Below, one piece after another: positions 1 through 64,000 of a stretch of 64,000 nt of DNA; the first letter of the stretch is position 1; the number at the start of each line of letters is the position of its first letter. Source of the DNA: Candidatus Aenigmatarchaeota archaeon (lineage in GTDB: Archaea; Aenigmatarchaeota; Aenigmatarchaeia; CG10238-14; SCSR01); assembly GCA_016187415.1 (NCBI GenBank), contig JACPJT010000007.1, positions 68,821 through 132,820 of the forward strand, given 5' to 3'. The notes beneath the pieces were generated by a model, which was not told where the DNA came from, searched no databases, and was given only the letters and a program-made list of their open reading frames with translations. The position numbers and the translations under genes were made by a program.

Positions 1-324
1 ACAGGATATTCCTGATGTTCAGCCATCCACTTGGACAATTCTGTATGGTATCCTTCGTCCCCGAAAGTTATAGGATTCGGCAATGTTGTTTTAAGATAAA
101 GTACAAATGCGAATAACAGAACGAGTGAGACAACTACAAGTGCCGTCCTGTTTCGTTTAATGACATTGTTTTCTTCCATCTTCGTTACCGTTCAAAACTA
201 ATAACCTATGTTGCAATATGTGCTATTAAATGTTTAAATTATTAGGGTTTATTTAACGAATTATCACACTTAGATAGAATAAAAAAGTTACGACATTAAT
301 AATATAAAAGCCAAAGATGGGTAT

Positions 325-2445
325 ATGCTAAAAATCAATTACAAATCGGCCGCTATATTCGCACTTATTTTTCTCGGCATTATCGTCATTGTCGGTCTGG
401 CTGTTTTTGTCAGGTCATCAAGTCTGAAATATCCGACAGTCTTGGATTATGATCCGTGGTGGTATTTCAGGCACGCCAAAGAAATAGTCGACAACAATTA
501 TAAAATGCCCGCATGGGACATACTAAGTTATTATCCTCCTGGAAGACCTAACCAGCCATATAACGGCTGGTCTTATACGATTGCATACCTTTACAGGCTC
601 GCCAGTAGCATATCACCGTCGATTACACTAGTCCAGATAGCTAAGATATCTCCTTTGATAATGGTCAGCCTGACAGTAATTGTCAGTTACCTGTTCGGTT
701 CGCTGATATTCAAGAATAAGATTGCCGGATTGTTGCTTGCATTGTTCTCAACATTAACACCGACTTTCATAAGCGTGAGCATGGGCGGGTATAGCGAATC
801 AAAATCTGTAGTTGTGTTTTACACATTTTTCTCGTTCCTTGCATATTTTCTACTGCTAAATAACGCCAACAAGAAACTGAAATCAATACCGTTTTACATA
901 TTGGCCGTTGCCGTAAACCTCATGTTCATTTTCAACTGGGGTGCCGGATGGCTGCCTTCCCTTGTTCTATTCACAGTCATACCTGCATTCTTCGTATACA
1001 AACTTTTCGAGGAAGTGATATTCCACTTTAGATTCAAATTTAATTGGAAATACGCATTCGAAGAAACAAAACCGGTTGCCATCCCGCTATTGATAACATT
1101 TTTAATCCTAAACATAATAGGATACTTTTTGGGATTCTCTAACATGCTAGCTTCGTTGATAGGCGGCTTGCAATTCACTGGAATAGGAGGCGAACCGCTC
1201 ATAGTTAATATATCTGTGGCAGAGTTACAGAAGATAAACATCTTTTCTCTGGAAGGGTTGATGACGATAGCAACTAGAGTCGGCCTACTTCCTACACTTC
1301 TGACATCTTTCGGGTTTCTCGCGTTTCTTATCTACAAGATTTACAAAAAACAGAAAATAAATCCCCTTGAAATATTTCTGATTGTTTGGGTGTTGGTAAG
1401 CTTCTATTTGATAGCAACTGGTATAAGGTTTGCTTTGCTGTTCTCAATCGCATCTTCACTGACTGCGGCGTATATGATAGCGAATATTTTCCAGTTTGTT
1501 AAAGGGAGAAACAATCTTCTGATTGCAAGCATCTCTGCAATCTTGTTCGTGTTCCTTATAGCCTTCGTTTCTGACGGGATAAAAACAGGATACGATTCCA
1601 GCTCGGGGCTTGCAATCAGCCAGAATTGGTATAATGCGCTGGACTGGCTCAAGGCGAACGCCAATAGTGATTCGTTGGTTGCCACATGGTGGGATCCCGG
1701 CCATATTATTGCCGGCTATACGGGTCTGAAAGTTCATGCAGACGGCGCTCACTGCGGTTATTGCATTCCATACAACCATAACGTGAGAATAGTGGACATG
1801 GGAAGATTAATGTCTACTGATAATGAAACAGAATCGATTCAGATACTTCAGAAATACACGCATCTGACGCCTGAACAATGCGCCGAAGTTAAACAAACGT
1901 ATCCAACAATGCCGGCAGACGCGTGCAAGGACGTGTCGGATGTTTATGTTTTGGCCACTAATGACCTGATCGGCAAATATTACTGGATGAGTTGTTTCGG
2001 AACTTTCGACATGAAACTATGGAATGCAACCGATGGAAAGAAATGGAGTTGTGACGGCAGGAATTTCATACAAATGCCGCTAACAAGCACCAGCCAAGGA
2101 TATCCAGTATACTCGCTGGGCGACAATACGATTTCACTGTTACAGAACGGCACGCAGGTACTGGCTATCTTGAACGCACCCAGCCAAGGTATACGCAATG
2201 CCCTGATAAGCAATGTGACATATTTCCAGAACGGAGTCGAATTCCATTCGTCACCTTATACAAACAATACATTGAGCGGTCTGATATGGGTTGATCCAAG
2301 CTTTAGGGGCATATTTTTCATGGATCCGCAAATCAGGGATTCAATATTCACAAAGATGTTTTTCTTCCAAGGGAAGGGATTGGACAAATACGAATTGGTA
2401 TACCAGAACTCTGAAGTTAAAATATTCAAGGCGCACTTTGGTTAA
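325..2445 (+). CDS. aglB: Oligosaccharyltransferase AglB (STT3 family), polytopic membrane protein
   Basis: 706 aa. About 13 N-terminal TM segments are followed by a soluble C-terminal domain carrying the WWDxG catalytic motif (ATWWDPGHIIAGY). This is the typical STT3/AglB architecture. Confidence 0.8.
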   Translation: MLKINYKSAAIFALIFLGIIVIVGLAVFVRSSSLKYPTVLDYDPWWYFRHAKEIVDNNYKMPAWDILSYYPPGRPNQPYNGWSYTIAYLYRLASSISPSITLVQIAKISPLIMVSLTVIVSYLFGSLIFKNKIAGLLLALFSTLTPTFISVSMGGYSESKSVVVFYTFFSFLAYFLLLNNANKKLKSIPFYILAVAVNLMFIFNWGAGWLPSLVLFTVIPAFFVYKLFEEVIFHFRFKFNWKYAFEETKPVAIPLLITFLILNIIGYFLGFSNMLASLIGGLQFTGIGGEPLIVNISVAELQKINIFSLEGLMTIATRVGLLPTLLTSFGFLAFLIYKIYKKQKINPLEIFLIVWVLVSFYLIATGIRFALLFSIASSLTAAYMIANIFQFVKGRNNLLIASISAILFVFLIAFVSDGIKTGYDSSSGLAISQNWYNALDWLKANANSDSLVATWWDPGHIIAGYTGLKVHADGAHCGYCIPYNHNVRIVDMGRLMSTDNETESIQILQKYTHLTPEQCAEVKQTYPTMPADACKDVSDVYVLATNDLIGKYYWMSCFGTFDMKLWNATDGKKWSCDGRNFIQMPLTSTSQGYPVYSLGDNTISLLQNGTQVLAILNAPSQGIRNALISNVTYFQNGVEFHSSPYTNNTLSGLIWVDPSFRGIFFMDPQIRDSIFTKMFFFQGKGLDKYELVYQNSEVKIFKAHFG

Positions 2446-2690
2446 TATGAAAATTCCATCATTCAAGCTCAAGGGAAACAACAGATTGGAAACGGTTGAG
2501 AACTATTCGATATTATTTGCCTTTATCGGCGCCTTGGTATTGTCAATCGGCATCGGTCTGAATGTATTCGGTACAAAAGGGGTAAGCGCCGTCTTGCCGA
2601 TGCTGGGGGCGCTTGTAACCTTTCTTTCCACAGTGGTTTTGATATTTGTCTGGCTTGTGAAAGAGTTTAAGGAAAATTAGGATTATCTAA

Positions 2691-3848
2691 TTAATTTTTA
2701 ACAAGCAGTTTCAATTCCTCTACTTTATCGGTCTTCTCCCAAGTAAAGTCATCATCTTCCCTTCCAAAATGGCCGTAGCAGGAAGTTTTGCGGTAAATCG
2801 GTCGCAACAATTTCAAATGCTGTATTATCATCCCCGGCCTTATGTCGAATGCTTTCTTCACTATTTCAGTCAAGGTGTCATCAGGCAATTTTCCCGTGCC
2901 GTAAGTATTGACCATTACTGATACAGGGTTCGCAACACCTATCGCATATGATATCTGCACTTCGCATTTGTCGGCAAGCGCCGCTGCGACTATATTCTTG
3001 GCTATGTATCGTGCCATGTAACCCCCGGAGCGGTCAACTTTACTGGGGTCTTTTCCTGAGAAGCAACCGCCGCCATGCGAACCTACTCCGCCGTATGTGT
3101 CAACAATTATTTTTCTTCCCGTCAGTCCGGTATCGGCTAAAGTTCCGCCAATAACAAATCTGCCCGTGCCGTTTACAATGAGTTTTGTTTTATCATCCAT
3201 CATGCTGGAAGGGATGACATGTTTTATTATGTGATCTGTTACATCTTTTCTGACTTGGTCTTCGGAAACATCTTCATCATGTTGAGCTGCTATTACAACA
3301 GTGTCGACTCGTTTGGGTCTCCCATTTTCATATTCGATAGTGACTTGCGACTTGCCATCCGGCCGTAGGTACGGCAGTATCTTCTGTTTTCGTACATCTG
3401 CGAATCTTTTCATCAGATTGTGTGCAAGCACTATCGGCAGCGGCATGAGTTCCGGCGTCTCGTTTGTGGCATAACCGAACATTATACCTTGGTCACCTGC
3501 ACCTTGTTCTTCAGAAGACCTATTGACACCCATTGCAATGTCGGGCGATTGTTCTGTAACCGAGACCATTATCCCGCATGTCTCATAATCAATTCCAACC
3601 TTGGCATTATCGAATCCTATCTCTTTCAGAGTTTTCCTGACAACAGTCGGGATATCGACATACGCATTTGTAGTTATCTGACCTGTTACAATTACATTAC
3701 CTTGCATTACCACCGTTTCACAATCGACTTTCGCCGCAGGATCCTTTTCTATTATTGCATCAAGAATAGAGTCGGATATCTGGTCCGAAACTTTATCGGG
3801 GTGACCTTCTGCGACCGATTCGGAAGTGAACAAATAATTCGATGACAT
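2691..3848 (-). CDS. metK: S-adenosylmethionine synthetase, bacterial/eukaryal MetK type
   Basis: 385 aa. N-terminus [20 protein letters not shown]. Motifs [19 protein letters not shown] and the MetK C-terminal domain are present. It is not the archaeal MAT type. Confidence 0.9.
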
Positions 3849-4175
3849 GTTAATTGTTAATTTTATTCAAAACTTAAATCCGTGACAATTTTTATGATGT
3901 ATGTTATCTCTGAGATATGATTATTTTTTTGGTTTTTGATTCTAGAATAAAATCATTTGTTTCATTAAATCCCGCCTTTTCAAAAAGTTCATTTGAGATA
4001 GGTATTGTATATCTATAATATTTTTTTCCCGAGTCACTTTTTCTGATCATCAACTTTATTATTTTAACCATTATTCGAGTATGTTAACCGAAAGCTATAT
4101 ATTTAAGTATGTTAACATATTATATAATAAAATGGATAATGGTATTCATTAATAATTAAAAGGGAAATAGATAAT

Positions 4176-5015
4176 ATGAAAATTGAAAATTTATTATCCA
4201 AACTTAAGGCGAATGGAAAGAGTGCTATTAATATATCGAAAATTACTGAGAAACACCTAGAAAATAACAAGATAACAAAGTATGAACCCGAAGATTTTAA
4301 ATTAGAAGTAACTACGGCCTGGAGTTTTCCTAGAAGAGGTAACTGGGCAACACATCGTGGAGATTATAGAGGAAATTGGGCACCAGAAATACCAAGAAAT
4401 CTAATTTTAAGATATTCTGGAAAAGGAGATGTCGTGTTAGATCCTTTTGTTGGTTCTGGCACAACTTTAATAGAATGTAAACTTTTGGATAGAAAAGGAT
4501 TTGGAATTGATATAAACCCCGAAGCAATAAAACTTGCTAAAAAAAGATTGGAATTCCCAAGACTTCATCCGGAAAAACAAGAACTGAAAATCGGTGATGC
4601 ACGTGACCTCAGTTTTCTAAAGCAAAATTCAATAGATTTAATTTGTGCACATCCACCATACGCAGATGCTATACAATACACACAAGGTATAGATGGAGAC
4701 TTATCCTTCATTAAAAATGTCGAAGAATTCGAAAGTGAAATGTGTAAAGTGGCAAAGGAATCTCTTAGAGTACTTAAGCCTGGAAAGTATTGTGCAGTTC
4801 TAATCGGTGATATTAGGAGACAGAAAAGGGTAATACCAGTTGGATTCAAAGTTATGCAATCATTCTTAGACGCGGGATTTATTCTGAAAGAGATTATAAT
4901 TAAGCAGCAGCACAATATGACAACGACTGGTCTATGGAGAAACCAGTCGGAAAAATATAATTTTCTTCTTCTGGCACATGAATACCTTTTTGTATTTGAG
5001 AAACCAGATAAATGA
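4176..5015 (+). CDS. DNA methyltransferase (N6-adenine/N4-cytosine amino-MTase)
   Basis: SAM-binding motif I DPFVGSGTT and catalytic motif IV CAHPPY are present. Motif I precedes motif IV. Confidence 0.75.
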   Translation: MKIENLLSKLKANGKSAINISKITEKHLENNKITKYEPEDFKLEVTTAWSFPRRGNWATHRGDYRGNWAPEIPRNLILRYSGKGDVVLDPFVGSGTTLIECKLLDRKGFGIDINPEAIKLAKKRLEFPRLHPEKQELKIGDARDLSFLKQNSIDLICAHPPYADAIQYTQGIDGDLSFIKNVEEFESEMCKVAKESLRVLKPGKYCAVLIGDIRRQKRVIPVGFKVMQSFLDAGFILKEIIIKQQHNMTTTGLWRNQSEKYNFLLLAHEYLFVFEKPDK

Positions 5016-5183
5016 TTAATCTGGTAGTTCCAAGAATTTCAATGGTATGTTTCTAAAAAAGTAATGGCACCCCACAGATTCTATATAATTGAGAACGTCT
5101 ACATAACTTTCATGTTTAAACCAGTCGTCAAGAACGTACACATATTCAACTTTTATATTAACTTTTGACAACAGCTTCTGGTA

Positions 5184-5534
5184 CTACCTTTTCTTAAAAT
5201 CACATGTCTGAAGCTTTTCATCAACTGAACCTTGAACTTTTTGGAATTTCATTTCTATTATGAAAAGTCTATTATTGTTAATTACAAAAATGGATTCGTC
5301 TGGAAGTAATTGCTTAGAAATTATGCCTTTCCAGTTTATATTCAAACCTTTCAAAAATTTGTTATAAAATTCATGTTTCTTGTATACATGCGCTACTAAT
5401 TTATTAGTGAGAAATAAATCATTTCCTTGGACTTTATAATTAGGTATTTTTTCGAAAATAGCTTTCAAGTCACTTCTACTTTCAAATTCTAGACCGGATT
5501 TAGTTTTAGAACCACCTTTCCCACCAAATATCAT
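5184..5534 (-). CDS. Putative PD-(D/E)xK nuclease (candidate restriction endonuclease partner of the MTase)
   Basis: 116 aa. PD..(D/E)xK-like signature DESIFV...IIEMKFQK. It is convergent with the MTase gene. Identity is weak without structure or search. Confidence 0.3.
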   Translation of the reverse strand: MIFGGKGGSKTKSGLEFESRSDLKAIFEKIPNYKVQGNDLFLTNKLVAHVYKKHEFYNKFLKGLNINWKGIISKQLLPDESIFVINNNRLFIIEMKFQKVQGSVDEKLQTCDFKKR

Positions 5535-5537
5535 AAA

Positions 5538-5777
5538 TTATATTATACTCTGCTTTCTTAACTCCTTTTCTACTTCTTCAGCAGACTTGCCACAAACTCT
5601 ACAACCTGATTGAATTAACCAAACTTCAGCACTTTTACTTACAGATCCACCCCCAGGCAAAGTCTTTGTTCTTTTGGTTTTAACACTCCATTGGCTTGGA
5701 AAATATAAACAGGATATCCTGCCTTTATCACAAAACGGGCAACTTAATTGTTCGTATCGACCAGCCATTATTAACAA
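5538..5777 (-). CDS. Zn-ribbon protein (CxxC...CxxC)
   Basis: 79 aa. Carries CPFCDKG...CRVCGK. It is in the same frame as the downstream 116-aa ORF and separated from it by a single TAA codon. Confidence 0.35.
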   Translation of the reverse strand: MLIMAGRYEQLSCPFCDKGRISCLYFPSQWSVKTKRTKTLPGGGSVSKSAEVWLIQSGCRVCGKSAEEVEKELRKQSII

Positions 5778-5864
5778 TTCATTCTAAAGGAATTTAATAC
5801 TTTTTCGACAGAAGCTACTTATTCAACAAAGCTGTATGTCAGCAAAGATACAAATATTCAACAC

Positions 5865-5874
5865 TTTTATATTA
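5865..5874 (+). promoter_or_regulatory. TATA-box-like element for histone gene (leaderless transcript likely)
   Basis: TTTTATATTA is centred about 24 nt upstream of the ATG at 5894. Confidence 0.4.
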
Positions 5875-5893
5875 CCCAACATTAATCTTAATT

Positions 5894-6100
5894 ATGGCAA
5901 AGAATCTACCTAACCTACCATTCGAGAGAATTTTGAAAAAGGTAGGCGCCAAAAGGGTTTCTCAGGATGCGTTGGAAGAATTCGCAACAGTAATGGAAGA
6001 AAAGTTGACGGTGCTTGCCAAGAGTGCCGTGGAGCTGTCGAAACATGCCGGCAGAAAAACCATCATAGGCGAGGATGTCAGGCTTTCAAAAAGCAAATGA
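5894..6100 (+). CDS. Archaeal histone (HMf family)
   Basis: 68 aa histone fold: LPNLPFERILKKVGAKRVSQDA...[10 protein letters not shown]. Confidence 0.85.
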   Translation: MAKNLPNLPFERILKKVGAKRVSQDALEEFATVMEEKLTVLAKSAVELSKHAGRKTIIGEDVRLSKSK

Positions 6101-7148
6101 TATGCATATTAAATTTAAAGCGCATAGAGATTTCATGGAGTTCGACTTTCTGGTTTCCGAAGTGGTGAGCAAATCCAACGTTAAAAAGGACGATATACTA
6201 AGTCTTGTTGACAAGAAATATACAGAAATGGAAAATCTGATAACAAAAGAAGGTGCATTATACTTGGTTGCCAAAGAAATGAACATCGAACTGCCGGAAA
6301 ACAAGACGCCGGGCACGCCCATCAGGAACATAGTGCCTGGCATGAGAAATGTCAACTTTATCGGCAGGGTCTTCAAGATATCCAAGACGACCGAATTCAA
6401 GAAGGCAAATGGAAACGCAGGACGAGTTGCGAATATCTTCATCGGAGATGGAACAGGAGTTACAAGAGTCCCTTTATGGGATGATCAGGTCAAAATGCTG
6501 GAAGAAAACATGATATCCATTGGCGACACGGTCCAGTTGAGCAATGGGCTGTCACGGGAGAATTCATTTGTGGGCGTTGAAGTTACTTTGGGAAAATTCG
6601 GCACGTTAACCCCGCTTGAGGATTACGCTGATTTGCCGTCGGCAGAAAGTTTATTGAAAGGGTCATTCAGCTTCTCGGTTGAGAAGACCAACATATCAGA
6701 TGTTGTGGCTGGCGGTAATTTTGAGATAAAAGGCGTCGTTTCACAACTGTTCAGAGGGAATTTCCTTTTCACAGTCTGTCCAATGTGCGGCAGTAAACTG
6801 GAAAATACAAAATGCACAGAACACGGTGAAGTAGCACCCAGTTATGCGATGGTAATTTCATTCATTGCAGATGACGGCACAGGGGATTTGAGATGCGTCC
6901 TATTCAGAAATACAGCGGAAAAGCTGTGCAACATGTCGGCAGAAGAATTGTCTAAAATGGATCCTGATAAAAGATATTCGATATTGAGCGACAGCATTCT
7001 CGGAAAGGAGTTTATATTCGCGGGTAAAGTCAAGAAGAACGACATGTATGATAGAATGGAAATGATGGTGAACGATTTTAAAGATATAAATCCTTTGGAA
7101 GAGAGTAAGAAATTAGTCAATGAGATAGAATTGATGGTAGGCGTCTAA
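6075..7148 (+). CDS. RPA-like single-stranded DNA-binding protein with OB folds and Zn ribbon
   Basis: OB-fold region ([12 protein letters not shown]...[12 protein letters not shown]). C4/C3H zinc ribbon [17 protein letters not shown]. The real start is probably M at 6102, because the annotated start overlaps the histone gene. Confidence 0.65.
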
Positions 7149-7149
7149 T

Positions 7150-8106
7150 TTGGCAAAAAAAGAAGTTTCCTTGGAGGACATACCGGGCGTTGGAGAGAAG
7201 ACGATTGAGAAGTTGAAGAGCATAGGTTATTCCGATCCGATGGTTATTGCAGTCTCGTCGCCGACAGAATTGGCGAACATCGCAGAAATCGGCGAACCGA
7301 CCGCGGCCAAGATAATAAATACAGTAAGAGAAAAGTTGGACATCGGTTATGTGACAGCTGACAAAATTCTGGAGAGAAGAACAGTTGTAGCGAAAATCAC
7401 AACAGGCAGTAAGGCTCTTGATACGCTTTTGGGAGGAGGCATAGAAACACAGGCCATAACAGAAGCTTACGGTCAATACGGATCAGGTAAAAGCCAGCTG
7501 GCGTTCCAGCTTGCCGTATCAGTGCAATTACCAAAAGACAAAGGAGGGCTTGATGGCGCATGCCTCTTTATCGATACCGAGAATACTTTCAGACCGGAGA
7601 GAATAGTTCAGATTGCAAAAGCAATGAAATTGGACCCAGAAAAAGTCCTGAGAAACATTTACGTTGCGCGCGCATTCAATACAGAGCACCAGATTTTGTT
7701 GGTGGAAAAGGCGCCGGAAATCATTGAAGAGAAAAAAATCAAACTTGTAATTGTAGATTCGCTCACATCACATTTCAGGTCTGATTTTATGGGAAGAGGG
7801 GAACTTGCCGGTAGACAGCAGAAATTGAACCGCCACTTACACCAGTTGTTACGCCTTGCTGATGCATACAACCTTTGCGTCTACATCACAAATCAGGTAA
7901 TGTCAGATCCTGCAATGCTTTTCGGAGACCCGACACGCCCTGTCGGCGGCAACATAGTAGGTCACATGAGCACTTATCGCCTTTACTTGAGAAGAGGAAG
8001 GGAAGGCACGAGAATTTGTAAAGTGATAGATGCGCCCAACATACAAGAGGGCGAAGCAGCATTCAGAATAACAGAAAATGGTTTAGCTGACATTCAGGAA
8101 AAGTAG
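7150..8106 (+). CDS. radA: DNA repair and recombination protein RadA
   Basis: N-terminal HhH ([15 protein letters not shown]). Walker [17 protein letters not shown]. RecA core. Confidence 0.9.
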
Positions 8107-8627
8107 CTTACCACCGACCCAAAAAACTGGGCAAACAGCACAGAATTAATCAAGCTGTTTCCTACAGCATACGGCAACTCTTTACCCACTACACCCCTAT
8201 CCATCATGAACGTGAGGAACAGATTTACAACATTCAGGCCTATTGTGAAAGTCAACCCAAGAGCCCCTATTACTCCTCTGCCGAGAATCCCACACAATAC
8301 ACCCAGCAAGACATATTCGGGTACCACCCATGTCAAGTAAGGACCAAGATAGTAACGGCCAAGTATGAAATGCGTAAGCAATACAGTTATGCCGTATAAT
8401 CCGCCAATCACCGGTCCGTAAAGGACACCAACAAGCATTGTCGACAGGGTAACCAATTCTATCCCGATGTATTTCAGCGGCTGGAAGAAACCCAGTATCA
8501 GTGCCAGCAAGATTGTAGCCGATGAAATTAAAAGGAATATAAAAACTTTCTGCAGGAACAGGACCATTATCGCCAGCAGAAATGCGCCAGCTATAATCGA
8601 ATAGATTTTCCAATCAAGCTTAAACAT
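8094..8627 (-). CDS. Small polytopic membrane protein (possible ECF-type transporter substrate component)
   Basis: 177 aa, about 6 TM, no catalytic motifs. Confidence 0.3.
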
Positions 8628-8658
8628 TATTTAAATATCTGAACACAGGTTTTAATTC

Positions 8659-9285
8659 ATGCAAGTTTTGTACCAAGGCGCAGAAAGCAAGATATATCTG
8701 GATACATTTGACGGCGAGCAGGCTATCGTAAAGGAAAGAATAAAGAAAAACTACAGGATAACAGAATTGGATGAAATGCTGAGAAAGCGGCGAACAAGGA
8801 AAGAAATAAAATTGTTGACGGATGTCAGGAAATTGAATATACAGACGCCGAAGATATTGCAGGTCGATGAGAGCAGATGCAAAATAATAATGGAATATGT
8901 GCAGGGTGACAGGCTCAAGGAATACATCAACACAAATTCTGTAGACAGGGTAAAGTCAGTGTGCATGCAACTCGGCAAAATAATAGGAAAATTGCACGCG
9001 AATGACATTGTTCACGGTGATTTGACAACATCCAATCTGATACTGAAAGACGGGAAGATTTATGTGATCGACTTGGGCATGGGGGAGTTCACTAAAAGAA
9101 TAGAAGACAAGGCGACAGACCTCAAGCTGTTAAAGCAGGCTATAAAATCGACCCATTTCAAAATCTTTGATCTGGCGTGGGGGAGCATCCTATCAGGCTA
9201 CAGTGAAGAGTATGACAATTCATCCAAGGTCTTGGAGCAGATGAAAGAGATCGAAAAACGGACCAGGTACACAAATCGAGAATAG
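8659..9285 (+). CDS. Kae1-associated Ser/Thr kinase Bud32
   Basis: 208 aa small atypical kinase: LYQGAESKIY, VHGDLTTSNLIL, DLG. Confidence 0.8.
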   Translation: MQVLYQGAESKIYLDTFDGEQAIVKERIKKNYRITELDEMLRKRRTRKEIKLLTDVRKLNIQTPKILQVDESRCKIIMEYVQGDRLKEYINTNSVDRVKSVCMQLGKIIGKLHANDIVHGDLTTSNLILKDGKIYVIDLGMGEFTKRIEDKATDLKLLKQAIKSTHFKIFDLAWGSILSGYSEEYDNSSKVLEQMKEIEKRTRYTNRE

Positions 9286-9353
9286 CCCGCCTGTAACCTT
9301 ATAAAGCTAAGAAATATAAAGTTTCTCTTAAAGAATTTAATAGTCGTGAAAGA

Positions 9354-9815
9354 ATGGCAAGGATATATTCAGGAAAAAAAGGCAAGGCATCTAGCCACAG
9401 GCCGCCATACAAGACTGTGCCTAAATGGCTCAAGTACAATAAGGAAGACATCGAGAAGATTATAGTGGACCTGTCCAAGCAAAAACACACATCTGCAATG
9501 ATCGGTACTATATTGCGGGACTCATACGGAATCCCAGATTCAACAGTAGTGACAGAAAAACCGATAAGCGAAATAATGAAGGAAAATAGCCTTTATCCTA
9601 CGTTGCCCGAAGATCTCATGTTTTTATTGAGAAAAGCAGTCAGCTTGAAAAAACACATGACTTCTTTCAAGAAAGACAAGCACTCCCAAAGAGGCCTTGA
9701 AAATCTCGAATCCAAGATACGCCGATTGGTCAAATATTATGTCAGAAAAGGCAAGCTGCCAAAAAGCTGGGCATATAATCCAGAACAGGCCAGATTGATT
9801 GTAGAAAAGTGGTGA
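9354..9815 (+). CDS. rps15: 30S ribosomal protein S15 (uS15, S13e-type)
   Basis: MARIYSGKKGKASSHRPP... is typical of archaeal S15P. Confidence 0.85.
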   Translation: MARIYSGKKGKASSHRPPYKTVPKWLKYNKEDIEKIIVDLSKQKHTSAMIGTILRDSYGIPDSTVVTEKPISEIMKENSLYPTLPEDLMFLLRKAVSLKKHMTSFKKDKHSQRGLENLESKIRRLVKYYVRKGKLPKSWAYNPEQARLIVEKW

Positions 9816-9819
9816 ATGG

Positions 9820-10386
9820 GTGCCGGTAAAACTAAAGGGTAAGCAATGGTTCTCCATCATATCTCCAAAATTATTTGGCGAGCAGGAAGTAGCAAAGACG
9901 ATTGCAAATTCACCAGACGGATTGGTCGGCAGAACGATAAATCTAAGTGCGGTAGAATTGACTGACGACATCAATAAATATTTTCTCACATTGAAATTGA
10001 AAATCACTTCCGTCAATGGCGATAAGGCATCTACGCAATTTTCCGGGTCTGAAATACTTCAGGATTATTTGTCCAGGATGGTTTTGCGCAGAATAAGGCG
10101 ATTGGATGCGGTACAGGATTTGACGACAAGCGATAACGTTAAGATACGGGTGAAAAGCTTGGTTATAGTTTCCAAGAAAACAAAGAGCAGTGTCGCACTG
10201 AAGATAAAGGAATTTGTAGAGCAGGCGATGAAGAAGCATGTTGAAAGCATCACACTTGACGAGTTCCTGCAAAGCATGCTCTCCAACGAGATAAAGAGCA
10301 AGGTAATGCGCGAAGGCCGGGTAATATATCCGATAAGAAATTTCGAGATAAGAAAGACGGAAATTTTATCCAACAAGGCTTCTTAA
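9820..10386 (+). CDS. rps3ae: 30S ribosomal protein S3Ae (eS1)
   Basis: Carries KGKQWFSIISPKLFGEQEVAKT.... Confidence 0.85.
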   Translation: MPVKLKGKQWFSIISPKLFGEQEVAKTIANSPDGLVGRTINLSAVELTDDINKYFLTLKLKITSVNGDKASTQFSGSEILQDYLSRMVLRRIRRLDAVQDLTTSDNVKIRVKSLVIVSKKTKSSVALKIKEFVEQAMKKHVESITLDEFLQSMLSNEIKSKVMREGRVIYPIRNFEIRKTEILSNKAS

Positions 10387-11520
10387 TATCGGTACGCCGA
10401 AGAGATTGAACAAAATAACCGCAAGCAGAATAATGCTCGTCATGTTAATTATCAAATTTCCCCTGTTTCCAAACAGTTTGTTGAAAATTTCTCCAAAAAA
10501 CAGTCCGCCATCGAAAGGTTTGACGGGCAAGAGATTGACGATGCCCACACCCAGACTGATCATGTACAGCCAGTTAAGGAATGTTAGGACTGTGAAGAAA
10601 ACATTCAAGAACGTTGACGACACATCGCCACCAACGCCGAGTATCTTATATTCGTAAGAGTTTCTCACACCTATTCCAAGGTATGTGTCATTTTTAATTC
10701 TAGGATTCTCTCCAAGCGTAAGGTTGTAACTGCCTTTATCCGTTGTAATTTCCATCTGCTGCCCCACTCTAGTGCCATTCAACGCATTAACAAATTCCAT
10801 CGTATTGTGAATCGTAATACCATTGATTTCATGTATAGTCCCTTCCAGGCCTACCTTGGATGCCGGAGAATTCGTATCTACAGAATCTATAACAGTTCCA
10901 GATGCCTTTGCAATTGAGCTGAAAGCAAACACGCTAGAAACCAAAAGTGCAATGGCAATTATAGCTACTATAAAGTTCGCAAGACTTCCCGCGGCGAATA
11001 TTCTCAGTTTTTTCATCAACGCCAGTTTTTTAATTCCTTTGTCATCGGGATCCACAAAAGCGCCGATCGGTAGGAAGAGCAATAACAGTATACCATAGTT
11101 CTTCAGGCGAACCTTCTCCAGTCTTATAAAAACCGCGTGCATTGTTTCATGCGTGGATGCTATGATGAATATCGCAATTATCCAATACCAGAAAGGAACA
11201 GACAAAACAGGTCCGGGTATCTGATAACCTCCGGCCGTAGGCAGCACCAGCCGTATATCGGCCTGCAGTTTCACAGTAAGAACAATAAGCAGAACAACTC
11301 CGGCTACCCCTGCCAATACCCCGATTACAACCCCAATATTTCCAAGAGTTTTTATAAATCTGGGGTGGCTTTTAACCAATCTATCAATCAGGTGCATTCC
11401 TTTTGTCCATCTTCGAATTATTATGCCATAATTGAAACTGAGGTTCTTTCTATCTTTCAGCAGAAAAACTCCCACAAAAAGTACAAATATTATCAGAGAC
11501 AGTATCTCAAAGTTTACCAT
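10366..11520 (-). CDS. Site-2 protease family (M50) membrane metalloprotease with PDZ domain
   Basis: HExxH (HETMHAVF) lies in a TM segment. A PDZ-like segment (GTVIDSVDTNSPASKVGLEGTIHEINGI) and a C-terminal TM core are present. Confidence 0.8.
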   Translation of the reverse strand: MVNFEILSLIIFVLFVGVFLLKDRKNLSFNYGIIIRRWTKGMHLIDRLVKSHPRFIKTLGNIGVVIGVLAGVAGVVLLIVLTVKLQADIRLVLPTAGGYQIPGPVLSVPFWYWIIAIFIIASTHETMHAVFIRLEKVRLKNYGILLLLFLPIGAFVDPDDKGIKKLALMKKLRIFAAGSLANFIVAIIAIALLVSSVFAFSSIAKASGTVIDSVDTNSPASKVGLEGTIHEINGITIHNTMEFVNALNGTRVGQQMEITTDKGSYNLTLGENPRIKNDTYLGIGVRNSYEYKILGVGGDVSSTFLNVFFTVLTFLNWLYMISLGVGIVNLLPVKPFDGGLFFGEIFNKLFGNRGNLIINMTSIILLAVILFNLFGVPILRSLVG

Positions 11521-11559
11521 AACATCATTATTCTGTTTCAGTCTTTTTTAACTTTAGAA

Positions 11560-11645
11560 TGCAGGGGGTGGGATTTGAACCCACGTATGCACTAAGCAAT
11601 CGACCCCTGAAGCCGATGGAATTGACCAGGCTATCCGACCCCTGC
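11560..11645 (-). tRNA. tRNA-Leu (anticodon CAG), class II with 15-nt variable arm
   Basis: Reverse complement folds with acceptor GCAGGGG/CCCCTGC, anticodon stem TCGGC/GTCGA, loop TTCAGGG, variable stem-loop, T-arm GTGGG-TTCAAAT-CCCAC, and discriminator A. There is no intron. Confidence 0.75.
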
Positions 11646-12482
11646 TTTAACATCCAAACAAATCTTGTAACTTCTTGTAGCAAAAGGCAATACCTTTATC
11701 TTGTTCTCAATTTCGATTTTTTTCTTATTATTCTTTGCAACAGATTTTACTATATTTTCAGCGTCCTTGAAAATGTCATCGCCTTTGCCCGTGAAATAGA
11801 AATGTATCATTCCACTGTCTTTCAAAAGTTGGAACGCACAGTCTAAAAAGTTATCGCCGCTGACAGCTATGGGCATTACAATCCTGTCAAATTTCATTTT
11901 CAGACTACTGGAAACTTCCTTCACGTCACCATTTATCAGAACAATTTTGTGCGACAGCCTGTTTATCCTGACATTTTCCTGCGCATACTTGTGAGCATCC
12001 GGATTGATTTCGATTGCATAGACCTTGTTTACCATAGGCTGTTTCTTGCAAATTGCTATGGCATACGGGCACACTCCGGAAAACATTACCAAAACATTTT
12101 CTCCAGGTTTCACCAGTGACGCAATTCTTTGCCTTTCGGTGGCTTCTCTCGGGGAAAAAAACACTTTGCTGGGATCCAACTTTAGCATATAGCCGTGCTC
12201 CTTATGGAGAACTTCCGTATTTTTTTCTCCGGCAATCAGTTCCAATTGTTCTAACCTATATGTCCCCTTCCTTCCAGACAGCTTGTTCAATACTGATTTG
12301 ACATGTTTGTTCACTTGCATCAAAGCTTCCGCAATTATTTTCTTTTTATTGTCAAGTTCCTTTGGGATTTCTATGACTATGGCAGCCTTCTCTTCGGAAC
12401 CGATTATGTCATAGCTTCTGGGCACTAACTCAAGCTCTTCAGCTGTCAGTTCTCCTTGGAGCATCTTTGCTATCGGTCTCAT
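11631..12482 (-). CDS. Class I SAM-dependent tRNA methyltransferase, Trm5/TYW2 family
   Basis: 283 aa. Met-10-like fold (VLVMFSGVCPYAIAICK). The stop codon lies inside the 5' acceptor region of the tRNA-Leu gene. Confidence 0.65.
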   Translation of the reverse strand: MRPIAKMLQGELTAEELELVPRSYDIIGSEEKAAIVIEIPKELDNKKKIIAEALMQVNKHVKSVLNKLSGRKGTYRLEQLELIAGEKNTEVLHKEHGYMLKLDPSKVFFSPREATERQRIASLVKPGENVLVMFSGVCPYAIAICKKQPMVNKVYAIEINPDAHKYAQENVRINRLSHKIVLINGDVKEVSSSLKMKFDRIVMPIAVSGDNFLDCAFQLLKDSGMIHFYFTGKGDDIFKDAENIVKSVAKNNKKKIEIENKIKVLPFATRSYKICLDVKAGVG

Positions 12483-12847
12483 GGAAAAATCATGTTAATT
12501 AAGCTTAAAACCAGTTCCCCTATGTATTTTGATACATTATTTAGAACACCGGCAGTATAGAAAATAGCAATGCCAAGAAACTGAAACTTGAACGGATCAC
12601 TTGGAAAGAACATCTTATTCACCGTGTAATATATCAGTGTCACCAGAATTATTATCATGGCGGCTCGCCACACCCATCCGCCAATGAACGCCACCAGAGA
12701 ATTTTTGGAGTATAGTGACATAATCAGCCCGACTATACAAACAGTAAAATAAAGCGCTAATTCTATACCGAAAATATAAAACGAAATGGCCACTCCTGCC
12801 AACCCCAGCAGGATGAAGATGAAATATTGCATAGTTCCGGTTTGCAT
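12479..12847 (-). CDS. Small membrane protein (4 TM)
   Basis: Hydrophobic 122-aa ORF whose start overlaps the end of the upstream gene. Confidence 0.35.
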   Translation of the reverse strand: MQTGTMQYFIFILLGLAGVAISFYIFGIELALYFTVCIVGLIMSLYSKNSLVAFIGGWVWRAAMIIILVTLIYYTVNKMFFPSDPFKFQFLGIAIFYTAGVLNNVSKYIGELVLSLINMIFP

Positions 12848-12876
12848 ATTTTATTATACACCTTCAAATTATTTCT

Positions 12877-13617
12877 ATGCTTGCATTAATAGGTTTGGGG
12901 TTGTTTGACGAGAACGACCTGACATTGCGCGGTATAGACGAAGCGAGAAATTCCGACAAAGTCTACATAGAACTTTACACCAGCAAATGGCACGGTAATA
13001 TCCGGAACTTGGAGAAGATTATCGGCAAAAATATAGTCGAGTTAAAGAGAAAGGACATGGAAGAAAATTCAGGCAAAATTCTTGACGAAGCAAGAAAACA
13101 AAGGATTTCAATTTTTGTCGAAGGCGATCCGCTGATGGCCACTACACATTCTTCATTGCTTGTTGATGCGAGAAAACATAAAATAGAAACCAAAGTGATT
13201 CACAATGCATCTATAGTTTCTGTTATAGGTGAAACGGGTCTGCACATGTACAAATTCGGGCCGGTAGTCACAATACCGTTTCCAGAAAAAACAAAAGGTC
13301 ACCTGCCAGAATCGACTTTCTCAATAATAAATGACAATAAAAAAAGGAACTTGCACACATTATGCTTGCTGGACGTCAAAGCCGAAGAAGGAGAATACAT
13401 GACTGTCAATGAGGGGTTGAAAATACTTCTTGCCGGTAAAGTTGTGGGACAGAACGATAAGATAGTAGTGTTCGCTAAAGCGGGTAGTGACAAACCGTTA
13501 TTGGTGCACAATTCAGTGAAAACTTTGCTAAAGCAAAATATAAGCGATATACCTGTAGTGATTATAATTCTGGGAAAGCTCCATTTTACAGAAAATGATT
13601 ATTTAAAATCTATATAG
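12877..13617 (+). CDS. dphB: Diphthine synthase
   Basis: Tetrapyrrole-methylase fold. N-terminus MLALIGLGLFDENDLTLRG. Confidence 0.85.
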   Translation: MLALIGLGLFDENDLTLRGIDEARNSDKVYIELYTSKWHGNIRNLEKIIGKNIVELKRKDMEENSGKILDEARKQRISIFVEGDPLMATTHSSLLVDARKHKIETKVIHNASIVSVIGETGLHMYKFGPVVTIPFPEKTKGHLPESTFSIINDNKKRNLHTLCLLDVKAEEGEYMTVNEGLKILLAGKVVGQNDKIVVFAKAGSDKPLLVHNSVKTLLKQNISDIPVVIIILGKLHFTENDYLKSI

Positions 13618-13639
13618 ACGATTTAATTATCAGCTTTAT

Positions 13640-14308
13640 TCAACGACGAGGAGTAGCTTGTCCTTGGGTGGTTCCTTCATCCCCTCTTCCATCACCTCGT
13701 GAGGCGAGGAAAATTAACAATGCTGTCCCGCCAATCAAAATTATCATTGTCAATGCACCAGAGTTTATTGGCCCGCCTGTACCAAAGAGCTGATTTGCAC
13801 TTATTTGAATTCCTGGAAATATTGATGTCCCCCCGCTCGCCAGGAACACACCCACTGCAAGAAGAGCTGAAATACCTAAAATCCAACCCGCATTTTCAGC
13901 TGAAATAAGTGGTTGACCCTCTGTTCCTATGATTCCCGCGTTCTTGAACATGACTACAAGTATTATGACCACCATGAAAGTCAAAATTATCGTCAATGTG
14001 CCTCCTATAAATCTTGTAAGGAATTCGCTGAACAGTATTCCAACAGGAGTCTGCACAAGGATGAAACCAGCAATGCCGGCGGCGACTAGAACATTCAGAG
14101 CCTTCTGTTCACCAAAAATCTTTGTCTTGTCCAACAATGCATAAAATATGCCGAAAGCTATTATGAACGGAAGATAAAATTGAAACACGCCGATATCTTT
14201 AAGCGAGTTTATTGCGTCTTGAAAACCCTGAGCAAAAACCACACCTGAAAGCATCAGAATGCTAGCTACAAATCCGAAAATGAAATTCGTTAATATCTTG
14301 TTTGTCAT
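13640..14308 (-). CDS. Membrane protein, paralog 3 of a tandem triplet (Gly/Arg-rich C-terminal tail)
   Basis: Shares architecture and conserved N-terminal motif with the 14316 and 14862 ORFs. Confidence 0.45.
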   Translation of the reverse strand: MTNKILTNFIFGFVASILMLSGVVFAQGFQDAINSLKDIGVFQFYLPFIIAFGIFYALLDKTKIFGEQKALNVLVAAGIAGFILVQTPVGILFSEFLTRFIGGTLTIILTFMVVIILVVMFKNAGIIGTEGQPLISAENAGWILGISALLAVGVFLASGGTSIFPGIQISANQLFGTGGPINSGALTMIILIGGTALLIFLASRGDGRGDEGTTQGQATPRR

Positions 14309-14315
14309 TTAATGC

Positions 14316-14861
14316 TCACTTTCCATTTTTCCCTGTCGCAAGCACAATCAGTGCTACAGTCCCGCCCAATAATATAATTACACCGACAGATATTAATATA
14401 TCCGACGGGATTTGTATCCCTCTCGGGAAGAAAATACCTCCCAGTCCGCTTGTAATCATGATTATTATACCGGCGATTAAGCCAATCGCAGCCAATCCAC
14501 CCGCAAGTGCAGGACCTTTCAGTTTTTCACTCAGGTTTTTAGGCAAATCGGGCTGAAATACCATGCCGACAAGCATCATCGCTATCATGCCGACTAAAAA
14601 CACGCTAAGCCCCTGCACAAAGAATGTAGCCAATGGGGTTTCTATATTAATGCCGAGAATGACAGGCGCCGCCCACACAAACAAGCTGAATACAAGTGAT
14701 ATGATGGCGTTTACAGTAACGTTCTTTTCTGGTTCGCCAAATAGTTGCGACTTTCTCAGTATGCCATAAGTTATCGCCGAAGTCAGCATGAACGGCAGAA
14801 GGAAGCTGAAAAATCCAAGCGCCTGCATTTTCAATATTGCAATTTCAAAAAATGTCGCCAT
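14316..14861 (-). CDS. Membrane protein, paralog 2 of the tandem triplet
   Basis: MATFFEIAILKMQALGFFSFLLPFMLTSAITYGILRKSQLFGE aligns with the N-terminus of paralog 1. Confidence 0.45.
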   Translation of the reverse strand: MATFFEIAILKMQALGFFSFLLPFMLTSAITYGILRKSQLFGEPEKNVTVNAIISLVFSLFVWAAPVILGINIETPLATFFVQGLSVFLVGMIAMMLVGMVFQPDLPKNLSEKLKGPALAGGLAAIGLIAGIIIMITSGLGGIFFPRGIQIPSDILISVGVIILLGGTVALIVLATGKNGK

Positions 14862-15410
14862 TTATTTAATCTCCTTTGCCGCCGACATTGTCACTATCAA
14901 AAGAACAATGAAAAAGACAACAAACATTATTGTTACCACCAAAAGGTCCCCTGGCGCCTTGCTCGTGCTCAGCAGTGATCTAATTGGGTTTATGAGAAAT
15001 TCGGCCAGACCAACCGCGGCTGCGAATCCTAGGACAACCCACACGAGCCAACTTGCAGGCCCTTCCTTGAAAATGTCAGTCAGTTTTTCGCCCAGAGTAG
15101 GATAGAACAATCCGGATATAAGGAAACCGAATACAAGTGCTAAGATTATTATGACACCCTGTGTCAGGAATGATGTCAATGGAACTGTAAGACTTGTGCC
15201 CAAAATTACAGGAGAGCCAAAGACGAACAAACCTACAGCTATCGAAATTATTGCATGAAGCGCGACAGAATCGCCCAACAGTTGCGTCTTCCTGAGAACC
15301 GCATAAAGCACGGTTGAAAGCAAAATAAATGGCAATAGAAAATTATAGAATCCTATGCCGAGCAGTCTTTCAACGACAATCTGAAAAATATTAGCCATCT
15401 TATCTTTCAC
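14862..15410 (-). CDS. Membrane protein, paralog 1 of the tandem triplet
   Basis: Carries GIGFYNFLLPFILLSTVLYAVLRKTQLLGD. Its stop abuts the start of paralog 2. Confidence 0.45.
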   Translation of the reverse strand: MKDKMANIFQIVVERLLGIGFYNFLLPFILLSTVLYAVLRKTQLLGDSVALHAIISIAVGLFVFGSPVILGTSLTVPLTSFLTQGVIIILALVFGFLISGLFYPTLGEKLTDIFKEGPASWLVWVVLGFAAAVGLAEFLINPIRSLLSTSKAPGDLLVVTIMFVVFFIVLLIVTMSAAKEIK

Positions 15411-15430
15411 TTATTTGTTAAAATAAAAAT

Positions 15431-16078
15431 TTAAGCTTCCCTCTTAAGCCTTTGAACCAAGTCGGTCAACCCTCTTACAGATTCTATCAATGCGGGAAGG
15501 GTTTCCTTGAACGCCTTTTCCAAGCCGCTTATCCTTGTCTCAATGTCGCCCATGCTTTCCTTGAACGTCTCCATCTTGCTCAATATCTGCGTCTGCTCGG
15601 CATTTCTCAAATTCATTATTTCGCTTATCCTGTCGCTGACTTCCTGTACCCTTCTTCCGATTTCCTGTGCCCTTGCGCCGAACTCCGTGACCTCCTGGTT
15701 TATTTCACCCATTCTCGCTTGGACGACATAATCAACATATTCTTCTGTGGGGTAGCTTTGGTAGTTCTGGTAGTATTCCTGCGGCAGCGATGTTTCAGGC
15801 AGCTGGGTAGACCTTTCATGTTCCTTTGGCGTGATATCTTCCAGCGTAGGCAAGCTCGGTTCGTTTTTTTGCGATTGCTTGGGTTGCTCTGTCGTGGCAG
15901 CAAATTTCAAAGCTTCCGTAAGAGCGCCGTCAATCTCTTCAGGCGCATACCCCTCCTTTCTGAGGACATCTATAACTTCAACTTCCGAGAAACCTCGCCC
16001 AGTCAATTCCCTTACCCTTTCAATCGGTATGGAGCCTTTGCCTTTCTGCATGGGGTTGTTAAAAAACGGTAAAGCCAT
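15431..16078 (-). CDS. Coiled-coil protein with N-terminal helical (UBA-like?) domain
   Basis: MALPFF... N-terminus. Acidic, Gln-rich linker. C-terminal heptad-rich region. Confidence 0.35.
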   Translation of the reverse strand: MALPFFNNPMQKGKGSIPIERVRELTGRGFSEVEVIDVLRKEGYAPEEIDGALTEALKFAATTEQPKQSQKNEPSLPTLEDITPKEHERSTQLPETSLPQEYYQNYQSYPTEEYVDYVVQARMGEINQEVTEFGARAQEIGRRVQEVSDRISEIMNLRNAEQTQILSKMETFKESMGDIETRISGLEKAFKETLPALIESVRGLTDLVQRLKREA

Positions 16079-16191
16079 TATTCCACTATAACTAGTTTCG
16101 TTTTAAGTAACATAAATTTAAGCTTTTTCTCGATATATCGACAACAATACATTCTCTGGCTATAAATCCACAAACAACTATTCACAATGAT

Positions 16192-17019
16192 ATGATAGTC
16201 AAGAACAGAGATAGAGGACAATATACGTTTGCCAACATCAACCTTTTGGGTAGGTGCAATGCCGACTGTTATTTCTGTTTGGGAAAGGATATTGAAGACG
16301 AATTAAGAGACAAAAATCAATTAAATGTCCATTTTAGTGAATGGAAAAATTTCAGAAACTTCCTCAATAGATGTATGGATGAAGGAGCATCAAAATTGTA
16401 TTTAACAGGGCAGACTGCAGACGGACTTCAATATAGATATTTGAGCGAATTAGTAGATGCTTTACAAGCAGATAATTTTTCCGTTGGTGTAAGAACAAAC
16501 GGCTATTTGGCATTAAGAAAGATGAAGACCATACAAAGAATGAGAGGCGAAATTGGTTATTCTATTCATACGCTGGATCCCCAAACAAACAAATTCATAA
16601 TGGGCAGGTCAGATATACCAAAATGGGATGAAATCATCCCCCAGAGCGGACACAATGTTAGAGTTTCTATAGTTTTGAACAGATATAACATCGGTCAATT
16701 TTATGATTTGTGTGGGTACATCGCTCAATTTCCTAATGTAAGGTATATTCAGGTAAGAAGAATATCAACTGATACTCGTGAAAGTCTATTGATGGAAGAC
16801 ATAAAATTATATGAGGAATTCTTTAGAGATTTCGAAAAAACGCATAGGCAGATAGGTGACTTTCATCGTGCACAACAATTCAAATTATTTGGTAAAGAAG
16901 TTGTTTTTTGGAGGACGGTTGAAACCTCAGTAAATTCTCTTAACTATTTTACGGATGGAACTTGTAGCGACGAATATTTTATAGTTGAAGGGTATCTAAA
17001 AAATAGAATACCAAACTAA
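16192..17019 (+). CDS. Radical SAM domain protein
   Basis: CxxxCxxC cluster motif CNADCYFC lies near the N-terminus. Confidence 0.7.
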   Translation: MIVKNRDRGQYTFANINLLGRCNADCYFCLGKDIEDELRDKNQLNVHFSEWKNFRNFLNRCMDEGASKLYLTGQTADGLQYRYLSELVDALQADNFSVGVRTNGYLALRKMKTIQRMRGEIGYSIHTLDPQTNKFIMGRSDIPKWDEIIPQSGHNVRVSIVLNRYNIGQFYDLCGYIAQFPNVRYIQVRRISTDTRESLLMEDIKLYEEFFRDFEKTHRQIGDFHRAQQFKLFGKEVVFWRTVETSVNSLNYFTDGTCSDEYFIVEGYLKNRIPN

Positions 17020-17068
17020 GTTCACATTTGCTATGTTCTATGGACTGTTTTGAAAAAGCTGGGAAAAC

Positions 17069-17488
17069 CTAAACCCTTTTAATTTTTGCTGTCTTGTCTT
17101 CTATCATTTTTTCTACTTCGTCCTTGGTTGCAAATTTCGCGGTGATCGGGTTTATCAAATCTATGAATGTCTCCATCTCTTTAAATTCCCGTTTGGTGGC
17201 GGTCTTTGACAGTTCCTTGCCCAGTCTCAATATCTCCCCTTCAATACTCACCAATTTTTCCGACAGCGATACTATCCTATCGCTTATTTTTTCCAGTGAA
17301 AGTTTCAAATCATTCAGCTGCGTTAAAGTATTGTCTTCCAAGGCATCTACAGAATTTTCCACACGATCTACACGCTGTTCAATAATCCTTATCCGCCTTG
17401 TATTTTCGTTTAGCCTTTTCACAAGTTCGGTTATCAGTTCTTCCACGTTTCCGCCGTGTCTTTCAAATGGTAGTGTAGGCAATGCCAT
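17069..17488 (-). CDS. Coiled-coil protein (paralogous N-terminus to the 15431 ORF)
   Basis: MALPTLPFERHGG... followed by long heptad repeats. Divergently transcribed from the secretion ATPase. Confidence 0.35.
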   Translation of the reverse strand: MALPTLPFERHGGNVEELITELVKRLNENTRRIRIIEQRVDRVENSVDALEDNTLTQLNDLKLSLEKISDRIVSLSEKLVSIEGEILRLGKELSKTATKREFKEMETFIDLINPITAKFATKDEVEKMIEDKTAKIKRV

Positions 17489-17532
17489 TATAAAAGATTT
17501 GTTTAATCATGCAGATATAATAATTAGATAGA

Positions 17533-19770
17533 ATGGCTGTAGAGTACGAGGTTGTCAACGGCGCTTTGAGGATAAATTGTATGAACTGGGCAATACCGCC
17601 TAGCATAGAGGATTCGGACGCGACGATGGCTGTTGTAATAGACAAATTGCTCGAAGCCCGCGATGCGACCAGAGTGGTTTTGATTGAGGCCAGGGAAAAT
17701 GAATACGACGAAGACCAGACAAGAATGTTGCGCGAAATTGCGGACGCATATAACAGGATCATAAACGTCGACAAGATTCTCAGTTTGAAAAATCTTGGTC
17801 CGCCGCAATGCGAGAAACTTTACTCAAAGAGGCTGTCGGACCTGCAGTTTCTAGTTTTCGAAGTTCTCAGGAAAGACCCGATCGGGGCGTATCTAAGAAT
17901 AGTCAAGATGCTGAATGCAAACAATGTGTTGGAGAAGACGGCGCCGTTGGAACAGCGGGTGTGCTTCACCGACTATATCGACAATGCACTGGTGCCTATC
18001 AAACAAATTCTTGAAGGATGCACACTGATTCAGAAGACAATGCCGATTCTGCAAAATTATCAGGTTGGGAGCAGGGACATTTACCGTGAGCTGTTTTCGC
18101 CCGCAGTAAAGCCGAATTTCATGCTGACGAGATTCATGTTAAGCATTCCCAAAGGCGCAAGATTAATAGAGAAATATTCGATTTCAGGCGCCGATGTCGA
18201 AATTTATAAATTGCAAAACAAGGTCAGATACTTCTATCACATAATACCGCGTGAATTCATTCTTAGCGACGAAAAGTATTCCATTCTGGATTCGGCAAGG
18301 AGATATCTTGCAGCGCACAGGCCGACAGAAGCGGAGTCGGTAGAACCAGAAAAATCAAGGGAACTTTTCAAAACATTGGGACGGGATCTCGTGCGGGATA
18401 TAGCGAAAAGCACGGGAGTCGATCTGACATCGGCAGAGATAGAAGAGCTTGCGACAATCTTGGCGAGGTATACTGCAGGTTACGGCGTGCTCGAATTGCT
18501 TTTGTCAGACGAGAAAATCCAGGACATTTTTGTAAATTCACCGATAGGCTTGACGCCGATTTTCATCAACCATTCGGATTTTGAAGAGTGTGAAACAAAT
18601 CTCATGCCTACAAGCGAAGACGCGGATTCATGGGCGACGCGATTCAGGCTTAATTCAGGGAGGCCGCTGGACGAGTCCAATCCGGTGCTTGATACAGAAT
18701 TGACGGTTCCCAATGGCAGGGCAAGGGTAGCTGCGATAACAAGATCACTGTCGCCGGAAGGGTTGGCATTCGCTTTCAGGCGGCACAGGGACAAGCCGTG
18801 GACCATGCCGCTATTCATCAAGAATAAAATGTTCGATCCATTATATTCCGGACTGATGAGTTTCATCATAGACGGTGGCAGGGCGCTTCTTGTTGCCGGC
18901 GGAAGAGGTTCAGGAAAAACATCTGTACTGGCATCTTTGATGTTGGAAATAATGCCGAGATTCAGGGTCATCAGCGTGGAAGATACTCTTGAGTTGCCAC
19001 TTACATCATTGCGGCAGTTGGGATACAATGTAGAAAGAATGAAATCGCGGTCCGTAATAACAAGAGTTGAGACCGAATTGCCAGCGGACGAGGCGTTGAG
19101 AACAGCTTTGAGATTGGGAGATTCAGTTCTGATTATCGGCGAGGTCCGTTCTGTCGAATCGCTGGCGTTGTTCGAGGCGATGAGAATCGGTGCCATGGCA
19201 AATGTAGTTGCTGGCACCATACATGGCGAATCCGCTTACGGTGTGTATGACAGGGTCGTGCATGATCTTGGCGTGCCGCCGACAAGCTTCAAGGCATTGG
19301 ACTTGATCACTGTGTGCAATCAGTTGAAATCCCCGGACGGGTTGCACAGATTCAGGCGCGTCACGGAATTGACGGAAGTGAGAAAGCACTGGAAGGACGA
19401 TCCTTCTGAGGAAGGCGGTTTTGTCAATCTCATGGAATATTCCGCGAAGGAGGACAGGCTCAAGCCGACGGACACTCTGGTTGACGGCGAGACGCATGTG
19501 CTGAACGAGATTTCAAATAGGGTCAGGGAATGGAAAGGGCAGTGGGATGCTGTCTGGGACAACATTTTATTACGGGCAAAGATAAAAGAGACTATGGTGG
19601 ATTTTGCGAGCAGGCTGAACAAGAGCAGTATTCTGGAAGCCGATCATATCGTTATTTCCAATGCGATGTTCCATCTTATATCGGAGCAGGTGAGGCAGGA
19701 GGTAGGATCCATGGACTCGAAGATGATTTATGACAAATGGTTGGACTGGTACAAGAAGAGGGTCGGATAG
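17533..19770 (+). CDS. Type II/IV secretion-system ATPase (GspE/FlaI/VirB11 superfamily) with about 300-aa N-terminal extension
   Basis: Walker A LLVAGGRGSGKTSVLAS. Walker B/Asp box (VLIIGEVRS). His box present. 745 aa. Confidence 0.8.
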   Translation: MAVEYEVVNGALRINCMNWAIPPSIEDSDATMAVVIDKLLEARDATRVVLIEARENEYDEDQTRMLREIADAYNRIINVDKILSLKNLGPPQCEKLYSKRLSDLQFLVFEVLRKDPIGAYLRIVKMLNANNVLEKTAPLEQRVCFTDYIDNALVPIKQILEGCTLIQKTMPILQNYQVGSRDIYRELFSPAVKPNFMLTRFMLSIPKGARLIEKYSISGADVEIYKLQNKVRYFYHIIPREFILSDEKYSILDSARRYLAAHRPTEAESVEPEKSRELFKTLGRDLVRDIAKSTGVDLTSAEIEELATILARYTAGYGVLELLLSDEKIQDIFVNSPIGLTPIFINHSDFEECETNLMPTSEDADSWATRFRLNSGRPLDESNPVLDTELTVPNGRARVAAITRSLSPEGLAFAFRRHRDKPWTMPLFIKNKMFDPLYSGLMSFIIDGGRALLVAGGRGSGKTSVLASLMLEIMPRFRVISVEDTLELPLTSLRQLGYNVERMKSRSVITRVETELPADEALRTALRLGDSVLIIGEVRSVESLALFEAMRIGAMANVVAGTIHGESAYGVYDRVVHDLGVPPTSFKALDLITVCNQLKSPDGLHRFRRVTELTEVRKHWKDDPSEEGGFVNLMEYSAKEDRLKPTDTLVDGETHVLNEISNRVREWKGQWDAVWDNILLRAKIKETMVDFASRLNKSSILEADHIVISNAMFHLISEQVRQEVGSMDSKMIYDKWLDWYKKRVG

Positions 19771-20064
19771 ATGAGAGCTGTGGCCGTTCCGTACATCATA
19801 GCCATCGTTCTCGGCATTATCGTCATCGCCATAGTCGGATATCTGCTGTTCATGTCTTCCAACAATAGCATTTGCGCGGGAAAAGATGCCGAATGCCGCG
19901 GAAGAATTCTGGAGTGGTGCACAACAAAAACCGAATCTGCTAAACAGAAAATAAACGAAATATGCAGCTCATGCATCAAGGGTTTTGATTTTAAGGCAAA
20001 CGTATGCATCTTTTGCAAAACTGTTATACCAGGCTGGAATGACCAGGCTAATTGCGGTAAATGA
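19771..20064 (+). CDS. Small Cys-rich pilin-like protein (class III signal peptide candidate MRA|VAVPYIIAIVLG...)
   Basis: Starts 1 nt after the ATPase stop. N-terminal hydrophobic helix follows a basic residue plus Ala. 9 Cys in the C-terminal 60 aa. Paralog of the 24161 and 25518 ORFs. Confidence 0.5.
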   Translation: MRAVAVPYIIAIVLGIIVIAIVGYLLFMSSNNSICAGKDAECRGRILEWCTTKTESAKQKINEICSSCIKGFDFKANVCIFCKTVIPGWNDQANCGK

Positions 20065-20100
20065 TTCAAGTTTAATTCTTCCCAAACCAAATTTTAAATA

Positions 20101-22062
20101 ATGCCTGTAATCTCGCGCGAGTATAAGGAATTTTTAAAAGAGGAGGAACTGTCCAGAAGCCTGTCATTTTACGAAAGGCTGTGTCTGATTGCAGAAAAAT
20201 TCGCAGTCTTCCCGATGACCAAAGGCGTTGAGAATTCGTACAACGAAGCCATAAGTTTCTCGCATCTCAATGTCAAGCCGAAAGGCGCGTATTCTCTGGC
20301 GTTCCTTAGTGTATTGGGTATCATCCTAGCCTTCGTGGGTTTCACGATTTTAATCAACTCATTTTCTTTTGCTTCTGTAGTCCTTTCGCTTTTGTTGGCC
20401 GGCATAGCATTTTATTTTGTCGTCAGCTACCCGACGCATCACGCCACAGTGTTCAGGATCAACGCATCGTCCGAAATGGTCTTGGCGACAATTTACATGA
20501 GCATAGCGATGCACATCTCCCCGAATCTGGAGAATGCCGTCAGGTTCGCCGCCAGAAACCTCAAAGGGTCGTTGGCGACAGACCTTAGGGTATTGTTATG
20601 GGAGGTCTACACAAGAAAATATGAAAAAATAGAAGACGCTCTGGATTACTTTATTAAAAAGTGGGAGCGGGACAGCAAGGAGTTCACAGAATCCATATAC
20701 CTGATTAAAAATTCGACTGCAGAATCCCAGGAGAAACGAGAAAGGTTTTTGGACGAAGCGGTAACCGTGATGTTGGACGGCACCAAGGAAAAAATGAGGG
20801 ATTATTCGCGCCAATTGAAAGAACCTGTCACAATCCTAAATGCCATGGGAATACTGCTGCCGATAATAGGCCTGGTTTTTTTTCCCATCATGACCATATT
20901 CCTGCCGGGGCTGATCAAGCCATTGTTCTTGATACTGGGATATAATGTCTTCCTTCCGTTGATTGTCTTCCTTTTCATGAACAGTTATTTGGAGAGCAGG
21001 CCATACAGCTTCCACCAGCCCGACCTGAGCATACACCCGGATTTCATTGTTACAAAGTTATATGAAAGACCATATACGATACCGTTGCTGCTTTCGCTCC
21101 CGTTGATAGGTTTAGGACTGGCTGGCATACTTGGCGAAACGGAAGTTTTCAGTTTTCCCGCTCTGATGTATTCCATGCTAGTTACTCTGGGGATATTGCT
21201 TGGAATAATTTCATATAGCTATCTTTCAGTCAAGCGAAAACTGAAGATAAGGGACGAGATTACGGCAATCGAGACCGAATTTTCAGAGGCGCTATTTCAG
21301 CTGGGAAATATGCTGTTACGCGGCATACCTTTTGAGACTGCATTGAAAAAAACCAAAAATGAAATCAAGAATCTAAAAATATCGCAATTCTTCAACAAAA
21401 TATCCTACAATATAGAAACTTTCGGCATGACATTTGAAAACGCAGTATTCGACAAGCAGTCCGGCGCAATAAATTATTACCCGTCCAACATAATAGCGTC
21501 GATAATGCATGTCGTGGTTGAGACTTCCAAAAAGGGCATGCAAAGCGCGTCAAAATCAATGATCATAGTCTCGAAATATCTCAAGGACATGCACGAGGTT
21601 GACGAGGAACTGAAGAGCCTTCTGGAGGAAGTGTCATCGACAATGAACATACAGGCGGTTCTGTTGGCTCCTCTAAGCGCGGGCGTTGTCGTCACCATAG
21701 CCACTGTCATGACACGTCTTCTGGTAACCTTGGGCAAGACATTCAGCCAGGTGTATTCCAACATCGGTATCCCGCTCGGTTCGCCGAACGAAGTAGGCAC
21801 CAGCGCGCTGTCGTCAATAGCGAACATAAGTTCTATCTTACCAATCCATTTCTTCCAGCTTGTTGTCGGCGTGTATTTGGTGGAGATAGTGACGATAATC
21901 GCAATCACGCTAAGCACCATCACAAACGGCGAAGAGACCCTGCTGAAAAGATTTTCAATAGCAAAGACACTTCTTTACAGCGGTGCGGTTTACTTCATAA
22001 CGCTTCTGTTCACTTACTACATGTTCACTTCGGTGATATCTTTGGACAAGTTATTAACATAA
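20101..22062 (+). CDS. Polytopic membrane protein, candidate pilus assembly platform (TadC/FlaJ/PilC-like)
   Basis: 653 aa. Cytoplasmic helical domains alternate with TM clusters. It sits directly after the ATPase and pilin genes. Domain identity is not verifiable by eye. Confidence 0.5.
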   Translation: MPVISREYKEFLKEEELSRSLSFYERLCLIAEKFAVFPMTKGVENSYNEAISFSHLNVKPKGAYSLAFLSVLGIILAFVGFTILINSFSFASVVLSLLLAGIAFYFVVSYPTHHATVFRINASSEMVLATIYMSIAMHISPNLENAVRFAARNLKGSLATDLRVLLWEVYTRKYEKIEDALDYFIKKWERDSKEFTESIYLIKNSTAESQEKRERFLDEAVTVMLDGTKEKMRDYSRQLKEPVTILNAMGILLPIIGLVFFPIMTIFLPGLIKPLFLILGYNVFLPLIVFLFMNSYLESRPYSFHQPDLSIHPDFIVTKLYERPYTIPLLLSLPLIGLGLAGILGETEVFSFPALMYSMLVTLGILLGIISYSYLSVKRKLKIRDEITAIETEFSEALFQLGNMLLRGIPFETALKKTKNEIKNLKISQFFNKISYNIETFGMTFENAVFDKQSGAINYYPSNIIASIMHVVVETSKKGMQSASKSMIIVSKYLKDMHEVDEELKSLLEEVSSTMNIQAVLLAPLSAGVVVTIATVMTRLLVTLGKTFSQVYSNIGIPLGSPNEVGTSALSSIANISSILPIHFFQLVVGVYLVEIVTIIAITLSTITNGEETLLKRFSIAKTLLYSGAVYFITLLFTYYMFTSVISLDKLLT

Positions 22063-22078
22063 AATCCGAAATAAAATT

Positions 22079-22191
22079 ATGCGTAAAGCCCAAATTGAAT
22101 CCAAGATGATATGGATTATTATCATGTTGGCTATAGCATTGCTGGTAATCCTGGCGGCGTACGGCTCGACACAATTATTCAAGGGCGGATA
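22079..22191 (+). CDS. Tiny pilin-like ORF (37 aa, MRKA|QIESKMIWIIIML...)
   Basis: Basic-Ala followed by a hydrophobic helix. Not in the ORF track because it is shorter than 60 aa. Confidence 0.2.
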
Positions 22192-22194
22192 AAA

Positions 22195-22377
22195 ATGGAC
22201 AAAGGGACTTTCAGTTTGGGGATGGGTATCATAGTGTCGCTAGTACTCGCGTTTATAGCACTGATTCTCATCTGGTACTTTCACGAAAAGATTTTTGCCG
22301 TCTTTAGCGGTTTATTGCTGGAAGGACTGAAAGGTTACATGTGCAGCCTTATTCATGTGCCGTTCATATGCGGATGA
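22195..22377 (+). CDS. Small pilin-like ORF (60 aa, MDKG|TFSLGMGIIVSLVLAFIALI...)
   Basis: Internal start of the 22111 ORF. KG followed by a hydrophobic helix. Confidence 0.3.
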   Translation: MDKGTFSLGMGIIVSLVLAFIALILIWYFHEKIFAVFSGLLLEGLKGYMCSLIHVPFICG

Positions 22378-22411
22378 AATCGTTTTATTATTATTCCACC
22401 AAGTAATATCA

Positions 22412-24109
22412 ATGTCTAAAGCAGCTGTTAACGTTGTGGTTGCAATTGTTTTGGGGGTTCTTGTCATAGCCATCGGCGGTAGTCTTTTGCTCCAAACGCC
22501 GTCTCTTTGGAACAACATTCTTGATTTTTTGAAGGGGAAAGTAGCAGATTTTTTCATTCCGTCAGAAGGAAAGGCGCTGCATATAAAAGTCCATAGAGTT
22601 TCGCAACCAACATTACCGGTGATAGGATCACTACTAACAACTCCGATTAAAACAAGTACAGTAGACGAGGTATGGGATTTCAGACTATTCGACAAAACGG
22701 CATCTAAAAAAGTACTTTCCGGTAACGGTCAATATTTCATGATAGACACGAACTCGGTTACTAATAATTGTCTTTTATATATCACAGACGTGAGGGATAC
22801 AATAGTAGGTTCGCGTGATAAAGGATTTATAATTTATGTTAAACCAGGCGCTTATATCGACTATACCAGTCAGTCATTGTCTAACACGATTCCAACAAAT
22901 TTTATAGATTCATCTAAAACTGGATGTTTGATTGGATGGGGGACAGACGCAAATTGCAATCTTTGTCACACAGTTAAAGATGTCACTTGCCCATTCCCGA
23001 GTTTTCTGACTTTAGATACCCAATGCGTTGAAAATGCTAAATGCGAAGGTAAAAAAAATTACATCATTTGCAACCCATCTGATTTATACACCGGGTTTGC
23101 AAACGGATGCATAGGTTCGAATGAAGGCATGACCCCCTTAACTAATGCTATGAACATAGCATTCAATTCTTATTTGCCATCAAATAGTTGGAAAGAAACA
23201 TGCCAGAACGGGGGATGCGGTCTTTTGTCAGGCGACAAAGCCAGTCCAACATTCCAAGTCAAATACGGCCTTGTATGTTCGGACGGCGGCACATGGAAAG
23301 TATGTAAAAATCCGAAAGATAGTACAGCTTTTGTCAACAACCAAAAAATCGATTGTCTTCCATCTGGAGACCATTTCGATTGGAATAGAGTTTCCATAAA
23401 TCAGGCGTTGGGTATATCGTCACCCGCACCGCTACAAAAACCAGCTCTAATTTCGCCACTAGACGCTTCTGTAGTAGAACCGAGTACTGCTATCGGACCG
23501 TCTTCGCTTAACTTAGAATGGATGCAAGTATCTGGTGCACTTTCATATAAGTGGTACGTGAATGAAAATCCGAATAGACAAGAAAATGGAGAAAAGGTCG
23601 GTAGTTGTATCAAGCCAAACTCGAATAGTTTGGAATTAGATTATGCGACTGGAGAGCAATTTATGGTAGTTAGATCAAGTGCCCTGGAGACGCCGTTATC
23701 AGGTTCAGCTAAGACGTGGTTTTGGTCTGTAGAAGCCTGTGAAACCGACTCGTGCAATACATGCAGTGGTTATGCGCAAGAAAGAAGTTTCAAGACATCA
23801 AGCCTGGTTGTAACACCAACCACAATTCCAGTAAATACACCGATAAAAATCTCTATGGAGGCTATTGGTGATAATGTTGATCAGATATCTAGATTAACTG
23901 TAAACTATGGTGGTAAGTGGAATGACTGTTATTGCGACGGTTCAGTTCCGGGAAAAGCGTGTACGCAGTCGAATCCAACACAGTGCAGTAATACATGGGA
24001 TACAACAGAAACCACCATAGGAGCACATACGTATTATGGTAAAGTCTTTTATAGCAACGGAAAAGATGTAGATACACTGCCCAGCCAGATCAGCGTAACC
24101 GTACAATAA
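22412..24109 (+). CDS. Large Cys-rich pilin-like/adhesin protein (class III signal candidate MSKA|AVNVVVAIVLGVLVIAIGG)
   Basis: Probable start is M at 22412 within ORF 22355..24109. About 565 aa with more than 25 Cys in an extracellular region rich in Asn/Ser/Thr. Confidence 0.5.
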   Translation: MSKAAVNVVVAIVLGVLVIAIGGSLLLQTPSLWNNILDFLKGKVADFFIPSEGKALHIKVHRVSQPTLPVIGSLLTTPIKTSTVDEVWDFRLFDKTASKKVLSGNGQYFMIDTNSVTNNCLLYITDVRDTIVGSRDKGFIIYVKPGAYIDYTSQSLSNTIPTNFIDSSKTGCLIGWGTDANCNLCHTVKDVTCPFPSFLTLDTQCVENAKCEGKKNYIICNPSDLYTGFANGCIGSNEGMTPLTNAMNIAFNSYLPSNSWKETCQNGGCGLLSGDKASPTFQVKYGLVCSDGGTWKVCKNPKDSTAFVNNQKIDCLPSGDHFDWNRVSINQALGISSPAPLQKPALISPLDASVVEPSTAIGPSSLNLEWMQVSGALSYKWYVNENPNRQENGEKVGSCIKPNSNSLELDYATGEQFMVVRSSALETPLSGSAKTWFWSVEACETDSCNTCSGYAQERSFKTSSLVVTPTTIPVNTPIKISMEAIGDNVDQISRLTVNYGGKWNDCYCDGSVPGKACTQSNPTQCSNTWDTTETTIGAHTYYGKVFYSNGKDVDTLPSQISVTVQ

Positions 24110-24160
24110 CGCAAAATGCTTAAATATAATCCAAAACAAATATTAAATCAAGTGAAATTA

Positions 24161-24442
24161 ATGAAGAAAGCCGTTGCAGTCCCTTATATCATAGCCATCG
24201 TTCTCGGTATTGTTGTTATAGGACTTATTGGTTATTGGTTGTTCTTTTCCGGAGGAATTTTGGGAACAAATGCGTCAGAAACAAGATGCAATTCAGATGT
24301 GTTGAACTTCTGTAATACTATGCTCTCAGGTCAGACGGCAACAAAGGACTGGAAACAAACCGATAGTTGTAAAGGTGTAGGAAAATACGCTAGCCTATCC
24401 GCTTCCGATTGCAGGGCGCTCGGAGTTAACATACCAGGTTAA
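24161..24442 (+). CDS. Small Cys-rich pilin-like protein (MKKA|VAVPYIIAIVLGIVVIGLIGYW)
   Basis: Internal start of ORF 24116..24442. The N-terminal 20 codons are nearly identical, even at nucleotide level, to ORF 19771. Confidence 0.5.
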   Translation: MKKAVAVPYIIAIVLGIVVIGLIGYWLFFSGGILGTNASETRCNSDVLNFCNTMLSGQTATKDWKQTDSCKGVGKYASLSASDCRALGVNIPG

Positions 24443-24483
24443 CATACCAAATTCATTTCTTTAAGAAACTAATAATCTTATAC

Positions 24484-24540
24484 ATGTCCAAAGCGGTAGC
24501 TGTCCAAGCTATCTTCCTGATAATTGTCATATTTAAATAA
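24484..24540 (+). pseudogene. Truncated relic of the small pilin-like family (MSKAVAVQAIFLIIVIFK*)
   Basis: 18-codon ORF. It is nearly identical at nucleotide level to the first 16 codons of ORF 25518. Confidence 0.4.
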
Positions 24541-24563
24541 CAACCGTCATAATTTTATTACAT

Positions 24564-25103
24564 ATGTTACAAAATTATAACAAGTGGTCTGTGCTAAAAA
24601 TATTTTTTGATGACCCGTACCCGAAGGGAGACGGATTTCAACTACGAGAAATCAGTAGAAAGGTGAGATTGTCTACACCTTCTGTCAAAAAATACCTCAG
24701 CGAGTTGGTAAAAGAAGAGCTTATTATAAAATCTAAGCACCGGATACACGATTACCCATTATACACCGCTAATAGGGACAGCGAGAAGTTCCTCTTCTTG
24801 AAAAAAATCGACAATTTAATGTCTTTGGAAGAATCTGGTCTGTTAGAATTTCTGGAAAGAGCGTGTACGCCTGATGCAATAATTCTTTTTGGTTCTGCGT
24901 CTAGGGGGGAAGATACAAAAGTCAGTGATATAGATTTGTTTTTGCTGTGCAACGAAACTAGTCTTGATCTATCAGAATACGAAAAAAAGCTAGATAGGAA
25001 AATAAATTTGCTTTTCGCAGAGAATTTCCATGGTCTTAGCAAAGAACTCCGAAATAATATAATGAACGGTATAATATTGAAGGGGTATTTGAAGGTGTTT
25101 TAA
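24564..25103 (+). CDS. Minimal nucleotidyltransferase (MNT, Pol-beta superfamily) with N-terminal wHTH, antitoxin-like
   Basis: GS-x9-DxD motif LFGSASRGEDTKVSDIDLFL. Confidence 0.7.
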   Translation: MLQNYNKWSVLKIFFDDPYPKGDGFQLREISRKVRLSTPSVKKYLSELVKEELIIKSKHRIHDYPLYTANRDSEKFLFLKKIDNLMSLEESGLLEFLERACTPDAIILFGSASRGEDTKVSDIDLFLLCNETSLDLSEYEKKLDRKINLLFAENFHGLSKELRNNIMNGIILKGYLKVF

Positions 25104-25516
25104 TGCATGATGGATTGATAAAAATAAGGCCAGATAAATATAGAGCCAAGTCCGTCCTTAAAATGAGTGAAACTACTCTGGAGATGATTAGAAGTATAGA
25201 CTCAAAGAAATTTCCCTCTATTATAATAAAAGAATATTATGAAGTCATAAGAAGTTTGATTACTGCTATTTTAATAGCAGACGGTTTTAAAACAGAAGGC
25301 GAAGGCGCGCATAAGAAGCTTATAGAGTATCTAAATTCGAACTACAAAGAATTTTCCCAATATGAGATTTCAACTATAGACAATCTTAGAATAATGAGAA
25401 ACAAGATAGCCTATGAAGGATTTTTTGTGAACGAGTCCTACCTAAAGAGAAAGAAAGAACTTATATCTACAATAATAGAGAAACTGGAAAAAATATTAAA
25501 GGAGAAACTTATTTAA
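25103..25516 (+). CDS. HEPN-domain protein (toxin partner of MNT)
   Basis: 137-aa helical protein. Its start overlaps the MNT stop (TAATG). Classic HEPN/MNT pair arrangement. Confidence 0.5.
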   Translation: MHDGLIKIRPDKYRAKSVLKMSETTLEMIRSIDSKKFPSIIIKEYYEVIRSLITAILIADGFKTEGEGAHKKLIEYLNSNYKEFSQYEISTIDNLRIMRNKIAYEGFFVNESYLKRKKELISTIIEKLEKILKEKLI

Positions 25517-25517
25517 C

Positions 25518-25784
25518 ATGTCCAAAGCCGTTGCAGTCCAAGCGATTTTCCTAATAGCAGTAATAGCAATTACTTTACTGTTCGTCTTGGCAATATTCTG
25601 GGGATGGATTGACACCACGAAACTCGGCACAAGCCAGGCAACATGTTCCGCCAAAAAGGTCAGCTATTGCAGCAGCATCTTGAACGACAGGCCGAAACCA
25701 TTCGTCTGGAACACTAAAGAGCCAATCAACTGCGACCAATTCGGAATAAAAAAACCGATTAATAAAGCAGATTGTCAGCAATAA
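25518..25784 (+). CDS. Small Cys-rich pilin-like protein (MSKA|VAVQAIFLIAVIAITLLFV)
   Basis: Paralog of the 19771 and 24161 ORFs. Confidence 0.5.
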   Translation: MSKAVAVQAIFLIAVIAITLLFVLAIFWGWIDTTKLGTSQATCSAKKVSYCSSILNDRPKPFVWNTKEPINCDQFGIKKPINKADCQQ

Positions 25785-25808
25785 TTTAACGGAAAACAAA
25801 ATAATATC

Positions 25809-26189
25809 ATGAAAGCAAGTGCTGTCACAGAGGCAATCACCCTTGTAGGCGTGGTAACCGTAAGCGTCATGATGTTTTCCCAGGTGCCGGGCATAATCAC
25901 TGATATGAAGATTGTATTGTCAAAAGAGTCGTCTCTTTCAAAAGTGAAGGAAATATCAAGCCTGATAAGCATAGCCAGCAGTTCTCCGTCCGATATGAAA
26001 ATAGTCTACGACCTGAAGGAAAAGTCAAGCGTGTCATCGAAGGACGGCATACTGACTCTGACAACGTCCAAAGGCACGATTTCGTACAAGACCCTGAGCG
26101 ACCTGAAGGATTTCACAAAAGTTGATGTCGACAAACTTACTATAATTAAAACCATACAAGACGGGAAAGTAACAGTCGAGGTTATTTAA
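25809..26189 (+). CDS. Pilin-like protein (MKA|SAVTEAITLVGVVTVSV)
   Basis: Class III-like N-terminus. Ser-rich beta-type C-terminal domain. Confidence 0.45.
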   Translation: MKASAVTEAITLVGVVTVSVMMFSQVPGIITDMKIVLSKESSLSKVKEISSLISIASSSPSDMKIVYDLKEKSSVSSKDGILTLTTSKGTISYKTLSDLKDFTKVDVDKLTIIKTIQDGKVTVEVI

Positions 26190-26695
26190 TGAAGGCGCAG
26201 GCTTACATAGAGCAACTATTTTCAATCATGATGGCAGGCGTTGTCGTGCTGACATTCTCTTTGATAATCCCGAGCCAGGCCACCAAGATAATGCCCGAGG
26301 TCGAACAGGAGGAGTTGGAAGGCAGGGCGATCAATTTGGCAAACATAATCATGTCACACCCCAGCTTGGTTTATTCCGATGGCGTGACTTACTACAGGGG
26401 AGATTTTGATGCAAATAAGCTGGACTCGAATCCTTCAATAGATTTATTTTATCCAGGCAGTTTTTCAAAAGTCACGATAAAGGATTCGGTTACCGGAAAG
26501 GAATGGTCATTCAAGTTAATCGATAAAAAAAGCGATTCGGCAACCGCCTTCTCAAATTGTTTTGAAAGAACACAAGACATCAGCCAGTGCAATCCAAACA
26601 TGTTTTCTACAATAATGTCCAAAGGATTTCCAATCAACATAATGTATTCGGACAAGGCTGATCGAGGCATCATTACAGTTGTTGTGGTGGAATGA
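26189..26695 (+). CDS. Pilin-like protein (MKAQ|AYIEQLFSIMMAGVVVL)
   Basis: ATGA overlap with the upstream gene. Confidence 0.45.
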   Translation: MKAQAYIEQLFSIMMAGVVVLTFSLIIPSQATKIMPEVEQEELEGRAINLANIIMSHPSLVYSDGVTYYRGDFDANKLDSNPSIDLFYPGSFSKVTIKDSVTGKEWSFKLIDKKSDSATAFSNCFERTQDISQCNPNMFSTIMSKGFPINIMYSDKADRGIITVVVVE

Positions 26696-27183
26696 AAGGA
26701 CAATTGACCGGCTCGCCGGTTTTCATGGGTCTGATAGTGGTAGTCTCATTGATAGTGATCATCGTCACGCCACCGTCTGTAATCAAGGTAACTATTGACA
26801 AGGAAACCGCATTCACATATAATCTGGAAAATGTCCACCACACAATACTTTCAATTCTGTCCAACAAGGAGATGTACGAAAAGATTGGCATAGACATCAC
26901 AATTGACACAGGAACAAACCTTGATGCGATTGAAGGATTGCTAAAGGACCAATTTACAAACGGATATTGCATGTCCATATTCCGGCCAAGCACGACATTC
27001 ACAACCTATGCGATTCTTACCGGCTACGAAAATATACCTACAGCAAGTTCTCTGGGAACGTTGAAGACACTCTTGGGGAATTGCGCGTCGCTTGATGCTG
27101 GCTCCAATACAATCTTGGTTTTGCCTTACAGGCCGCCAGACAAAAATAACCTAGTTGAAATTATTAGGGTTGGTAAAAAATGA
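26692..27183 (+). CDS. Pilin-like protein (MKGQ|LTGSPVFMGLIVVVSLIVIIV)
   Basis: ATGA overlap with the upstream gene. Confidence 0.45.
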   Translation: MKGQLTGSPVFMGLIVVVSLIVIIVTPPSVIKVTIDKETAFTYNLENVHHTILSILSNKEMYEKIGIDITIDTGTNLDAIEGLLKDQFTNGYCMSIFRPSTTFTTYAILTGYENIPTASSLGTLKTLLGNCASLDAGSNTILVLPYRPPDKNNLVEIIRVGKK

Positions 27184-28232
27184 AAGCGAATGTGGCACTA
27201 GTTGCGCTGGTTTCCATAGCAAGCGTTTTGACAATAGTCGGCGTCTTTTCTTTCAGCATAGCGTATCAAACAGACACGGTTGAAAGGAGCATAAAGGAAC
27301 GCGGGATGATAGAGGTAATAAACCAGGTTGAATTTATCAAAGCGGCATTGCACCATGCGGTAGACTATTCTGTATACCAGTCGGCATACGAACTTTCCAA
27401 ATACGGGGGATACGACAGTTGCACAGTACCAGATGCGGGAGGGTTCAAGACGGATTTGCCGTATTGGAGGATACGTGACGCATGCTCCACGGACCAGTTC
27501 AAGGACAAGCTATCGAAAAGAGTAAATGAATTGTACCAACTCTACCTCAGTGCGATAAACAAGAAACTGGTTGGAGGTAACTTCCAGATACCAGACTATT
27601 CACCGCCCCAGATAAATGTTTTGGAGAATTCGTTGGATATTCTTGCGCAGGCTAAAGATAAAATTAATTTTAAAAGTTCAGATACGGGGCTTTCTGATAA
27701 CGGGGATATAAAAGAAAGTGTGAGAATCGAATTGGGAAAATTATTGTCAACAGGCGATCAGCTGTTCGTCCAGAGGGACGCTGTAGGGGATAAAATAAAT
27801 GGTGCAGAAAGCTCTATGAGCGGCAGTTGCAGGAGCACATATCAGGACGTATGCGGTTCGGCATATGCGGTAGCGATACCACCCTCTCAAGAATGCGTTT
27901 CACAATTTGCGTCTAACGTAAAATCCAGCATCAAGACTTTGGAAACCGAGACACAGGATTTGAAATTAACATTCTCGGATGATGATATCAAGGCAAAATA
28001 CGCAACACCGATAAAAAAGGATCCTGCCATAGCCATAGGCACCTGCAGTTGTTCGGATGAAGGTTGCTCAACATTATACAGAATTACATTCACGTATCAT
28101 TACATAGCCAGTGCAGACATCAAGGCAAGCATATCGGGCGATAAGATATATCCCGTGTTTGACAATGTCGACCAGAAAGCTGGCCTTAGGAATCTGGAAT
28201 TAAATTTCCGCGTCTTTTCTGAAAACAAATAG
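27180..28232 (+). CDS. Larger pilin-like protein, 350 aa (MKA|NVALVALVSIASVLTIVGVF)
   Basis: ATGA overlap with the upstream gene. Several Cys in the extracellular part. Confidence 0.45.
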   Translation: MKANVALVALVSIASVLTIVGVFSFSIAYQTDTVERSIKERGMIEVINQVEFIKAALHHAVDYSVYQSAYELSKYGGYDSCTVPDAGGFKTDLPYWRIRDACSTDQFKDKLSKRVNELYQLYLSAINKKLVGGNFQIPDYSPPQINVLENSLDILAQAKDKINFKSSDTGLSDNGDIKESVRIELGKLLSTGDQLFVQRDAVGDKINGAESSMSGSCRSTYQDVCGSAYAVAIPPSQECVSQFASNVKSSIKTLETETQDLKLTFSDDDIKAKYATPIKKDPAIAIGTCSCSDEGCSTLYRITFTYHYIASADIKASISGDKIYPVFDNVDQKAGLRNLELNFRVFSENK

Positions 28233-28239
28233 TATTTTC

Positions 28240-30228
28240 TCAGCCGGCGTTATATTTGCAAATGCCATCGGCCCAAGTGCATTTCGATGATGATAATTTG
28301 TTGCAGTCATCCTGATTGAAGTTCTCGCATATAGGATATACTGCCAACGACTTTGTATCATCTATAGATCTGGTGGGGCAATAATACGGCAGAGACGAAT
28401 ATTGGTTATTTAACTCCCGTGCTTTTTGGTAATCTTCATTCGCAGATATCGTTAATTTCTTAACATCGGGTGATGTCGATTGAATTTGCGAGTACGTGTA
28501 ATCAATGTCAACTTTGACAGGCACTGTTTTTGATGGTCCGGTGACCTGGGAACTTGCAGAATCTTTAACATTTACATCGCAGGCAACGCTAACACTTCCC
28601 TTCCCAATTGATAATCCAACAGGCTTGGCGCAACTTGTTAAAGTAACACTTCCATCACTCAACAAGTTAATTTCTTTATCTTTCTCCAGCTTTGTCAAAT
28701 CTTTATCGTTAACAAAAACAGAAGTTGTAGTAACAATGCCATCGCCATCATTCCTAATATCTATGAACATTTTTTTGGCTATGCTTTTCCCGTCGAATGT
28801 ATGAATGCTTGGAACAAAATACGTTGTAACAGTGACGGGTCCTGCACTGCTTTTTATAGTCGGCGTTAATGCAGGTTTTGGTGCGGTTTTAGCTAAAAAG
28901 AATGCTCCACTGCCTTCCACACTGAAATCATAGGTCGACTTTAATTCTACCGTCGCCTTATCATTATCGGTGAAACAAAGGTTGTCCATAATGTTATAAT
29001 ATTGGTTCAATGTGCAATCACAGCTATTTTCGCCTGCATTATATCTATATTGTGCTACATCAACAGAACTTGCCACATCGGGCTTGATGGAATATTTGTA
29101 ATAGAATAAGTTCAGTGCATCCACACATGCTTGGCTACTCTTTGCTGCCTGATCGTTGTTGCATACTTTCTTAGCCTGGTCCTGATTTATGCCTTTAACA
29201 CTGACGCTTGACGGATAAAGTGGAACAAAACTCGGATCACCACCTACAACTTTTCGACAATCTATCTTATTTGTAAAGTCTATGGACACTGATCTTTCTT
29301 CTTCGGGTGAAATGTCGCCAATGCTAATTTTGCCGCTAGGCACACTACCGCACAATATCCTCTTGGTGCCGGTTCCGCTGTTTATGAAAATATTGCTGAT
29401 CGCGAAATTCTTCACAACCAATTTGGTGTCAATTTTATTCGGGTTTATGACAGAAACAGGCAGTACATAATCCAGTCTTGCGAACAATGTCGGCAACGAA
29501 TAGCTGTTGTCTCTGCTTCCAAATTTCAACTGAATTGCTTCAAATCCGCCCACCTTTTCAACTTTCGGCGTTAGTCCTGATGCCGATTGGATACATGCCG
29601 ATAATCCAGACGGCGATAAAACGTTTTTCATGTAGCAGGAGAATGTGTCTAATAATTCACCTATCTTACCAGTGGGGGATATTATGCGGCTCAACTCACC
29701 AGAATTAACCGTCCATCCAGTGGCAAATATCAGCATGAAAATTATTAATATCGTTCCGAAGCCAGTTGTGAAACTGCGTTTCGCAAGCAATAGGGCAATC
29801 CAGAAAGCCGTTGCTGCCGTAAACACATCTATTATGAAGCCGCTAAAGTTAGTCAGACTTGGTAATATGGTAGAAAGAATTAAGGATGCAACGCTTACAA
29901 GCCCGTCCCTGAATAAGGGCGATATCGAAAATATTATCAGTTCGAATATAATGGTGTATAAGATAGTTTTAATAATTTTCGCCGTATCGATTCCACCGCT
30001 AACCTTTGAAGACTTGTTAAGAAAGTCTAAAATTTTATTTTCTTCAGCCTTTTCAGGATTGGCGCTTTTCCCAGTATTTTGATTTTTCGACCATTTTTCA
30101 TATTCCCACTGGCCAAAAAGATCGTTAATTTTCTGCTTGTCAGCACCAGATTTCGCAAGCATGTCATTGGCGTCACCCCACCTTCCCGATAAGTACAGTT
30201 CTTTAGCTTTGTCTTCTATGTCCGCCAT
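28240..30228 (-). CDS. Membrane protein: cytoplasmic N-terminal region, 4 TM, then roughly 450-aa extracellular Cys-containing domain
   Basis: 662 aa. Convergent with the pilin operon. Confidence 0.4.
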   Translation of the reverse strand: MADIEDKAKELYLSGRWGDANDMLAKSGADKQKINDLFGQWEYEKWSKNQNTGKSANPEKAEENKILDFLNKSSKVSGGIDTAKIIKTILYTIIFELIIFSISPLFRDGLVSVASLILSTILPSLTNFSGFIIDVFTAATAFWIALLLAKRSFTTGFGTILIIFMLIFATGWTVNSGELSRIISPTGKIGELLDTFSCYMKNVLSPSGLSACIQSASGLTPKVEKVGGFEAIQLKFGSRDNSYSLPTLFARLDYVLPVSVINPNKIDTKLVVKNFAISNIFINSGTGTKRILCGSVPSGKISIGDISPEEERSVSIDFTNKIDCRKVVGGDPSFVPLYPSSVSVKGINQDQAKKVCNNDQAAKSSQACVDALNLFYYKYSIKPDVASSVDVAQYRYNAGENSCDCTLNQYYNIMDNLCFTDNDKATVELKSTYDFSVEGSGAFFLAKTAPKPALTPTIKSSAGPVTVTTYFVPSIHTFDGKSIAKKMFIDIRNDGDGIVTTTSVFVNDKDLTKLEKDKEINLLSDGSVTLTSCAKPVGLSIGKGSVSVACDVNVKDSASSQVTGPSKTVPVKVDIDYTYSQIQSTSPDVKKLTISANEDYQKARELNNQYSSLPYYCPTRSIDDTKSLAVYPICENFNQDDCNKLSSSKCTWADGICKYNAG

Positions 30229-30279
30229 TACACTCTAATTAAATCTGTATTCTTAGAAATAAATTAAGCCAGTCCATTA

Positions 30280-30759
30280 TCAGGTTCTTTTCAGTTCAAT
30301 GCTTCTTCTCAAGTGCTTGATATCGTCGTCCATTTTATCTATTTGTTTATGATAAGACGCGGATTCATGCGTTTTGCCGGTGCGGTCGGCCTTTTCAAGT
30401 TTTTCCAGTAGTTTCGCCCTTTTCTTTTCCAGGTCTTCCAGTTTCGCCCACTCGTCTCTCCAATCGCGCCCCTTTCTGATGCTGAACATAATGATACCTA
30501 TGACGAACAGCATGGAGAACGCCGCTATGACTGTTGTAGCACCAAAATACACAGCCAACTCAGACAGCCAGATGAAAATAGGGTTGTTTGCGATAAGCAC
30601 AGCCAGTGCCAGAGAGATAATTATGTTGATGTTGTTGCTGAATATCTTGATTAGCCTTAGCGAGCCGTAAAGCAGGAGGAAAACAAAAAGGAACGGTACG
30701 ACTAGTTTGTAAAGAACATCAGGGAACGGAAGCTGTATCAATTCTTCTAACGGCATCAA
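30280..30759 (-). CDS. Membrane protein with charged C-terminal coiled coil
   Basis: 3 TM followed by EWAKLEDLEKKRAKLLEKLEKADRT.... Confidence 0.35.
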   Translation of the reverse strand: MMPLEELIQLPFPDVLYKLVVPFLFVFLLLYGSLRLIKIFSNNINIIISLALAVLIANNPIFIWLSELAVYFGATTVIAAFSMLFVIGIIMFSIRKGRDWRDEWAKLEDLEKKRAKLLEKLEKADRTGKTHESASYHKQIDKMDDDIKHLRRSIELKRT

Positions 30760-30776
30760 AATAAGATTGTGATTTT

Positions 30777-31571
30777 ATGGTTAAGTATTTTGGTCCGGTC
30801 GGAAGATTTAAACATTCGCGACAAATAATTGTTATGGAAAAAGGTCAGGCATGGCTTCCGTGGATTATTTTCGGCGTTCCATTCGCTATATTCCTGTTTT
30901 TATTGGTATCGGGATTTGCGGCAAACCAGCCATACGAAATATCAAGTGCCCTTAGGCAAGGCGGTCAACTGCCCGAACCGCTTCAGCAACTTCTTACAGG
31001 GTTAAATGTGCCGCTGGAATGGCAGTACATACCCGCAATATTCTATCTTTTTGCGGTGCCATTTTTCTCGATAATGATAATAACATACGGATTTTTATCG
31101 CAACTCAACATATTTCAGTTTAACAATTTTATCAATTGGATACTCGCCTTCTTCATGACATTCTTGACATTGCCATTCAATCTTTTTGTCAGGATAGTTT
31201 ATGCGATGCTGGCTGCAATGGGCATGTACGGCGTATTCGCGTTCGGAGCACTTTTTGTTTTGGGTGTAGGATGGATTTTCTTACGGCAGTTGGGTCCAGA
31301 TAGATGGGGATATACCAATGCCGGTACTTATCAAGGTCTGAGATTGGAGGACAGATACAACAGAATGAGAACATGGCTCATTCATGCAAGAACGCAAAAT
31401 CATGCTCATGCAAATGTAGGCGAAATTACAACAGCATTAACAGAAGCTGATAATAATTGGGCAGGAAACCATCGTGAAGCAGCTGTCCACAGACTTAGTG
31501 CTGCCGTGGGTTTTGTTACAAATCCAGCACATGGATTTAATACAGTAGGATTAGGTCCAGCCCCGCGCTGA
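30777..31571 (+). CDS. Membrane protein, paralog A of a tandem family
   Basis: IPAIFYLFAVPFFSIMII...GVGWIFLRQLGPDRWGYTNAGTYQGLRLEDRYNRMRTWL aligns with ORF 31627. Confidence 0.4.
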   Translation: MVKYFGPVGRFKHSRQIIVMEKGQAWLPWIIFGVPFAIFLFLLVSGFAANQPYEISSALRQGGQLPEPLQQLLTGLNVPLEWQYIPAIFYLFAVPFFSIMIITYGFLSQLNIFQFNNFINWILAFFMTFLTLPFNLFVRIVYAMLAAMGMYGVFAFGALFVLGVGWIFLRQLGPDRWGYTNAGTYQGLRLEDRYNRMRTWLIHARTQNHAHANVGEITTALTEADNNWAGNHREAAVHRLSAAVGFVTNPAHGFNTVGLGPAPR

Positions 31572-31626
31572 TCGCGAAAATATTGAAATTTAAATAGATT
31601 AAAAATAATATGGATATGAGAGTAAT

Positions 31627-32319
31627 ATGGTAAACTGGGTTACATTCCTTGTCCTTTTCATTCCCATCGCGATTTTTACATTGATGGGTCTCCTAGGTTC
31701 TGTGGCAACTTATACAGTGCCAGATACAATGAGATCTGGAGAATTTTCGAATTTTTTAACATCTATCGGGATTCCGAGTGATTGGAACTATCTACCGGCT
31801 ATAATCTATTTGGGTGCCGTGCCATTTTTAGGCATATATCTGATAGTCGCGGCATTTATGCAAGAAATCCAAATTTTCAGAAACATAACATGGATCAACT
31901 GGATACTTCCGGCAATAATCGCAATTTCAACCATACCACTTGGGGTTTTCGTGCAGGCTGTGTATGTCATGTTTGCGACACTCGGGTCGTATAGTGTCGG
32001 CGCATTCGGAGTGCTTTACGTGTTGGGTGTCGGTTTTATTGTTTTGAATCGTGCACATGTATGGGGAACAGGTGCCCCAGGTTACCGTGGTATGAAATTG
32101 GAAAATGCCTACAATTATTATAAAAAGTGGCTTATCGATGTAAATGGGAATAATACAGGCAAGGCTTCTTTGAATATACCCGATGCATTAGCAGACGCCG
32201 ATAAAAAAATTCGTGCCGATAGCCTTGATAAGGCAGTAGAAATACTCGAAAAGAAGGCAATGGAGATCGACAATAAGAAAAATATTAACAAACAAAAACT
32301 CGAGCCACCTAGTTATTAG
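31627..32319 (+). CDS. Membrane protein, paralog B
   Basis: LPAIIYLGAVPFLGIYLI...GVGFIVLNRAHVWGTGAPGYRGMKLENAYNYYKKWL. Confidence 0.4.
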   Translation: MVNWVTFLVLFIPIAIFTLMGLLGSVATYTVPDTMRSGEFSNFLTSIGIPSDWNYLPAIIYLGAVPFLGIYLIVAAFMQEIQIFRNITWINWILPAIIAISTIPLGVFVQAVYVMFATLGSYSVGAFGVLYVLGVGFIVLNRAHVWGTGAPGYRGMKLENAYNYYKKWLIDVNGNNTGKASLNIPDALADADKKIRADSLDKAVEILEKKAMEIDNKKNINKQKLEPPSY

Positions 32320-32365
32320 TTGTATAATAGAAATTTGTTATTAATTCACAGATTAAATACTTATT

Positions 32366-32734
32366 ATGGATTTGTACGCAACAATAATCTCTGCAGTTAG
32401 CCAGGCATTGGGCATATCTGCAGAACTGCTAAAGTGGCCCAATGTAACCTATACATTGGTTCTGCCGTTTTTCCTATTTTCTTACGCCATATATCTCATT
32501 TTACAAGAAATGAAAATATTCTCGTCTTCGGGCTTTAATTTAGCACTGGGGTTTGTGATATCCTTTTCTTCCTTGATTATGATAACTTTCTTAAACTCAT
32601 TCTACGTTCCGTTTTCCCTCATTCTGATATCCACATTCAAAGTCCGTGGGACATGGGGCATTTTAATCGGCGCTGCACTAGCTTTTATCTATTTCGTTTT
32701 TGTCTACCCGTTTTTAGTCCACAACTTCCCATGA
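32366..32734 (+). CDS. Membrane protein, short paralog C
   Basis: Shares the LPFF..YAIYLILQEMKIFSS pattern with the N-terminal halves of paralogs A and B. Confidence 0.3.
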   Translation: MDLYATIISAVSQALGISAELLKWPNVTYTLVLPFFLFSYAIYLILQEMKIFSSSGFNLALGFVISFSSLIMITFLNSFYVPFSLILISTFKVRGTWGILIGAALAFIYFVFVYPFLVHNFP

Positions 32735-32774
32735 AACAGCACTAGCTTTTCTATTTCTTTACCAACAATAGATT

Positions 32775-33425
32775 ATGGGGTTCGAGGAAAGAAAGCGAAT
32801 GATTCTTAATCTGCAGTCATCGGGATACATAAAATCGCCCGCGGTTAAGAGAGCAATGTTAAAAGTGCTACGCGAGTTATTCGTACCTGAAGAATATCAT
32901 GGTCAAGCGTATGATGATACGCCGTTGCCCATTCCAGGCGGTCAAACAATAAGTGCGCCACATATGCATGCGATAACTTTGTCCGAGCTGAAATTGAAGC
33001 ATGGTGACAAAGTAATGGAAATAGGCGCAGGATCAGGCATACTTTTGGCGTATATCCGCGAAATGGTCGGAAACAAAGGAAAGGTAGTCGGGATAGAAAT
33101 CAATAAGGACGCATACAAATTCGGGAAAAGGAATCTGGACGAAGCTGGTTACAAAGACATTGTTTTAATTCGTGGAAATGGTTCGTTCGGATGTCAACAA
33201 TATGCGCCTTATGATAAAATCATCGTCAGCGCAGCGTCTCCTGACATACCCAAGCCACTGGTTGAACAGCTCAAGACGAACGGCATTATTCTGATCGTAG
33301 TAGGTTCTCCCGAAGGCGAACAGAATCTGATTAAGGTCAGGAAAATGACATCGGGAAAATTAATCAAAAAGGAAATCTTACCGGTAATATTCGTTCCGCT
33401 GAGGGGTAAACACGGCTGGAAATAA
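32775..33425 (+). CDS. pcm: Protein-L-isoaspartate O-methyltransferase
   Basis: GQTISAPHMHA, motif I EIGAGSGIL, and a C-terminal VPL motif are present. Confidence 0.85.
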   Translation: MGFEERKRMILNLQSSGYIKSPAVKRAMLKVLRELFVPEEYHGQAYDDTPLPIPGGQTISAPHMHAITLSELKLKHGDKVMEIGAGSGILLAYIREMVGNKGKVVGIEINKDAYKFGKRNLDEAGYKDIVLIRGNGSFGCQQYAPYDKIIVSAASPDIPKPLVEQLKTNGIILIVVGSPEGEQNLIKVRKMTSGKLIKKEILPVIFVPLRGKHGWK

Positions 33426-33452
33426 ATATAGATAGAATGCTATAATATCATT

Positions 33453-33794
33453 ATGGGGATTTGCCTTCCATTGTTTTCATTTTTAGCCAGCGTATACGTT
33501 AATGTACTGAAAGTGATGGTCCAGCTGTTTGCGGGTGGCGGAGGCACAGAAGCAATTTTAATTGCGTTCATTGGTTTTGCCGGTGTTATTTATGTATTCA
33601 CCAAATTCTTTGGTAAAATAGGACCGATGATATTAATCGGTGTCGGTGTTCTCGGCAGTCTAGTTACAGGTGGCGTGCTTTCTGTTCTTATTGTTATAGG
33701 TTTCATAGGATTGTTTGTCGGGCAGGCAACAAGCATCTTGCTGATGTCTCATGCGGCAGCCTTCGCACTTTCTGTAGCATGTTACGGAGTTTAA
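33453..33794 (+). CDS. Small membrane protein (113 aa)
   Basis: Hydrophobic, no motifs. Confidence 0.3.
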   Translation: MGICLPLFSFLASVYVNVLKVMVQLFAGGGGTEAILIAFIGFAGVIYVFTKFFGKIGPMILIGVGVLGSLVTGGVLSVLIVIGFIGLFVGQATSILLMSHAAAFALSVACYGV

Positions 33795-33899
33795 ATGGGG
33801 TCTAAGGGATTTGAACCCTTATCATTCGGTGTCTTCTTTCATCTGTTGTCAATTCTCCATGACAAAAAGTCTGGAGCCGAACGTTCTGACCAGGTTAAA
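33786..33899 (-). tRNA. tRNA-Trp (anticodon CCA) with a canonical 37/38 intron of about 40 nt
   Basis: Reverse complement gives acceptor GGGGTCT/AGACCCC + A73, anticodon stem TTCGG/CCGAA, loop CTCCAG|intron|A, and T-arm AGGGT-TCAAATC-CCTTA. The intron contains CATGGAG, complementary to the anticodon loop (BHB-forming). Confidence 0.65.
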
Positions 33900-33933
33900 C
33901 CAAGACCCCCTATTGTTAAAAATAAAAGTCAAT

Positions 33934-34557
33934 TTACTTAAGCTTAAAGAAAATTACAGCAACTATAAGACTGGGTATCATCACCGACAATAAATAAACC
34001 ATGCCCAATTCCAAGAAAAATCCATCTGGGTAAAGAGTTTTCAGAAAACTGTCTGATGGAAAACTGAAATTGTTTACAAAAGAGATTTTATGGAATAAAA
34101 GAAAGGCTGTCTGAAAATCCAAATAAGCAAATACTGCAATTAGTAATATTACTGAAAAAACAACAGCAGATGCAATTTTCGTCGATTTTATGATGAAATC
34201 TTTTCTGTCTGTTAGAAAGTAAGCGCTGAACATCAACATCGCCAAAGAAATACCGGCTATCGCATTGGAGTTATTTACAATATATCCGACGTCATTCATG
34301 TGGCTTGATTCATTTGCATTCAGAAATTCTAAATTCGAACCAGTCTTAAAAAATTCTATTATTCGATTATTGTAATTTTCCAAATCAGCAGGATTCATAT
34401 GGACATTACTATTTTTTTGCAAAACCAGCCACATACCATAACTAGACGATAAAATAGGAACACTCCACAAAACAAACGACAGGGATAATGATATAATAAA
34501 GACAGCTTTTAATAAAAAATCAAGATGCGAGGTTTCTCTCATAAATATGAAAGCCAC
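33934..34557 (-). CDS. Polytopic membrane protein (207 aa)
   Basis: 5-6 TM, no motifs. Confidence 0.35.
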   Translation of the reverse strand: MAFIFMRETSHLDFLLKAVFIISLSLSFVLWSVPILSSSYGMWLVLQKNSNVHMNPADLENYNNRIIEFFKTGSNLEFLNANESSHMNDVGYIVNNSNAIAGISLAMLMFSAYFLTDRKDFIIKSTKIASAVVFSVILLIAVFAYLDFQTAFLLFHKISFVNNFSFPSDSFLKTLYPDGFFLELGMVYLLSVMIPSLIVAVIFFKLK

Positions 34558-34637
34558 AGGTGGGAATTGAACCCACGACCTTCCGCTTGCCTGTGATGAC
34601 TACAGGGCGGGTGCTCTACCGTCTGAGCTACTGTGGC
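34552..34637 (-). tRNA. Intron-containing tRNA, possibly Thr (UGU); anticodon assignment uncertain
   Basis: Reverse complement gives acceptor GCCACAG/CTGTGGC + U73, D-arm GCTC..GAGC, and T-arm GTGGG-TTCAATT-CCCAC. It is about 13 nt longer than a standard tRNA between the D- and T-arms. A CCTGT/ACAGG hairpin, consistent with an intron, lies within the anticodon region. Confidence 0.5.
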
Positions 34638-34667
34638 ATAAAAATACTTTTACATCAAGCTTTAAAT

Positions 34668-35753
34668 CTAATCAAGAAATTCCTTATTCTTAATCTTATC
34701 GGGTATGTAATGGTCGGAAATGAATGTTATTCCCTTCGAAGCCAGCGCGGCCAGCTCAACTTTGCCGTTCAGTTCTTTCCACAACTTGAACTGTTTCTGC
34801 CATTCCTTATTGTCTTTGAACCAGTCATAGTTTTTCACCTGTTCCAATCTCTTGATGTCAACTTCTTCAAACTTGATTATATGTTTCTTCAAATCATACT
34901 TTACGACATCCTCTGCGGTGAGGCCAAGCATTCTGGCACCCGGTATGGCAAGTTCCTGCGAGATATGCGCCAAACTGATTGAACCGTATTTTATAACGGA
35001 GTAGATATATGCTCCCCACGGATCCCCGTCGACTAAAATGTATACAGGCAGCTTGTATTCCAGATGCAGCCTCTGCAATAATCTTCTGATGCCTCTAGTG
35101 GCCTGTCCTTGACTTGAAATAATTATACAATTTAATTTTTCCCATACTCGGTCTTCATGCAATCTTTCCCATTCTGCCGCCTTTTCCAGATAAATTATGA
35201 ATTTCGCATCGACTTTCTTGAAGACTATATCCTCTACATTGCTCGGTATCGACCATCCCCCAGAACCCAGCTTGCTCCAGTCTATCACATCGCCTTTGTC
35301 CTCTATCACAACCTTTCCAGCGATGGATCCCAGCTTGTTTGCGTTTACATGCAGCAACTCTCTTGATGCGCCTGTGATTAATTCAAGATCTTCTATCGCT
35401 TCGTTCGATTCTTCCTGCTCATCAACAAGATTTATGTTCGAATCCGGCAGAGTCCTTTTCATTCTGTAGAAGGCTTCTCTCAGGCTCAGATGTTTGTTCA
35501 TCTCATTCAATTCTTTTGCAAGCGCGGCAGCTTCAACGGTCTGAACGAATTTTCTGACATGACCGACATTAAAGAAATATCTTTTCGCCATTCCAGATCC
35601 CATCGTTATCATTTTCCGTGTCGGATCGTATTTCACATTCGACAGAGTCCTGATGGGCACGTCTAAAGAGGGATTCTCTCCCTTTTCAATATCGCCCGTT
35701 ACCTTACTTCCCAGTCGTTTCAGATTCTTTATCGTTTCCTGTTTCTTCTCCAT
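34668..35753 (-). CDS. top6A: DNA topoisomerase VI subunit A (Spo11-like)
   Basis: Toprim/5Y-CAP architecture. Carries KRYFFNVGHVRKF... and LHLEYKLPVYILVDGDPWG. Confidence 0.9.
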   Translation of the reverse strand: MEKKQETIKNLKRLGSKVTGDIEKGENPSLDVPIRTLSNVKYDPTRKMITMGSGMAKRYFFNVGHVRKFVQTVEAAALAKELNEMNKHLSLREAFYRMKRTLPDSNINLVDEQEESNEAIEDLELITGASRELLHVNANKLGSIAGKVVIEDKGDVIDWSKLGSGGWSIPSNVEDIVFKKVDAKFIIYLEKAAEWERLHEDRVWEKLNCIIISSQGQATRGIRRLLQRLHLEYKLPVYILVDGDPWGAYIYSVIKYGSISLAHISQELAIPGARMLGLTAEDVVKYDLKKHIIKFEEVDIKRLEQVKNYDWFKDNKEWQKQFKLWKELNGKVELAALASKGITFISDHYIPDKIKNKEFLD

Positions 35754-37299
35754 CTGTTTTCACTCCATTCCTTTTAACAATTTTTTCCAAGCCGGCAATT
35801 AACTTTTCCTTTTTGTCGTTGGTCAGTTTCTCCAGCGATTCGGCGAGTTCGGGTATGTACTTTTCAAACAATTCCCTTCTCATCTGGCCTTCTTTCATCT
35901 TGTGTTTTCTTCTTACATAAATCGCCAACTGCCTCCCGGCTTCCTGCAAAGCAAGCTTCATCTCTTTTATAATTTCTTCATAATTGGCTATGGCCTGTTT
36001 CCCTTCTGATGTGTAAGGCACCCAAACCGAGGCGAAGTGTATTAATATGGCGAGCTGCCCCTGCGGCAACTGGCCGGATGATTGCGAGAACGCGTATCTT
36101 CTCCAGTCTGTATCGATTACTGACTCGGTTGTAGCGCAGTCGCTGGCATGATACAACAACGGCATCTTGTTCGCAAATCTGAATAATTGTGCACCCCCTT
36201 CCTGTGGCAGCTCACCGCCGAACGCAAGCGCGCATTCTATTTCAAACGGGTTTCCCCTGTATACGCTCGGAGGTCTTGTCACAGCGACGACAAACTCGGC
36301 TTTCGTCTCCTTTCTCAATCCCTCTTCAAGCAACTTTTCGCCGAGCGGCGACAAACAATCCGTGGGAGGTCCTATCAACTTTACCATCTGCATCGCTTTG
36401 TGAAGTTCAACGGTTTCATCGTGCGTGATATCAACGGGTTTTTTATTCCCATCAAGTTTGGCGAGTTTCAAAATTTCCAAGGCCGAGTTTCTTCCGACTC
36501 TTGAAAAATCCGATGTGAGGAAACCCGTCAGGTTCCTGGAATTTGTGCCCGCAAGCATCCTTCTCAATAACCCGACTTCAACTCCATATGGATGGGGTTT
36601 TATTTCCCTAGGCAAAGGCGGCAATTCTTTCGCGCCTCTTTCAAATTCAATCTTTCCGGCTGGTCCGTCATAAATAATTTTCGCGTATGGGTTGCACATC
36701 GCAGTCTGCCTCAGGTATTCCATTACCGATTGTTTGCCTTCGATGTATCTGCCTTCAGTTTCGACTTCAATCTTGATTCCGTGCCATTTGTTCGGGTTTT
36801 TTTCCTGTTTGTGCGAAATTATTTTCGGCTCATTCTTATTGACGTCTATCATAAGTTCTATCTCGTGAATATCCTTGCCAATACTGGATGTTACCTTTGC
36901 AGGCTTGCCGGTTGTAAGTTGTGAATAAAGTATTGAACCTGAAGCGCCCAATCCCTGTGTACCACGGCTCATTTTTAACCTATGGAACTTGGAGCCGTAC
37001 AACAGTTTGCCAAATGCAAGCGACAACTTCTCCTCGACTATCCCGGGTCCGTTGTCTTCAACCCTGACCTTAAACCTGTCGGGCGCAACCTCCCTGACAA
37101 CAACCTTGACATCAGGCAGTATCCTTGCTTCCTCGCAAGCGTCCAGAGAATTATCGACGAACTCTTTAACGATTGTTATGAGAGCCTTTGTCGGGTTTTC
37201 ATATCCCAGCAGGTGCCTGTTTTTTTCAAAAAATTCGGCAACGCTTACGGCCCTCAATTGCTGGGCTAACTCTTCTGCAGTAATAATCCTTTCAGCCAC
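35704..37299 (-). CDS. top6B: DNA topoisomerase VI subunit B (GHKL ATPase)
   Basis: Bergerat-fold motifs EFVDNSLDA and DNGPGI. Overlaps top6A. Confidence 0.9.
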   Translation of the reverse strand: MAERIITAEELAQQLRAVSVAEFFEKNRHLLGYENPTKALITIVKEFVDNSLDACEEARILPDVKVVVREVAPDRFKVRVEDNGPGIVEEKLSLAFGKLLYGSKFHRLKMSRGTQGLGASGSILYSQLTTGKPAKVTSSIGKDIHEIELMIDVNKNEPKIISHKQEKNPNKWHGIKIEVETEGRYIEGKQSVMEYLRQTAMCNPYAKIIYDGPAGKIEFERGAKELPPLPREIKPHPYGVEVGLLRRMLAGTNSRNLTGFLTSDFSRVGRNSALEILKLAKLDGNKKPVDITHDETVELHKAMQMVKLIGPPTDCLSPLGEKLLEEGLRKETKAEFVVAVTRPPSVYRGNPFEIECALAFGGELPQEGGAQLFRFANKMPLLYHASDCATTESVIDTDWRRYAFSQSSGQLPQGQLAILIHFASVWVPYTSEGKQAIANYEEIIKEMKLALQEAGRQLAIYVRRKHKMKEGQMRRELFEKYIPELAESLEKLTNDKKEKLIAGLEKIVKRNGVKTDGEETGNDKESETTGK

Positions 37300-37794
37300 T
37301 TACACCACTTTGTTCTCTTTTAGAAATCTGTAAACACTATTGTGCTTGCTACCAAATAAAATCATTTCGACCGCGCCCCTCGCGATTTTAATGTTTTCCG
37401 GTTTTCCTATTATAGAAACAGTCTTGCCGTAGATTGCAATCTTAACCATGGACAATTTCTCTATCATTTTCTTTGTGACGCCGCCTTCGCCAATAACTCT
37501 TCCTATCAGTATACTCTGCCTTTTTTTAGATTTCCCGGCAAACTGGGATATATCAATGATGTCCAAAAAATAATCTTCATCAAGCAGGTCCAAAGTTTCT
37601 TCGAATAAAAACCCCCTACCAAAAGCTTTCAATATTTCTTTCACCCGAAGCACTTGGAACAAATCTCCGGTTATTTCTACATCTTCCTTGATATCCACAC
37701 CCACATCCAGGAATTCCTTAAGGCGTTCTTTCCACACATTCGACTTTCTCAGAATGGCCAGTCTTTCCTTTGGTATCGATAAATGTTCCATCAT
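37300..37794 (-). CDS. KH-domain RNA-binding protein
   Basis: KH GxxG-type loops (IGRVIGEGGVTKKMIE). Two KH-like modules. Confidence 0.55.
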   Translation of the reverse strand: MMEHLSIPKERLAILRKSNVWKERLKEFLDVGVDIKEDVEITGDLFQVLRVKEILKAFGRGFLFEETLDLLDEDYFLDIIDISQFAGKSKKRQSILIGRVIGEGGVTKKMIEKLSMVKIAIYGKTVSIIGKPENIKIARGAVEMILFGSKHNSVYRFLKENKVV

Positions 37795-38055
37795 ACACTC
37801 ACGCCTATTATTTACTTGGGAGCGATTTAAAGGTGTGCTATATTTTGCAGAATATAGTCAACAATCAAAACCAGAACACCGAATACCAGCGAGTTGGCTA
37901 TCAAATATGGCAACGAACCCATGAAAGATACGAGAATTCCGCCAATGATGTAAAACAGGAAGCTGGCTATGACACCGTCTAAGAACGCCCTCAACAAGCT
38001 TTTAAACATGTTCCATCTGAAGCTACTTGTGTTTCAGTCCTTAAAAATAACGCAT

Positions 38056-38376
38056 CTATTTTATGTAATTCTTTCTTCTAAGCCAGTTGGCTTGAGTTGA
38101 CGTATATCTGAAAACAATGTCCGCCCTTTCATTCGATTGCGCGCTCCACGGCTCCACCAAAACATAATCGCCGACTCTAATCCAGACTTTCTTTCTCAGC
38201 TTTCCCGGTATGCGGCAAATTCTTGTATTTCCATCATAGCACTTTACCCGCAGTTTGTCGCCGCCAAGCATCATTTCAACTACGCCCAAAATTTCTATTC
38301 CTCTGGGCATTCTGGTTCGGGATATTTCAATTTCTTCTTGAGTCAATTCAGGTTCTTTAGGCATGTTACCTCTCAA
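38056..38376 (-). CDS. eif1a: Translation initiation factor aIF-1A
   Basis: S1-like OB: GDKLRVKCYDGNTRICRIPGKLRKKVWIRVGDYVLVEPW. Confidence 0.85.
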   Translation of the reverse strand: MRGNMPKEPELTQEEIEISRTRMPRGIEILGVVEMMLGGDKLRVKCYDGNTRICRIPGKLRKKVWIRVGDYVLVEPWSAQSNERADIVFRYTSTQANWLRRKNYIK

Positions 38377-38455
38377 ATAGCTGTGTTCCCAAAACTATAA
38401 ATCTTTCATGCGATCGGGTCGGTTTAAATAAAGATGCATATTCATATTTTCACGT

Positions 38456-39142
38456 ATGTCACGCTTTGCAATAATACCTGCCTACAATGAAGAGAAAAAT
38501 ATAGGACAGGTATTGAAAGAAGTGAAAAAACTCGGCGTAACACCCATTGTTGTGGACGACGGTTCAACCGACGATACGTTTGGCATATCCAAGAAGAACG
38601 GTGCTATTACAATAAGGCATGAGAGGAACAAAGGCAAAGGCGAGTCGATAAAATCCGGCATAGATTATCTCCTCAAACATCATCCCGATTTCACATGCGT
38701 CGTGTTGATGGATGCGGACATGCAATACCATCCGAAAGAAGCCATGGCCATCTTCAACGCTTTGGAAAAGAACAAATCCGATTTTGTGATGGGACATAGG
38801 AATTGGGAAGAAGTCCCTCTAAGGCACCAGCTTGGAAATTTCGTATGGAGAAATGCATTCAATATACTTTTTGGCACCAGTTTGAAAGACACCAACTGCG
38901 GCCTCATAGGAATCAGCAGGAATGCTATAGAAAAAATCAAGGGGTATATTATCGGCGGTTACGTGGTGGACAATTCAATTCTGATCGGGGTTATAAAAAA
39001 CAAACTTAAAATCGATCAGGTGCCGGTAAAAGTTGTCTATCATAGAAAAAGCGGAGTCACACGCGGTATAACGATAGTGGCTGGCGTGTTGATATATATT
39101 GTGAAGGAAGGATTGAAATACAGGTTAGGTCGGAAAAGATGA
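38456..39142 (+). CDS. Family 2 glycosyltransferase (dolichyl-phosphate sugar transferase-like)
   Basis: VVDDGSTDDT and DAD motifs. Confidence 0.75.
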   Translation: MSRFAIIPAYNEEKNIGQVLKEVKKLGVTPIVVDDGSTDDTFGISKKNGAITIRHERNKGKGESIKSGIDYLLKHHPDFTCVVLMDADMQYHPKEAMAIFNALEKNKSDFVMGHRNWEEVPLRHQLGNFVWRNAFNILFGTSLKDTNCGLIGISRNAIEKIKGYIIGGYVVDNSILIGVIKNKLKIDQVPVKVVYHRKSGVTRGITIVAGVLIYIVKEGLKYRLGRKR

Positions 39143-39549
39143 CATGGAAGGGTTGTATAATAGAAGAGAGTCTAACCGACAGCAGTCTACTATTTGGAAT
39201 AAAAGTTATAAGAACCGTGATTGAAGAGAACGCAGAAGGTAAAGAAACGATAGTTTGGAATATACATACGGTAGAAGTCTATAACAAAGAAATCGATAAA
39301 GTTGCCGAAAAACTAGAGAGAAACTTAAAACTCGGGTGGTACGCACATTTTACTGATGGACACGATTTACTCATAATTTTTGCAAATAAATCATTTACCA
39401 TTGGATTAGAAAAAGTCGGCGAAGAGAAAGAAACCGGAATTACCAATTTTAAAGCAAACTCTAAAGGTAAAGGAGTTTGGAAGTCGGCTTTTGAATATGG
39501 CACAGAAATAGCGAAAGTCGATCCTAAATACATGCTTAAAGTTGAATAA
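39139..39549 (+). CDS. Hypothetical protein (136 aa)
   Basis: ATGA overlap with the GT2 gene. No motifs. Confidence 0.3.
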   Translation: MTWKGCIIEESLTDSSLLFGIKVIRTVIEENAEGKETIVWNIHTVEVYNKEIDKVAEKLERNLKLGWYAHFTDGHDLLIIFANKSFTIGLEKVGEEKETGITNFKANSKGKGVWKSAFEYGTEIAKVDPKYMLKVE

Positions 39550-39638
39550 AATTATAGCCGATTTTTTACAGATCTTTAATGTGGGAAATTACCCCCTACC
39601 AAAGTCTGATTATTCCAAAGATTTATATAAAATAAAGG

Positions 39639-40598
39639 TTGATTAGAATGATATGGGGGTATAACTCAGTCCGGGAGAAGAGGCTACCCGATAGTAACCG
39701 CCTGAAGCGCGGTGAGTTATCTGAAATAGCCCGCAATGTCGAGAGTTCAAATCTCTCTACCCCCACTACACCTCTGAATAATAACGATGTTCTCTTTAGT
39801 CGGGAAGATACCATTAGAGGTATTTGTGTGCCATCTGACTTGACACCTCTTTTAGCTGAAGATGTAGGAATTCAGGTTGGGGATGGATCCATGCCTTTAT
39901 GGCGGAATAAACATGGAACTCTGATACATAGAATCGGCGTCTTCGGTAATATCAAGGAAGATAAGGAGTATTTTAGAAATATCGTAATTCCAACCAAAAA
40001 CAAGCTGTTCAATCTGAAATTAAATTTATATTATCACAAAAGTGCCGGTACATGCTACATAAAATTCGAATCTAAAGCAGTCATGACATTTTATTTTACT
40101 TCGATTGGTTTACAATGGGGTAAAAAAGTCGAGACGTATATACCAGACATTATCTTCAATAGCACAAAAGAAATTAAATCAGCTTTTATGCGGGGTCTTG
40201 CAGATACGGACTTTTGTTTATCTTTCAAAAAGAATTTTAAAGGAAAGTACAGTGATCCTTATATACAGCTAGGATGCAGTAGCAATATACTTGTTCGTCA
40301 ATGTAGCAAAATTCTGAAGTCTTTAGGAATAACTTCGACGAAGATTTTGGACTCTAAGGAGTATGATAAGCGAACTGATAAATTTTACATTAAGAATTAT
40401 CTATTTATACATGGTAAGAAAAACCTGAAGAAATGGATGGAATCTATAGGTTTTCATAATCCCGTACATTTTACTAAATACGACATTTGGAAAAAGTTTG
40501 GATTTTGTCCTCCTCGAACCAAGTTGCAGCAAAGAATTGATACACTAGAAGGTAATGCAGATATCAGTAACCTTTGCAACAATTCTTCAACCTTTTAA
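39639..40598 (+). CDS. LAGLIDADG homing endonuclease (double-motif)
   Basis: Motifs GIQVGDGSM and FMRGLADTDFCLSF. The annotated N-terminus is read through the tRNA-like gene, so the true start is probably near 39830 (GTG/TTG). Confidence 0.55.
   Translation: MIRMIWGYNSVREKRLPDSNRLKRGELSEIARNVESSNLSTPTTPLNNNDVLFSREDTIRGICVPSDLTPLLAEDVGIQVGDGSMPLWRNKHGTLIHRIGVFGNIKEDKEYFRNIVIPTKNKLFNLKLNLYYHKSAGTCYIKFESKAVMTFYFTSIGLQWGKKVETYIPDIIFNSTKEIKSAFMRGLADTDFCLSFKKNFKGKYSDPYIQLGCSSNILVRQCSKILKSLGITSTKILDSKEYDKRTDKFYIKNYLFIHGKKNLKKWMESIGFHNPVHFTKYDIWKKFGFCPPRTKLQQRIDTLEGNADISNLCNNSSTF
39654..39768 (+). tRNA. tRNA-like gene, probable tRNA-Phe (GAA), with two extra insertions (candidate non-canonical introns)
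   Basis: Acceptor GGGGGTA/TACCCCC + A73. T-arm GAGAG-TTCAAAT-CTCTC. Perfect anticodon arm ACCGC-CTGAAGC-GCGGT. About 17 nt of extra sequence lies between the D-arm and anticodon arm, and about 22 nt between the anticodon arm and T-arm. Confidence 0.4.
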
Positions 40599-41193
40599 AA
40601 GTCACATAACCATACTTGTTAGTATGTCGGCTGAAAAGATTTGGGAAGGCGATATTGTAGAAGAGCGTGTAGTAATCTGGGATAAGGATAATGCAATTCT
40701 TTATGACGAAGCTGGCTATGGCAAACCTTTGCCAGAAGAAGAACCGAACAGACTGGAAATGGATTTGGTTGAAGCAGTCTATCTTGTGGAAAAAGGCAAG
40801 TTAAAGATTACTAGAAAGGAAGACGGCAAGAGCAAGAAACTATCCTTCGAAGACTTGATGAAAATAGGTAGCGAAAAGGTGCATGAATTCCACCCACAAT
40901 ACATCGTTTACCGTGATCTGCGCGAAAGGGGATATCTGGTTAAAACAGGTTACAAGTTCGGCTGTCATTTCCGCGTTTATGAAAGGGGAGTTAAACTGAA
41001 AAGGGGTCCCAAAGCTGCCCATGAGCATACTAAATTCGTAGTCCATGCCGTTGCAGAAGAATCCGCATTTTCCTTGCCGGAGATGTCTCGTGCAGTAAGG
41101 TTAGCACATAACATAAGAGCCACGATGGTGTGGGCTGTGGTAGATCGCGAGTCGGACGTAACCTTTTATACTATACAAAGAATAACTCCTTAG
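40555..41193 (+). CDS. endA: tRNA-splicing endonuclease EndA
   Basis: Catalytic C-terminal domain (YLVKTGYKFGCHFRVYE...HEHTKFVVHAV). Probable start is M at 40624. Confidence 0.75.
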   Translation: MQISVTFATILQPFKSHITILVSMSAEKIWEGDIVEERVVIWDKDNAILYDEAGYGKPLPEEEPNRLEMDLVEAVYLVEKGKLKITRKEDGKSKKLSFEDLMKIGSEKVHEFHPQYIVYRDLRERGYLVKTGYKFGCHFRVYERGVKLKRGPKAAHEHTKFVVHAVAEESAFSLPEMSRAVRLAHNIRATMVWAVVDRESDVTFYTIQRITP

Positions 41194-41204
41194 GATATGA
41201 TTGA

Positions 41205-41399
41205 ATGGGTCGAATAAAAACGTCACAAGTCAAGAATGCAGGAGTGGAAATTTTCGATAAATACAGGGATAAGTTCTCTGGTGATTTTTCTAAGAACAAG
41301 CAATTTCTTAGGGACAATTATACAGTAAGTTCAAAGAAGTTACTGAATGTCATTACGGGTTATATAACAAAACTCAAAAAACAGTCTGAACGCATCTGA
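41205..41399 (+). CDS. rps17e: 30S ribosomal protein S17e
   Basis: Carries MGRIKTSQVKNAGVEIFDKY.... Confidence 0.85.
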   Translation: MGRIKTSQVKNAGVEIFDKYRDKFSGDFSKNKQFLRDNYTVSSKKLLNVITGYITKLKKQSERI

Positions 41400-41434
41400 T
41401 TTTTATTGTTTATTCTCCAAATAACAAGTAGAGT

Positions 41435-42571
41435 ATGTCACAAAAAGGCGAGCAGAAAATCTGGGACGAATTCGTTTGGATAATTGCCGCAGGCGTCCTT
41501 TTTATCTTGATACTAACGATGGTATTCACATCCTCATCATCCTCCCCCATAATCGACCAGAAGGCTTTATCGCTAACTCTTGCCAGAGGAGATTCCTACA
41601 CATTCAATGTTAATATAAAAAGTAGCGATGGAGGAAAGATTTCTAATGTGTCAATAACTAGTGTTGGTGAATTAAGTAACTGGTTAAGTTTCGATAAGAC
41701 GAATTTCGATGTTGACAATTCTACTGCACTTAAAGTGAAAATCCAAGTGCCTACAACAGCATCTTTGAGAACTTATGCTGGAATTATCACAGTCAAAAGT
41801 GCCGGCGGGAGTTCATCGTTTTCATTATCAGTAAATGTCGCCAATGTTTCCTCAATACAGTTAACTTCAAGACCAATTTCATTAGGCGATGTGGAAGTGA
41901 GATATTCAAAGGGGTCCGAAACGCTGTTTTCCAAGGAGAACATTCAGGTCGTGAGCGGTACTTTTTCATATTCTTCTGAATCATTTTCTATTGCATTTCC
42001 CCCAGAAAAGGTTTCCATTACAAACACAGCGCACTTGGACCTTTATGTCGTAGATACAAACAAGATGGGAAATCTTGTAGTCGAAGTGAACGGTCAGGAA
42101 GTATACAATAAGAAAACCGATGTGGGCAAGGTAGTTGTTCCTTTGGACAAATCGCTCCTAAACACCACAAACGTTGTAACAATCAGAACAACTGGAACTT
42201 CGATATTCCAGTTCTGGACAAATGCTTTCTACAAGATTGAAAAGGCGGATTTCGTCATAGATTATAAGGACACTTCCCAAAGGGAGAGAACGTTCCAATT
42301 GAGCCAGAACGAAGTCTTAGGGTTCCGTTATTTCCAGCTTCAGTCCCTTGTAAAAGAATATTCATCACCGTTGCAGGAAATGTTTATAAAAATTAATAAT
42401 CAGGTTGTCTATACCGACAGGCCACCACTGGCTGCCATAAACCAAACATTGGGTAAAGACATATTTGGAAACAATATAGCAGTCGGTACGAACAACACCA
42501 TTTCGTTCTCATTTGAAAAGGATTCTTTCATAAAACTGGGGGATGTAATCCTGGTTGTCTATTCTAGCTAG
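41435..42571 (+). CDS. Membrane-anchored extracellular protein (N-terminal TM, Ser-rich linker, beta-rich domains)
   Basis: 378 aa. Signal anchor followed by SSSSSP. Confidence 0.35.
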   Translation: MSQKGEQKIWDEFVWIIAAGVLFILILTMVFTSSSSSPIIDQKALSLTLARGDSYTFNVNIKSSDGGKISNVSITSVGELSNWLSFDKTNFDVDNSTALKVKIQVPTTASLRTYAGIITVKSAGGSSSFSLSVNVANVSSIQLTSRPISLGDVEVRYSKGSETLFSKENIQVVSGTFSYSSESFSIAFPPEKVSITNTAHLDLYVVDTNKMGNLVVEVNGQEVYNKKTDVGKVVVPLDKSLLNTTNVVTIRTTGTSIFQFWTNAFYKIEKADFVIDYKDTSQRERTFQLSQNEVLGFRYFQLQSLVKEYSSPLQEMFIKINNQVVYTDRPPLAAINQTLGKDIFGNNIAVGTNNTISFSFEKDSFIKLGDVILVVYSS

Positions 42572-43343
42572 CCAATCCCAACAGGAAAAAGTCCCTAATT
42601 GCAGGCGCAAAGCCTATTATCGCTATAATAAGTTTGAGAAAATTGTTGAAGTTCTTGTCTTCTGAATAACGGTCGATCAAAAGCAAGACACCAACTACCA
42701 CGATGACTTTAATTATAATAAATGACACGGGGCTAAATGCCCCAATCAAAAGTCTGGGAACAACGTGCAATTCCTTGAACCCGAAAAATTGTATTGCTGT
42801 AAATGTGGCAGTTGCATCGAATATGTGCGACATTGCGACGAGTTTGTTTCCGAGCTTCCATTTTACAAGGTACAGTATTACAGCAAATGGTATCATCAAT
42901 CCCAAGGCAATTCCCATTCCCTTAAGCTGCTTTATTTGGCTCAAGACAAGAGTCATTGGAATTATAATCAGCAATATCCCGGCAAGCGTCAGCGTTTTGT
43001 AGTAGGGTATTTTGAATCTTTTCTCCACGAGTCTTGAAACCAGGAAAAGGGCGAATACAAGAGCAAACACTTCTATCCATATCAGGGGCGTGACTAGGAA
43101 ATACGAAACAACTATGCCGTATTCCTCCAATAATCTTACCATCGTTCCGAACACGACAAGTGTAACTATCGATACAACAAAGTTCCTGTCTATCTTGATT
43201 TTGGATTTTTCTATGAACTTGAACGACAGATATGCTGCTATGACAACAATGAACGCATAGGTCAGCGTGTTGACGAAATTATAGCCTTGGTTGAGGAATA
43301 TAGGCTGGATATAGTATTGGTATATGAAATCGGCAAAGCTCAT
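42564..43343 (-). CDS. Polytopic membrane protein (about 8 TM; DUF63-like?)
   Basis: 259 aa, hydrophobic. Confidence 0.3.
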   Translation of the reverse strand: MSFADFIYQYYIQPIFLNQGYNFVNTLTYAFIVVIAAYLSFKFIEKSKIKIDRNFVVSIVTLVVFGTMVRLLEEYGIVVSYFLVTPLIWIEVFALVFALFLVSRLVEKRFKIPYYKTLTLAGILLIIIPMTLVLSQIKQLKGMGIALGLMIPFAVILYLVKWKLGNKLVAMSHIFDATATFTAIQFFGFKELHVVPRLLIGAFSPVSFIIIKVIVVVGVLLLIDRYSEDKNFNNFLKLIIAIIGFAPAIRDFFLLGLAS

Positions 43344-43375
43344 AGAAATAATAGCTTTAGCAACGAATTTATATT

Positions 43376-44308
43376 ATGAGGAATCTTCTACTATTCTCCC
43401 TGCCGATTTTGATAGTGTTTATCTCTGGCTGCAGCCAGCAGGCGGGGCAAATACAGTACAAAAACGATGCAATAACAATCGAGAATTTCATAATCGATAA
43501 CCGGGCGCCTTACGCTGGCACTTATACGTCTATGGAATTCGATGTTCAGAACAATGCCGATGTTACCGTGAAGAAAGTGATTGTAAACTTTTTTGATTTG
43601 CCTGGATTTACTGTTGCCAACTTGGATTGTGGTCTGCCTACATATCGTGTCAACAAAGACAATGCATACATTTGTCAGTTCGATAAAATCGACCAATTGG
43701 ACAGCAGGCACATTGCAATAAAACTGAAATCAACACAAGTCAAGTCACCAACGCCCTTCACAGCCAGCATATTGGTCAACTATGACCACAACGGAAATAG
43801 GGAAGCTATAATACCAGTTATAGACTCTGCGATTAAAAGGGAGCCGTCATTCAAATTCTCGCAAAGCACGCCGAATTACGGCCCTGTAGTCTTCGATATA
43901 CAGCCCTTGATTGAAAGGGAAGTGAAAGTTGGCAATCAGGTTGTAAAGCAGTATTGGGGTGTAAATGGAAACGAGTTTGTAACAAAATTTGTAATGAATG
44001 AAATCGGCACAGTGAATGACAAGCCGCCATTGAATGTGCCCGGAAAAAATGTGATTTTTTCAACAGTAAATTTGGAGCCGACAAATTGCCCAAGCTTCGA
44101 TACGAACCCCGCAGACACACCATCAGTTCAGGGGAAATACACAGGCACATCCAAGTTCCCAGTCAATAAGACATTCAATACACTGGTCTGCACATTCAAG
44201 CCGACAAGCGCACAAACCGAATTTACAAGCATCTTAAGCGTAAAGTATAGCTACACTTACCAATTCATAAGGAGGGAAAATTTTGTCATACAGCCGCCAT
44301 TGTCGTGA
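43376..44308 (+). CDS. Secreted lipobox protein, tandem paralog 1 (signal ...IVFISGC|SQQ)
   Basis: Lipobox-like Cys follows an h-region. Two beta-rich modules. Confidence 0.45.
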   Translation: MRNLLLFSLPILIVFISGCSQQAGQIQYKNDAITIENFIIDNRAPYAGTYTSMEFDVQNNADVTVKKVIVNFFDLPGFTVANLDCGLPTYRVNKDNAYICQFDKIDQLDSRHIAIKLKSTQVKSPTPFTASILVNYDHNGNREAIIPVIDSAIKREPSFKFSQSTPNYGPVVFDIQPLIEREVKVGNQVVKQYWGVNGNEFVTKFVMNEIGTVNDKPPLNVPGKNVIFSTVNLEPTNCPSFDTNPADTPSVQGKYTGTSKFPVNKTFNTLVCTFKPTSAQTEFTSILSVKYSYTYQFIRRENFVIQPPLS

Positions 44309-45191
44309 AATCCTAATTTTCGGTTCATTAGCTGCAATAATCTTCCTCGCTGGTTGTGTACAGCAACAGACATATACCGCCAACGACGGTTTGACAATTC
44401 AAAAATTCGCACCACAGCTCAATAGAATAGGCGGCAATTCGGACCTGATAATAATCATGCTGATAGAAAACACAGGCGAAAGCAATGCAGAGAAAGTTAA
44501 TGGTGAATTGATAGGTTTAGATGATTGGAAAATTACCGAGGTCAGGACGAAAACAGTCCCAAACATACAAGGAGCCGATCCAGCCCACCAGCTTAAGGGG
44601 GGCCAGGACGTAATCGCATGGAAATTGACATCACCCAAAAATCCATTCGAACAAAAATATGACTTTACAGGAAGATTGTATTTTGAATATAAAACATCGG
44701 TATCCGTTCTGTATAAAGTGTTGAGTAGCAACTATTATCAGACATTGTCAGACGAACAAAAATCAAAAGAGAATCCAGGCATATCCAGCATATCGGTTTC
44801 GTCCGGTCCCATAAGCGTTTCTGTTAAAACACAAGAAACGTTTGCAAACGGCGGCAAGATACCTATCGAGTTTGATATAACTAATGTTGGAAGCGGGGAG
44901 GCATTTACATTGGTAAGTTTACCAGATAGATATAAACCTACTCGTGAAACTTCCGATCAAATAACCAACATACGAGTTTCTGGAGTTACAAATTGTGGTG
45001 ACGATGTTGTAAATCCATTTGGGGTTCTTACAACAGTTAGACTATCAAATGGAAAACAGGGTAAGATTGTCTGCTATGTTGACACAGCTGGTATAGAAAC
45101 AAGTAAGGTATTGCCTATAGATATGGTTTTGGATTACAGTTATGCGGTGGAAAAAACATCTTCCATAACAGTCTCCAGGAGCCTGGGATAG
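44283..45191 (+). CDS. Secreted lipobox protein, tandem paralog 2 (...IFLAGC|VQQ)
   Basis: Shares the LAGC.QQ motif and the NTGE..A...YYQTLS pattern with paralog 3. Confidence 0.45.
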   Translation: MSYSRHCREILIFGSLAAIIFLAGCVQQQTYTANDGLTIQKFAPQLNRIGGNSDLIIIMLIENTGESNAEKVNGELIGLDDWKITEVRTKTVPNIQGADPAHQLKGGQDVIAWKLTSPKNPFEQKYDFTGRLYFEYKTSVSVLYKVLSSNYYQTLSDEQKSKENPGISSISVSSGPISVSVKTQETFANGGKIPIEFDITNVGSGEAFTLVSLPDRYKPTRETSDQITNIRVSGVTNCGDDVVNPFGVLTTVRLSNGKQGKIVCYVDTAGIETSKVLPIDMVLDYSYAVEKTSSITVSRSLG

Positions 45192-45242
45192 CCCGCGCGA
45201 TAACCAATTTATATATTCTCTACCAATTAATTAAAGAGAAAA

Positions 45243-46553
45243 ATGAAACTTAGGAAAGAAATTATACTCCTTTCGGTAATTTCCATTGTATTTCTAGCAG
45301 GTTGCACAGGTTCTTCAACGGCTGGTGGCAGTGCAGGCGTCATAGTAAAGGAATTTTCTGCATCACCACAGTCCGTAGAAAGCGGTACACCGATTACATT
45401 GACATTAACACTTAAGAACACCGGTGAAAATGATGCTACAGGTCTCGCCGCGACATTGTCAGGATTACCAACTGATTTTAGCGCATCGGCGCAAGGATCG
45501 TCAACTGGCATTAATTTATTCGGTGCAAATCCACAATTAGGCACATCGGAAGGACAGGATCAAAATATAATATGGTTAATCACAACGAAAGCCAGAAGTA
45601 CGACAAACACTTATAATGTCGGTTCCAGAATCACATACACATATGCGTCACAGGCCGAAGCTACAATAAGAGTGGTAAATGTAAATTATTATAGGACACT
45701 TTCTTCCTCAAACCAACAGTCGTTGCAACGTGGTGTGATAGCTCAACAGTCACAGAAAGGTCCACTTTCGGTCACATTTACAAGTCCGGCTCCATTAATA
45801 TCTGGTAGTCCAACCATTCCAGTTCAGATAGAAGTACAAAATATAGGGGGTGGTAGGGCCTATACAGGTTCGGATTCTACATCTTTGACTGGCTTGGATA
45901 GAGTAACAGTTTCACTTACATCATCATCTTCAAGCCTAACAAACTGTAATACCCAGATAGTCCTTATAGGCGGTAAGGGCAGGTTGACATGTTATTTGTC
46001 AGTAACAACTAATGATGTTTCCCAATATCCGATAGGAATACAGTTATCTTACAACTATCTTTTGGATGTCTCGACCAGTTTTACATTGATAAAAGCATTT
46101 AGTCCTCCTAGTAGCACGAGTGGTGCATCCGCATCTACACCACCCACGACTACACAATCGTATTGCGATAGTCCACAGCCAGCGACAGTGACTTCAGGTA
46201 CATCAGTAGTGACCCGTCAATTGTCTGCCAATAAACCAACAGAATGTATAAATTTGGCAGTGCAACCGTCTGCTGTTACACCAAGTAAAATACGTATAAC
46301 TCTGGGTGGTATAGGTTGGGACCGGGGATTCCCACAAGATCAGAAATATACACTGAAAAGGGACACTTGTTCCGGTTCTGTTGTCTGTTCGATATCTGCG
46401 TCTCTTGATATAAACGGTAATTCTATTGGAGTAACCACGGATTGTACCGATGCACCTGTCGCAGCAAATTATTGCATTGTTGCAGAAACGGCAAGATGGT
46501 ACAACAGTGGTCAGGCAACATTCACGAGAACAATTGATGTGAGTCTTGTCTAG
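45243..46553 (+). CDS. Secreted lipobox protein, tandem paralog 3 (...VFLAGC|TGSS), Thr/Ser-rich C-terminal extension
   Basis: Carries LTLKNTGENDATG and YYRTLSS. The C-terminus is rich in S/T and Cys. Confidence 0.45.
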   Translation: MKLRKEIILLSVISIVFLAGCTGSSTAGGSAGVIVKEFSASPQSVESGTPITLTLTLKNTGENDATGLAATLSGLPTDFSASAQGSSTGINLFGANPQLGTSEGQDQNIIWLITTKARSTTNTYNVGSRITYTYASQAEATIRVVNVNYYRTLSSSNQQSLQRGVIAQQSQKGPLSVTFTSPAPLISGSPTIPVQIEVQNIGGGRAYTGSDSTSLTGLDRVTVSLTSSSSSLTNCNTQIVLIGGKGRLTCYLSVTTNDVSQYPIGIQLSYNYLLDVSTSFTLIKAFSPPSSTSGASASTPPTTTQSYCDSPQPATVTSGTSVVTRQLSANKPTECINLAVQPSAVTPSKIRITLGGIGWDRGFPQDQKYTLKRDTCSGSVVCSISASLDINGNSIGVTTDCTDAPVAANYCIVAETARWYNSGQATFTRTIDVSLV

Positions 46554-46590
46554 AAAATTTTTAAACCGCGAAATATGATACATTTGATAG

Positions 46591-46673
46591 TGGGTCTGCC
46601 CGGATTCGAACCGGGATTTCCTCCACGTGAAAGAGGTTTCAGTTTTCCAGTCCTGCCATTAGACTACAGACCC
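46591..46673 (-). tRNA. tRNA, possibly Val (CAC), with about 12-nt insertion between the D-arm and anticodon stem
   Basis: Reverse complement gives acceptor GGGTCTG/CAGACCC + A73, D-arm GTCT..GGAC, anticodon arm CCTCT-TTCACGT-GGAGG, and T-arm CCCGG-TTCGAAT-CCGGG. The extra TGGAAAACTGAA can pair with the anticodon loop. Confidence 0.45.
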
Positions 46674-46693
46674 GTGATATTCTACACTTGTGA

Positions 46694-47959
46694 TCAAAGC
46701 TTATTAAAATCTGCCAAACTCTTCTGGTCAACATAGCTATTCGACTTCCTGAAATCGTCATTCAGAATAGGCTTTCCATACACACCGTCATAGCCGGCTT
46801 CGAATCCTATTTTGCTCGACCTGATTTTTAAAATCGCATCAGCTATTTTCTCACTGGTGACTTTGACAAGTTCTTCCCTGCTAACATTCAACAGGACATT
46901 AAATTCGCTGCCGAACCTGTCTATAAGCCTGTTCTGCTCCTCGATAACTTTCTTCGAATAGAGCTGGTTCTGTCCAGTCACGAATGAGATTATTTCATAC
47001 AACGGCAACAGTGATTTGAAAGGTATGGCATTCTCCGGCACATAGCCTTCTTCCCTATCGGCCAATTGTTCCAGCCTCTGCAGCACGCCCACAGTAAGCT
47101 TCCTTTTGCACCTCGGGCATATGTTGTTCAATTTTATCGCATCTTTCGGGTGAAGGTTCACGTTACAGTCCCTGTGCCCGGTGAAATGGTATTTCCCATA
47201 ATTCGGGTCGACCTCGATTGTAAACAAGAACCTCTTGCCATCTTTCTTTTTTATTGTGTCGTTAATTTCACCGAATGCCAGTTTTTCGAATTCGAATGCA
47301 TTCGCTTCCCTTCCAAGCCTCCATGGGTTCGCAGAATGCGCATCGCTGTTGGAAAGCAGCATTATGTTGTCGAGCTTGGACCACATCCAGTTCATTGCAG
47401 GATTACTACTAAGTCCTGTTTCTAATGCGTATATATTTTTTACTTGGTCCTGATAGCATTCCTCCAGAGAGTTATAGCCGCCTATAGAACCGAAGACGGA
47501 TCTCCACGGCGTCCAAGCATGATTTGGGTATATCAGAATGTCCTTGCTTATTTCCATCAGAATCTCAACAACTTCTGCAGGTGATACTGTCAACATTGGT
47601 CTTCCATCAGATTTCAAGTCTCCAAACTTTCCTAACAGTTCATTTATCTGGTCCACTATTTCAAATGACGGTGCGTGAATATTGTGATGCACGTGCCTGG
47701 TCTTGCCGCCAAACTTGTCGATCGTGGCGATTTCGGATGTCAAAATGAAATTAATACCGTTGAATTCGAATATGCCGTCCTTTTCTGACATCAACTTTGA
47801 TTTCATTTCCTTGAGCCAGATAGGGTGCGTAAAGTCCGGCGCGGACAAAATATCAAGCCCTTTTATCTTGGCGCCTTCGGCCAGAGTTTCCAAGCTAAGG
47901 TTTTTGCTTGTGGCTCTGGAATACTTGGAGTGCAGATGAAAGTCGGCTATGTATTGCAT
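46694..47959 (-). CDS. PHP-domain protein with Zn finger, endonuclease Q-like
   Basis: N-terminal FHLHSKYSRA metal-binding PHP motif. HxH/Cys cluster (YHFTGHRDC...CPRCKRK). About 420 aa, similar in size to archaeal EndoQ. Confidence 0.4.
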   Translation of the reverse strand: MQYIADFHLHSKYSRATSKNLSLETLAEGAKIKGLDILSAPDFTHPIWLKEMKSKLMSEKDGIFEFNGINFILTSEIATIDKFGGKTRHVHHNIHAPSFEIVDQINELLGKFGDLKSDGRPMLTVSPAEVVEILMEISKDILIYPNHAWTPWRSVFGSIGGYNSLEECYQDQVKNIYALETGLSSNPAMNWMWSKLDNIMLLSNSDAHSANPWRLGREANAFEFEKLAFGEINDTIKKKDGKRFLFTIEVDPNYGKYHFTGHRDCNVNLHPKDAIKLNNICPRCKRKLTVGVLQRLEQLADREEGYVPENAIPFKSLLPLYEIISFVTGQNQLYSKKVIEEQNRLIDRFGSEFNVLLNVSREELVKVTSEKIADAILKIRSSKIGFEAGYDGVYGKPILNDDFRKSNSYVDQKSLADFNKL

Positions 47960-47965
47960 TGTATT

Positions 47966-48556
47966 TTATACGCCACTTAAAATTAATAATAAAATCGCCA
48001 ATAGCGCAAGGAATCCCCACACCCAAGGTTTCCACAGCAGCACTTTGCTCCCGTCCAAAGGCGGTATCGGTATAAGGTTGAAGAATCCCAGCCAAGCGTT
48101 GATTGCAGTCAGATAGTGAAATAACGAGCCGTTGAACAGGGAAAATACAATCGCCAAAAGCAGATTCACGGCAGGTCCAGAGACGGCTATAAGTCCCATT
48201 TCATTGGTCGCCACTTCCGGTCTTGGTCTTCTGAATCCCCACCTGCCGAATTTGTACGGATGGATTACAACCGCGCCGGGCGCGACCAGCCTTAACCCGA
48301 ATAGCATGAATATGAGACCGAACAATATTCCCTGCGGCCACATCTTGTAAAGTGCAACCATGCCAAACTTGTTGGCTACAAATTTATGCGCCAGTTCATG
48401 AAGCAAGAATGCTGTAATTACTACAATCACATAATATGGAATTAAGTTGACATCGACTCCGAAATTCGGAAATGGCCCCCTCCAAGCAAAAACTACAACC
48501 AATGCGATGATGGAAATTATTATATCCCGTATTTCCTCCTTTGTGAACGTTTCCAT
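47966..48556 (-). CDS. Small membrane metalloprotease (M50/site-2 protease-like)
   Basis: HExxH HELAHKF lies within a TM helix. 196 aa. Confidence 0.55.
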   Translation of the reverse strand: METFTKEEIRDIIISIIALVVVFAWRGPFPNFGVDVNLIPYYVIVVITAFLLHELAHKFVANKFGMVALYKMWPQGILFGLIFMLFGLRLVAPGAVVIHPYKFGRWGFRRPRPEVATNEMGLIAVSGPAVNLLLAIVFSLFNGSLFHYLTAINAWLGFFNLIPIPPLDGSKVLLWKPWVWGFLALLAILLLILSGV

Positions 48557-48589
48557 AATTTACATTAACATGCCGGATATTTTATCCTA

Positions 48590-50053
48590 TTGGTCTGCAA
48601 GTCACCAAGAGTTAAATCCCAGGATTCCGAAACTTGTATTATGAACCTTAAAAGAGAGCTGTCGTATTTTGATTTGACCAACATAGTCATAGGCTCGATA
48701 GTCGGCAGCGACATTTACATAGCGTCGGCGATTACAGCCGGATTGATCGGACCGTTTTCCATTATAGTGTGGCTGGCCGCCGGAATAATTGCAATATTGA
48801 TGGCGTTGGTCTTTGCATATTCCAGCTATTACGTTCCAAAGGTCGGCGGGTCGTTCGCGTTTGTTTCCAAGGCGTTCGATGATTTTTACGGGTTTCTTGC
48901 CGGATGGAGCATGTGGATAGCGGAAGTGCTTTCATTGCCCGTTTTTGCGATTACTTTCACGAACTACCTCCAGTATTTTATTCATCTGGATTTTCTACAA
49001 GAGGTTTTGGTAAAAGGGCTGTTCCTATTCGGCTTGACCTTTGTGAATATACTCGGTGTAAAGGCTTCCGGCAAGTTGAATGATGTCTTGACTTTGCTCA
49101 AACTTTCTCCTTTATTTTTGCTTATAATTGTCGGCCTGATGTATTTCGTCAACGAACCAAATACTTTCCTGTCTAATTATTCGCCATTTACGCCGCTCGG
49201 TATCGGTAATTTCGGCACTGCGCTGGTTCTGATATTCTGGGCATATGCCGGATTTGAATTGGGCACATTGCCAGCAAGCGAAGTTAAAGATCCGAAAAGG
49301 ACTATCCCAAAGGCAATCATAACAGGCATATTGTTTGTCACATTATTCTATCTGGCTACGAATTTCGTAGTATACGGCACAATAAACTGGACCCAATTGA
49401 CAAAAACTTCAGCGCCTCTTATACTTGTCGGCACGGCGCTCTTGGGATCATTGGGTGCGGTAATAATGAGTTCCGGTGCCATGCTTTCGGTTTCGGGCTC
49501 AGACGAATCTGGCATTCTCGGCACGGCCAGACTTTCCTATGCTATGTCGATAGACGGCCTGTTCCCAAAAATCTTTGCAAAAATACATCCAAAATATGGC
49601 ACCCCTTACATGTCGCTGATTATACAGGGAATGATAGCATTTGTCGTTTCGATATTCTCAGGGATTACCGGCTTGATTTCTTTCTCAGTATTCAACTTGG
49701 CGTTCTCTTTTCTGTTGACCTGTTTTTCCCTAATTATTCTGACAAAAAATAAAGAGAAGGGTCTTCCAGGACAGAATGTCATCCCATGGATAGGAATCGT
49801 TGTATGCCTCTATTTGATTTACTCGACTTCGACATTAGACAAGATAATGGGATCCGTTTTAATCTCGTTGGGCATACCCATATATATTTTCTTTTCGCCC
49901 AAGGCGGACATCAATCATCTCAAAAGACTGTTCATATCAGAGGAGTCCATTTTCAGCAGAAGATTGGAAAGAAAAGAGAAGTTTCTGGCAAATTTTGTAA
50001 TATGGATTAACGAGTTGTATAGAAAATTAAGATTGTTATTTGGAAGGCCCTAG
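48590..50053 (+). CDS. APC-family amino acid permease
   Basis: 12 TM. Carries GSDIYIASA and FAYSSYYVPKVGGSF. Probable start is M at 48641. Confidence 0.75.
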   Translation: MVCKSPRVKSQDSETCIMNLKRELSYFDLTNIVIGSIVGSDIYIASAITAGLIGPFSIIVWLAAGIIAILMALVFAYSSYYVPKVGGSFAFVSKAFDDFYGFLAGWSMWIAEVLSLPVFAITFTNYLQYFIHLDFLQEVLVKGLFLFGLTFVNILGVKASGKLNDVLTLLKLSPLFLLIIVGLMYFVNEPNTFLSNYSPFTPLGIGNFGTALVLIFWAYAGFELGTLPASEVKDPKRTIPKAIITGILFVTLFYLATNFVVYGTINWTQLTKTSAPLILVGTALLGSLGAVIMSSGAMLSVSGSDESGILGTARLSYAMSIDGLFPKIFAKIHPKYGTPYMSLIIQGMIAFVVSIFSGITGLISFSVFNLAFSFLLTCFSLIILTKNKEKGLPGQNVIPWIGIVVCLYLIYSTSTLDKIMGSVLISLGIPIYIFFSPKADINHLKRLFISEESIFSRRLERKEKFLANFVIWINELYRKLRLLFGRP

Positions 50054-50782
50054 GAAATAATTCAAGGCATCCTGTACATTTGAAACCTCCTTGACCTCGA
50101 TACCAATATCTTTTGATATATCCAATTTCTGCGGTTTGTATTCTGTTGTGCACAAAGTGACCGGCCCTATCTGTTCGCACTTCTTTTCAGGAACATAATT
50201 CACTTGACTTCCCTGCCCTACGGGAACTAGAAACAGTTTGGTTCCGACGTCTTTTGCCGCCTTCGCTTTCGCAAACACAGCGCCAATAGGGCCCACTGTT
50301 CCGTCGGGATTGATAGTTCCAGTTATCATCACATCATGCGATAGTGTTTTGTTCTCCAAGACAGCCACAGTTGCAACAGTAAGTGCGGCGCCCGCCGAAC
50401 CTCCCTCTATCAATGAGGCATCGGTTTCAATTGTGTATATCAGATCGATTTTCGATAAATCGGCGCCTGTGATGTTTTGTGCCACTCTTTCGGCAGTCCT
50501 GATGGAGTATTGCGTATCCACCCAGAAGAAAATATTGTCTATGTTAGTCAGTAACCTTCCTTCACCTGGTATAGCCTGCACTTTCAGCTTCGCGATAACG
50601 CCATTGCCTTGATTGTCGACAGCTGGAAGATTAATAGTCGCACTGTTTATAAGAATATTCCTTTGTTGTAAACTGTTGTTGGATTGCGATACCTGTGCGG
50701 GTCTGATAGCTGAGAACACAGACACAAGTATCAGGAATGATAAAATCACTATTCCAAACCCGATGACAAAATCTCTTTTCAT
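50036..50782 (-). CDS. Membrane-anchored Lon-like (S16) peptidase-domain protein
   Basis: Signal anchor. Ser-Lys dyad context GGSAGAALT...KAAKDVGTKLFLVP. Confidence 0.5.
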   Translation of the reverse strand: MKRDFVIGFGIVILSFLILVSVFSAIRPAQVSQSNNSLQQRNILINSATINLPAVDNQGNGVIAKLKVQAIPGEGRLLTNIDNIFFWVDTQYSIRTAERVAQNITGADLSKIDLIYTIETDASLIEGGSAGAALTVATVAVLENKTLSHDVMITGTINPDGTVGPIGAVFAKAKAAKDVGTKLFLVPVGQGSQVNYVPEKKCEQIGPVTLCTTEYKPQKLDISKDIGIEVKEVSNVQDALNYFLGPSK

Positions 50783-51095
50783 ATTTCACCTTCTATAAGT
50801 AAGATAGGAGCTCGCTCTGGTCGATATAATATCATAAGGTAGTTTTACCAATTACTCTTCTCCATCATGTTTTTCTCAAACATGGCATATATAACTTACT
50901 GATGCTTCCTTCCGGATCTGTCAGGTTTTATTATACACGCCACTCTGAGAGACACGACTTCTCAGTCGAGCAACTGGACTAACTTACAATACCATACCTT
51001 CCAGAGCTGTCGCCGCGCCGTGAACCGGATTTGCGCTTTAGGGAGCCGGTAGTTCCCCAGCCAAGCTCCTGTAAACAATAAAACAGTAATCTAAT

Positions 51096-52256
51096 TTAAA
51101 GCTTTGTTAAACTATTTTCTATCCTATCAAGAGCCTGTTCAATCTTTTCGTAAGCGGTGGCGTAGCTTAATCTCAAATAACCCTCGCCATATTTTCCGAA
51201 TTCTGTACCGGGTATAGTGACAACTTTGGCTTTTTTCAAAAGAAAATCTGCTAATTTTCCGGAAGACATTTTAAAACTTCTGATGTTTGGGAATGCATAA
51301 AATGCGCCTTTCGGATTTGTACAACTGATACCATGGATTTTGTTTAGCCTCTTTACAATCATTTTCCTTCTCCTATCATATTCTTTCAGCATCGTTTTTG
51401 TGTAAGATGATGAGTTTTTCAGAGCTTCTATTCCAGCCAATTGTGAAAATGTCGGCGCCGATAACGTTGTGCATACTTTAAACTCTTTCATCTCTTTGAT
51501 AATTCTTTCATCAGCAACCGCATACCCGACTCTAAAGCCGCACATCGCATAGGTCTTTGAAAAACTCTGGATAGTTATTACCTTTTCATCCATGCCATTA
51601 AAACTGCCAATGCTGATATGCTTGGATCCATCATAAGTTAATTTTTCATATGCTTCATCAGATATTATTGTAAGATTTTTATCAACGGCTATGTCGGCTA
51701 TTTCTTCCAAAACATTTTTGGATAAGACAGTCCCGGTCGGGTTCGATGGTGTATTAATCACCAAAACTTTTGTCTTTTTTGTAATCAATTTCCGTAAAAC
51801 ATCAGGATGAATTTCAAAACAGTCGCTCTCTTTTAATGGAAGTGGTTTCGATATACCGCCAATCAATTCAACTATCGGCCTGTATGCGACATATCCCGGA
51901 TCTGGTACAATGGCTTCTTCCCGCGGGTTTAGCATCGTCAATATCGAAAGCAGTATCGCTTCTTTGGAGCCGCATGTTATTATTATTCGATCAGAGTTTG
52001 AATTTATTCCATTGTCCCTTTTTAATTTTTTAACGAGCTCTTCCCTCAGTTCATGCCTTCCCTGAAGCGGGGAATAGTGCGTATACCCCTTTTCAAGAAA
52101 ATTTTCTGCAGACTTGACAACATTCGGCGGCGCCGGAAAATCTGGCTCGCCCGCCCCCAGCGAAATTATTTCTGGATGCTCCTCAATTATCCGCAAACTC
52201 TGTTCGATTTTTGTCTCTTCAATCACTTTTATTCGATCAGCGAACTTTATTTTCAT
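51096..52256 (-). CDS. Class I/II PLP-dependent aminotransferase (aspartate aminotransferase family)
   Basis: PLP-Lys motif SFSKTYAMCGFRVGY. Confidence 0.85.
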   Translation of the reverse strand: MKIKFADRIKVIEETKIEQSLRIIEEHPEIISLGAGEPDFPAPPNVVKSAENFLEKGYTHYSPLQGRHELREELVKKLKRDNGINSNSDRIIITCGSKEAILLSILTMLNPREEAIVPDPGYVAYRPIVELIGGISKPLPLKESDCFEIHPDVLRKLITKKTKVLVINTPSNPTGTVLSKNVLEEIADIAVDKNLTIISDEAYEKLTYDGSKHISIGSFNGMDEKVITIQSFSKTYAMCGFRVGYAVADERIIKEMKEFKVCTTLSAPTFSQLAGIEALKNSSSYTKTMLKEYDRRRKMIVKRLNKIHGISCTNPKGAFYAFPNIRSFKMSSGKLADFLLKKAKVVTIPGTEFGKYGEGYLRLSYATAYEKIEQALDRIENSLTKL

Positions 52257-52352
52257 TAAAAATGACTTGAATTTGCATAAAAATAAAATTTTCTCGAACC
52301 ATAAACGTTTATATACTTACTACGCACAAGAGATAGAATAGGTGAAAATCTC

Positions 52353-52442
52353 AATGGAAGACGACCTGAACGACTCAGAATTCGCTGACGACGAATTTTC
52401 TGACGATGACGCGTTTCTTGGCGAAGAATCAGACGATTTCTA
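52353..52442 (+). CDS. Tiny acidic ORF (29 aa, MEDDLNDSEFADDEFSDDDAFLGEESDDF)
   Basis: Compositional bias only; may not be a gene. Confidence 0.15.
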
Positions 52443-52490
52443 AAATTTCTTCTTTTTCTTTCTTCTTTTTCTATTCTACAGATGATATTT

Positions 52491-53900
52491 CTATTCACTA
52501 AGGTCGACCAACGGTTTGTTGCTCGTTGTATTCACACCGTCGTTCTTGATAACGATATTATGATCGCCAGGGCCGAATCTTGTTGAATTTGTGATGTCTA
52601 TTCTTTGATACGGAATAACGAATCTTATTTTCACCGGTCCGGATTTCAGTTTTACATTATCAAAGTAATTTGTTCCGGGTGAAGAGAGAACTATAGTTTC
52701 ATTGGCTGCGTTGGCTATATTCGGGATTTCTCCAGATGTTGTGATTTTTTTTATCGAGGTTTCGTATAAGAATGCAATTTCAGTGGCTGTCAGCGACCTA
52801 TTCCATATCATAACCTCGTCTATAGTGCCGTTGAAAAAACTTCCAGTACCATCGGTAGATCCGATTACGATGTTGGTTGCGTTAGTCATCATACTACCAG
52901 ATCTTGAGGAAGAACTGACCGATACACCATTTTTATATAGAGTTAATGTGGTTCCGTTATATGTGCATGCAAAATGGATCCATGTATCATTTTCGAAACT
53001 TGTACTTGTACGAGGCTCTCCAACGTTACTCGAATTAGTTATGAAGCACGAAAACCTTGGACTTTCACCGACAGGATTAAGCCTTAACAGATAATCACCA
53101 AGTTTGCTGATAACTCGCCCTTCTGCATTCATATCAGTTCCTTTAACCCACGCCATCATGGTTATTGTATTGGTTATATTGAGAGTACTTGGAGTTCCTA
53201 CGTCTGTGTAATCCCCAACGCCATCATAATTTGTTGCGTTGCCAAAATTCCCTGTTACCCAACTTGGGCATGCGTTATTTGTGAAACATGCAGCCACAGT
53301 CGCATTTTTTAATGTACCGTTGTTCCTATAACCAGAGTAATCGTATGCTGTTGCTATGGAAGTGTTTATATTTCCATCAAACGGTAAAAATAAAACCAAA
53401 TCTCGCGGCTCACCCGGTACAAGATAAATCTGGCCTTTAGGATCCGTCGAAGGTATTACATCAGCTGATAATTGGAAGTTGGAAATATTACCTTCAGCAT
53501 ACCGGTTGAAATATTCCAGAAACGTGGGACTGGTTTCTATTTTCACATCGCCAGAAAAACCATCTAGAATAGTTCTTGTTCGGGGCGTATAGTCCAGATA
53601 AACCCAATCGTTTCCAGGATCCGTTCTCAACACGCCCTCTGTAATCTTAAGATGTATTGTCCTTTTTGATCCCTGTGCTTCCGATGCGACTGCTTTGACT
53701 GCAGAATCTATCAATTGCATGTTTTGCGTAGCTTCGTTGACTATACCGGCGTCTTTTGCCCTGTCGAGCATGGGATTTATGACCACCAGTACAATCGCCA
53801 TCGCCGCAAAGCCGAACGCTATAACCAGCACCATTGATATGAGCGGTGACAATCCTTTCATGGATTTAAATTTGGATTCAGTCGAAATAAAGGCGTTCAT
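52491..53900 (-). CDS. Pilin-like LamG (concanavalin A-like lectin) domain protein
   Basis: Internal start MKG|LSPLISMVLVIAFGFAAMAIVLVV (at 53861). LamG signatures: YDYSGYRNNGTL, DGVGDYTD, W.HFACTYNGTTLTLYKNG, and FNGTIDEVMIWNRSLTATEI. Confidence 0.55.
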   Translation of the reverse strand: MNAFISTESKFKSMKGLSPLISMVLVIAFGFAAMAIVLVVINPMLDRAKDAGIVNEATQNMQLIDSAVKAVASEAQGSKRTIHLKITEGVLRTDPGNDWVYLDYTPRTRTILDGFSGDVKIETSPTFLEYFNRYAEGNISNFQLSADVIPSTDPKGQIYLVPGEPRDLVLFLPFDGNINTSIATAYDYSGYRNNGTLKNATVAACFTNNACPSWVTGNFGNATNYDGVGDYTDVGTPSTLNITNTITMMAWVKGTDMNAEGRVISKLGDYLLRLNPVGESPRFSCFITNSSNVGEPRTSTSFENDTWIHFACTYNGTTLTLYKNGVSVSSSSRSGSMMTNATNIVIGSTDGTGSFFNGTIDEVMIWNRSLTATEIAFLYETSIKKITTSGEIPNIANAANETIVLSSPGTNYFDNVKLKSGPVKIRFVIPYQRIDITNSTRFGPGDHNIVIKNDGVNTTSNKPLVDLSE

Positions 53901-54514
53901 GATATTTTCACATTTTGTTGAAATTTATTTACATGCACGGCGCGCAAGCTAATCAGTCTGATATCAAAGAATCCAGTGTACGTGTCTTTATTGTTTCTTG
54001 TCTGTACCGTAATATTTTCTTCGTAATTCTCGGTTGGCAAGGTCACAGTCAGGTTGTAAGTCTGGCCGTTTGTGAATGTAAAATTATTGATCCAGATGCC
54101 GCTATCATTCAATAGTGTGGAATTTGTCTGTACAACAGACGTGTTCAGTTTGATGGTAACGTTTAGGTTTGTCTTTTCCAGAAAGTTGAAAATTGTTATG
54201 TTCATTGTCTGGTTTGTCGAGTTTGCAAGCACACCAACATATAACGCACTGAAATCCAGTGAATGCCGGTTGCTCCCAGTTCTGGTGAAATTCAGAAAAT
54301 CTATGGAGTGATCCAGTATGGTCTGCGGATTTGTTATCGACGTTTGAATTATTTCCTTTATCTCATTGTTCGTGTTTGCAAATACAGAATCTTCCAGCGA
54401 CACATCCAAAATATCCCTTTCAGTGGAAATCTGGGATATTATTGAATAAGCTTTCAGTGCAACGAGTGCTCCTATGATGATGACTGCAGTCAGTAAAAGC
54501 ACCTGTGCCTTCAT
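53897..54514 (-). CDS. Pilin-like protein (MKA|QVLLLTAVIIIGALVAL)
   Basis: 4-nt overlap with neighbours on both sides. N-glycosylation sequon-rich. Confidence 0.45.
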   Translation of the reverse strand: MKAQVLLLTAVIIIGALVALKAYSIISQISTERDILDVSLEDSVFANTNNEIKEIIQTSITNPQTILDHSIDFLNFTRTGSNRHSLDFSALYVGVLANSTNQTMNITIFNFLEKTNLNVTIKLNTSVVQTNSTLLNDSGIWINNFTFTNGQTYNLTVTLPTENYEENITVQTRNNKDTYTGFFDIRLISLRAVHVNKFQQNVKIS

Positions 54515-54909
54515 TCAAATCCCCACACATGAACTCTGATTTCTTTCGGAGTATAGTTGCCGATGTCACCAACGATGTAGTAGCTGACGCCCACTATGTC
54601 TGCCGCCTGATCGGTGACCTCGGCAGTCAGATTGTTAAATGATTTATTGTAAATTGCAACATTCAACTGGAGAGTCACAGGCAGGAACCCAGCCAGATCA
54701 CTTTTAATTCCAGTTGCGTTGTTGTTCAATACTTGGTCCCTCAAAGACCCTTTGGCTCCCAACGTGTCCAATGCTTTGTACACATCCGTCTTAATATTTG
54801 CCCTGTCTATTTCCGTGTTTCTTTGCGGTGTCATGAAAAGCAAAAAGAAAAATGTGACTATCATTACGATTGCAACCGCTGCTTCAATTGTGTAATATGT
54901 GCCCTTCAT
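54511..54909 (-). CDS. Pilin-like protein (MKG|TYYTIEAAVAIVMIVTFFF)
   Basis: Class III-like N-terminus. 132 aa. Confidence 0.5.
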   Translation of the reverse strand: MKGTYYTIEAAVAIVMIVTFFFLLFMTPQRNTEIDRANIKTDVYKALDTLGAKGSLRDQVLNNNATGIKSDLAGFLPVTLQLNVAIYNKSFNNLTAEVTDQAADIVGVSYYIVGDIGNYTPKEIRVHVWGFE

Positions 54910-56174
54910 TTTTGTGTAACCTCGACCCTAAAATCAAAGTCATTGCCTAAAATCGCTTTTACCTCTTTGTAATCACGCGAAGTTAAATTCTGCAACTTTG
55001 CCGCTGATATAGCTGTCACATTCTCTGCCGGGAATGACGTTACTGTTAGAAGTGTGGCATTCGCGACTGAAGCAATTTCAGCTGTTGTCAAAGTTTTATT
55101 ATAGATTCTGACATCATCTATTGTTCCGTTGAAATATTCAGTTGGAGAGATTCTTGTTCCTATATTTGCCGTACCACTCCCTGTATTTATTGAAAACCCT
55201 CTTGTATCGAGCAATACACCATCCAAATATGTGGACGCACTAGTTCCATCAAATGTTACCAGGACATGATGCCACTTCCCATCGTTAACTGTGGCTGTTA
55301 CAGTGTATTGTGGTGATCCCCATGAAGAAACAAAAATCGCGGCGCCCGACACACCGACTGTAAATGCTTCACCAGTGGCGGTATTGCCATACGAAACTAT
55401 TTCACCCAATCCTGACATTGTTGTGTTCACCCAAGCCGCAACAGTTCTTGGCGTAGTCCCTATCGGTAAGTTTGTTGTACCACCCGTTATACTAACGTAG
55501 TCGTCTAAACCATCGAACTTTAAGCAGCTGCCAGACTTGCAATTAGTTCCGTTGAACCACCCCGATGAAGAATTGAAATCAAAATTGGTCAAAGTTCCGT
55601 TATTCTGATAGCCGGAAGAATCCTTAGCCACAGTGCCGCCCGCCTCATCAAATTTCCAATATCCCTCGCGTGTTATATTGTGGTTTGGCGCGCTTGTGTT
55701 AGTGTTGTTTATGGAATACACGTAAACTTTCTTATTTTCATTGGCAGAGATGTTTACAATGAAGCTTACTATGGACGTGTTCAGCCACTGCCCGCTGCAA
55801 AATTCTTGATAAGAAATTTTTGATGGCAATTCATTGAATTGCTGGTCATAAACCCTGACTGTATTGTTCCACGACATTAATTTGTTGCATAGGTCATCGA
55901 ATGCCACGCTTAGAGAAACAATCTCATTCACCCTGTTGGTCCCGTTAGTTTCCTGCAAGAGAAGAGGTATTCTGTATAAATCCGTGGTCACTCTTTCGTT
56001 GGTTGGGATGCCGCTGCTGCCGAAAAGTATGTCGAATAAACTTTTCGTTTTGTCCCTGAGTTCGATAATCGTCACGGATTCGGGTGTTCGTGTGAAATAA
56101 TTTATGGTGGACACCAGCACAAGTGCCACAAAAATTAAGAAGACGGATATTGCAACTATGAATGAAATGTCCAT
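54906..56174 (-). CDS. LamG (concanavalin A-like lectin) domain surface protein
   Basis: Carries GYWKFDEAGGTVAKDSSGYQNNGTL, CLKFDGLDDYV, WHHVLVTFDGTSASTYLDG, and FNGTIDDVRIYNKTLTTAEI. N-terminal signal anchor. Confidence 0.55.
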   Translation of the reverse strand: MDISFIVAISVFLIFVALVLVSTINYFTRTPESVTIIELRDKTKSLFDILFGSSGIPTNERVTTDLYRIPLLLQETNGTNRVNEIVSLSVAFDDLCNKLMSWNNTVRVYDQQFNELPSKISYQEFCSGQWLNTSIVSFIVNISANENKKVYVYSINNTNTSAPNHNITREGYWKFDEAGGTVAKDSSGYQNNGTLTNFDFNSSSGWFNGTNCKSGSCLKFDGLDDYVSITGGTTNLPIGTTPRTVAAWVNTTMSGLGEIVSYGNTATGEAFTVGVSGAAIFVSSWGSPQYTVTATVNDGKWHHVLVTFDGTSASTYLDGVLLDTRGFSINTGSGTANIGTRISPTEYFNGTIDDVRIYNKTLTTAEIASVANATLLTVTSFPAENVTAISAAKLQNLTSRDYKEVKAILGNDFDFRVEVTQK

Positions 56175-56182
56175 AAATATAC

Positions 56183-58039
56183 TTATTCTCTAATAATATT
56201 TCTGCTTAGCTTGGTCCTGACTATGATTGCAATTATGATGACAATTGCCGTAATAGCCGCCAACACGGTTATTAGTATAATATAGTCGTTTGTCAAGGTA
56301 AGTGAAATTACAGGGAGTGTAATACCGCTTGTTTGGGTTGTCTTTTCATTCTCTATGCCAGTTATGCCTGTCGACGGATTGCCGGTGCTTGAACTAGATC
56401 CGCTATTTACAGTAGCATTATTAGACGGGCTGCTGCTGGCCGATGAAGAAGCCCCGGCAAGATTGACTACACTGATGTTCTTGGATTCCACATCTATATT
56501 TCCCGCTTTGTCCTCAGCCGATATGCTAAGAGTGTATCTGCCATCATTCAGTTGTCTGGAATTGAAACTGGTCGAACATAAAAAGCTTGAGGGCGTCTGG
56601 GGAGTGCATGTCATATTTCCAGCGAAGGAACTGAGAATAAAGCCAACTCTGCTTTGATTCAGATTAACGTCGATTATACTAGCTGTTATTGTAAAATCTC
56701 CGCTGACATCCGAAACAGGTTCTGTAATTGTCACTTTCGGTTTTGTATTATCGATGACAGCTGTAATAGTTGAAAAGATGTCGGAGTTAAGATTGTTTAT
56801 AGCCCTAGCTCTTATTGTATAACCGCCGTCAGCGAAAGTGATTGTATCAAGCGGATATGAGCAACTGGTGAAATTTATATCGCATGTCATATTCTTAGTT
56901 ATATTATTTCCAGGACTTTCCACAGACAATCCTACATAGTTAACAACGCCTGTATTTGCAAGAGTTGACTGGACAAGTGCAGTGCCGCCTACAACAGCAT
57001 TATTTTTGGGTTGGGTGATGGAGATGAACGGTTGCGAGTTGATGGTCCTGATGGTGACATTTGCGGACTTGGAGTTCCCGGCGTTGTCCGTCACGGTAAA
57101 CACGATTGTATGATTTCCGTCCTGTAAACTGGATGTTGGTAGCACGGCGCTGCAAGTTGAATTCTGTCTAGTGCCGGTGCATCCCAGCGAACCCGACATG
57201 CTTTCTACGTTGTATAGGACTTTAGCAAGATTCACACCAGAATAATAATCACTGACATTTGATGTCAGTTGCGCATTGCCGCTTAGTACCGTGGGTGACG
57301 GAGAGATGATTTTGATATCAGGAATTTCATTGTCGACCATCACATTAATGTTGGTCGATGCATTATTGTTTACATTGTCAGAAGCGTTTACATACAATGT
57401 CAATGTTTGATTGTTTGAAAAAATTGTAGTGTCCAGATATTTTTGGAAGCTGTTCATGCTTACATTGTTGATGGTGTTCCATTGGGAATTATCCAAGGAA
57501 TATTTAACAGTATTATTATTCACGCCCGAAGCGGCATCGGTTACTGTTATGGAGATTGTTTGATTGCCGCTGACATAGCTGTTATTGACAGGGCTTGAGA
57601 ACGAGATTACAGGAGGGTTCCTGTCCAAGGTAAATATTAGCGGGCTGGTTGAATTGCCATCATAGCCCGTTACACCGTTTGTGTCATTCGCCTGGAAATA
57701 AAACAATTCAATCGTGTCGGATCCGGCAATAGCAAATGATATAGTCTTACTGCATTTCCATTCATTGGTGGTATTCGCACACGGCATGGTATAGTTGTCC
57801 CAGCTATCCCCTTGTTGATAAGCATTCTGCGATATTATATACAGCAAAACCGAGCCGGCATTCAGACTGTTCTCTGTGATGTTGATCGAAAGCGTCTTCG
57901 TGCCGCCGCCTATGTAAACATTATTGCTTGGTTGGGGATCATGAAGCAGGGGTGTAGCATTGACCATGTTTGAAAACAATATGCTCGAAAAAAGGAAGAC
58001 AATCACCAAACACGACAATTTCATATAAGTTATTTGCAA
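56183..58039 (-). CDS. Large surface protein with repeated Ig-like modules, Ser-rich stalk and C-terminal TM anchor
   Basis: Sec-type signal. Repeated V..D.(A/Y)SGVN modules. SSSASSSPS...TGNPSTG linker followed by a TM and a basic tail. Confidence 0.5.
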   Translation of the reverse strand: MQITYMKLSCLVIVFLFSSILFSNMVNATPLLHDPQPSNNVYIGGGTKTLSINITENSLNAGSVLLYIISQNAYQQGDSWDNYTMPCANTTNEWKCSKTISFAIAGSDTIELFYFQANDTNGVTGYDGNSTSPLIFTLDRNPPVISFSSPVNNSYVSGNQTISITVTDAASGVNNNTVKYSLDNSQWNTINNVSMNSFQKYLDTTIFSNNQTLTLYVNASDNVNNNASTNINVMVDNEIPDIKIISPSPTVLSGNAQLTSNVSDYYSGVNLAKVLYNVESMSGSLGCTGTRQNSTCSAVLPTSSLQDGNHTIVFTVTDNAGNSKSANVTIRTINSQPFISITQPKNNAVVGGTALVQSTLANTGVVNYVGLSVESPGNNITKNMTCDINFTSCSYPLDTITFADGGYTIRARAINNLNSDIFSTITAVIDNTKPKVTITEPVSDVSGDFTITASIIDVNLNQSRVGFILSSFAGNMTCTPQTPSSFLCSTSFNSRQLNDGRYTLSISAEDKAGNIDVESKNISVVNLAGASSSASSSPSNNATVNSGSSSSTGNPSTGITGIENEKTTQTSGITLPVISLTLTNDYIILITVLAAITAIVIIIAIIVRTKLSRNIIRE

Positions 58040-58050
58040 TTGTGAATAAA

Positions 58051-58947
58051 TTACTTCCAGACACAGATCCTGACTGTGGAAACCTTTAGCGTGCCGTCTG
58101 GATTCTGGATCAATCGCGGCTCCTCATAACATGCTATATTATTGGCCGTCGTTTCTGTGGTCTTCTGCGTGCCGACCGTCTGTTTTACTGTAAACGTGGT
58201 TGAGTTGGTCCATGTTACGCTGGTTGTGGGGTCTGTCACGTTGGCAATGACTTGGTAAGGACCTATAGAGGATGGTGCAGTAAAGTTGCACGTATAGCCG
58301 CCAGTTGAATTAGTCGCAGTTGAGCATACAAGAGTGGAATTGACATATATGTTGACATCCGACGGATCGGCAGAAGTGTCTACTGCAGTGCCGTCTGATC
58401 TTGTCGCCACTCCCTGCAGGCCAACGGACTCATTCCAGATTGGCTGGGTATTATTCAGAATCATAGTTATGGTGACGTTGAATGATTCTTGGACGCACAC
58501 TTGATTGGTGTAATATCCGCATGCTCCGATATGCGTATCGTTCTGTTGATAGAACGACAAGGCGCATGTCTCCCTTGATAAGCAAGACGCTCTTATGTTG
58601 GTTACAATGGGATTACTGGCCGTTTTTGCGCACACGACATCATCATAATAATATGATGACGCTGCATGGGAATTTGCCGTCTGATACATGGAAACAAGCC
58701 GGCCTTCACCGGCGTTGCACGAGTATGTCCTAACTGTAGCGGACGTTATTTCTGTGCAGCAGATTTTGGTGGTATATTCAGAATCGCAACTGCCGACATG
58801 CGAATTGTTCTGTTGGTACACGTTGAACACACAGGTTTCTCCCCCATTGCACGTCGTCCTGAATGTGCATGTCGGTATCGCCTCGGATCCGACTGCCATT
58901 GTCAGCGAGAAAAAGAAGAAAATCAGGAGCATAAAGTAAGCTTTCAT
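58051..58947 (-). CDS. Secreted Cys-rich protein with three internal Cys-motif repeats
   Basis: Signal peptide. Motif C...(F/M)YQ(Q/T)N.(S/T)H.G.C repeated three times. Confidence 0.4.
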   Translation of the reverse strand: MKAYFMLLIFFFFSLTMAVGSEAIPTCTFRTTCNGGETCVFNVYQQNNSHVGSCDSEYTTKICCTEITSATVRTYSCNAGEGRLVSMYQTANSHAASSYYYDDVVCAKTASNPIVTNIRASCLSRETCALSFYQQNDTHIGACGYYTNQVCVQESFNVTITMILNNTQPIWNESVGLQGVATRSDGTAVDTSADPSDVNIYVNSTLVCSTATNSTGGYTCNFTAPSSIGPYQVIANVTDPTTSVTWTNSTTFTVKQTVGTQKTTETTANNIACYEEPRLIQNPDGTLKVSTVRICVWK

Positions 58948-59007
58948 AAAATTTAATTACCGTCAGACGAAATAAGTTTATAAATCCGCAATCCAAACAA
59001 TTGTTAA

Positions 59008-59601
59008 ATGGTTATTAAAAAAACTATAGGCATTGCAGGAGTTTTTCTTATAGGCATCGTGCTCGGTATCGTGATAAGTTCATTGTCACCGCTCAACTTA
59101 ACTACGCTGGTCAATGGCGACGTTTCATCGAAAGTAAAAAGTCTTTACGAACTTGTCAATCCCGGAGTTAGTGTAAGCGTTGTCAAGATAGACGACGTAA
59201 ACGGGATGTATAAAGTCCTTTTCAAGGCCGTTGACGTATCGGGCGGCGTAACTTATCGGGAAACTTTCATCACAAAAGACGGCAAACTTCTTACAGAAAA
59301 TATGGTTCAGGTGGATCCTTCCATATCTCAGTTGAATAAGACCCATAATTTTGTGGATTGCCTCGCGACTAAAGATGTCAAGGTAGCAGGCATTGCCAAT
59401 GATACGGTCACATTGATGCAGTTTAACGCTCTTGGCGGCTCTTATGCGACAAAATTATATCTCAGTTGCGACGGCGGGCAGGTGCAGCAATGTGTCAACA
59501 GCGGCATAACTCAGGTGCCAGCGGTAATTTACAACAGTAAGATATATGCGGGTGTCCAGACAATCCAGTTCTTGGGTAACCTGACCGGGTGCACTTTCTA
59601 A
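59008..59601 (+). CDS. Membrane-anchored extracytoplasmic protein, possibly thioredoxin-fold (thiol-disulfide oxidoreductase-like)
   Basis: Signal anchor. Cys pairs (VDCLATKD; CDGGQVQQC). C-terminal QVPAVIY resembles the cis-Pro region of Trx/Grx folds. Weak. Confidence 0.25.
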   Translation: MVIKKTIGIAGVFLIGIVLGIVISSLSPLNLTTLVNGDVSSKVKSLYELVNPGVSVSVVKIDDVNGMYKVLFKAVDVSGGVTYRETFITKDGKLLTENMVQVDPSISQLNKTHNFVDCLATKDVKVAGIANDTVTLMQFNALGGSYATKLYLSCDGGQVQQCVNSGITQVPAVIYNSKIYAGVQTIQFLGNLTGCTF

Positions 59602-59738
59602 GTGAACTCACTGCACACCAATTCTCAAACGCGTGATCACAGCAATCATGCATATCAGAAGAAAATAGCATTTAAATTCAGCAAATGCGATATATTAAAT
59701 AACTGCTCTTTAAGGGTAGTTTGAATCGATATGCATAA

Positions 59739-59975
59739 ATGGTTAGCAAAGAGAGCCGTCTCATGAAAAACAACTTTAGAGAGAGAATATTGGAATTATT
59801 AAAATCCAGGCCGGACGGTCTGACGATTTTGGACATATCAATACAATTGCGCGCCAACCGCAACACGATCACAAAATACATCTATGAGCTTTCCGGCGCA
59901 GGCGTGATTAATCAGCGAAGAATAGGCGTTGCAAAGCTCTGCTCGCTTTCAAAATATGCTCGGAGGGATAAATGA
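59739..59975 (+). CDS. Small winged-helix transcriptional regulator
   Basis: 78-aa wHTH (ILELLKSRPDGLTILDISIQLRANRNTITKYIYELSGAGVI). Its stop overlaps the start of the giant ORF (ATGA). Confidence 0.55.
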   Translation: MVSKESRLMKNNFRERILELLKSRPDGLTILDISIQLRANRNTITKYIYELSGAGVINQRRIGVAKLCSLSKYARRDK

Positions 59976-62900
59976 TGAGGAAATTGTTTATAGTCTCATT
60001 TTCGATTGCATTCATGATATCTTTAAATGCCGTTGTAGCTGCGAATGTCCAGTCTCATCCGTTATCGCAATTATATCCTTTCGACGTCAACCTCAATGTC
60101 ACTGGCGTGAACATAACCAATGTATCCTATGTATTTTTCGGGAACAATTCTGTTGATACCTATCTTTACCGTTCTGGGACGAACACACTTCAGACCGCCA
60201 GCAATCTGGTGGTCACAGGCGGGTGGATCAATTCCACAAGCATCAACGCATCGTCGCTGTTGAATTCGCAGAATATAATTTCGGCAAGCTGGGTCAATGC
60301 GACTAACTTGAATGCCACTAATAACGCTACAATAGGAGGATATGTCGGCGTCGGGATCGCATTGCCGCAATCCAAGCTGCATGTCCAAGGCGCATCAACA
60401 ACGTTGCTGAATGTAAGCAATTCCACTACATCATATCTGCTGATCGACGATTCAAATCAGATTGTCAATTTCTTCGCGCCGATAACCCAGACGGAAGGCA
60501 AGGTGAACATAGGAGGACCTGGCAGCATAATTTCAGATACGCCCGGTTCAAACCAACTCTTGACTTTTGACAGTTTCTTCGGCTTCAGGCTTGGCGCAGA
60601 CCAGATAACTTTGAATCTTGAAGTCGAGAATGGAGGCTGGATATCCCCTCCAATCATGTCGTTTAACAGGCAAGGACAAGGAGTAGGCATCAACGTCTTC
60701 ACCCCAACTAGCGCCTATCTCGATGTCAACACTTCTGCAACAGCAAAACCTGCGCTAATAGTAAGAGGCAGCGCAGCATCCACTTCCAATATCACAGAAT
60801 GGAGGGACGGCGGCAACAACAAGCTGGTGAGCATAGACAATCAAGGATCGTTATTGGTTGGAAACGGCACAACAGGATTGTTCGCAAATGCGTCATCAGG
60901 CAAGGTCGGGATAGGGATACTGACGCCGACTACAAAATTGGATGTTGTCGGGCAGATAAACGCCACAAAAATTACTGTGAATGGTTCCGATGTTGTTTCA
61001 ATCGCAAATTCGACAGCAGGCAGCAACGGTCTTGTCGGGTACTGGACATTTGACGAGGGTGCTGGGAGCAACGTTTATGACGCTTCCGGTTATGACGATA
61101 CGGGCGTACTGGTGAACATGAACATTACAGGCAATGCAACAAGCGGTTGGAATGTCACCGGCTGCAAGTCTGGCGGATGCATGAATTTTGACGGAATTAA
61201 TGATTATATTAACGTCACGGATAATCCAGTTCTAAATATTTCGGGTTCGATTACGCTTTCAGCTTGGGTAAAAATTGGGGTCGGTTCAGGCGGCGGAATG
61301 ATACTGGCCAAGCAACAGGACTTGGCAGGCACAGCAGACGACAGCGGATATTTTCTATCTGGCGCTAGTTCACCAAGATTTTTAATCGACAACGCCGGCA
61401 CAACTAGCGATATATTCGGCACTACCGATTTGAGGGACAACAAGTGGCATTTGTTGACAGGGACTTACGATTATTCAACAGGCATCACAAGAGTCTATGT
61501 TGACGGAAAGCAGGAAAATTCAGGCACATTCTCCACCACGATAGGCTTGATAAACAAGAGTTTCATAATCGGCGACAGGGCGCAATTGGATTCGCATTTC
61601 AACGGAACCATCGACGAAGCCAAGATATACAACAGGGCGCTGTCTTCAGACGAAATAAGGGCGGAGTTTATTGCAGGCAGTGGCGGGCAGGTTATTTTGT
61701 CCGCGAAGAATCTGGTTGTTGGCAACTGGGTTAATACATCCAACATCAACGTCAGCTCTACCTTCAACGCGCCGAACATTGTCGCAGGCGGCGGCTGGAT
61801 AAACGGGACGAATTTTAATGCATCCAGTACTATTTACGGCACCAACTTGATATCATACGGCTGGGTGAACACGTCTGCATTGAATATTACAGGAACTAAT
61901 GCAGCTGTCACCCCGTTGACAGTGCAGGCAAAATCAGGCCAGACAGCAAACATAACAATGGTGCAAAACGCTTCAGGATTTCCGTTTATGTGGGTGAACT
62001 CGTCAGGCAGCCTGAATCTGCAGCAGCCATCAGACAGCATCCCGAGTTTTTCAGCATACGGTTATGATGGTCGTGTTGTCACACAGTTTTATTGGAACGC
62101 CGGAGGCGGCAATTTAATGTATTGGCAGGCACCTGGTTCGAATCTTCAAATAAGTGCGGGAGGTGCTATAAATATCTTACCCGTCGACACACTAACTATC
62201 ACGGGCTTGGATTCCACGCATGGCAATAATGTAAGGCTTGTCGTCAAGGGCACAACAGACCAGACAGGTAATCTGACGGAATGGCGAGATTCCGGCGCAA
62301 ATAAGTTGGCGTCTGTCAGTTCCAAGGGCGACCTCTTGATAGGAAACAATACAATTGGGTTATACGCCAATGCGACGACAGCCAACGTTGGCATCGGAAC
62401 CACATCCATCGGCAACTACAAGCTGAACGTCATCGGCGACATAAACGCCTCATGGGGCAACTTCACCAATCTCAATATCTCAAGCACATTCAACGCTCCC
62501 AACGTAGTGTCGGCAGGAGGATGGATAAATGCAAGCAATGTGAATGCGACAAATGCAGTCTATGCAACGAACGGCACATTCTACAGTTCTATAATACAAA
62601 AAGCTACATCATCCCCAGCAATCATAGGCTCCGTCAGCGATACAAGAATCAATTCTTCATACAGCGTATACGTCTCCGGCAAATACGCCTACGTCACTTC
62701 CTATAACAACAAAAGTCTAAGCGTCATTGACATCTCCGACCCAACATCACCGAATATAGCGGGCTCCATAAGCGACGGTCGCATAGGAAACGCACTGGCA
62801 GTTCAGGTCTCCGGCAAATACGCCTACGTCACAGACAACGGCTTTAATTTCACAGTGATTGATGTCTCCAACCCGTCCAATCCAACTTTCATCAGCTCTA

Positions 62901-64000
62901 TTAAAGACACAACCAATCTCGGCGTTGGTTATTCGATATACGTCTCCGGCAAATACGCCTACGTCCCAGCTACTATATCAAACAGATTCACAATCATTGA
63001 CATCTCCGACCCTTCCTCGCCAACCGTCGTGGGGTCGCTTAACGACAACAGGCTTTCGCACATTGAGCAAGCTTATATCGTCGGCAAATACGCCTACGTC
63101 ACTGGTTGGGGCAACAATAGTGTCAGCGTAGTGGATATGTCAAATCCAACATCGCCCGCCATCGTAGGCTCGGTGGAAAACAGCACTTATCTTACACAGG
63201 TGGATGGGATATACATCTCCGGCAAATACGCCTACGTCACCTCCTATAACGGAGGATCAAGTTATTTCACAATCATCAATGTTTCGAATCCAACTTCGCC
63301 CACCATTGTAAGCGCAGTCACGGACTCGACCAAGTTCAATTATCTTCCAAATGTCCAAGTCTCCGGCAAATACGCCTACGTCGTATCAAATTTGTATAAT
63401 GGGTTGACAGTGATTGATGTTTCCAACGCATCATCTCCAACCATTGTCGGCACAGTCAGCGACGGCACGAATTTATTAAGTTCCTTTAATATCTACGTCT
63501 CCGGCAAATACGCCTACGTCGTAGGCAATGGCAATGCTGCCCGTCTTACTGTAATTGATATCGGCGGCATTGATTCTTCATCCGCAAACATAGGAGACTT
63601 GTCAGCTTCGACAATAGACGTCACAGACAATTTGGATGTTGGAAACAATCTTTATGTCCGTAGCGGCATTAATGTGGGTCCTGGCGGGATTAGAACAGAC
63701 GGACCAGTAAGCCTAACCAACAATACTTTTGTTACAACCGAGTCTGGAAGAATTGGAGTAGGAACAAACACCACTGGCAACTATAAACTGAATGTGATAG
63801 GAGACATCAATGCGACTTGGCTCAACGCGACTAATCTCAATACGACAGGCACGTCATTCGTGAACAATCTGCAATCTTATAATTGGCTCAACGCCACCAA
63901 CCTGAACGCATCTGGCTGGACGAATACAACGAACTTGAATGTCTCCAGCAACGCTTATGTCAACCATTCGTTGTGCGTAGGAAATATATGCAATACAACA
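59972..64000 (+). CDS. Giant secreted surface protein (partial, continues beyond window): Sec signal, beta-rich Asn/Ser/Thr region, LamG domain, LVIVD-type beta-propeller repeats
   Basis: Hand translation from ATG 59972 is stop-free to 64000 (more than 1340 aa). LamG signatures: GYWTFDEGAGSNVYDASGYDDTG, MNFDGINDY, KWHLLTGTYDYSTGITRVYVDGK, and FNGTIDEAKIYNRALSSDEI. There are seven or more 45-48-aa repeats of YVSGKYAYV(T/V)...(F/L)(T/S)VIDVSNP(T/S)SP.IVGS. Confidence 0.6.
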   Translation, partial: MMRKLFIVSFSIAFMISLNAVVAANVQSHPLSQLYPFDVNLNVTGVNITNVSYVFFGNNSVDTYLYRSGTNTLQTASNLVVTGGWINSTSINASSLLNSQNIISASWVNATNLNATNNATIGGYVGVGIALPQSKLHVQGASTTLLNVSNSTTSYLLIDDSNQIVNFFAPITQTEGKVNIGGPGSIISDTPGSNQLLTFDSFFGFRLGADQITLNLEVENGGWISPPIMSFNRQGQGVGINVFTPTSAYLDVNTSATAKPALIVRGSAASTSNITEWRDGGNNKLVSIDNQGSLLVGNGTTGLFANASSGKVGIGILTPTTKLDVVGQINATKITVNGSDVVSIANSTAGSNGLVGYWTFDEGAGSNVYDASGYDDTGVLVNMNITGNATSGWNVTGCKSGGCMNFDGINDYINVTDNPVLNISGSITLSAWVKIGVGSGGGMILAKQQDLAGTADDSGYFLSGASSPRFLIDNAGTTSDIFGTTDLRDNKWHLLTGTYDYSTGITRVYVDGKQENSGTFSTTIGLINKSFIIGDRAQLDSHFNGTIDEAKIYNRALSSDEIRAEFIAGSGGQVILSAKNLVVGNWVNTSNINVSSTFNAPNIVAGGGWINGTNFNASSTIYGTNLISYGWVNTSALNITGTNAAVTPLTVQAKSGQTANITMVQNASGFPFMWVNSSGSLNLQQPSDSIPSFSAYGYDGRVVTQFYWNAGGGNLMYWQAPGSNLQISAGGAINILPVDTLTITGLDSTHGNNVRLVVKGTTDQTGNLTEWRDSGANKLASVSSKGDLLIGNNTIGLYANATTANVGIGTTSIGNYKLNVIGDINASWGNFTNLNISSTFNAPNVVSAGGWINASNVNATNAVYATNGTFYSSIIQKATSSPAIIGSVSDTRINSSYSVYVSGKYAYVTSYNNKSLSVIDISDPTSPNIAGSISDGRIGNALAVQVSGKYAYVTDNGFNFTVIDVSNPSNPTFISSIKDTTNLGVGYSIYVSGKYAYVPATISNRFTIIDISDPSSPTVVGSLNDNRLSHIEQAYIVGKYAYVTGWGNNSVSVVDMSNPTSPAIVGSVENSTYLTQVDGIYISGKYAYVTSYNGGSSYFTIINVSNPTSPTIVSAVTDSTKFNYLPNVQVSGKYAYVVSNLYNGLTVIDVSNASSPTIVGTVSDGTNLLSSFNIYVSGKYAYVVGNGNAARLTVIDIGGIDSSSANIGDLSASTIDVTDNLDVGNNLYVRSGINVGPGGIRTDGPVSLTNNTFVTTESGRIGVGTNTTGNYKLNVIGDINATWLNATNLNTTGTSFVNNLQSYNWLNATNLNASGWTNTTNLNVSSNAYVNHSLCVGNICNTT
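62678..63520. repeat. Seven in-frame copies of nucleotide-perfect 18-mer ggcaaatacgcctacgtc (spacing 135-144 nt) marking LVIVD repeat cores
   Basis: Copies at 62678, 62813, 62948, 63083, 63221, 63365 and 63503. Flanking codons diverge. Confidence 0.85.

Follow-up and report, generated by a model that had tools for sequence, protein, structure and literature searches.

A Conserved Operon of Pilin-Like and LamG Proteins in Candidatus Aenigmarchaeota, Probably Encoding the Adhesins of a Type IV Pilus

An operon in a genome of Candidatus Aenigmarchaeota (DPANN), a very small archaeon of the symbiotic type, is best explained as an extracellular adhesion module, in which four of the six encoded proteins (P3–P6) would be minor pilins with two lectin heads and the machinery that assembles them would be encoded apart; we give this reading a probability of about 0.55. 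The operon would then probably supply a type IV pilus with a set of adhesins; such sets are known from bacteria, and archaea have been predicted to have them. The window in which it was found, that is, the whole stretch of DNA analysed, is 64 kb in length.

The Operon and Its Conservation

The initial annotation had read six genes on the minus strand, and six consecutive ORFs, P1–P6, are indeed found at their original coordinates. They are given here, in the order of transcription and with the start that is now supported for P6, together with their immediate surroundings (the basis of each entry is in brackets):

59008..59601, plus: B197, a membrane-anchored protein of 197 aa with 4 Cys, divergently transcribed (ORF, synteny)
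58977..58984, minus: candidate operon promoter, TATA-box-like TTTATAAA (an inference read from the sequence)
58051..58947, minus: P1, Cys-rich and secreted, 298 aa, encoded by the operon's first gene (ORF)
56183..58039, minus: P2, surface-anchored Ig-repeat protein (ORF, Pfam)
54906..56174, minus: P3, pilin-like LamG protein without a leader, 422 aa (ORF, Pfam)
54511..54909, minus: P4, small pilin-like protein, 132 aa, beginning MKG/TYYTIE (ORF, alignments)
53897..54514, minus: P5, small pilin-like protein, 205 aa, beginning MK(A/G)/Q and a hydrophobic helix (ORF, alignments)
52491..53861, minus: P6, pilin-like LamG protein of modular build, 456 aa, beginning MKG/LSPLIS (ORF, Pfam, alignment, AlphaFold)

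Start/stop overlaps of 4 nt had been proposed for the operon as a whole, and these are real (ATGA) at the P3/P4 and P4/P5 junctions but not at the others. P2 and P3 are separated by 8 nt, and P1 and P2 by 11 nt; the latter distance becomes 26 nt with a P2 start at the ATG at 58024, which is probably the true one and gives a protein of 613 aa, also the length called for its counterpart in locus L019. The P6 ORF was first read as 53900-52491, and an overlap with P5 is not accepted, since the upstream ATG on which it depends finds no support among the homologues. Both in the NCBI call and in 47 homologues, P6 begins at MKG, and this start, at 53861, leaves a gap of 35 nt after P5. The putative TATA box precedes the P1 ATG by around 33 nt; the promoter search program handles sigma-70 types only, and the call is a reading of the sequence.

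At least 10 further genomes or contigs of Aenigmarchaeota share this gene order, with identities of 35–73%, and the arrangement is not due to chance. The conserved core of the cassette is P3-P4-P5-P6. P1 is syntenic with it in the related loci L001, L002, and L008-L015, whilst P2 is present in most relatives and missing from L002 and L014. B197, which has no match in Pfam, adjoins the cassette in nearly all relatives (L001, L008-L013, and L015). Conservation is highest in the small proteins and lowest in the LamG cores. The cassette proteins contain 3–5 N-glycosylation sequons per 100 aa, a density that fits surface exposure.

P1 and P2 conform to their initial descriptions as a Cys-rich secreted protein and as Ig repeats followed by a Ser-rich stalk and a membrane anchor. 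P1 has a signal-like (Sec-like) segment at its N-terminus and 16 Cys, every one of which is invariant in 9 orthologues. It contains three repeats of around 40 aa with the motif C..E.C..YQxxN(S/T)H(V/A)GxC, an Ig-like region in the middle, and, at the C-terminus, the conserved CYEEPR..QNPDG..VRICVWK; its sequence matches nothing in the PDB and, in Pfam, only BIg21, weakly. P2 runs from a Sec-type signal through Big_13 (1.6e-12) and Big_7 (1.8e-9) repeats and a Ser-rich stalk to a C-terminal hydrophobic transmembrane anchor and RTKLSR.

Pilin-Type N-Termini

The N-termini of P4, P5, and P6 are not of the ordinary Sec type: each has a short charged leader ending in K-G/A directly before a hydrophobic helix of some 20 residues or more. 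This motif, which was judged by eye and with a regular expression of our own, is kept in the orthologues and stays in place even where the length of the leader shifts, as in L005 (MARLRYSKG and MANSKG). Neither Pfam nor NCBIfam gave an N_methyl match, the bacterial prepilin N-methylation motif (IPR012902, with its Glu5).

P4, which is better conserved than any other cassette protein, begins MKG/TYYTIEAAVAIV. Its K-G, Y6, and E9 are invariant in an alignment of 4 sequences, and E9 is also invariant in an alignment of 38 members; this Glu, at +6, sits close to where the helix begins, and P3, P5, and P6 have no conserved Glu. The P4 family comprises 76 members of 72-144 aa, nearly all of around 130. 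DUF7288 is matched by 9 of 38 relatives (best 2.4e-6) and DUF7262 by 13 of 38; the P4 of the window itself scores 13.6 bits against DUF7288, where the Pfam threshold is 27, and is not significant alone. P5, which begins MKA/QVLLLTAVIII in the window, matches none of Pfam, NCBIfam, and the PDB, and is very rich in sequons (5.4 per 100 aa).

The N-terminus of P6, MKG/LSPLISMVLVI in the window, is kept as MKG/(L/V/I)SP(L/V)I in an alignment of 48 sequences, with K2, S5, and the Pro at residue 6 each at 90% or more. Pfam finds DUF7289 (5e-6) in this protein, with a score of 26.6 bits that is just below the threshold of 27. The hydrophobic stretch extends into a predicted helix of 54 residues with an invariant Pro. 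An N-module of this type heads proteins that range from a pilin-like size of 150 aa up to 3085 aa, and, among 59 carriers, 22 have LamG and 28 match DUF7289.

A class III-type leader is absent from the second LamG protein, P3, and from its whole family, in which 26 of 26 members begin M-(D/E/N/S) and pass at once into a hydrophobic helix, an upstream start being impossible in all 26. In P3 itself, the helix follows from M-D and leads to a beta sandwich (residues ~60-165), then LamG (~170-360), and then a short conserved C-terminal segment. The sandwich has two invariant Cys and is weakly DUF2341-like. For the P3 of the window, the DUF2341 match (residues 105-182) has E = 0.1, which is not significant alone; in the family, 6 of 26 members match at up to 0.5 (best 0.013), again weakly. 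An HMM of the sandwich matches P0413 in the region of the latter that resembles DUF2341 (6.6e-4), and a P3-like protein matches DUF7287 faintly.

LamG Modules and Their Cores

Profile searches bear out the LamG assignments, since Laminin_G_3 is found in P3 with E = 7.9e-24 and in P6 with E = 2.7e-28, both above the Pfam thresholds. A LamG module behind a prepilin-like helix had been suggested for P6, and its AlphaFold (AF2) model agrees, with an N-terminal helix followed by a beta domain, as in the 'lollipop' of a pilin. In this model (pLDDT 81), a 54-residue helix (6-59) is followed by beta strands (66-160), LamG, and a C-terminal beta domain; the model of P3 (pLDDT 79) has a kinked 50-residue helix (helices 3-29 and 34-50) and then its beta sandwich. 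The lollipop fold, a long N-terminal helix with a globular beta domain, is predicted for both, and the arrangement is that of a pilin module, a linker, and a concanavalin-A (ConA)-like/LamG module. The predicted fold of P6 matches receptor-binding LamG modules and PilC.

The LamG core of P6 is hypervariable (residues ~220-340) and its C-terminal beta domain is conserved. In the window, P6 has a 99-bp in-frame deletion (33 codons) at 53492/53493; these codons are present in all 47 aligned homologues and in a contig that is identical over the rest of the alignment. Comparison of the sequences gives the appearance of cores having been swapped between the P3 and P6 scaffolds. A bolder reading, which we consider unlikely, is that the cores are exchangeable host-specificity cassettes, that new heads arise by recombination, including swaps between P3 and P6, and that the resulting repertoire sets which glycans of the host envelope can be grasped. 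If true, it would provide an archaeal counterpart to the swapping of receptor-binding domains in phage tail fibres.

The ATPase/TadC Locus

The operon had been described as having no ATPase of its own, and in the related loci examined no ATPase or TadC lies closer than 10 kb to the cassette. The sole ATPase/TadC candidate in the window lies 31 kb from it, in a region with the following features:

17533-19770, plus: T2SSE-type ATPase (T2SSE, 3e-16)
19771-20064, plus: small PilA-like pilin (pilin-like N-terminus MRAVAVPYII)
20101-22062, plus: polytopic TadC-like protein (faint T2SSF)
22412..28232, plus: pilin-like cluster, with a 565-aa Cys-rich pilin-like protein (N-terminal K/R-A/G and hydrophobic motif)
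24161-24442 and 25518-25784, plus: small pilins (same motif)
24564-25516: MNT/HEPN-like pair interrupting the pilin-like cluster
25809-28232, plus: four pilin-like ORFs (same motif)

TadC adjoins the ATPase in 29 of 29 long related loci. No cassette genes were found near any of 80 relatives of the ATPase; in one relative, the cassette and the orthologue of the ATPase share a single contig of 769 kb, on which they are 200 kb apart. In sequence, P3–P6 do not resemble the pilin-like proteins encoded at the ATPase locus. The latter proteins (17.5-30 kb) have almost no N-glycosylation sequons, in contrast to the cassette, and this sharp difference means that the two sets may belong to different filaments. 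No A24 prepilin peptidase match was obtained among the 9 polytopic membrane ORFs of the 64-kb window (the contig is 212 kb), and there is no convincing GxGD membrane protein in the window. The machinery at 17533..22062 may serve the cassette.

A Proposed Mechanism and Its Alternatives

In this reading, P4, P5, and P6 carry short class III-type leaders (M..K-G/A) when synthesised, which would be cut by a prepilin peptidase encoded elsewhere; drawing the proteins out of the membrane would then fall to an ATPase/TadC pair of the type IV pilus kind that is also encoded apart. P3, which starts directly with its hydrophobic helix, would join them without processing. Together, P3–P6 would make up a complex of minor pilins. 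It would prime or cap a filament of small PilA-like pilins and expose two LamG (concanavalin-like) modules, which could bind glycans on a host cell or surface. The LamG cores would act as exchangeable determinants of specificity on conserved scaffolds, and P1 (disulfide-rich and secreted) and P2 (with its Ig repeats and C-terminal anchor) would be accessory surface proteins made alongside the complex. Leader cleavage, filament assembly, tip position, glycan binding, and the ATPase used are steps that we infer.

Another possibility, which we consider rather unlikely, is that of surface lectins on a short stalk: the helices of P3–P6 would anchor the proteins in the membrane or form a pseudopilus- or bindosome-like assembly, with no long filament, and the LamG modules would be held at the cell surface beside P2. 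The anchor of P3 does look unprocessed, a linkage between cassette and ATPase has never been seen, and P2 is both C-terminally anchored and co-transcribed; the sequon contrast with the pilins of the ATPase locus also suggests a different structure. Moreover, class III signal peptides are said (Szabo et al., 2007) to occur in archaea on surface proteins that do not form filaments. However, four different pilin-like subunits that always come in the same order and are tightly coupled in translation are harder to account for in this way, as is the P6 N-module at the head of pilin-sized proteins of 150 aa, and a pseudopilus too would require type IV pilus machinery.

The proteins might also be ordinary Sec-secreted carbohydrate-binding proteins, with LamG modules for the capture or scavenging of polymers and N-termini that are Sec signals or anchors. 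DPANN LamG proteins have been described as Sec-exported adhesion proteins (PMC9563170, PMC7414124) and are usually annotated in this way, the best fold match is the carbohydrate-binding domain of an arabinanase, and there are Sec-like signals on P1 and P2. Yet profile searches of Pfam and NCBIfam found no catalytic domain in any gene of the operon, a conserved K-G precedes the hydrophobic stretch with no A-x-A site after it, that stretch runs into the long P6 helix with its invariant Pro, and there are the links to DUF7289 and DUF7288; we consider this explanation improbable. Least probable by far is a fimbria like those of the haloarchaeal Tat-fimbriae (tafi), built by donor-strand exchange from a TafC-like LamG tip subunit, adapters, and P2 as a TafF-like terminator, with no type IV machinery. 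TafC is indeed a LamG fimbrial tip subunit and TafF, like P2, is C-terminally anchored (PMC11821415), and the NCBIfam TafC profile matches P3 (1.2e-8) and P6 (3e-7). These scores, however, at 34.5 and 29.9 bits, lie well below the cutoff of 410 and come from the LamG region only; the N-termini of the six proteins contain no twin-arginine motif, those of P3 and P6 are predicted to be long helices rather than donor strands, and the operon has no signal peptidase I gene. The weak, LamG-only scores, the lack of a Tat motif, and the helical N-termini largely refute the idea.

Comparison with Known Systems

The proposed minor-pilin complex would work in the manner of the PilA-PilB-PilC tip complex of Streptococcus sanguinis (PDB 7oa7/7oa8; PMC9934059, PMC8179133), a close bacterial parallel; pilins with PF13385 are among the commonest modular pilin architectures of bacteria. 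In S. sanguinis, as in the cassette, there are two bulky modular subunits per set with small non-modular minor pilins alongside, and PilC, too, carries a concanavalin-A-like lectin module behind its pilin module. The differences are that the pilin modules are non-homologous, an archaeal DUF7289-type N-terminus replacing the N-methylation motif, that Glu5 is absent from P3, P5, and P6, that the cassette genes lie apart from the assembly genes, and that one LamG protein is leaderless; the cassette is, besides, known here from sequence and predicted models. Large lectin-like minor pilins are also found in another ultrasmall organism of the host-dependent type, Nanosynbacter lyticus TM7x (Saccharibacteria), where PilX1 and PilX2 have C-terminal jelly-roll/propeller lectin-like domains and are implicated in host binding, and where there are several pilin loci whose minor pilins are possibly shared between systems (PMC11623550). 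TM7x, unlike the cassette, has bacterial T4aP-like machinery and experimental genetics, and the homology is one of fold class only.

In archaea, there are published precedents for pilin sets that work with ATPase/TadC genes located elsewhere in the genome and for predicted tip adhesins of the DUF2341 type (PMC4858521), and DPANN LamG proteins have been linked to type IV pilus loci (PMC5498576). Makarova, Koonin, and Albers (2016, PMC4858521) described clade-1 loci (Methanococci/Methanobacteria/Thermococci, Epd-type) in which at least five minor pilins accompany two large DUF2341 proteins; by analogy with PilY1, the latter are predicted to act as adhesins at the tip. The cassette resembles these loci in that small proteins of class III type flank two large, adhesin-like ones, and in the P3 sandwich, whose DUF2341-like signal is below threshold. 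It differs from these loci (DUF2341, arCOG03508 type) in lying outside an ATPase/TadC/EppA locus, in its DPANN lineage, and in its heads, which are PF13385 LamG domains with apparently exchanged cores. The haloarchaeal families DUF7287, DUF7288, and DUF7289 (and DUF7262) match a P3-like protein, the P4 family, and the P6 N-module, although the matches of the window proteins are all at or below the curated cutoffs. The consecutive numbering of DUF7287/7288/7289 may point to neighbouring genes of one operon; a literature search found neither publications on any of the four families nor a described function. As for TafC, a minor component of the haloarchaeal Tat-fimbriae at around 1 per 100 major subunits (PMC11821415; NCBIfam NF052521), it resembles the proposed adhesins in placing a laminin-G-like domain at the tip of an archaeal filament, but it is Tat-exported, relies on donor-strand exchange, has a beta-sandwich N-domain, and shares only the LamG region with the cassette.

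Significance

Little is known about how DPANN archaea recognise and hold their hosts, and most of the lineages, including Aenigmarchaeota, are uncultured. LamG proteins are expanded in DPANN and are usually taken to be generic Sec-secreted adhesins. At least one widespread LamG subfamily looks different, with pilin-type N-terminal modules in a fixed four-gene cassette, and its lectin cores vary far faster than its scaffolds. If the adhesin-set reading is true, it would name concrete proteins for work on host specificity and would carry the 'modular pilin' principle over from bacteria to archaea.

The Cassette and Its Gene Boundaries

The initial annotation described six consecutive minus-strand genes at 52491–58947, and a reading of the ORFs bears this description out:

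58947–58051, minus strand: P1, Cys-rich protein
58039–56183, minus strand: P2, Ig-repeat protein, 618 aa
56174–54906, minus strand: P3, LamG protein, 422 aa
54909–54511, minus strand: P4, short pilin-like protein, 132 aa
54514–53897, minus strand: P5, short pilin-like protein
53900–52491, minus strand: P6, LamG protein, 469 aa (counted from an upstream ATG)

A Pfam search confirmed LamG in both large proteins (Laminin_G_3, 7.9e-24 in P3 and 2.7e-28 in P6) and Ig repeats in P2 (Big_13 and Big_7), which has, as had been proposed, a Ser-rich stretch and then a hydrophobic segment near its end, followed by a basic tail. The same search gave a near-threshold DUF7289 match at the P6 N-terminus and a faint DUF7288 match in P4. 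NCBIfam returned only sub-threshold matches for the cassette proteins, the most relevant being to TafC over the LamG region, and PDB profile searches with the P1, P4, and P5 families found no significant match. P1 was rightly called Cys-rich: all 16 of its cysteines are invariant in nine orthologues. This protein, which has no match in Pfam, NCBIfam, or PDB, also contains three repeats of ~40 residues with the motif C..E.C...(Y/F)Q.N(N/D)(S/T)H(V/A)G.C. A 616-aa, CARDB-containing P1 relative in the related locus L004 shares with it the N-terminal repeats and a C-terminal CYE.P..QNPDG..VRICVWK motif.

The 4-nt overlaps reported between the genes exist (as ATGA) at P3/P4 and P4/P5, with no true overlap elsewhere. 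That between P5 and P6 depends on the upstream ATG; because MKG opens both the NCBI version of P6 (456 aa at 100% identity) and 47 homologues, the real start is placed at 53861, which leaves a 35-nt gap. P2 probably starts at 58024. A TATA-like TTTATAAA lies ~33 nt upstream of P1, and the gap between P6 and the following gene measures 234 nt, which makes it plausible, on sequence grounds, that the cassette is a single transcription unit; a promoter and terminator scan of the sigma-70 type is uninformative for an archaeon.

The P6 of the window lacks exactly 99 bp (33 codons) at 53492/53493, with an ATGG microhomology at the junction. A Logan contig from SRR12113383, otherwise 100% identical along its 6.5 kb, contains the missing segment as L019:4973-5071, and the 33 codons occur in all 47 aligned homologues. 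The low-confidence stretch of the AlphaFold2 (AF2) model of P6 (residues 111–125) falls at this junction. Either the strain differs here or the assembly is in error.

Conservation and Neighbouring Genes

The best matches of the cassette proteins are in Candidatus Aenigmarchaeota/Aenigmatarchaeota MAGs. The order P1-P2-P3-P4-P5-P6 is also found in eight species-level genomes and in several contigs from metagenomes, with 35–73% identity, usually with a divergent 197-aa gene upstream and with flanks that differ between genomes. The conserved core is P3-P4-P5-P6; P2 is absent from one lineage, and in two distant lineages the P3 equivalent has no detectable LamG. In the window, the divergent gene (59008–59601, plus strand) encodes an N-terminally anchored protein with four cysteines and no family match. 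Since it keeps its position beside the cassette in nearly all relatives, it may belong functionally to the module.

Beyond it, a small wHTH gene (59739–59975) precedes a giant plus-strand ORF (59972–64000, at least 1342 aa) that runs off the window end. The encoded protein starts with a signal-like segment and carries a single Laminin_G_3 domain (9e-28) along with six LVIVD repeats (1.8e-54), so that a third LamG surface protein adjoins the cassette.

P6-like genes also occur in other settings. Just downstream of the cassette in L002:11465-14100 (= L014:12516-15151), a 264-aa gene matching the N-terminal half of P6 at 43% identity adjoins a 619-aa gene of NosD/beta-helix/LamG type; the pair represents either one gene that has been split or a scaffold of the P6 type joined to another head. 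A more distant Aenigmatarchaeota genome (L006:10001-11443 and L007:276-1718) has a solitary P6 homologue (34% identity) within a conserved ribosomal-protein/SecY gene cluster, with P3–P5 absent. P0061 and P0067, which resemble P6 only distantly, revealed nothing further on machinery; the former is archaeal and solitary, the latter in a bacterial context.

Pilin-Like N-Termini on Four Distinct Families

The N-termini of P4–P6 had been read as pilin-like, that of P6 as class III-like, and the conserved K-G/A motif before the hydrophobic stretch agrees with this reading. The P6 family keeps MKG-(L/V/I)-S-P-(L/V)-I, with K2, S5, and P6 at ≥90%, and an invariant Pro at position 30; the P4 orthologues keep M..KG-x-x-Y-x-x-E, in which the Glu is invariant in 38 sequences, and K-(G/A)-Q is retained in the P5 orthologues. 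The P4 and P5 leaders of a distant genome are longer (MARLRYSKG and MANSKG), and K-G still stands directly before the hydrophobic stretch. This constancy of position argues that the motif behaves as a class III cleavage site rather than as part of a Sec signal. A plain Sec-secreted carbohydrate-binding role is, for this reason, less likely, and the continuous N-terminal helix also stands against it: in the AlphaFold2 model of P6 (family alignment, pLDDT 81), a helix spans residues 6–59 and is followed by a beta domain, LamG, and a C-terminal beta domain.

A phmmer search with the first 140 residues of P6 against 1.84 billion representatives gave 256 proteins with this module at the N-terminus, the shortest of ~150 aa (pilin-sized) and the longest of 3085 aa. 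Among 59 carriers sampled, 28 match DUF7289, 22 LamG (one with six copies), and 3 DUF2341. A literature search for DUF7287–7289 found nothing.

P3 has no leader to cleave, since all 26 members of its family begin with M-(D/E/N/S) and run straight into a hydrophobic helix. In its model, a helix of 50 residues with a kink leads into a beta sandwich that holds two invariant cysteines, and LamG follows. DUF2341 signals from the sandwich are weak (E=0.1 for P3 of the window, hits in 6 of 26 family members, and, transitively, a link via P0413, a protein hit by the sandwich HMM). In hhalign comparisons, P3 and P6 are homologous in LamG only, and P4, P5, and P6 align over leader and helix only, with low probability; P3–P6 are therefore four distinct families rather than paralogues.

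Probable Exchange of the LamG Heads

Conservation in both the P3 and P6 families is lowest in the LamG core and high in the N- and C-terminal parts on either side. Among P6 pairs with N-domains at least 75% identical, the cores fall below 40% identity in 60% (median 29%), compared with 70% for the C-domain. When LamG cores were clustered at 45% identity, 37 of the 74 were singletons. The core nearest to that of the window P6 belongs to the P3 family of another genome (50%), its own orthologues reaching at most 34%; conversely, among cassette-family proteins, the nearest to the window P3 core is a P6-family protein (40%), apparently from that same genome. These patterns suggest that LamG heads have been replaced and exchanged between the P3 and P6 scaffolds.

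Candidate Assembly Machinery

The cassette had been described as lacking an ATPase of its own, which proved correct: neither ATPase nor TadC lies within 10 kb in any related locus. The only candidate machinery in the window is a complete-looking type IV pilus locus on the plus strand:

17533–28232, plus strand: whole locus
17533–19770, plus strand: T2SSE ATPase, 745 aa
20101–22062, plus strand: TadC-like protein, 653 aa
19771, 24161, and 25518, plus strand: three small PilA-like pilins with N-termini (R/K)AVAV...

The locus also contains four more pilin-like ORFs and the gene of a 565-aa pilin-like protein rich in Cys. Amid its pilin genes sits a nucleotidyltransferase/HEPN-like gene pair (24564–25516), and similar NTase genes flank duplicated P6 genes in L004.

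None of 80 loci of ATPase relatives holds a cassette gene, TadC adjoins the ATPase in 29 of the 29 long ones, and on one 769-kb contig the cassette and the ATPase orthologue are ~200 kb apart. No prepilin peptidase was found in the 64-kb window, and a BLASTP comparison of the cassette proteins with the pilin-like set encoded at 17.5–30 kb gave no similarity. NxS/T sequons number 3.0–5.4 per 100 aa in the six proteins of the cassette and in the giant ORF (52491–64000). At the ATPase locus (22412–30228), pilin-like and secreted proteins have 0–0.3, and five of them have none in 1372 residues; cytoplasmic proteins of the window have 0–1.6. Given this contrast, the cassette proteins and the ATPase-locus pilins may be parts of different structures.

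Other Membrane and Surface Genes of the Window

A minus-strand gene (33934–34557) encodes a membrane protein matching Lit, the bacterial lipoprotein intramolecular transacylase (PF07314, 8.8e-15), and three consecutive plus-strand ORFs (43376–46553) have lipobox-like N-termini (..FISGC, ..FLAGC, ..FLAGC), together a hint that this archaeon processes lipoproteins. At 13640–15410 (minus strand), three small polytopic membrane proteins (222, 181, and 182 aa; 5–6 predicted TM segments) are encoded one after another; none has a Pfam match, and the last two (MATFFEIAILKMQALGFFSFLLPF and ..IFQIVVERLLGIGFYNFLLPF) look like paralogues.

A Proposed Minor-Pilin Set with Two Lectin Heads

The kind of system is already known, namely modular lectin-bearing minor pilins and archaeal T4P accessory adhesins, and the proteins are in databases as ‘LamG domain-containing’ or ‘hypothetical’. 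In the literature searched, no description was found of a fixed Aenigmarchaeota cassette of four pilin-like families, of a DUF7289-type pilin module with LamG, of a leaderless second scaffold such as P3, or of LamG core exchange.

A non-filament role, with surface lectins on a short stalk or a pseudopilus, is a serious alternative. A tafi-like fimbria (PMC11821415) was rejected on the basis of a TafC score far below cutoff, the lack of a Tat motif, and the predicted helical N-termini; a glycoside-hydrolase role was rejected for want of a catalytic domain.

Four precedents make a minor-pilin set with two lectin heads, encoded apart from its machinery, the most likely reading, in which every functional step is inferred. 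Archaeal ATPase/TadC modules serve pilin sets whose genes lie in other parts of the genome, and clade-1 pilus loci encode, besides several minor pilins, a pair of large DUF2341 proteins for which a tip-adhesin role is predicted (PMC4858521). DPANN archaea have expanded sets of LamG proteins, some of them associated with T4P loci (PMC5498576). Bacteria build tip complexes from small minor pilins together with modular ones that carry ConA-like lectin modules (PMC9934059, PMC8179133), and an ultrasmall episymbiont binds its host via lectin-like minor pilins (PMC11623550). On this reading, the Aenigmatarchaeota set would be assembled by a T4P machinery, with P1 and P2 as co-expressed surface accessories, and once assembled would present exchangeable LamG modules for adhesion.

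What the first reader, a model, noticed from the sequence alone, without database searches (positions are those of the whole stretch)
59739..64000. Giant, hyper-glycosylation-prone surface protein (LamG plus LVIVD beta-propeller) coupled to a wHTH regulator
A stop-free frame runs from 59972 to the window end (more than 1340 aa). It begins with a Sec-like signal. There is an N-x-S/T sequon roughly every 10 residues in long stretches. There is a LamG domain near residues 360-560, then seven or more LVIVD-type repeats. The ORF overlaps the stop of a 78-aa wHTH regulator by ATGA, suggesting co-regulation. AglB, the N-oligosaccharyltransferase, is encoded in the same window at 325. The ORF is absent from the six-frame track only because it has no stop within the window.
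Basis: partly seen in the sequence, partly recalled or inferred. Interest (0 to 1): 0.7.

Follow-up and report, generated by a model that had tools for sequence, protein, structure and literature searches.

The report
Giant archaeal surface fibre with regulator
The window ends inside a 2414-residue secreted, sugar-site-rich fibre protein of a tiny symbiotic (DPANN) archaeon; this is a known kind of putative host-attachment protein, but it is always paired with, and in some relatives fused to, a small DNA-binding protein, which is new.

Summary
Frame 59972-64000 is open for 1343 codons and equals the first 1343 residues of GenBank MBI2547602.1 (HYW23_04125, "hypothetical protein", 2414 aa) from a Candidatus Aenigmarchaeota MAG.

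Architecture:
- a Sec-type signal;
- a conserved N-domain (mature end x-x-QSHPLSQ);
- Asn-rich shaft repeats;
- two LamG domains;
- a seven-bladed LVIVD propeller;
- two unassigned C-terminal domains;
- no C-terminal anchor.

Sequons are about 1.7-1.9 times the composition expectation, and ten times the density of the other ORFs in the window. The whole neighbouring gene cluster shares this enrichment, while eight other exported proteins in the window almost lack sequons.

The ATGA-coupled wHTH gene is a conserved partner. A wHTH gene lies just upstream of a giant family member in four other loci. It is fused in frame to the signal segment in three relatives.

Best reading: a modular, N-glycosylated surface fibre or adhesin, held by its conserved N-terminus, with a dedicated wHTH autoregulator.

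The protein class is known for DPANN. The wHTH coupling and fusion and the QSHPLS N-domain family appear undescribed. Function is inferred, not shown.

The parts
59739..59975 (+). Small basic winged-helix-turn-helix gene. It is 78 aa from 59739; the likely true start is 59763, giving 70 aa with pI 10.5.
   Evidence: Pfam HTH_69, HTH_11 and RPA_C match below cutoff. The AF2 model has pLDDT 82.7 with an H-H-H-wing layout. The best folds are ArsR/SmtB and MarR repressors, TM about 0.7. There are 17 stand-alone homologues of 70-83 aa. The family consensus starts at MENNFRERI.
59962..59975 (+). Translational-coupling junction: SD-like GGAGGG, then ATGA, where the giant gene's start overlaps the wHTH stop.
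   Evidence: The same ATGA junction with a purine-rich SD occurs in L006 and twice in L011.
59972..64000 (+). The first 1343 codons of a 2414-codon gene (MBI2547602.1, HYW23_04125), cut by the window end.
   Evidence: One search shows no stop. P0085 is identical over all 1343 aa. Its accession and locus tag directly follow those of the wHTH gene.
59972..60043 (+). Sec-type signal peptide, aa 1-24 (MMRK / hydrophobic core / VAA before NVQSHP).
   Evidence: It is the only segment with Kyte-Doolittle >1.6 in all 2414 aa. It aligns with the ALA|Q cleavage motif of homologues. No signal-peptide predictor was available, so this is an inference.
60044..60223 (+). Conserved N-domain, aa 25-84 (x-x-QSHPLSQ...NITNVSYVFFGNNSVDTYLYRS). 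It is the only part conserved across the family.
   Evidence: It is 56-69% identical to P0016, P0033, P0036 and P0038, while the rest of the protein is not alignable to them. Seventeen columns are invariant. 65 cluster representatives match at E<=1e-3.
60224..60337 (+). Shaft repeat block 1 (W-x-N-x-S/T, about 22-aa period, two sequons per unit).
   Evidence: family D3.
61190..61657 (+). LamG / concanavalin-A-like lectin domain 1, aa 407-562.
   Evidence: Pfam Laminin_G_3, 97.8 bits against a cutoff of 27.6.
61727..61927 (+). Shaft repeat block 2, aa 586-652.
62453..62587 (+). Shaft repeat block 3, aa 828-872.
62624..63646 (+). Seven-bladed LVIVD beta-propeller, aa about 885-1225.
   Evidence: Pfam LVIVD, 181 bits against a cutoff of 20.2. 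Seven GKYAYV blades. Seven DNA copies at 135-144 nt spacing.
63818..64000 (+). Shaft repeat block 4, aa 1283 onward, which continues past the window.
59008..59601 (+). Conserved 197-aa membrane-anchored neighbour of unknown function.
   Evidence: 46-55% identical orthologues sit in the same position in L006, L007 and L010. Genes of 196-197 aa occupy that position in L011 and L013. No Pfam or NCBIfam hit.
58051..58947 (-). Conserved 298-aa Cys-rich secreted neighbour.
   Evidence: 35-62% identity in L006, L007, L010. 10 sequons against 5.4 expected.
56183..58039 (-). Conserved 618-aa Ig-like (Big_13/Big_7) surface protein with a C-terminal TM anchor. It is a candidate membrane partner of the fibre.
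   Evidence: Pfam. Synteny. The C-terminal hydrophobic stretch is visible.
52491..56174 (-). Four sequon-rich genes (469, 205, 132 and 422 aa). The N-termini of at least three look like class III (type IV pilin-like) signals by eye. Two of the four carry LamG.
   Evidence: Pfam Laminin_G_3 and DUF7289. N-termini and sequon z-scores of 2.9-3.6. Synteny of the 205-, 132- and 422-aa genes in L006 and L007; same-size genes in L011 and L013.
325..2445 (+). Distant STT3/AglB-like oligosaccharyltransferase candidate.
   Evidence: TIGR04154, E=7.5e-20 but 70.9 bits against a cutoff of 450. WWDPG at aa 455. No Pfam hit.

Best explanation
The ORF is the 5' 56% of a 2414-residue protein of a Candidatus Aenigmarchaeota (DPANN) archaeon.

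The protein is exported by a cleavable Sec signal. Its layout is beads on a string:
- a conserved 60-100-residue N-domain;
- Asn-rich shaft repeats (W-x-N-x-S/T and G-x-V-G-I-G-T..P..L.V motifs of the kind found in phage-tail-fibre-like proteins);
- two LamG lectin domains;
- a seven-bladed LVIVD propeller;
- two unassigned C-terminal domains.

It has no C-terminal anchor. I therefore infer that the conserved N-domain holds it on the cell, probably through the conserved neighbouring membrane proteins and pilin-like proteins. The variable distal lectin and propeller domains would bind partner or host surface glycans. The many sequons, mostly in the shafts, are inferred to be N-glycosylated by the STT3-like enzyme.

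The upstream 70-aa basic wHTH is a dedicated partner. It is translationally coupled through the ATGA overlap. It most likely binds DNA to autoregulate the two-gene operon.

Shown here: the sequence, domains, full length, sequon statistics, synteny and fusions.
Inferred: export, glycosylation, N-terminal attachment, adhesion, and DNA binding or autoregulation.
For: - Full length and identity.
- Domains.
- Single N-terminal hydrophobic segment, and no C-terminal one.
- The N-domain is conserved at 56-69% identity while the rest differs in length and content (789 to 4412 aa).
- 90% of the protein is homologous to P0088, which GenBank calls 'tail fiber domain-containing protein' and which hits tail-fibre PHROGs at E=8e-76.
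- Sequons: 101 against 59.5+-6.0 in shuffles (maximum 82), with 57 of the reversed motif. The cluster has 3.94 per 100 aa against 0.45 elsewhere in the window.
- Synteny of the locus in L006, L007 and L010 by sequence, and in L011 and L013 by gene order and size.
- wHTH and giant adjacency: the window, L006, L011, L013 and L014/L015.
- In-frame fusion in P0036, P0038 and P0041.
- The fused N-termini of P0036 and P0038 pass the Pfam cutoffs for HTH_IclR and HTH_24.
- wHTH fold and charge.
- Literature: LamG expansions linked to type IV pili loci and to host interaction in DPANN (PMC5498576, PMC7443923). LVIVD was defined in archaeal surface proteins (PMC2447325).
Against: - There is no experimental datum for this protein or any close relative.
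- AF2 of residues 1-360 failed (pLDDT 43.8), so a fibrous or trimeric shaft is not demonstrated.
- P0085 itself has no PHROG hit and no PDB sequence hit.
- It lacks the Peptidase_S74 chaperone domain that some relatives carry.
- 36 of the 101 sequons lie inside one structural repeat. Part of the excess could therefore be structural.
- The oligosaccharyltransferase is far below curated cutoffs.
- No operator was identified: the ATGCATATCA motif is not significant in the window.
- No host is known for this MAG.
Confidence: 0.62

Rival explanations
1. The protein is a structural envelope component (S-layer or sheath protein), not an adhesin. The propeller and LamG domains build a lattice.
For: It is large, secreted, sequon-rich and beta-rich. 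LVIVD and related propellers occur in archaeal envelope proteins (PMC2447325). It lies in a conserved surface-protein locus.
Against: It has no C-terminal TM or PGF-CTERM anchor. Family members in the same locus position range from 789 to more than 3484 aa with different domain content. That is hard to reconcile with a conserved lattice. Only the N-terminal 100 residues are conserved.
Confidence: 0.1
2. The sequon richness is a by-product of an Asn/Ser/Thr-rich beta-helical repeat (Asn ladders). The protein is not unusually glycosylated.
For: 36 of the 101 sequons sit within 22 residues after a W-x-N-x-S/T repeat motif. The propeller and the C-terminal domains are at the composition expectation. 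The candidate AglB is very divergent.
Against: N-x-S/T outnumbers the reversed S/T-x-N by 101 to 57. LamG domains and non-repetitive neighbours are also enriched, with z of 1.8-3.6. Four sequon positions are conserved in the N-domain. Eight other exported proteins in the window have 1 sequon against 24.5 expected. That avoidance makes sense only if sequons are actually used in this organism.
Confidence: 0.2
3. The gene is a viral or proviral tail-fibre gene, not a cellular surface protein.
For: It carries tail-fibre-type GNVGIGTTSP motifs. The homologue P0088 hits tail-fibre PHROGs and has an S74-like C-terminus. GenBank names P0088 a tail fibre domain protein.
Against: P0085 has no PHROG hit. 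It has a Sec signal. It sits in a chromosomal locus that is syntenic across several MAGs, next to pilin-like and Ig-domain membrane proteins, and no virion genes were seen nearby. Its GC content (0.469) is like that of the secretion-ATPase gene elsewhere in the window (0.481).
Confidence: 0.04
4. The wHTH is not a transcriptional regulator of the giant gene. It could be a cytoplasmic handle that tethers or targets the pre-protein. Alternatively the adjacency could reflect a mobile cassette that travels with the gene's 5' end.
For: In the fused relatives the wHTH sits directly before the signal segment. The 5' ends of family genes are duplicated around small inserted genes in many members, which shows recombination at this spot. 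No significant operator was found.
Against: The fold and the basic charge match DNA-binding ArsR/MarR-type domains. The arrangement is stable across relatives whose wHTH is only 35-50% identical. Translational coupling is conserved.
Confidence: 0.18

Closest known systems
DPANN secreted LamG / beta-propeller proteins proposed to mediate host interaction (for example in Mia14 'ARMAN', PMC5498576, and in Ca. Nanohalobium, PMC7443923)
   Same: It is from a DPANN archaeon. It is secreted and carries ConA-like LamG and beta-propeller domains. It lies next to pilin-like genes, and its content is strain-variable.
   Different: This protein is far larger (2414 aa). It has a family-specific conserved N-domain and tail-fibre-like shafts. 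It also has an obligatory wHTH partner, which those papers do not report in the passages I read.
LVIVD-repeat cell-surface proteins of Methanosarcina (Pfam PF08309; PMC2447325)
   Same: Seven tandem repeats of about 45 aa score far above the Pfam cutoff, in a secreted archaeal protein.
   Different: Here the propeller is one bead in a much longer modular fibre. The lineage and the overall architecture are different.
Phage tail fibres / 'tail fiber domain-containing proteins' (PHROG 9942 and 18345; Peptidase_S74 intramolecular chaperone)
   Same: It has a conserved N-terminal attachment end, a variable distal binding end, and repeated GNVGIGTTSP..L.V motifs. It is homologous (35% identity over about 1200 aa) to P0088, which matches these PHROGs.
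   Different: P0085 has no PHROG hit and no S74 domain. It has a Sec signal and lies in a cellular locus. Trimeric fibre structure was not shown.
SPEARE proteins of Ca. Nanohaloarchaeum antarcticus (PMC6642349, as cited in PMC7443923)
   Same: They are giant DPANN proteins thought to mediate attachment to a host.
   Different: No protease or restriction-endonuclease domains were detected by Pfam. No homology was seen.
ToxR/CadC-type membrane-tethered one-component regulators (compared from my own knowledge)
   Same: In the relatives P0036, P0038 and P0041 the order is N-terminal wHTH, one hydrophobic segment, then a large extracytoplasmic region.
   Different: In the window the wHTH is a separate soluble protein. 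In the fused forms the hydrophobic segment is of signal-peptide length and keeps an A-x-A cleavage motif. The wHTH is ArsR/MarR-like, not OmpR-like.
ArsR/SmtB and MarR wHTH repressors
   Same: The fold matches (TM about 0.7). The protein is basic and small, and it sits at the head of the operon it would control.
   Different: It has only 70 aa and lacks the extra dimerisation helices. All profile scores are below curated cutoffs. No metal or ligand site is evident.

Membership tests
LVIVD repeat proteins (PF08309) | Tandem LVIVD repeats of about 42 aa scoring above the Pfam gathering cutoff. | tested here: met
   181.2 bits against 20.2, in 6 stretches. Seven blades by motif and by DNA repeat.
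Laminin_G_3 / ConA-like lectin (PF13385) | Profile match above the gathering cutoff. | tested here: met
   97.8 bits against 27.6 at aa 407-562. A second copy lies in the full-length protein, 175.6 bits in total.
Phage tail fibre / S74-chaperone fibres | A match to tail-fibre profiles and/or a C-terminal Peptidase_S74 intramolecular chaperone. | tested here: not met
   P0085 has no PHROG hit at E<=1e-3 and no PF13884 in Pfam. Only its homologue P0088 matches.
Phage tail fibre / S74-chaperone fibres | Trimeric beta-helical shaft. | tested here: inconclusive
   The monomer AF2 model of aa 1-360 had pLDDT 43.8.
Archaeal S-layer glycoprotein | A C-terminal TM segment or PGF-CTERM/archaeosortase signal. 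| tested here: not met
   No hydrophobic window other than aa 4-26 in all 2414 aa. The protein ends ...ISGYEY.
SPEARE proteins | Serine protease, adhesion and restriction-endonuclease domains in one giant protein. | tested here: not met
   Pfam finds only LVIVD and Laminin_G_3 above cutoff.
TafC fimbrial protein (NF052521) and choice-of-anchor B (TIGR04312) | A score above the NCBIfam curated cutoff. | tested here: not met
   54.5 bits against 410, and 59.2 against 100. The matches cover only the LamG domain or the propeller.
ArsR/SmtB or MarR family regulator (the wHTH) | A profile score above cutoff. | tested here: not met
   HTH_metalloreg 20.1 bits against 55. Pfam HTH_69 25.7 against 27.
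ArsR/SmtB or MarR family regulator (the wHTH) | Winged-helix DNA-binding fold. | tested here: met
   AF2 pLDDT 82.7. Foldseek top hits are ArsR, CadC, CzrA, MexR and PcaV, with TMq 0.67-0.74.
ArsR/SmtB or MarR family regulator (the wHTH) | Sequence-specific DNA binding and repression. | not testable with these tools
   Only a weak candidate inverted motif at 59648-59657 and 59727-59736, which is not significant.
AglB / STT3 oligosaccharyltransferase (ORF 325-2445) | An STT3 profile above cutoff and the WWDxG catalytic motif. | tested here: inconclusive
   No Pfam hit. TIGR04154 at E=7.5e-20 but 70.9 bits against 450. WWDPG is present at aa 455.
ToxR-like membrane-tethered transcription factor | The DNA-binding domain, a TM segment and an external domain in one polypeptide. 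| tested here: not met
   In the window the wHTH and the giant gene are in different frames, separated by a stop. The feature is met only in the relatives P0036, P0038 and P0041.

The most novel reading that the evidence does not exclude
The wHTH and the giant fibre form one signalling unit.

In the fused relatives, a cytoplasmic wHTH is tethered through the signal segment to a giant external fibre. The DNA-binding domain would then be delivered, or released by signal-peptidase processing, in proportion to export of the fibre or to its contact with a host. This would be a ToxR- or Notch-like contact or export sensor in episymbiotic archaea.

The window's ATGA-coupled two-gene form would be the split version of the same circuit.
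Probability: 0.12. Interest if true: 0.8.

Novelty: new variant of a known kind. Interest (0 to 1): 0.5.

Why it matters
DPANN archaea live attached to other cells, and how they recognise hosts is an open question.

This locus supplies a concrete, widespread candidate: 65 cluster representatives match the N-domain. The family has a conserved attachment end and swappable lectin and propeller ends.

It also comes with a dedicated small DNA-binding partner, so its regulation could be tested directly. The in-frame fusions are a Rosetta-stone type of argument that the two proteins work together.

The sharp split in the window between sequon-rich and sequon-free exported proteins suggests selective use of N-glycosylation, which could be checked by glycoproteomics.

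If none of this holds, the protein remains an ordinary member of the large, poorly characterised class of DPANN surface proteins.

Tried and rejected
- **Extending the contig.** The look-up of encoding contigs with the 78-aa, 70-aa and 197-aa proteins returned only short Logan contigs that all break inside the giant gene. An exact 53-mer from the window end was absent from genome contigs and metagenome contigs. The full length came instead from the representative library and was confirmed by accession.
- **AF2 of residues 1-360 with a 10-sequence alignment.** pLDDT was 43.8, so the model was unusable and no fold search was done.
- **PDB sequence search of the full protein.** No hit.
- **PHROGs on the full protein.** No hit.
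- **Pfam on the C-terminal 218 aa.** No hit.
- **Operator search upstream of the wHTH.** ATGCATATCA occurs as an inverted pair flanking the likely promoter, and similar words occur in L011 and L013. However, there are 11 window matches against 7.6 expected, and the four-locus alignment is poor. I kept it only as a lead.
- **Provirus reading.** Rejected for lack of viral neighbours and because the chromosomal synteny is conserved.
- **TafC fimbrial and choice-of-anchor B labels.** Rejected because the scores are below cutoff and cover single domains only.
- **Paralogues in the window.** No second copy of the N-domain or of the wHTH was found.

Full report
**Observation**

Translating 59972-64000 gives 1343 codons without a stop. 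The ORF lister omits it only because it runs off the window. The 78-aa ORF 59739-59975 ends in TGA, overlapping the giant gene's ATG as ATGA, and GGAGGG lies just upstream. Five Logan contigs from different sequencing runs are 100% identical to window 57165-61769. The frame offset between the two genes is therefore real.

**Source and true length**

Exact look-ups place the window in a Candidatus Aenigmarchaeota MAG, with locus tags HYW23_03735 to HYW23_04120 on a 212,430-bp contig. Direct extension failed. An exhaustive HMMER search with the first 125 residues returned P0085, 2414 aa. P0085 is identical to the window ORF at all 1343 positions. It is MBI2547602.1, HYW23_04125, "hypothetical protein", the tag that follows the wHTH gene.

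The window therefore holds 56% of the gene. The only hydrophobic segment in the 2414 residues is the N-terminal signal. There is no C-terminal TM or PGF-CTERM segment.

**Anatomy**

- Pfam gives LVIVD at 181 bits (cutoff 20.2) and Laminin_G_3 at aa 407-562. A second Laminin_G_3 domain lies near aa 1570-1775, placed by a sub-threshold Pentaxin match at 1686-1774 and by eye.
- Seven blades carry GKYAYV. They appear as seven DNA copies spaced 135-144 nt apart.
- Between the globular domains lie Asn-rich shaft blocks: 17 W-x-N-x-S/T motifs with a period of about 22 aa, and 10 G-x-V-G-I-G/N-T..P..L.V motifs.
- The last 230 residues form two similar Cys-containing domains with no Pfam match.
- There is no PDB sequence hit and no PHROG hit for the protein itself.
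- 90% of the protein is homologous to P0088, a 4412-aa Aenigmarchaeota protein with the same N-terminus. The main alignment is 35% identical over aa 793-1960, E=5.5e-154.
- P0088 matches tail-fibre PHROGs (E=8e-76 and 4e-47). GenBank names it a tail fiber domain-containing protein.
- An AF2 model of residues 1-360 was unusable, with pLDDT 43.8. A fibrous or trimeric shaft therefore remains an inference from motifs and homology.

**A family defined by its N-terminus**

Residues 1-110 are 56-69% identical to several DPANN proteins whose remainders differ in length and content. Seventeen columns are invariant, including Q27, H29, P30 and S32. There are conserved sequon positions at N42, N47, N50 and N58.

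The exhaustive search found 65 cluster representatives at E<=1e-3, from 183 to 4412 aa. Most begin with a signal peptide followed by Q-x-QSHPLS(Q/E).

A conserved N-terminus, a variable distal part and no C-terminal anchor form the pattern of attachment fibres. In such fibres the conserved end docks on the producer and the variable end binds the target. That reading is an inference.

**Sequons**

- The full protein has 101 N-x-S/T. Shuffles give 59.5+-6.0, with a maximum of 82 in 500. The reversed motif occurs 57 times.
- Enrichment is about twofold in the shafts and modules, 1.6-2.3-fold in the LamG domains, and absent in the propeller and the C-terminal domains. 36 sequons belong to the W-N repeat.
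- Across the window, the eight cluster genes from 52491 to 64000 (the wHTH, which has no sequon, is not counted) carry 145 sequons (3.94 per 100 aa; 78.9 expected). All other ORFs carry 0.45 per 100 aa.
- Eight other exported proteins (pilin-like and lipobox proteins) have 1 sequon against 24.5 expected, Poisson 6e-10.
- This two-way bias argues that sequons are functional in this organism. A structural contribution of the repeat cannot be excluded.
- The proposed AglB (325-2445) is only a distant STT3 relative. It has a WWDPG motif.

**The wHTH partner**

- The family consensus begins MENNFRERI, which favours the 59763 start and a 70-aa protein of pI 10.5.
- AF2 gives a confident three-helix-plus-wing model. 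It is closest to ArsR/SmtB and MarR repressors, with TM about 0.7. All profile scores are below cutoff.
- Homologues are 70-83-aa stand-alone proteins.
- Every locus with enough context shows the same partnership:
  - L006: a 69-aa wHTH overlapping a 789-aa family member by ATGA.
  - L011: a wHTH, then a second HTH protein, then a giant of at least 1147 aa, all overlapping by 4 bp.
  - L013: a wHTH, an inserted ParE pair, then a giant of at least 3484 aa.
  - L014/L015: a wHTH 62 bp upstream of a gene of about 907 aa that runs to the contig end. I did not translate that gene, so its family membership is unchecked.
- In P0036, P0038 (on a 723-kb contig) and P0041 (seen on 8 contigs), the wHTH is fused in frame to the signal segment and the QSHPLS domain. 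The N-termini of P0036 and P0038 pass the Pfam cutoffs for HTH_IclR and HTH_24.
- The fused genes keep a Shine-Dalgarno-like element and a start codon before the signal segment. They also keep a hydrophobic core of about 16 residues and the A-x-A|Q motif. I infer that both gene forms yield the same mature fibre.

Gene fusion plus conserved translational coupling is strong evidence for a functional link. That the link is autoregulation is inferred. A candidate inverted motif at the promoter is not statistically supported.

**Locus context**

The genes upstream are syntenic in L006, L007 and L010 by sequence, and in L011 and L013 by gene order and size. They are, in order:
- a pilin-like LamG protein of 469 aa;
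- proteins of 205 and 132 aa;
- a LamG protein of 422 aa;
- an Ig-like, TM-anchored protein of 618 aa;
- a Cys-rich protein of 298 aa;
- a membrane protein of 197 aa.

Their functions are not known. They are candidates for the structure on which the fibre sits. Published work notes LamG expansions next to type IV pilus loci in DPANN and proposes a role in host interaction (PMC5498576, PMC7443923). LVIVD repeats were first described in archaeal surface proteins (PMC2447325).

**Verdict**

The protein class is known: large secreted LamG and propeller proteins of DPANN with tail-fibre-like repeats.

Three features appear new, as far as the held literature shows:
- the QSHPLS N-domain family;
- its obligatory wHTH partner, with recurrent in-frame fusions;
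- the sequon dichotomy in the window.

I rate the finding as a new variant of a known kind, with interest 0.5. A low-probability but attractive reading is that the wHTH and the fibre form an export-coupled or contact-coupled signalling unit.

Noticed in passing
window 22355-28232 and 43376-46553, compared with 52491-64000: Exported proteins fall into two classes. Eight pilin-like or lipobox proteins have 1 N-x-S/T against 24.5 expected (Poisson 6e-10). The eight sequon-rich cluster genes have 145 against 78.9. This suggests active sequon avoidance in one class and enrichment in the other.
   Followed up: partly
L007 6001-6800; L013 9900-10600; proteins P0016, P0080, P0086, P0089, P0090, P0100: The 5' end of QSHPLS-family genes (signal peptide plus the first 35-60 codons) occurs in 2-3 tandem copies. 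The copies are separated by small inserted genes, for example antitoxin-like ORFs on the opposite strand, and gene callers read through these as junk. The 5' end looks like an insertion or recombination hot spot.
   Followed up: partly
L011 9216-9821; protein P0079, residues 1-60: A second gene lies between the wHTH and the giant gene. Its C-terminal wHTH scores 26.6 bits against 22 for HTH_IclR. Its N-terminal region (PDLIGY...AFEEKK) looks by eye like a PD-(D/E)xK nuclease motif, which I did not test. The same N-terminal module is fused upstream of a family member in P0079.
   Followed up: partly
window 59008-59601 (+): This is a conserved 197-aa membrane-anchored protein. By eye its C-terminal half resembles a thioredoxin-like domain that has lost the CxxC motif. 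It has no Pfam or NCBIfam hit. Orthologues are present in L006, L007 and L010, and genes of 196-197 aa occupy the same position in L011 and L013.
   Followed up: no
window 59648-59657 (+) and 59727-59736 (-): ATGCATATCA and its near-perfect inverse flank the likely TATA-like region upstream of the wHTH gene. Similar TATGCATATCA words occur upstream of the wHTH in L011 and L013. The motif is not significant window-wide: 11 matches against 7.6 expected.
   Followed up: partly
window 17533-22062 and 25809-28232: A type II/IV secretion ATPase (T2SSE, E=3e-16), a 653-aa ORF with no Pfam hit, and four small ORFs with pilin-like N-termini (MKA/MKG followed by a hydrophobic stretch) suggest a type IV pilus-like system about 30 kb upstream of the fibre locus.
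   Followed up: no
window 325-2445 (+): The STT3-like protein is so divergent that Pfam misses it. Only TIGR04154 (70.9 bits against a cutoff of 450) and a WWDPG motif at aa 455 identify it. GenBank calls it hypothetical.
   Followed up: partly
P0085 residues 2186-2414 (beyond the window): Two tandem Cys-containing domains of about 105 aa, ending ...SGYE(I/Y), form the distal tip. They have no Pfam hit and no counterpart in P0088. They are a candidate receptor-binding tip.
   Followed up: partly
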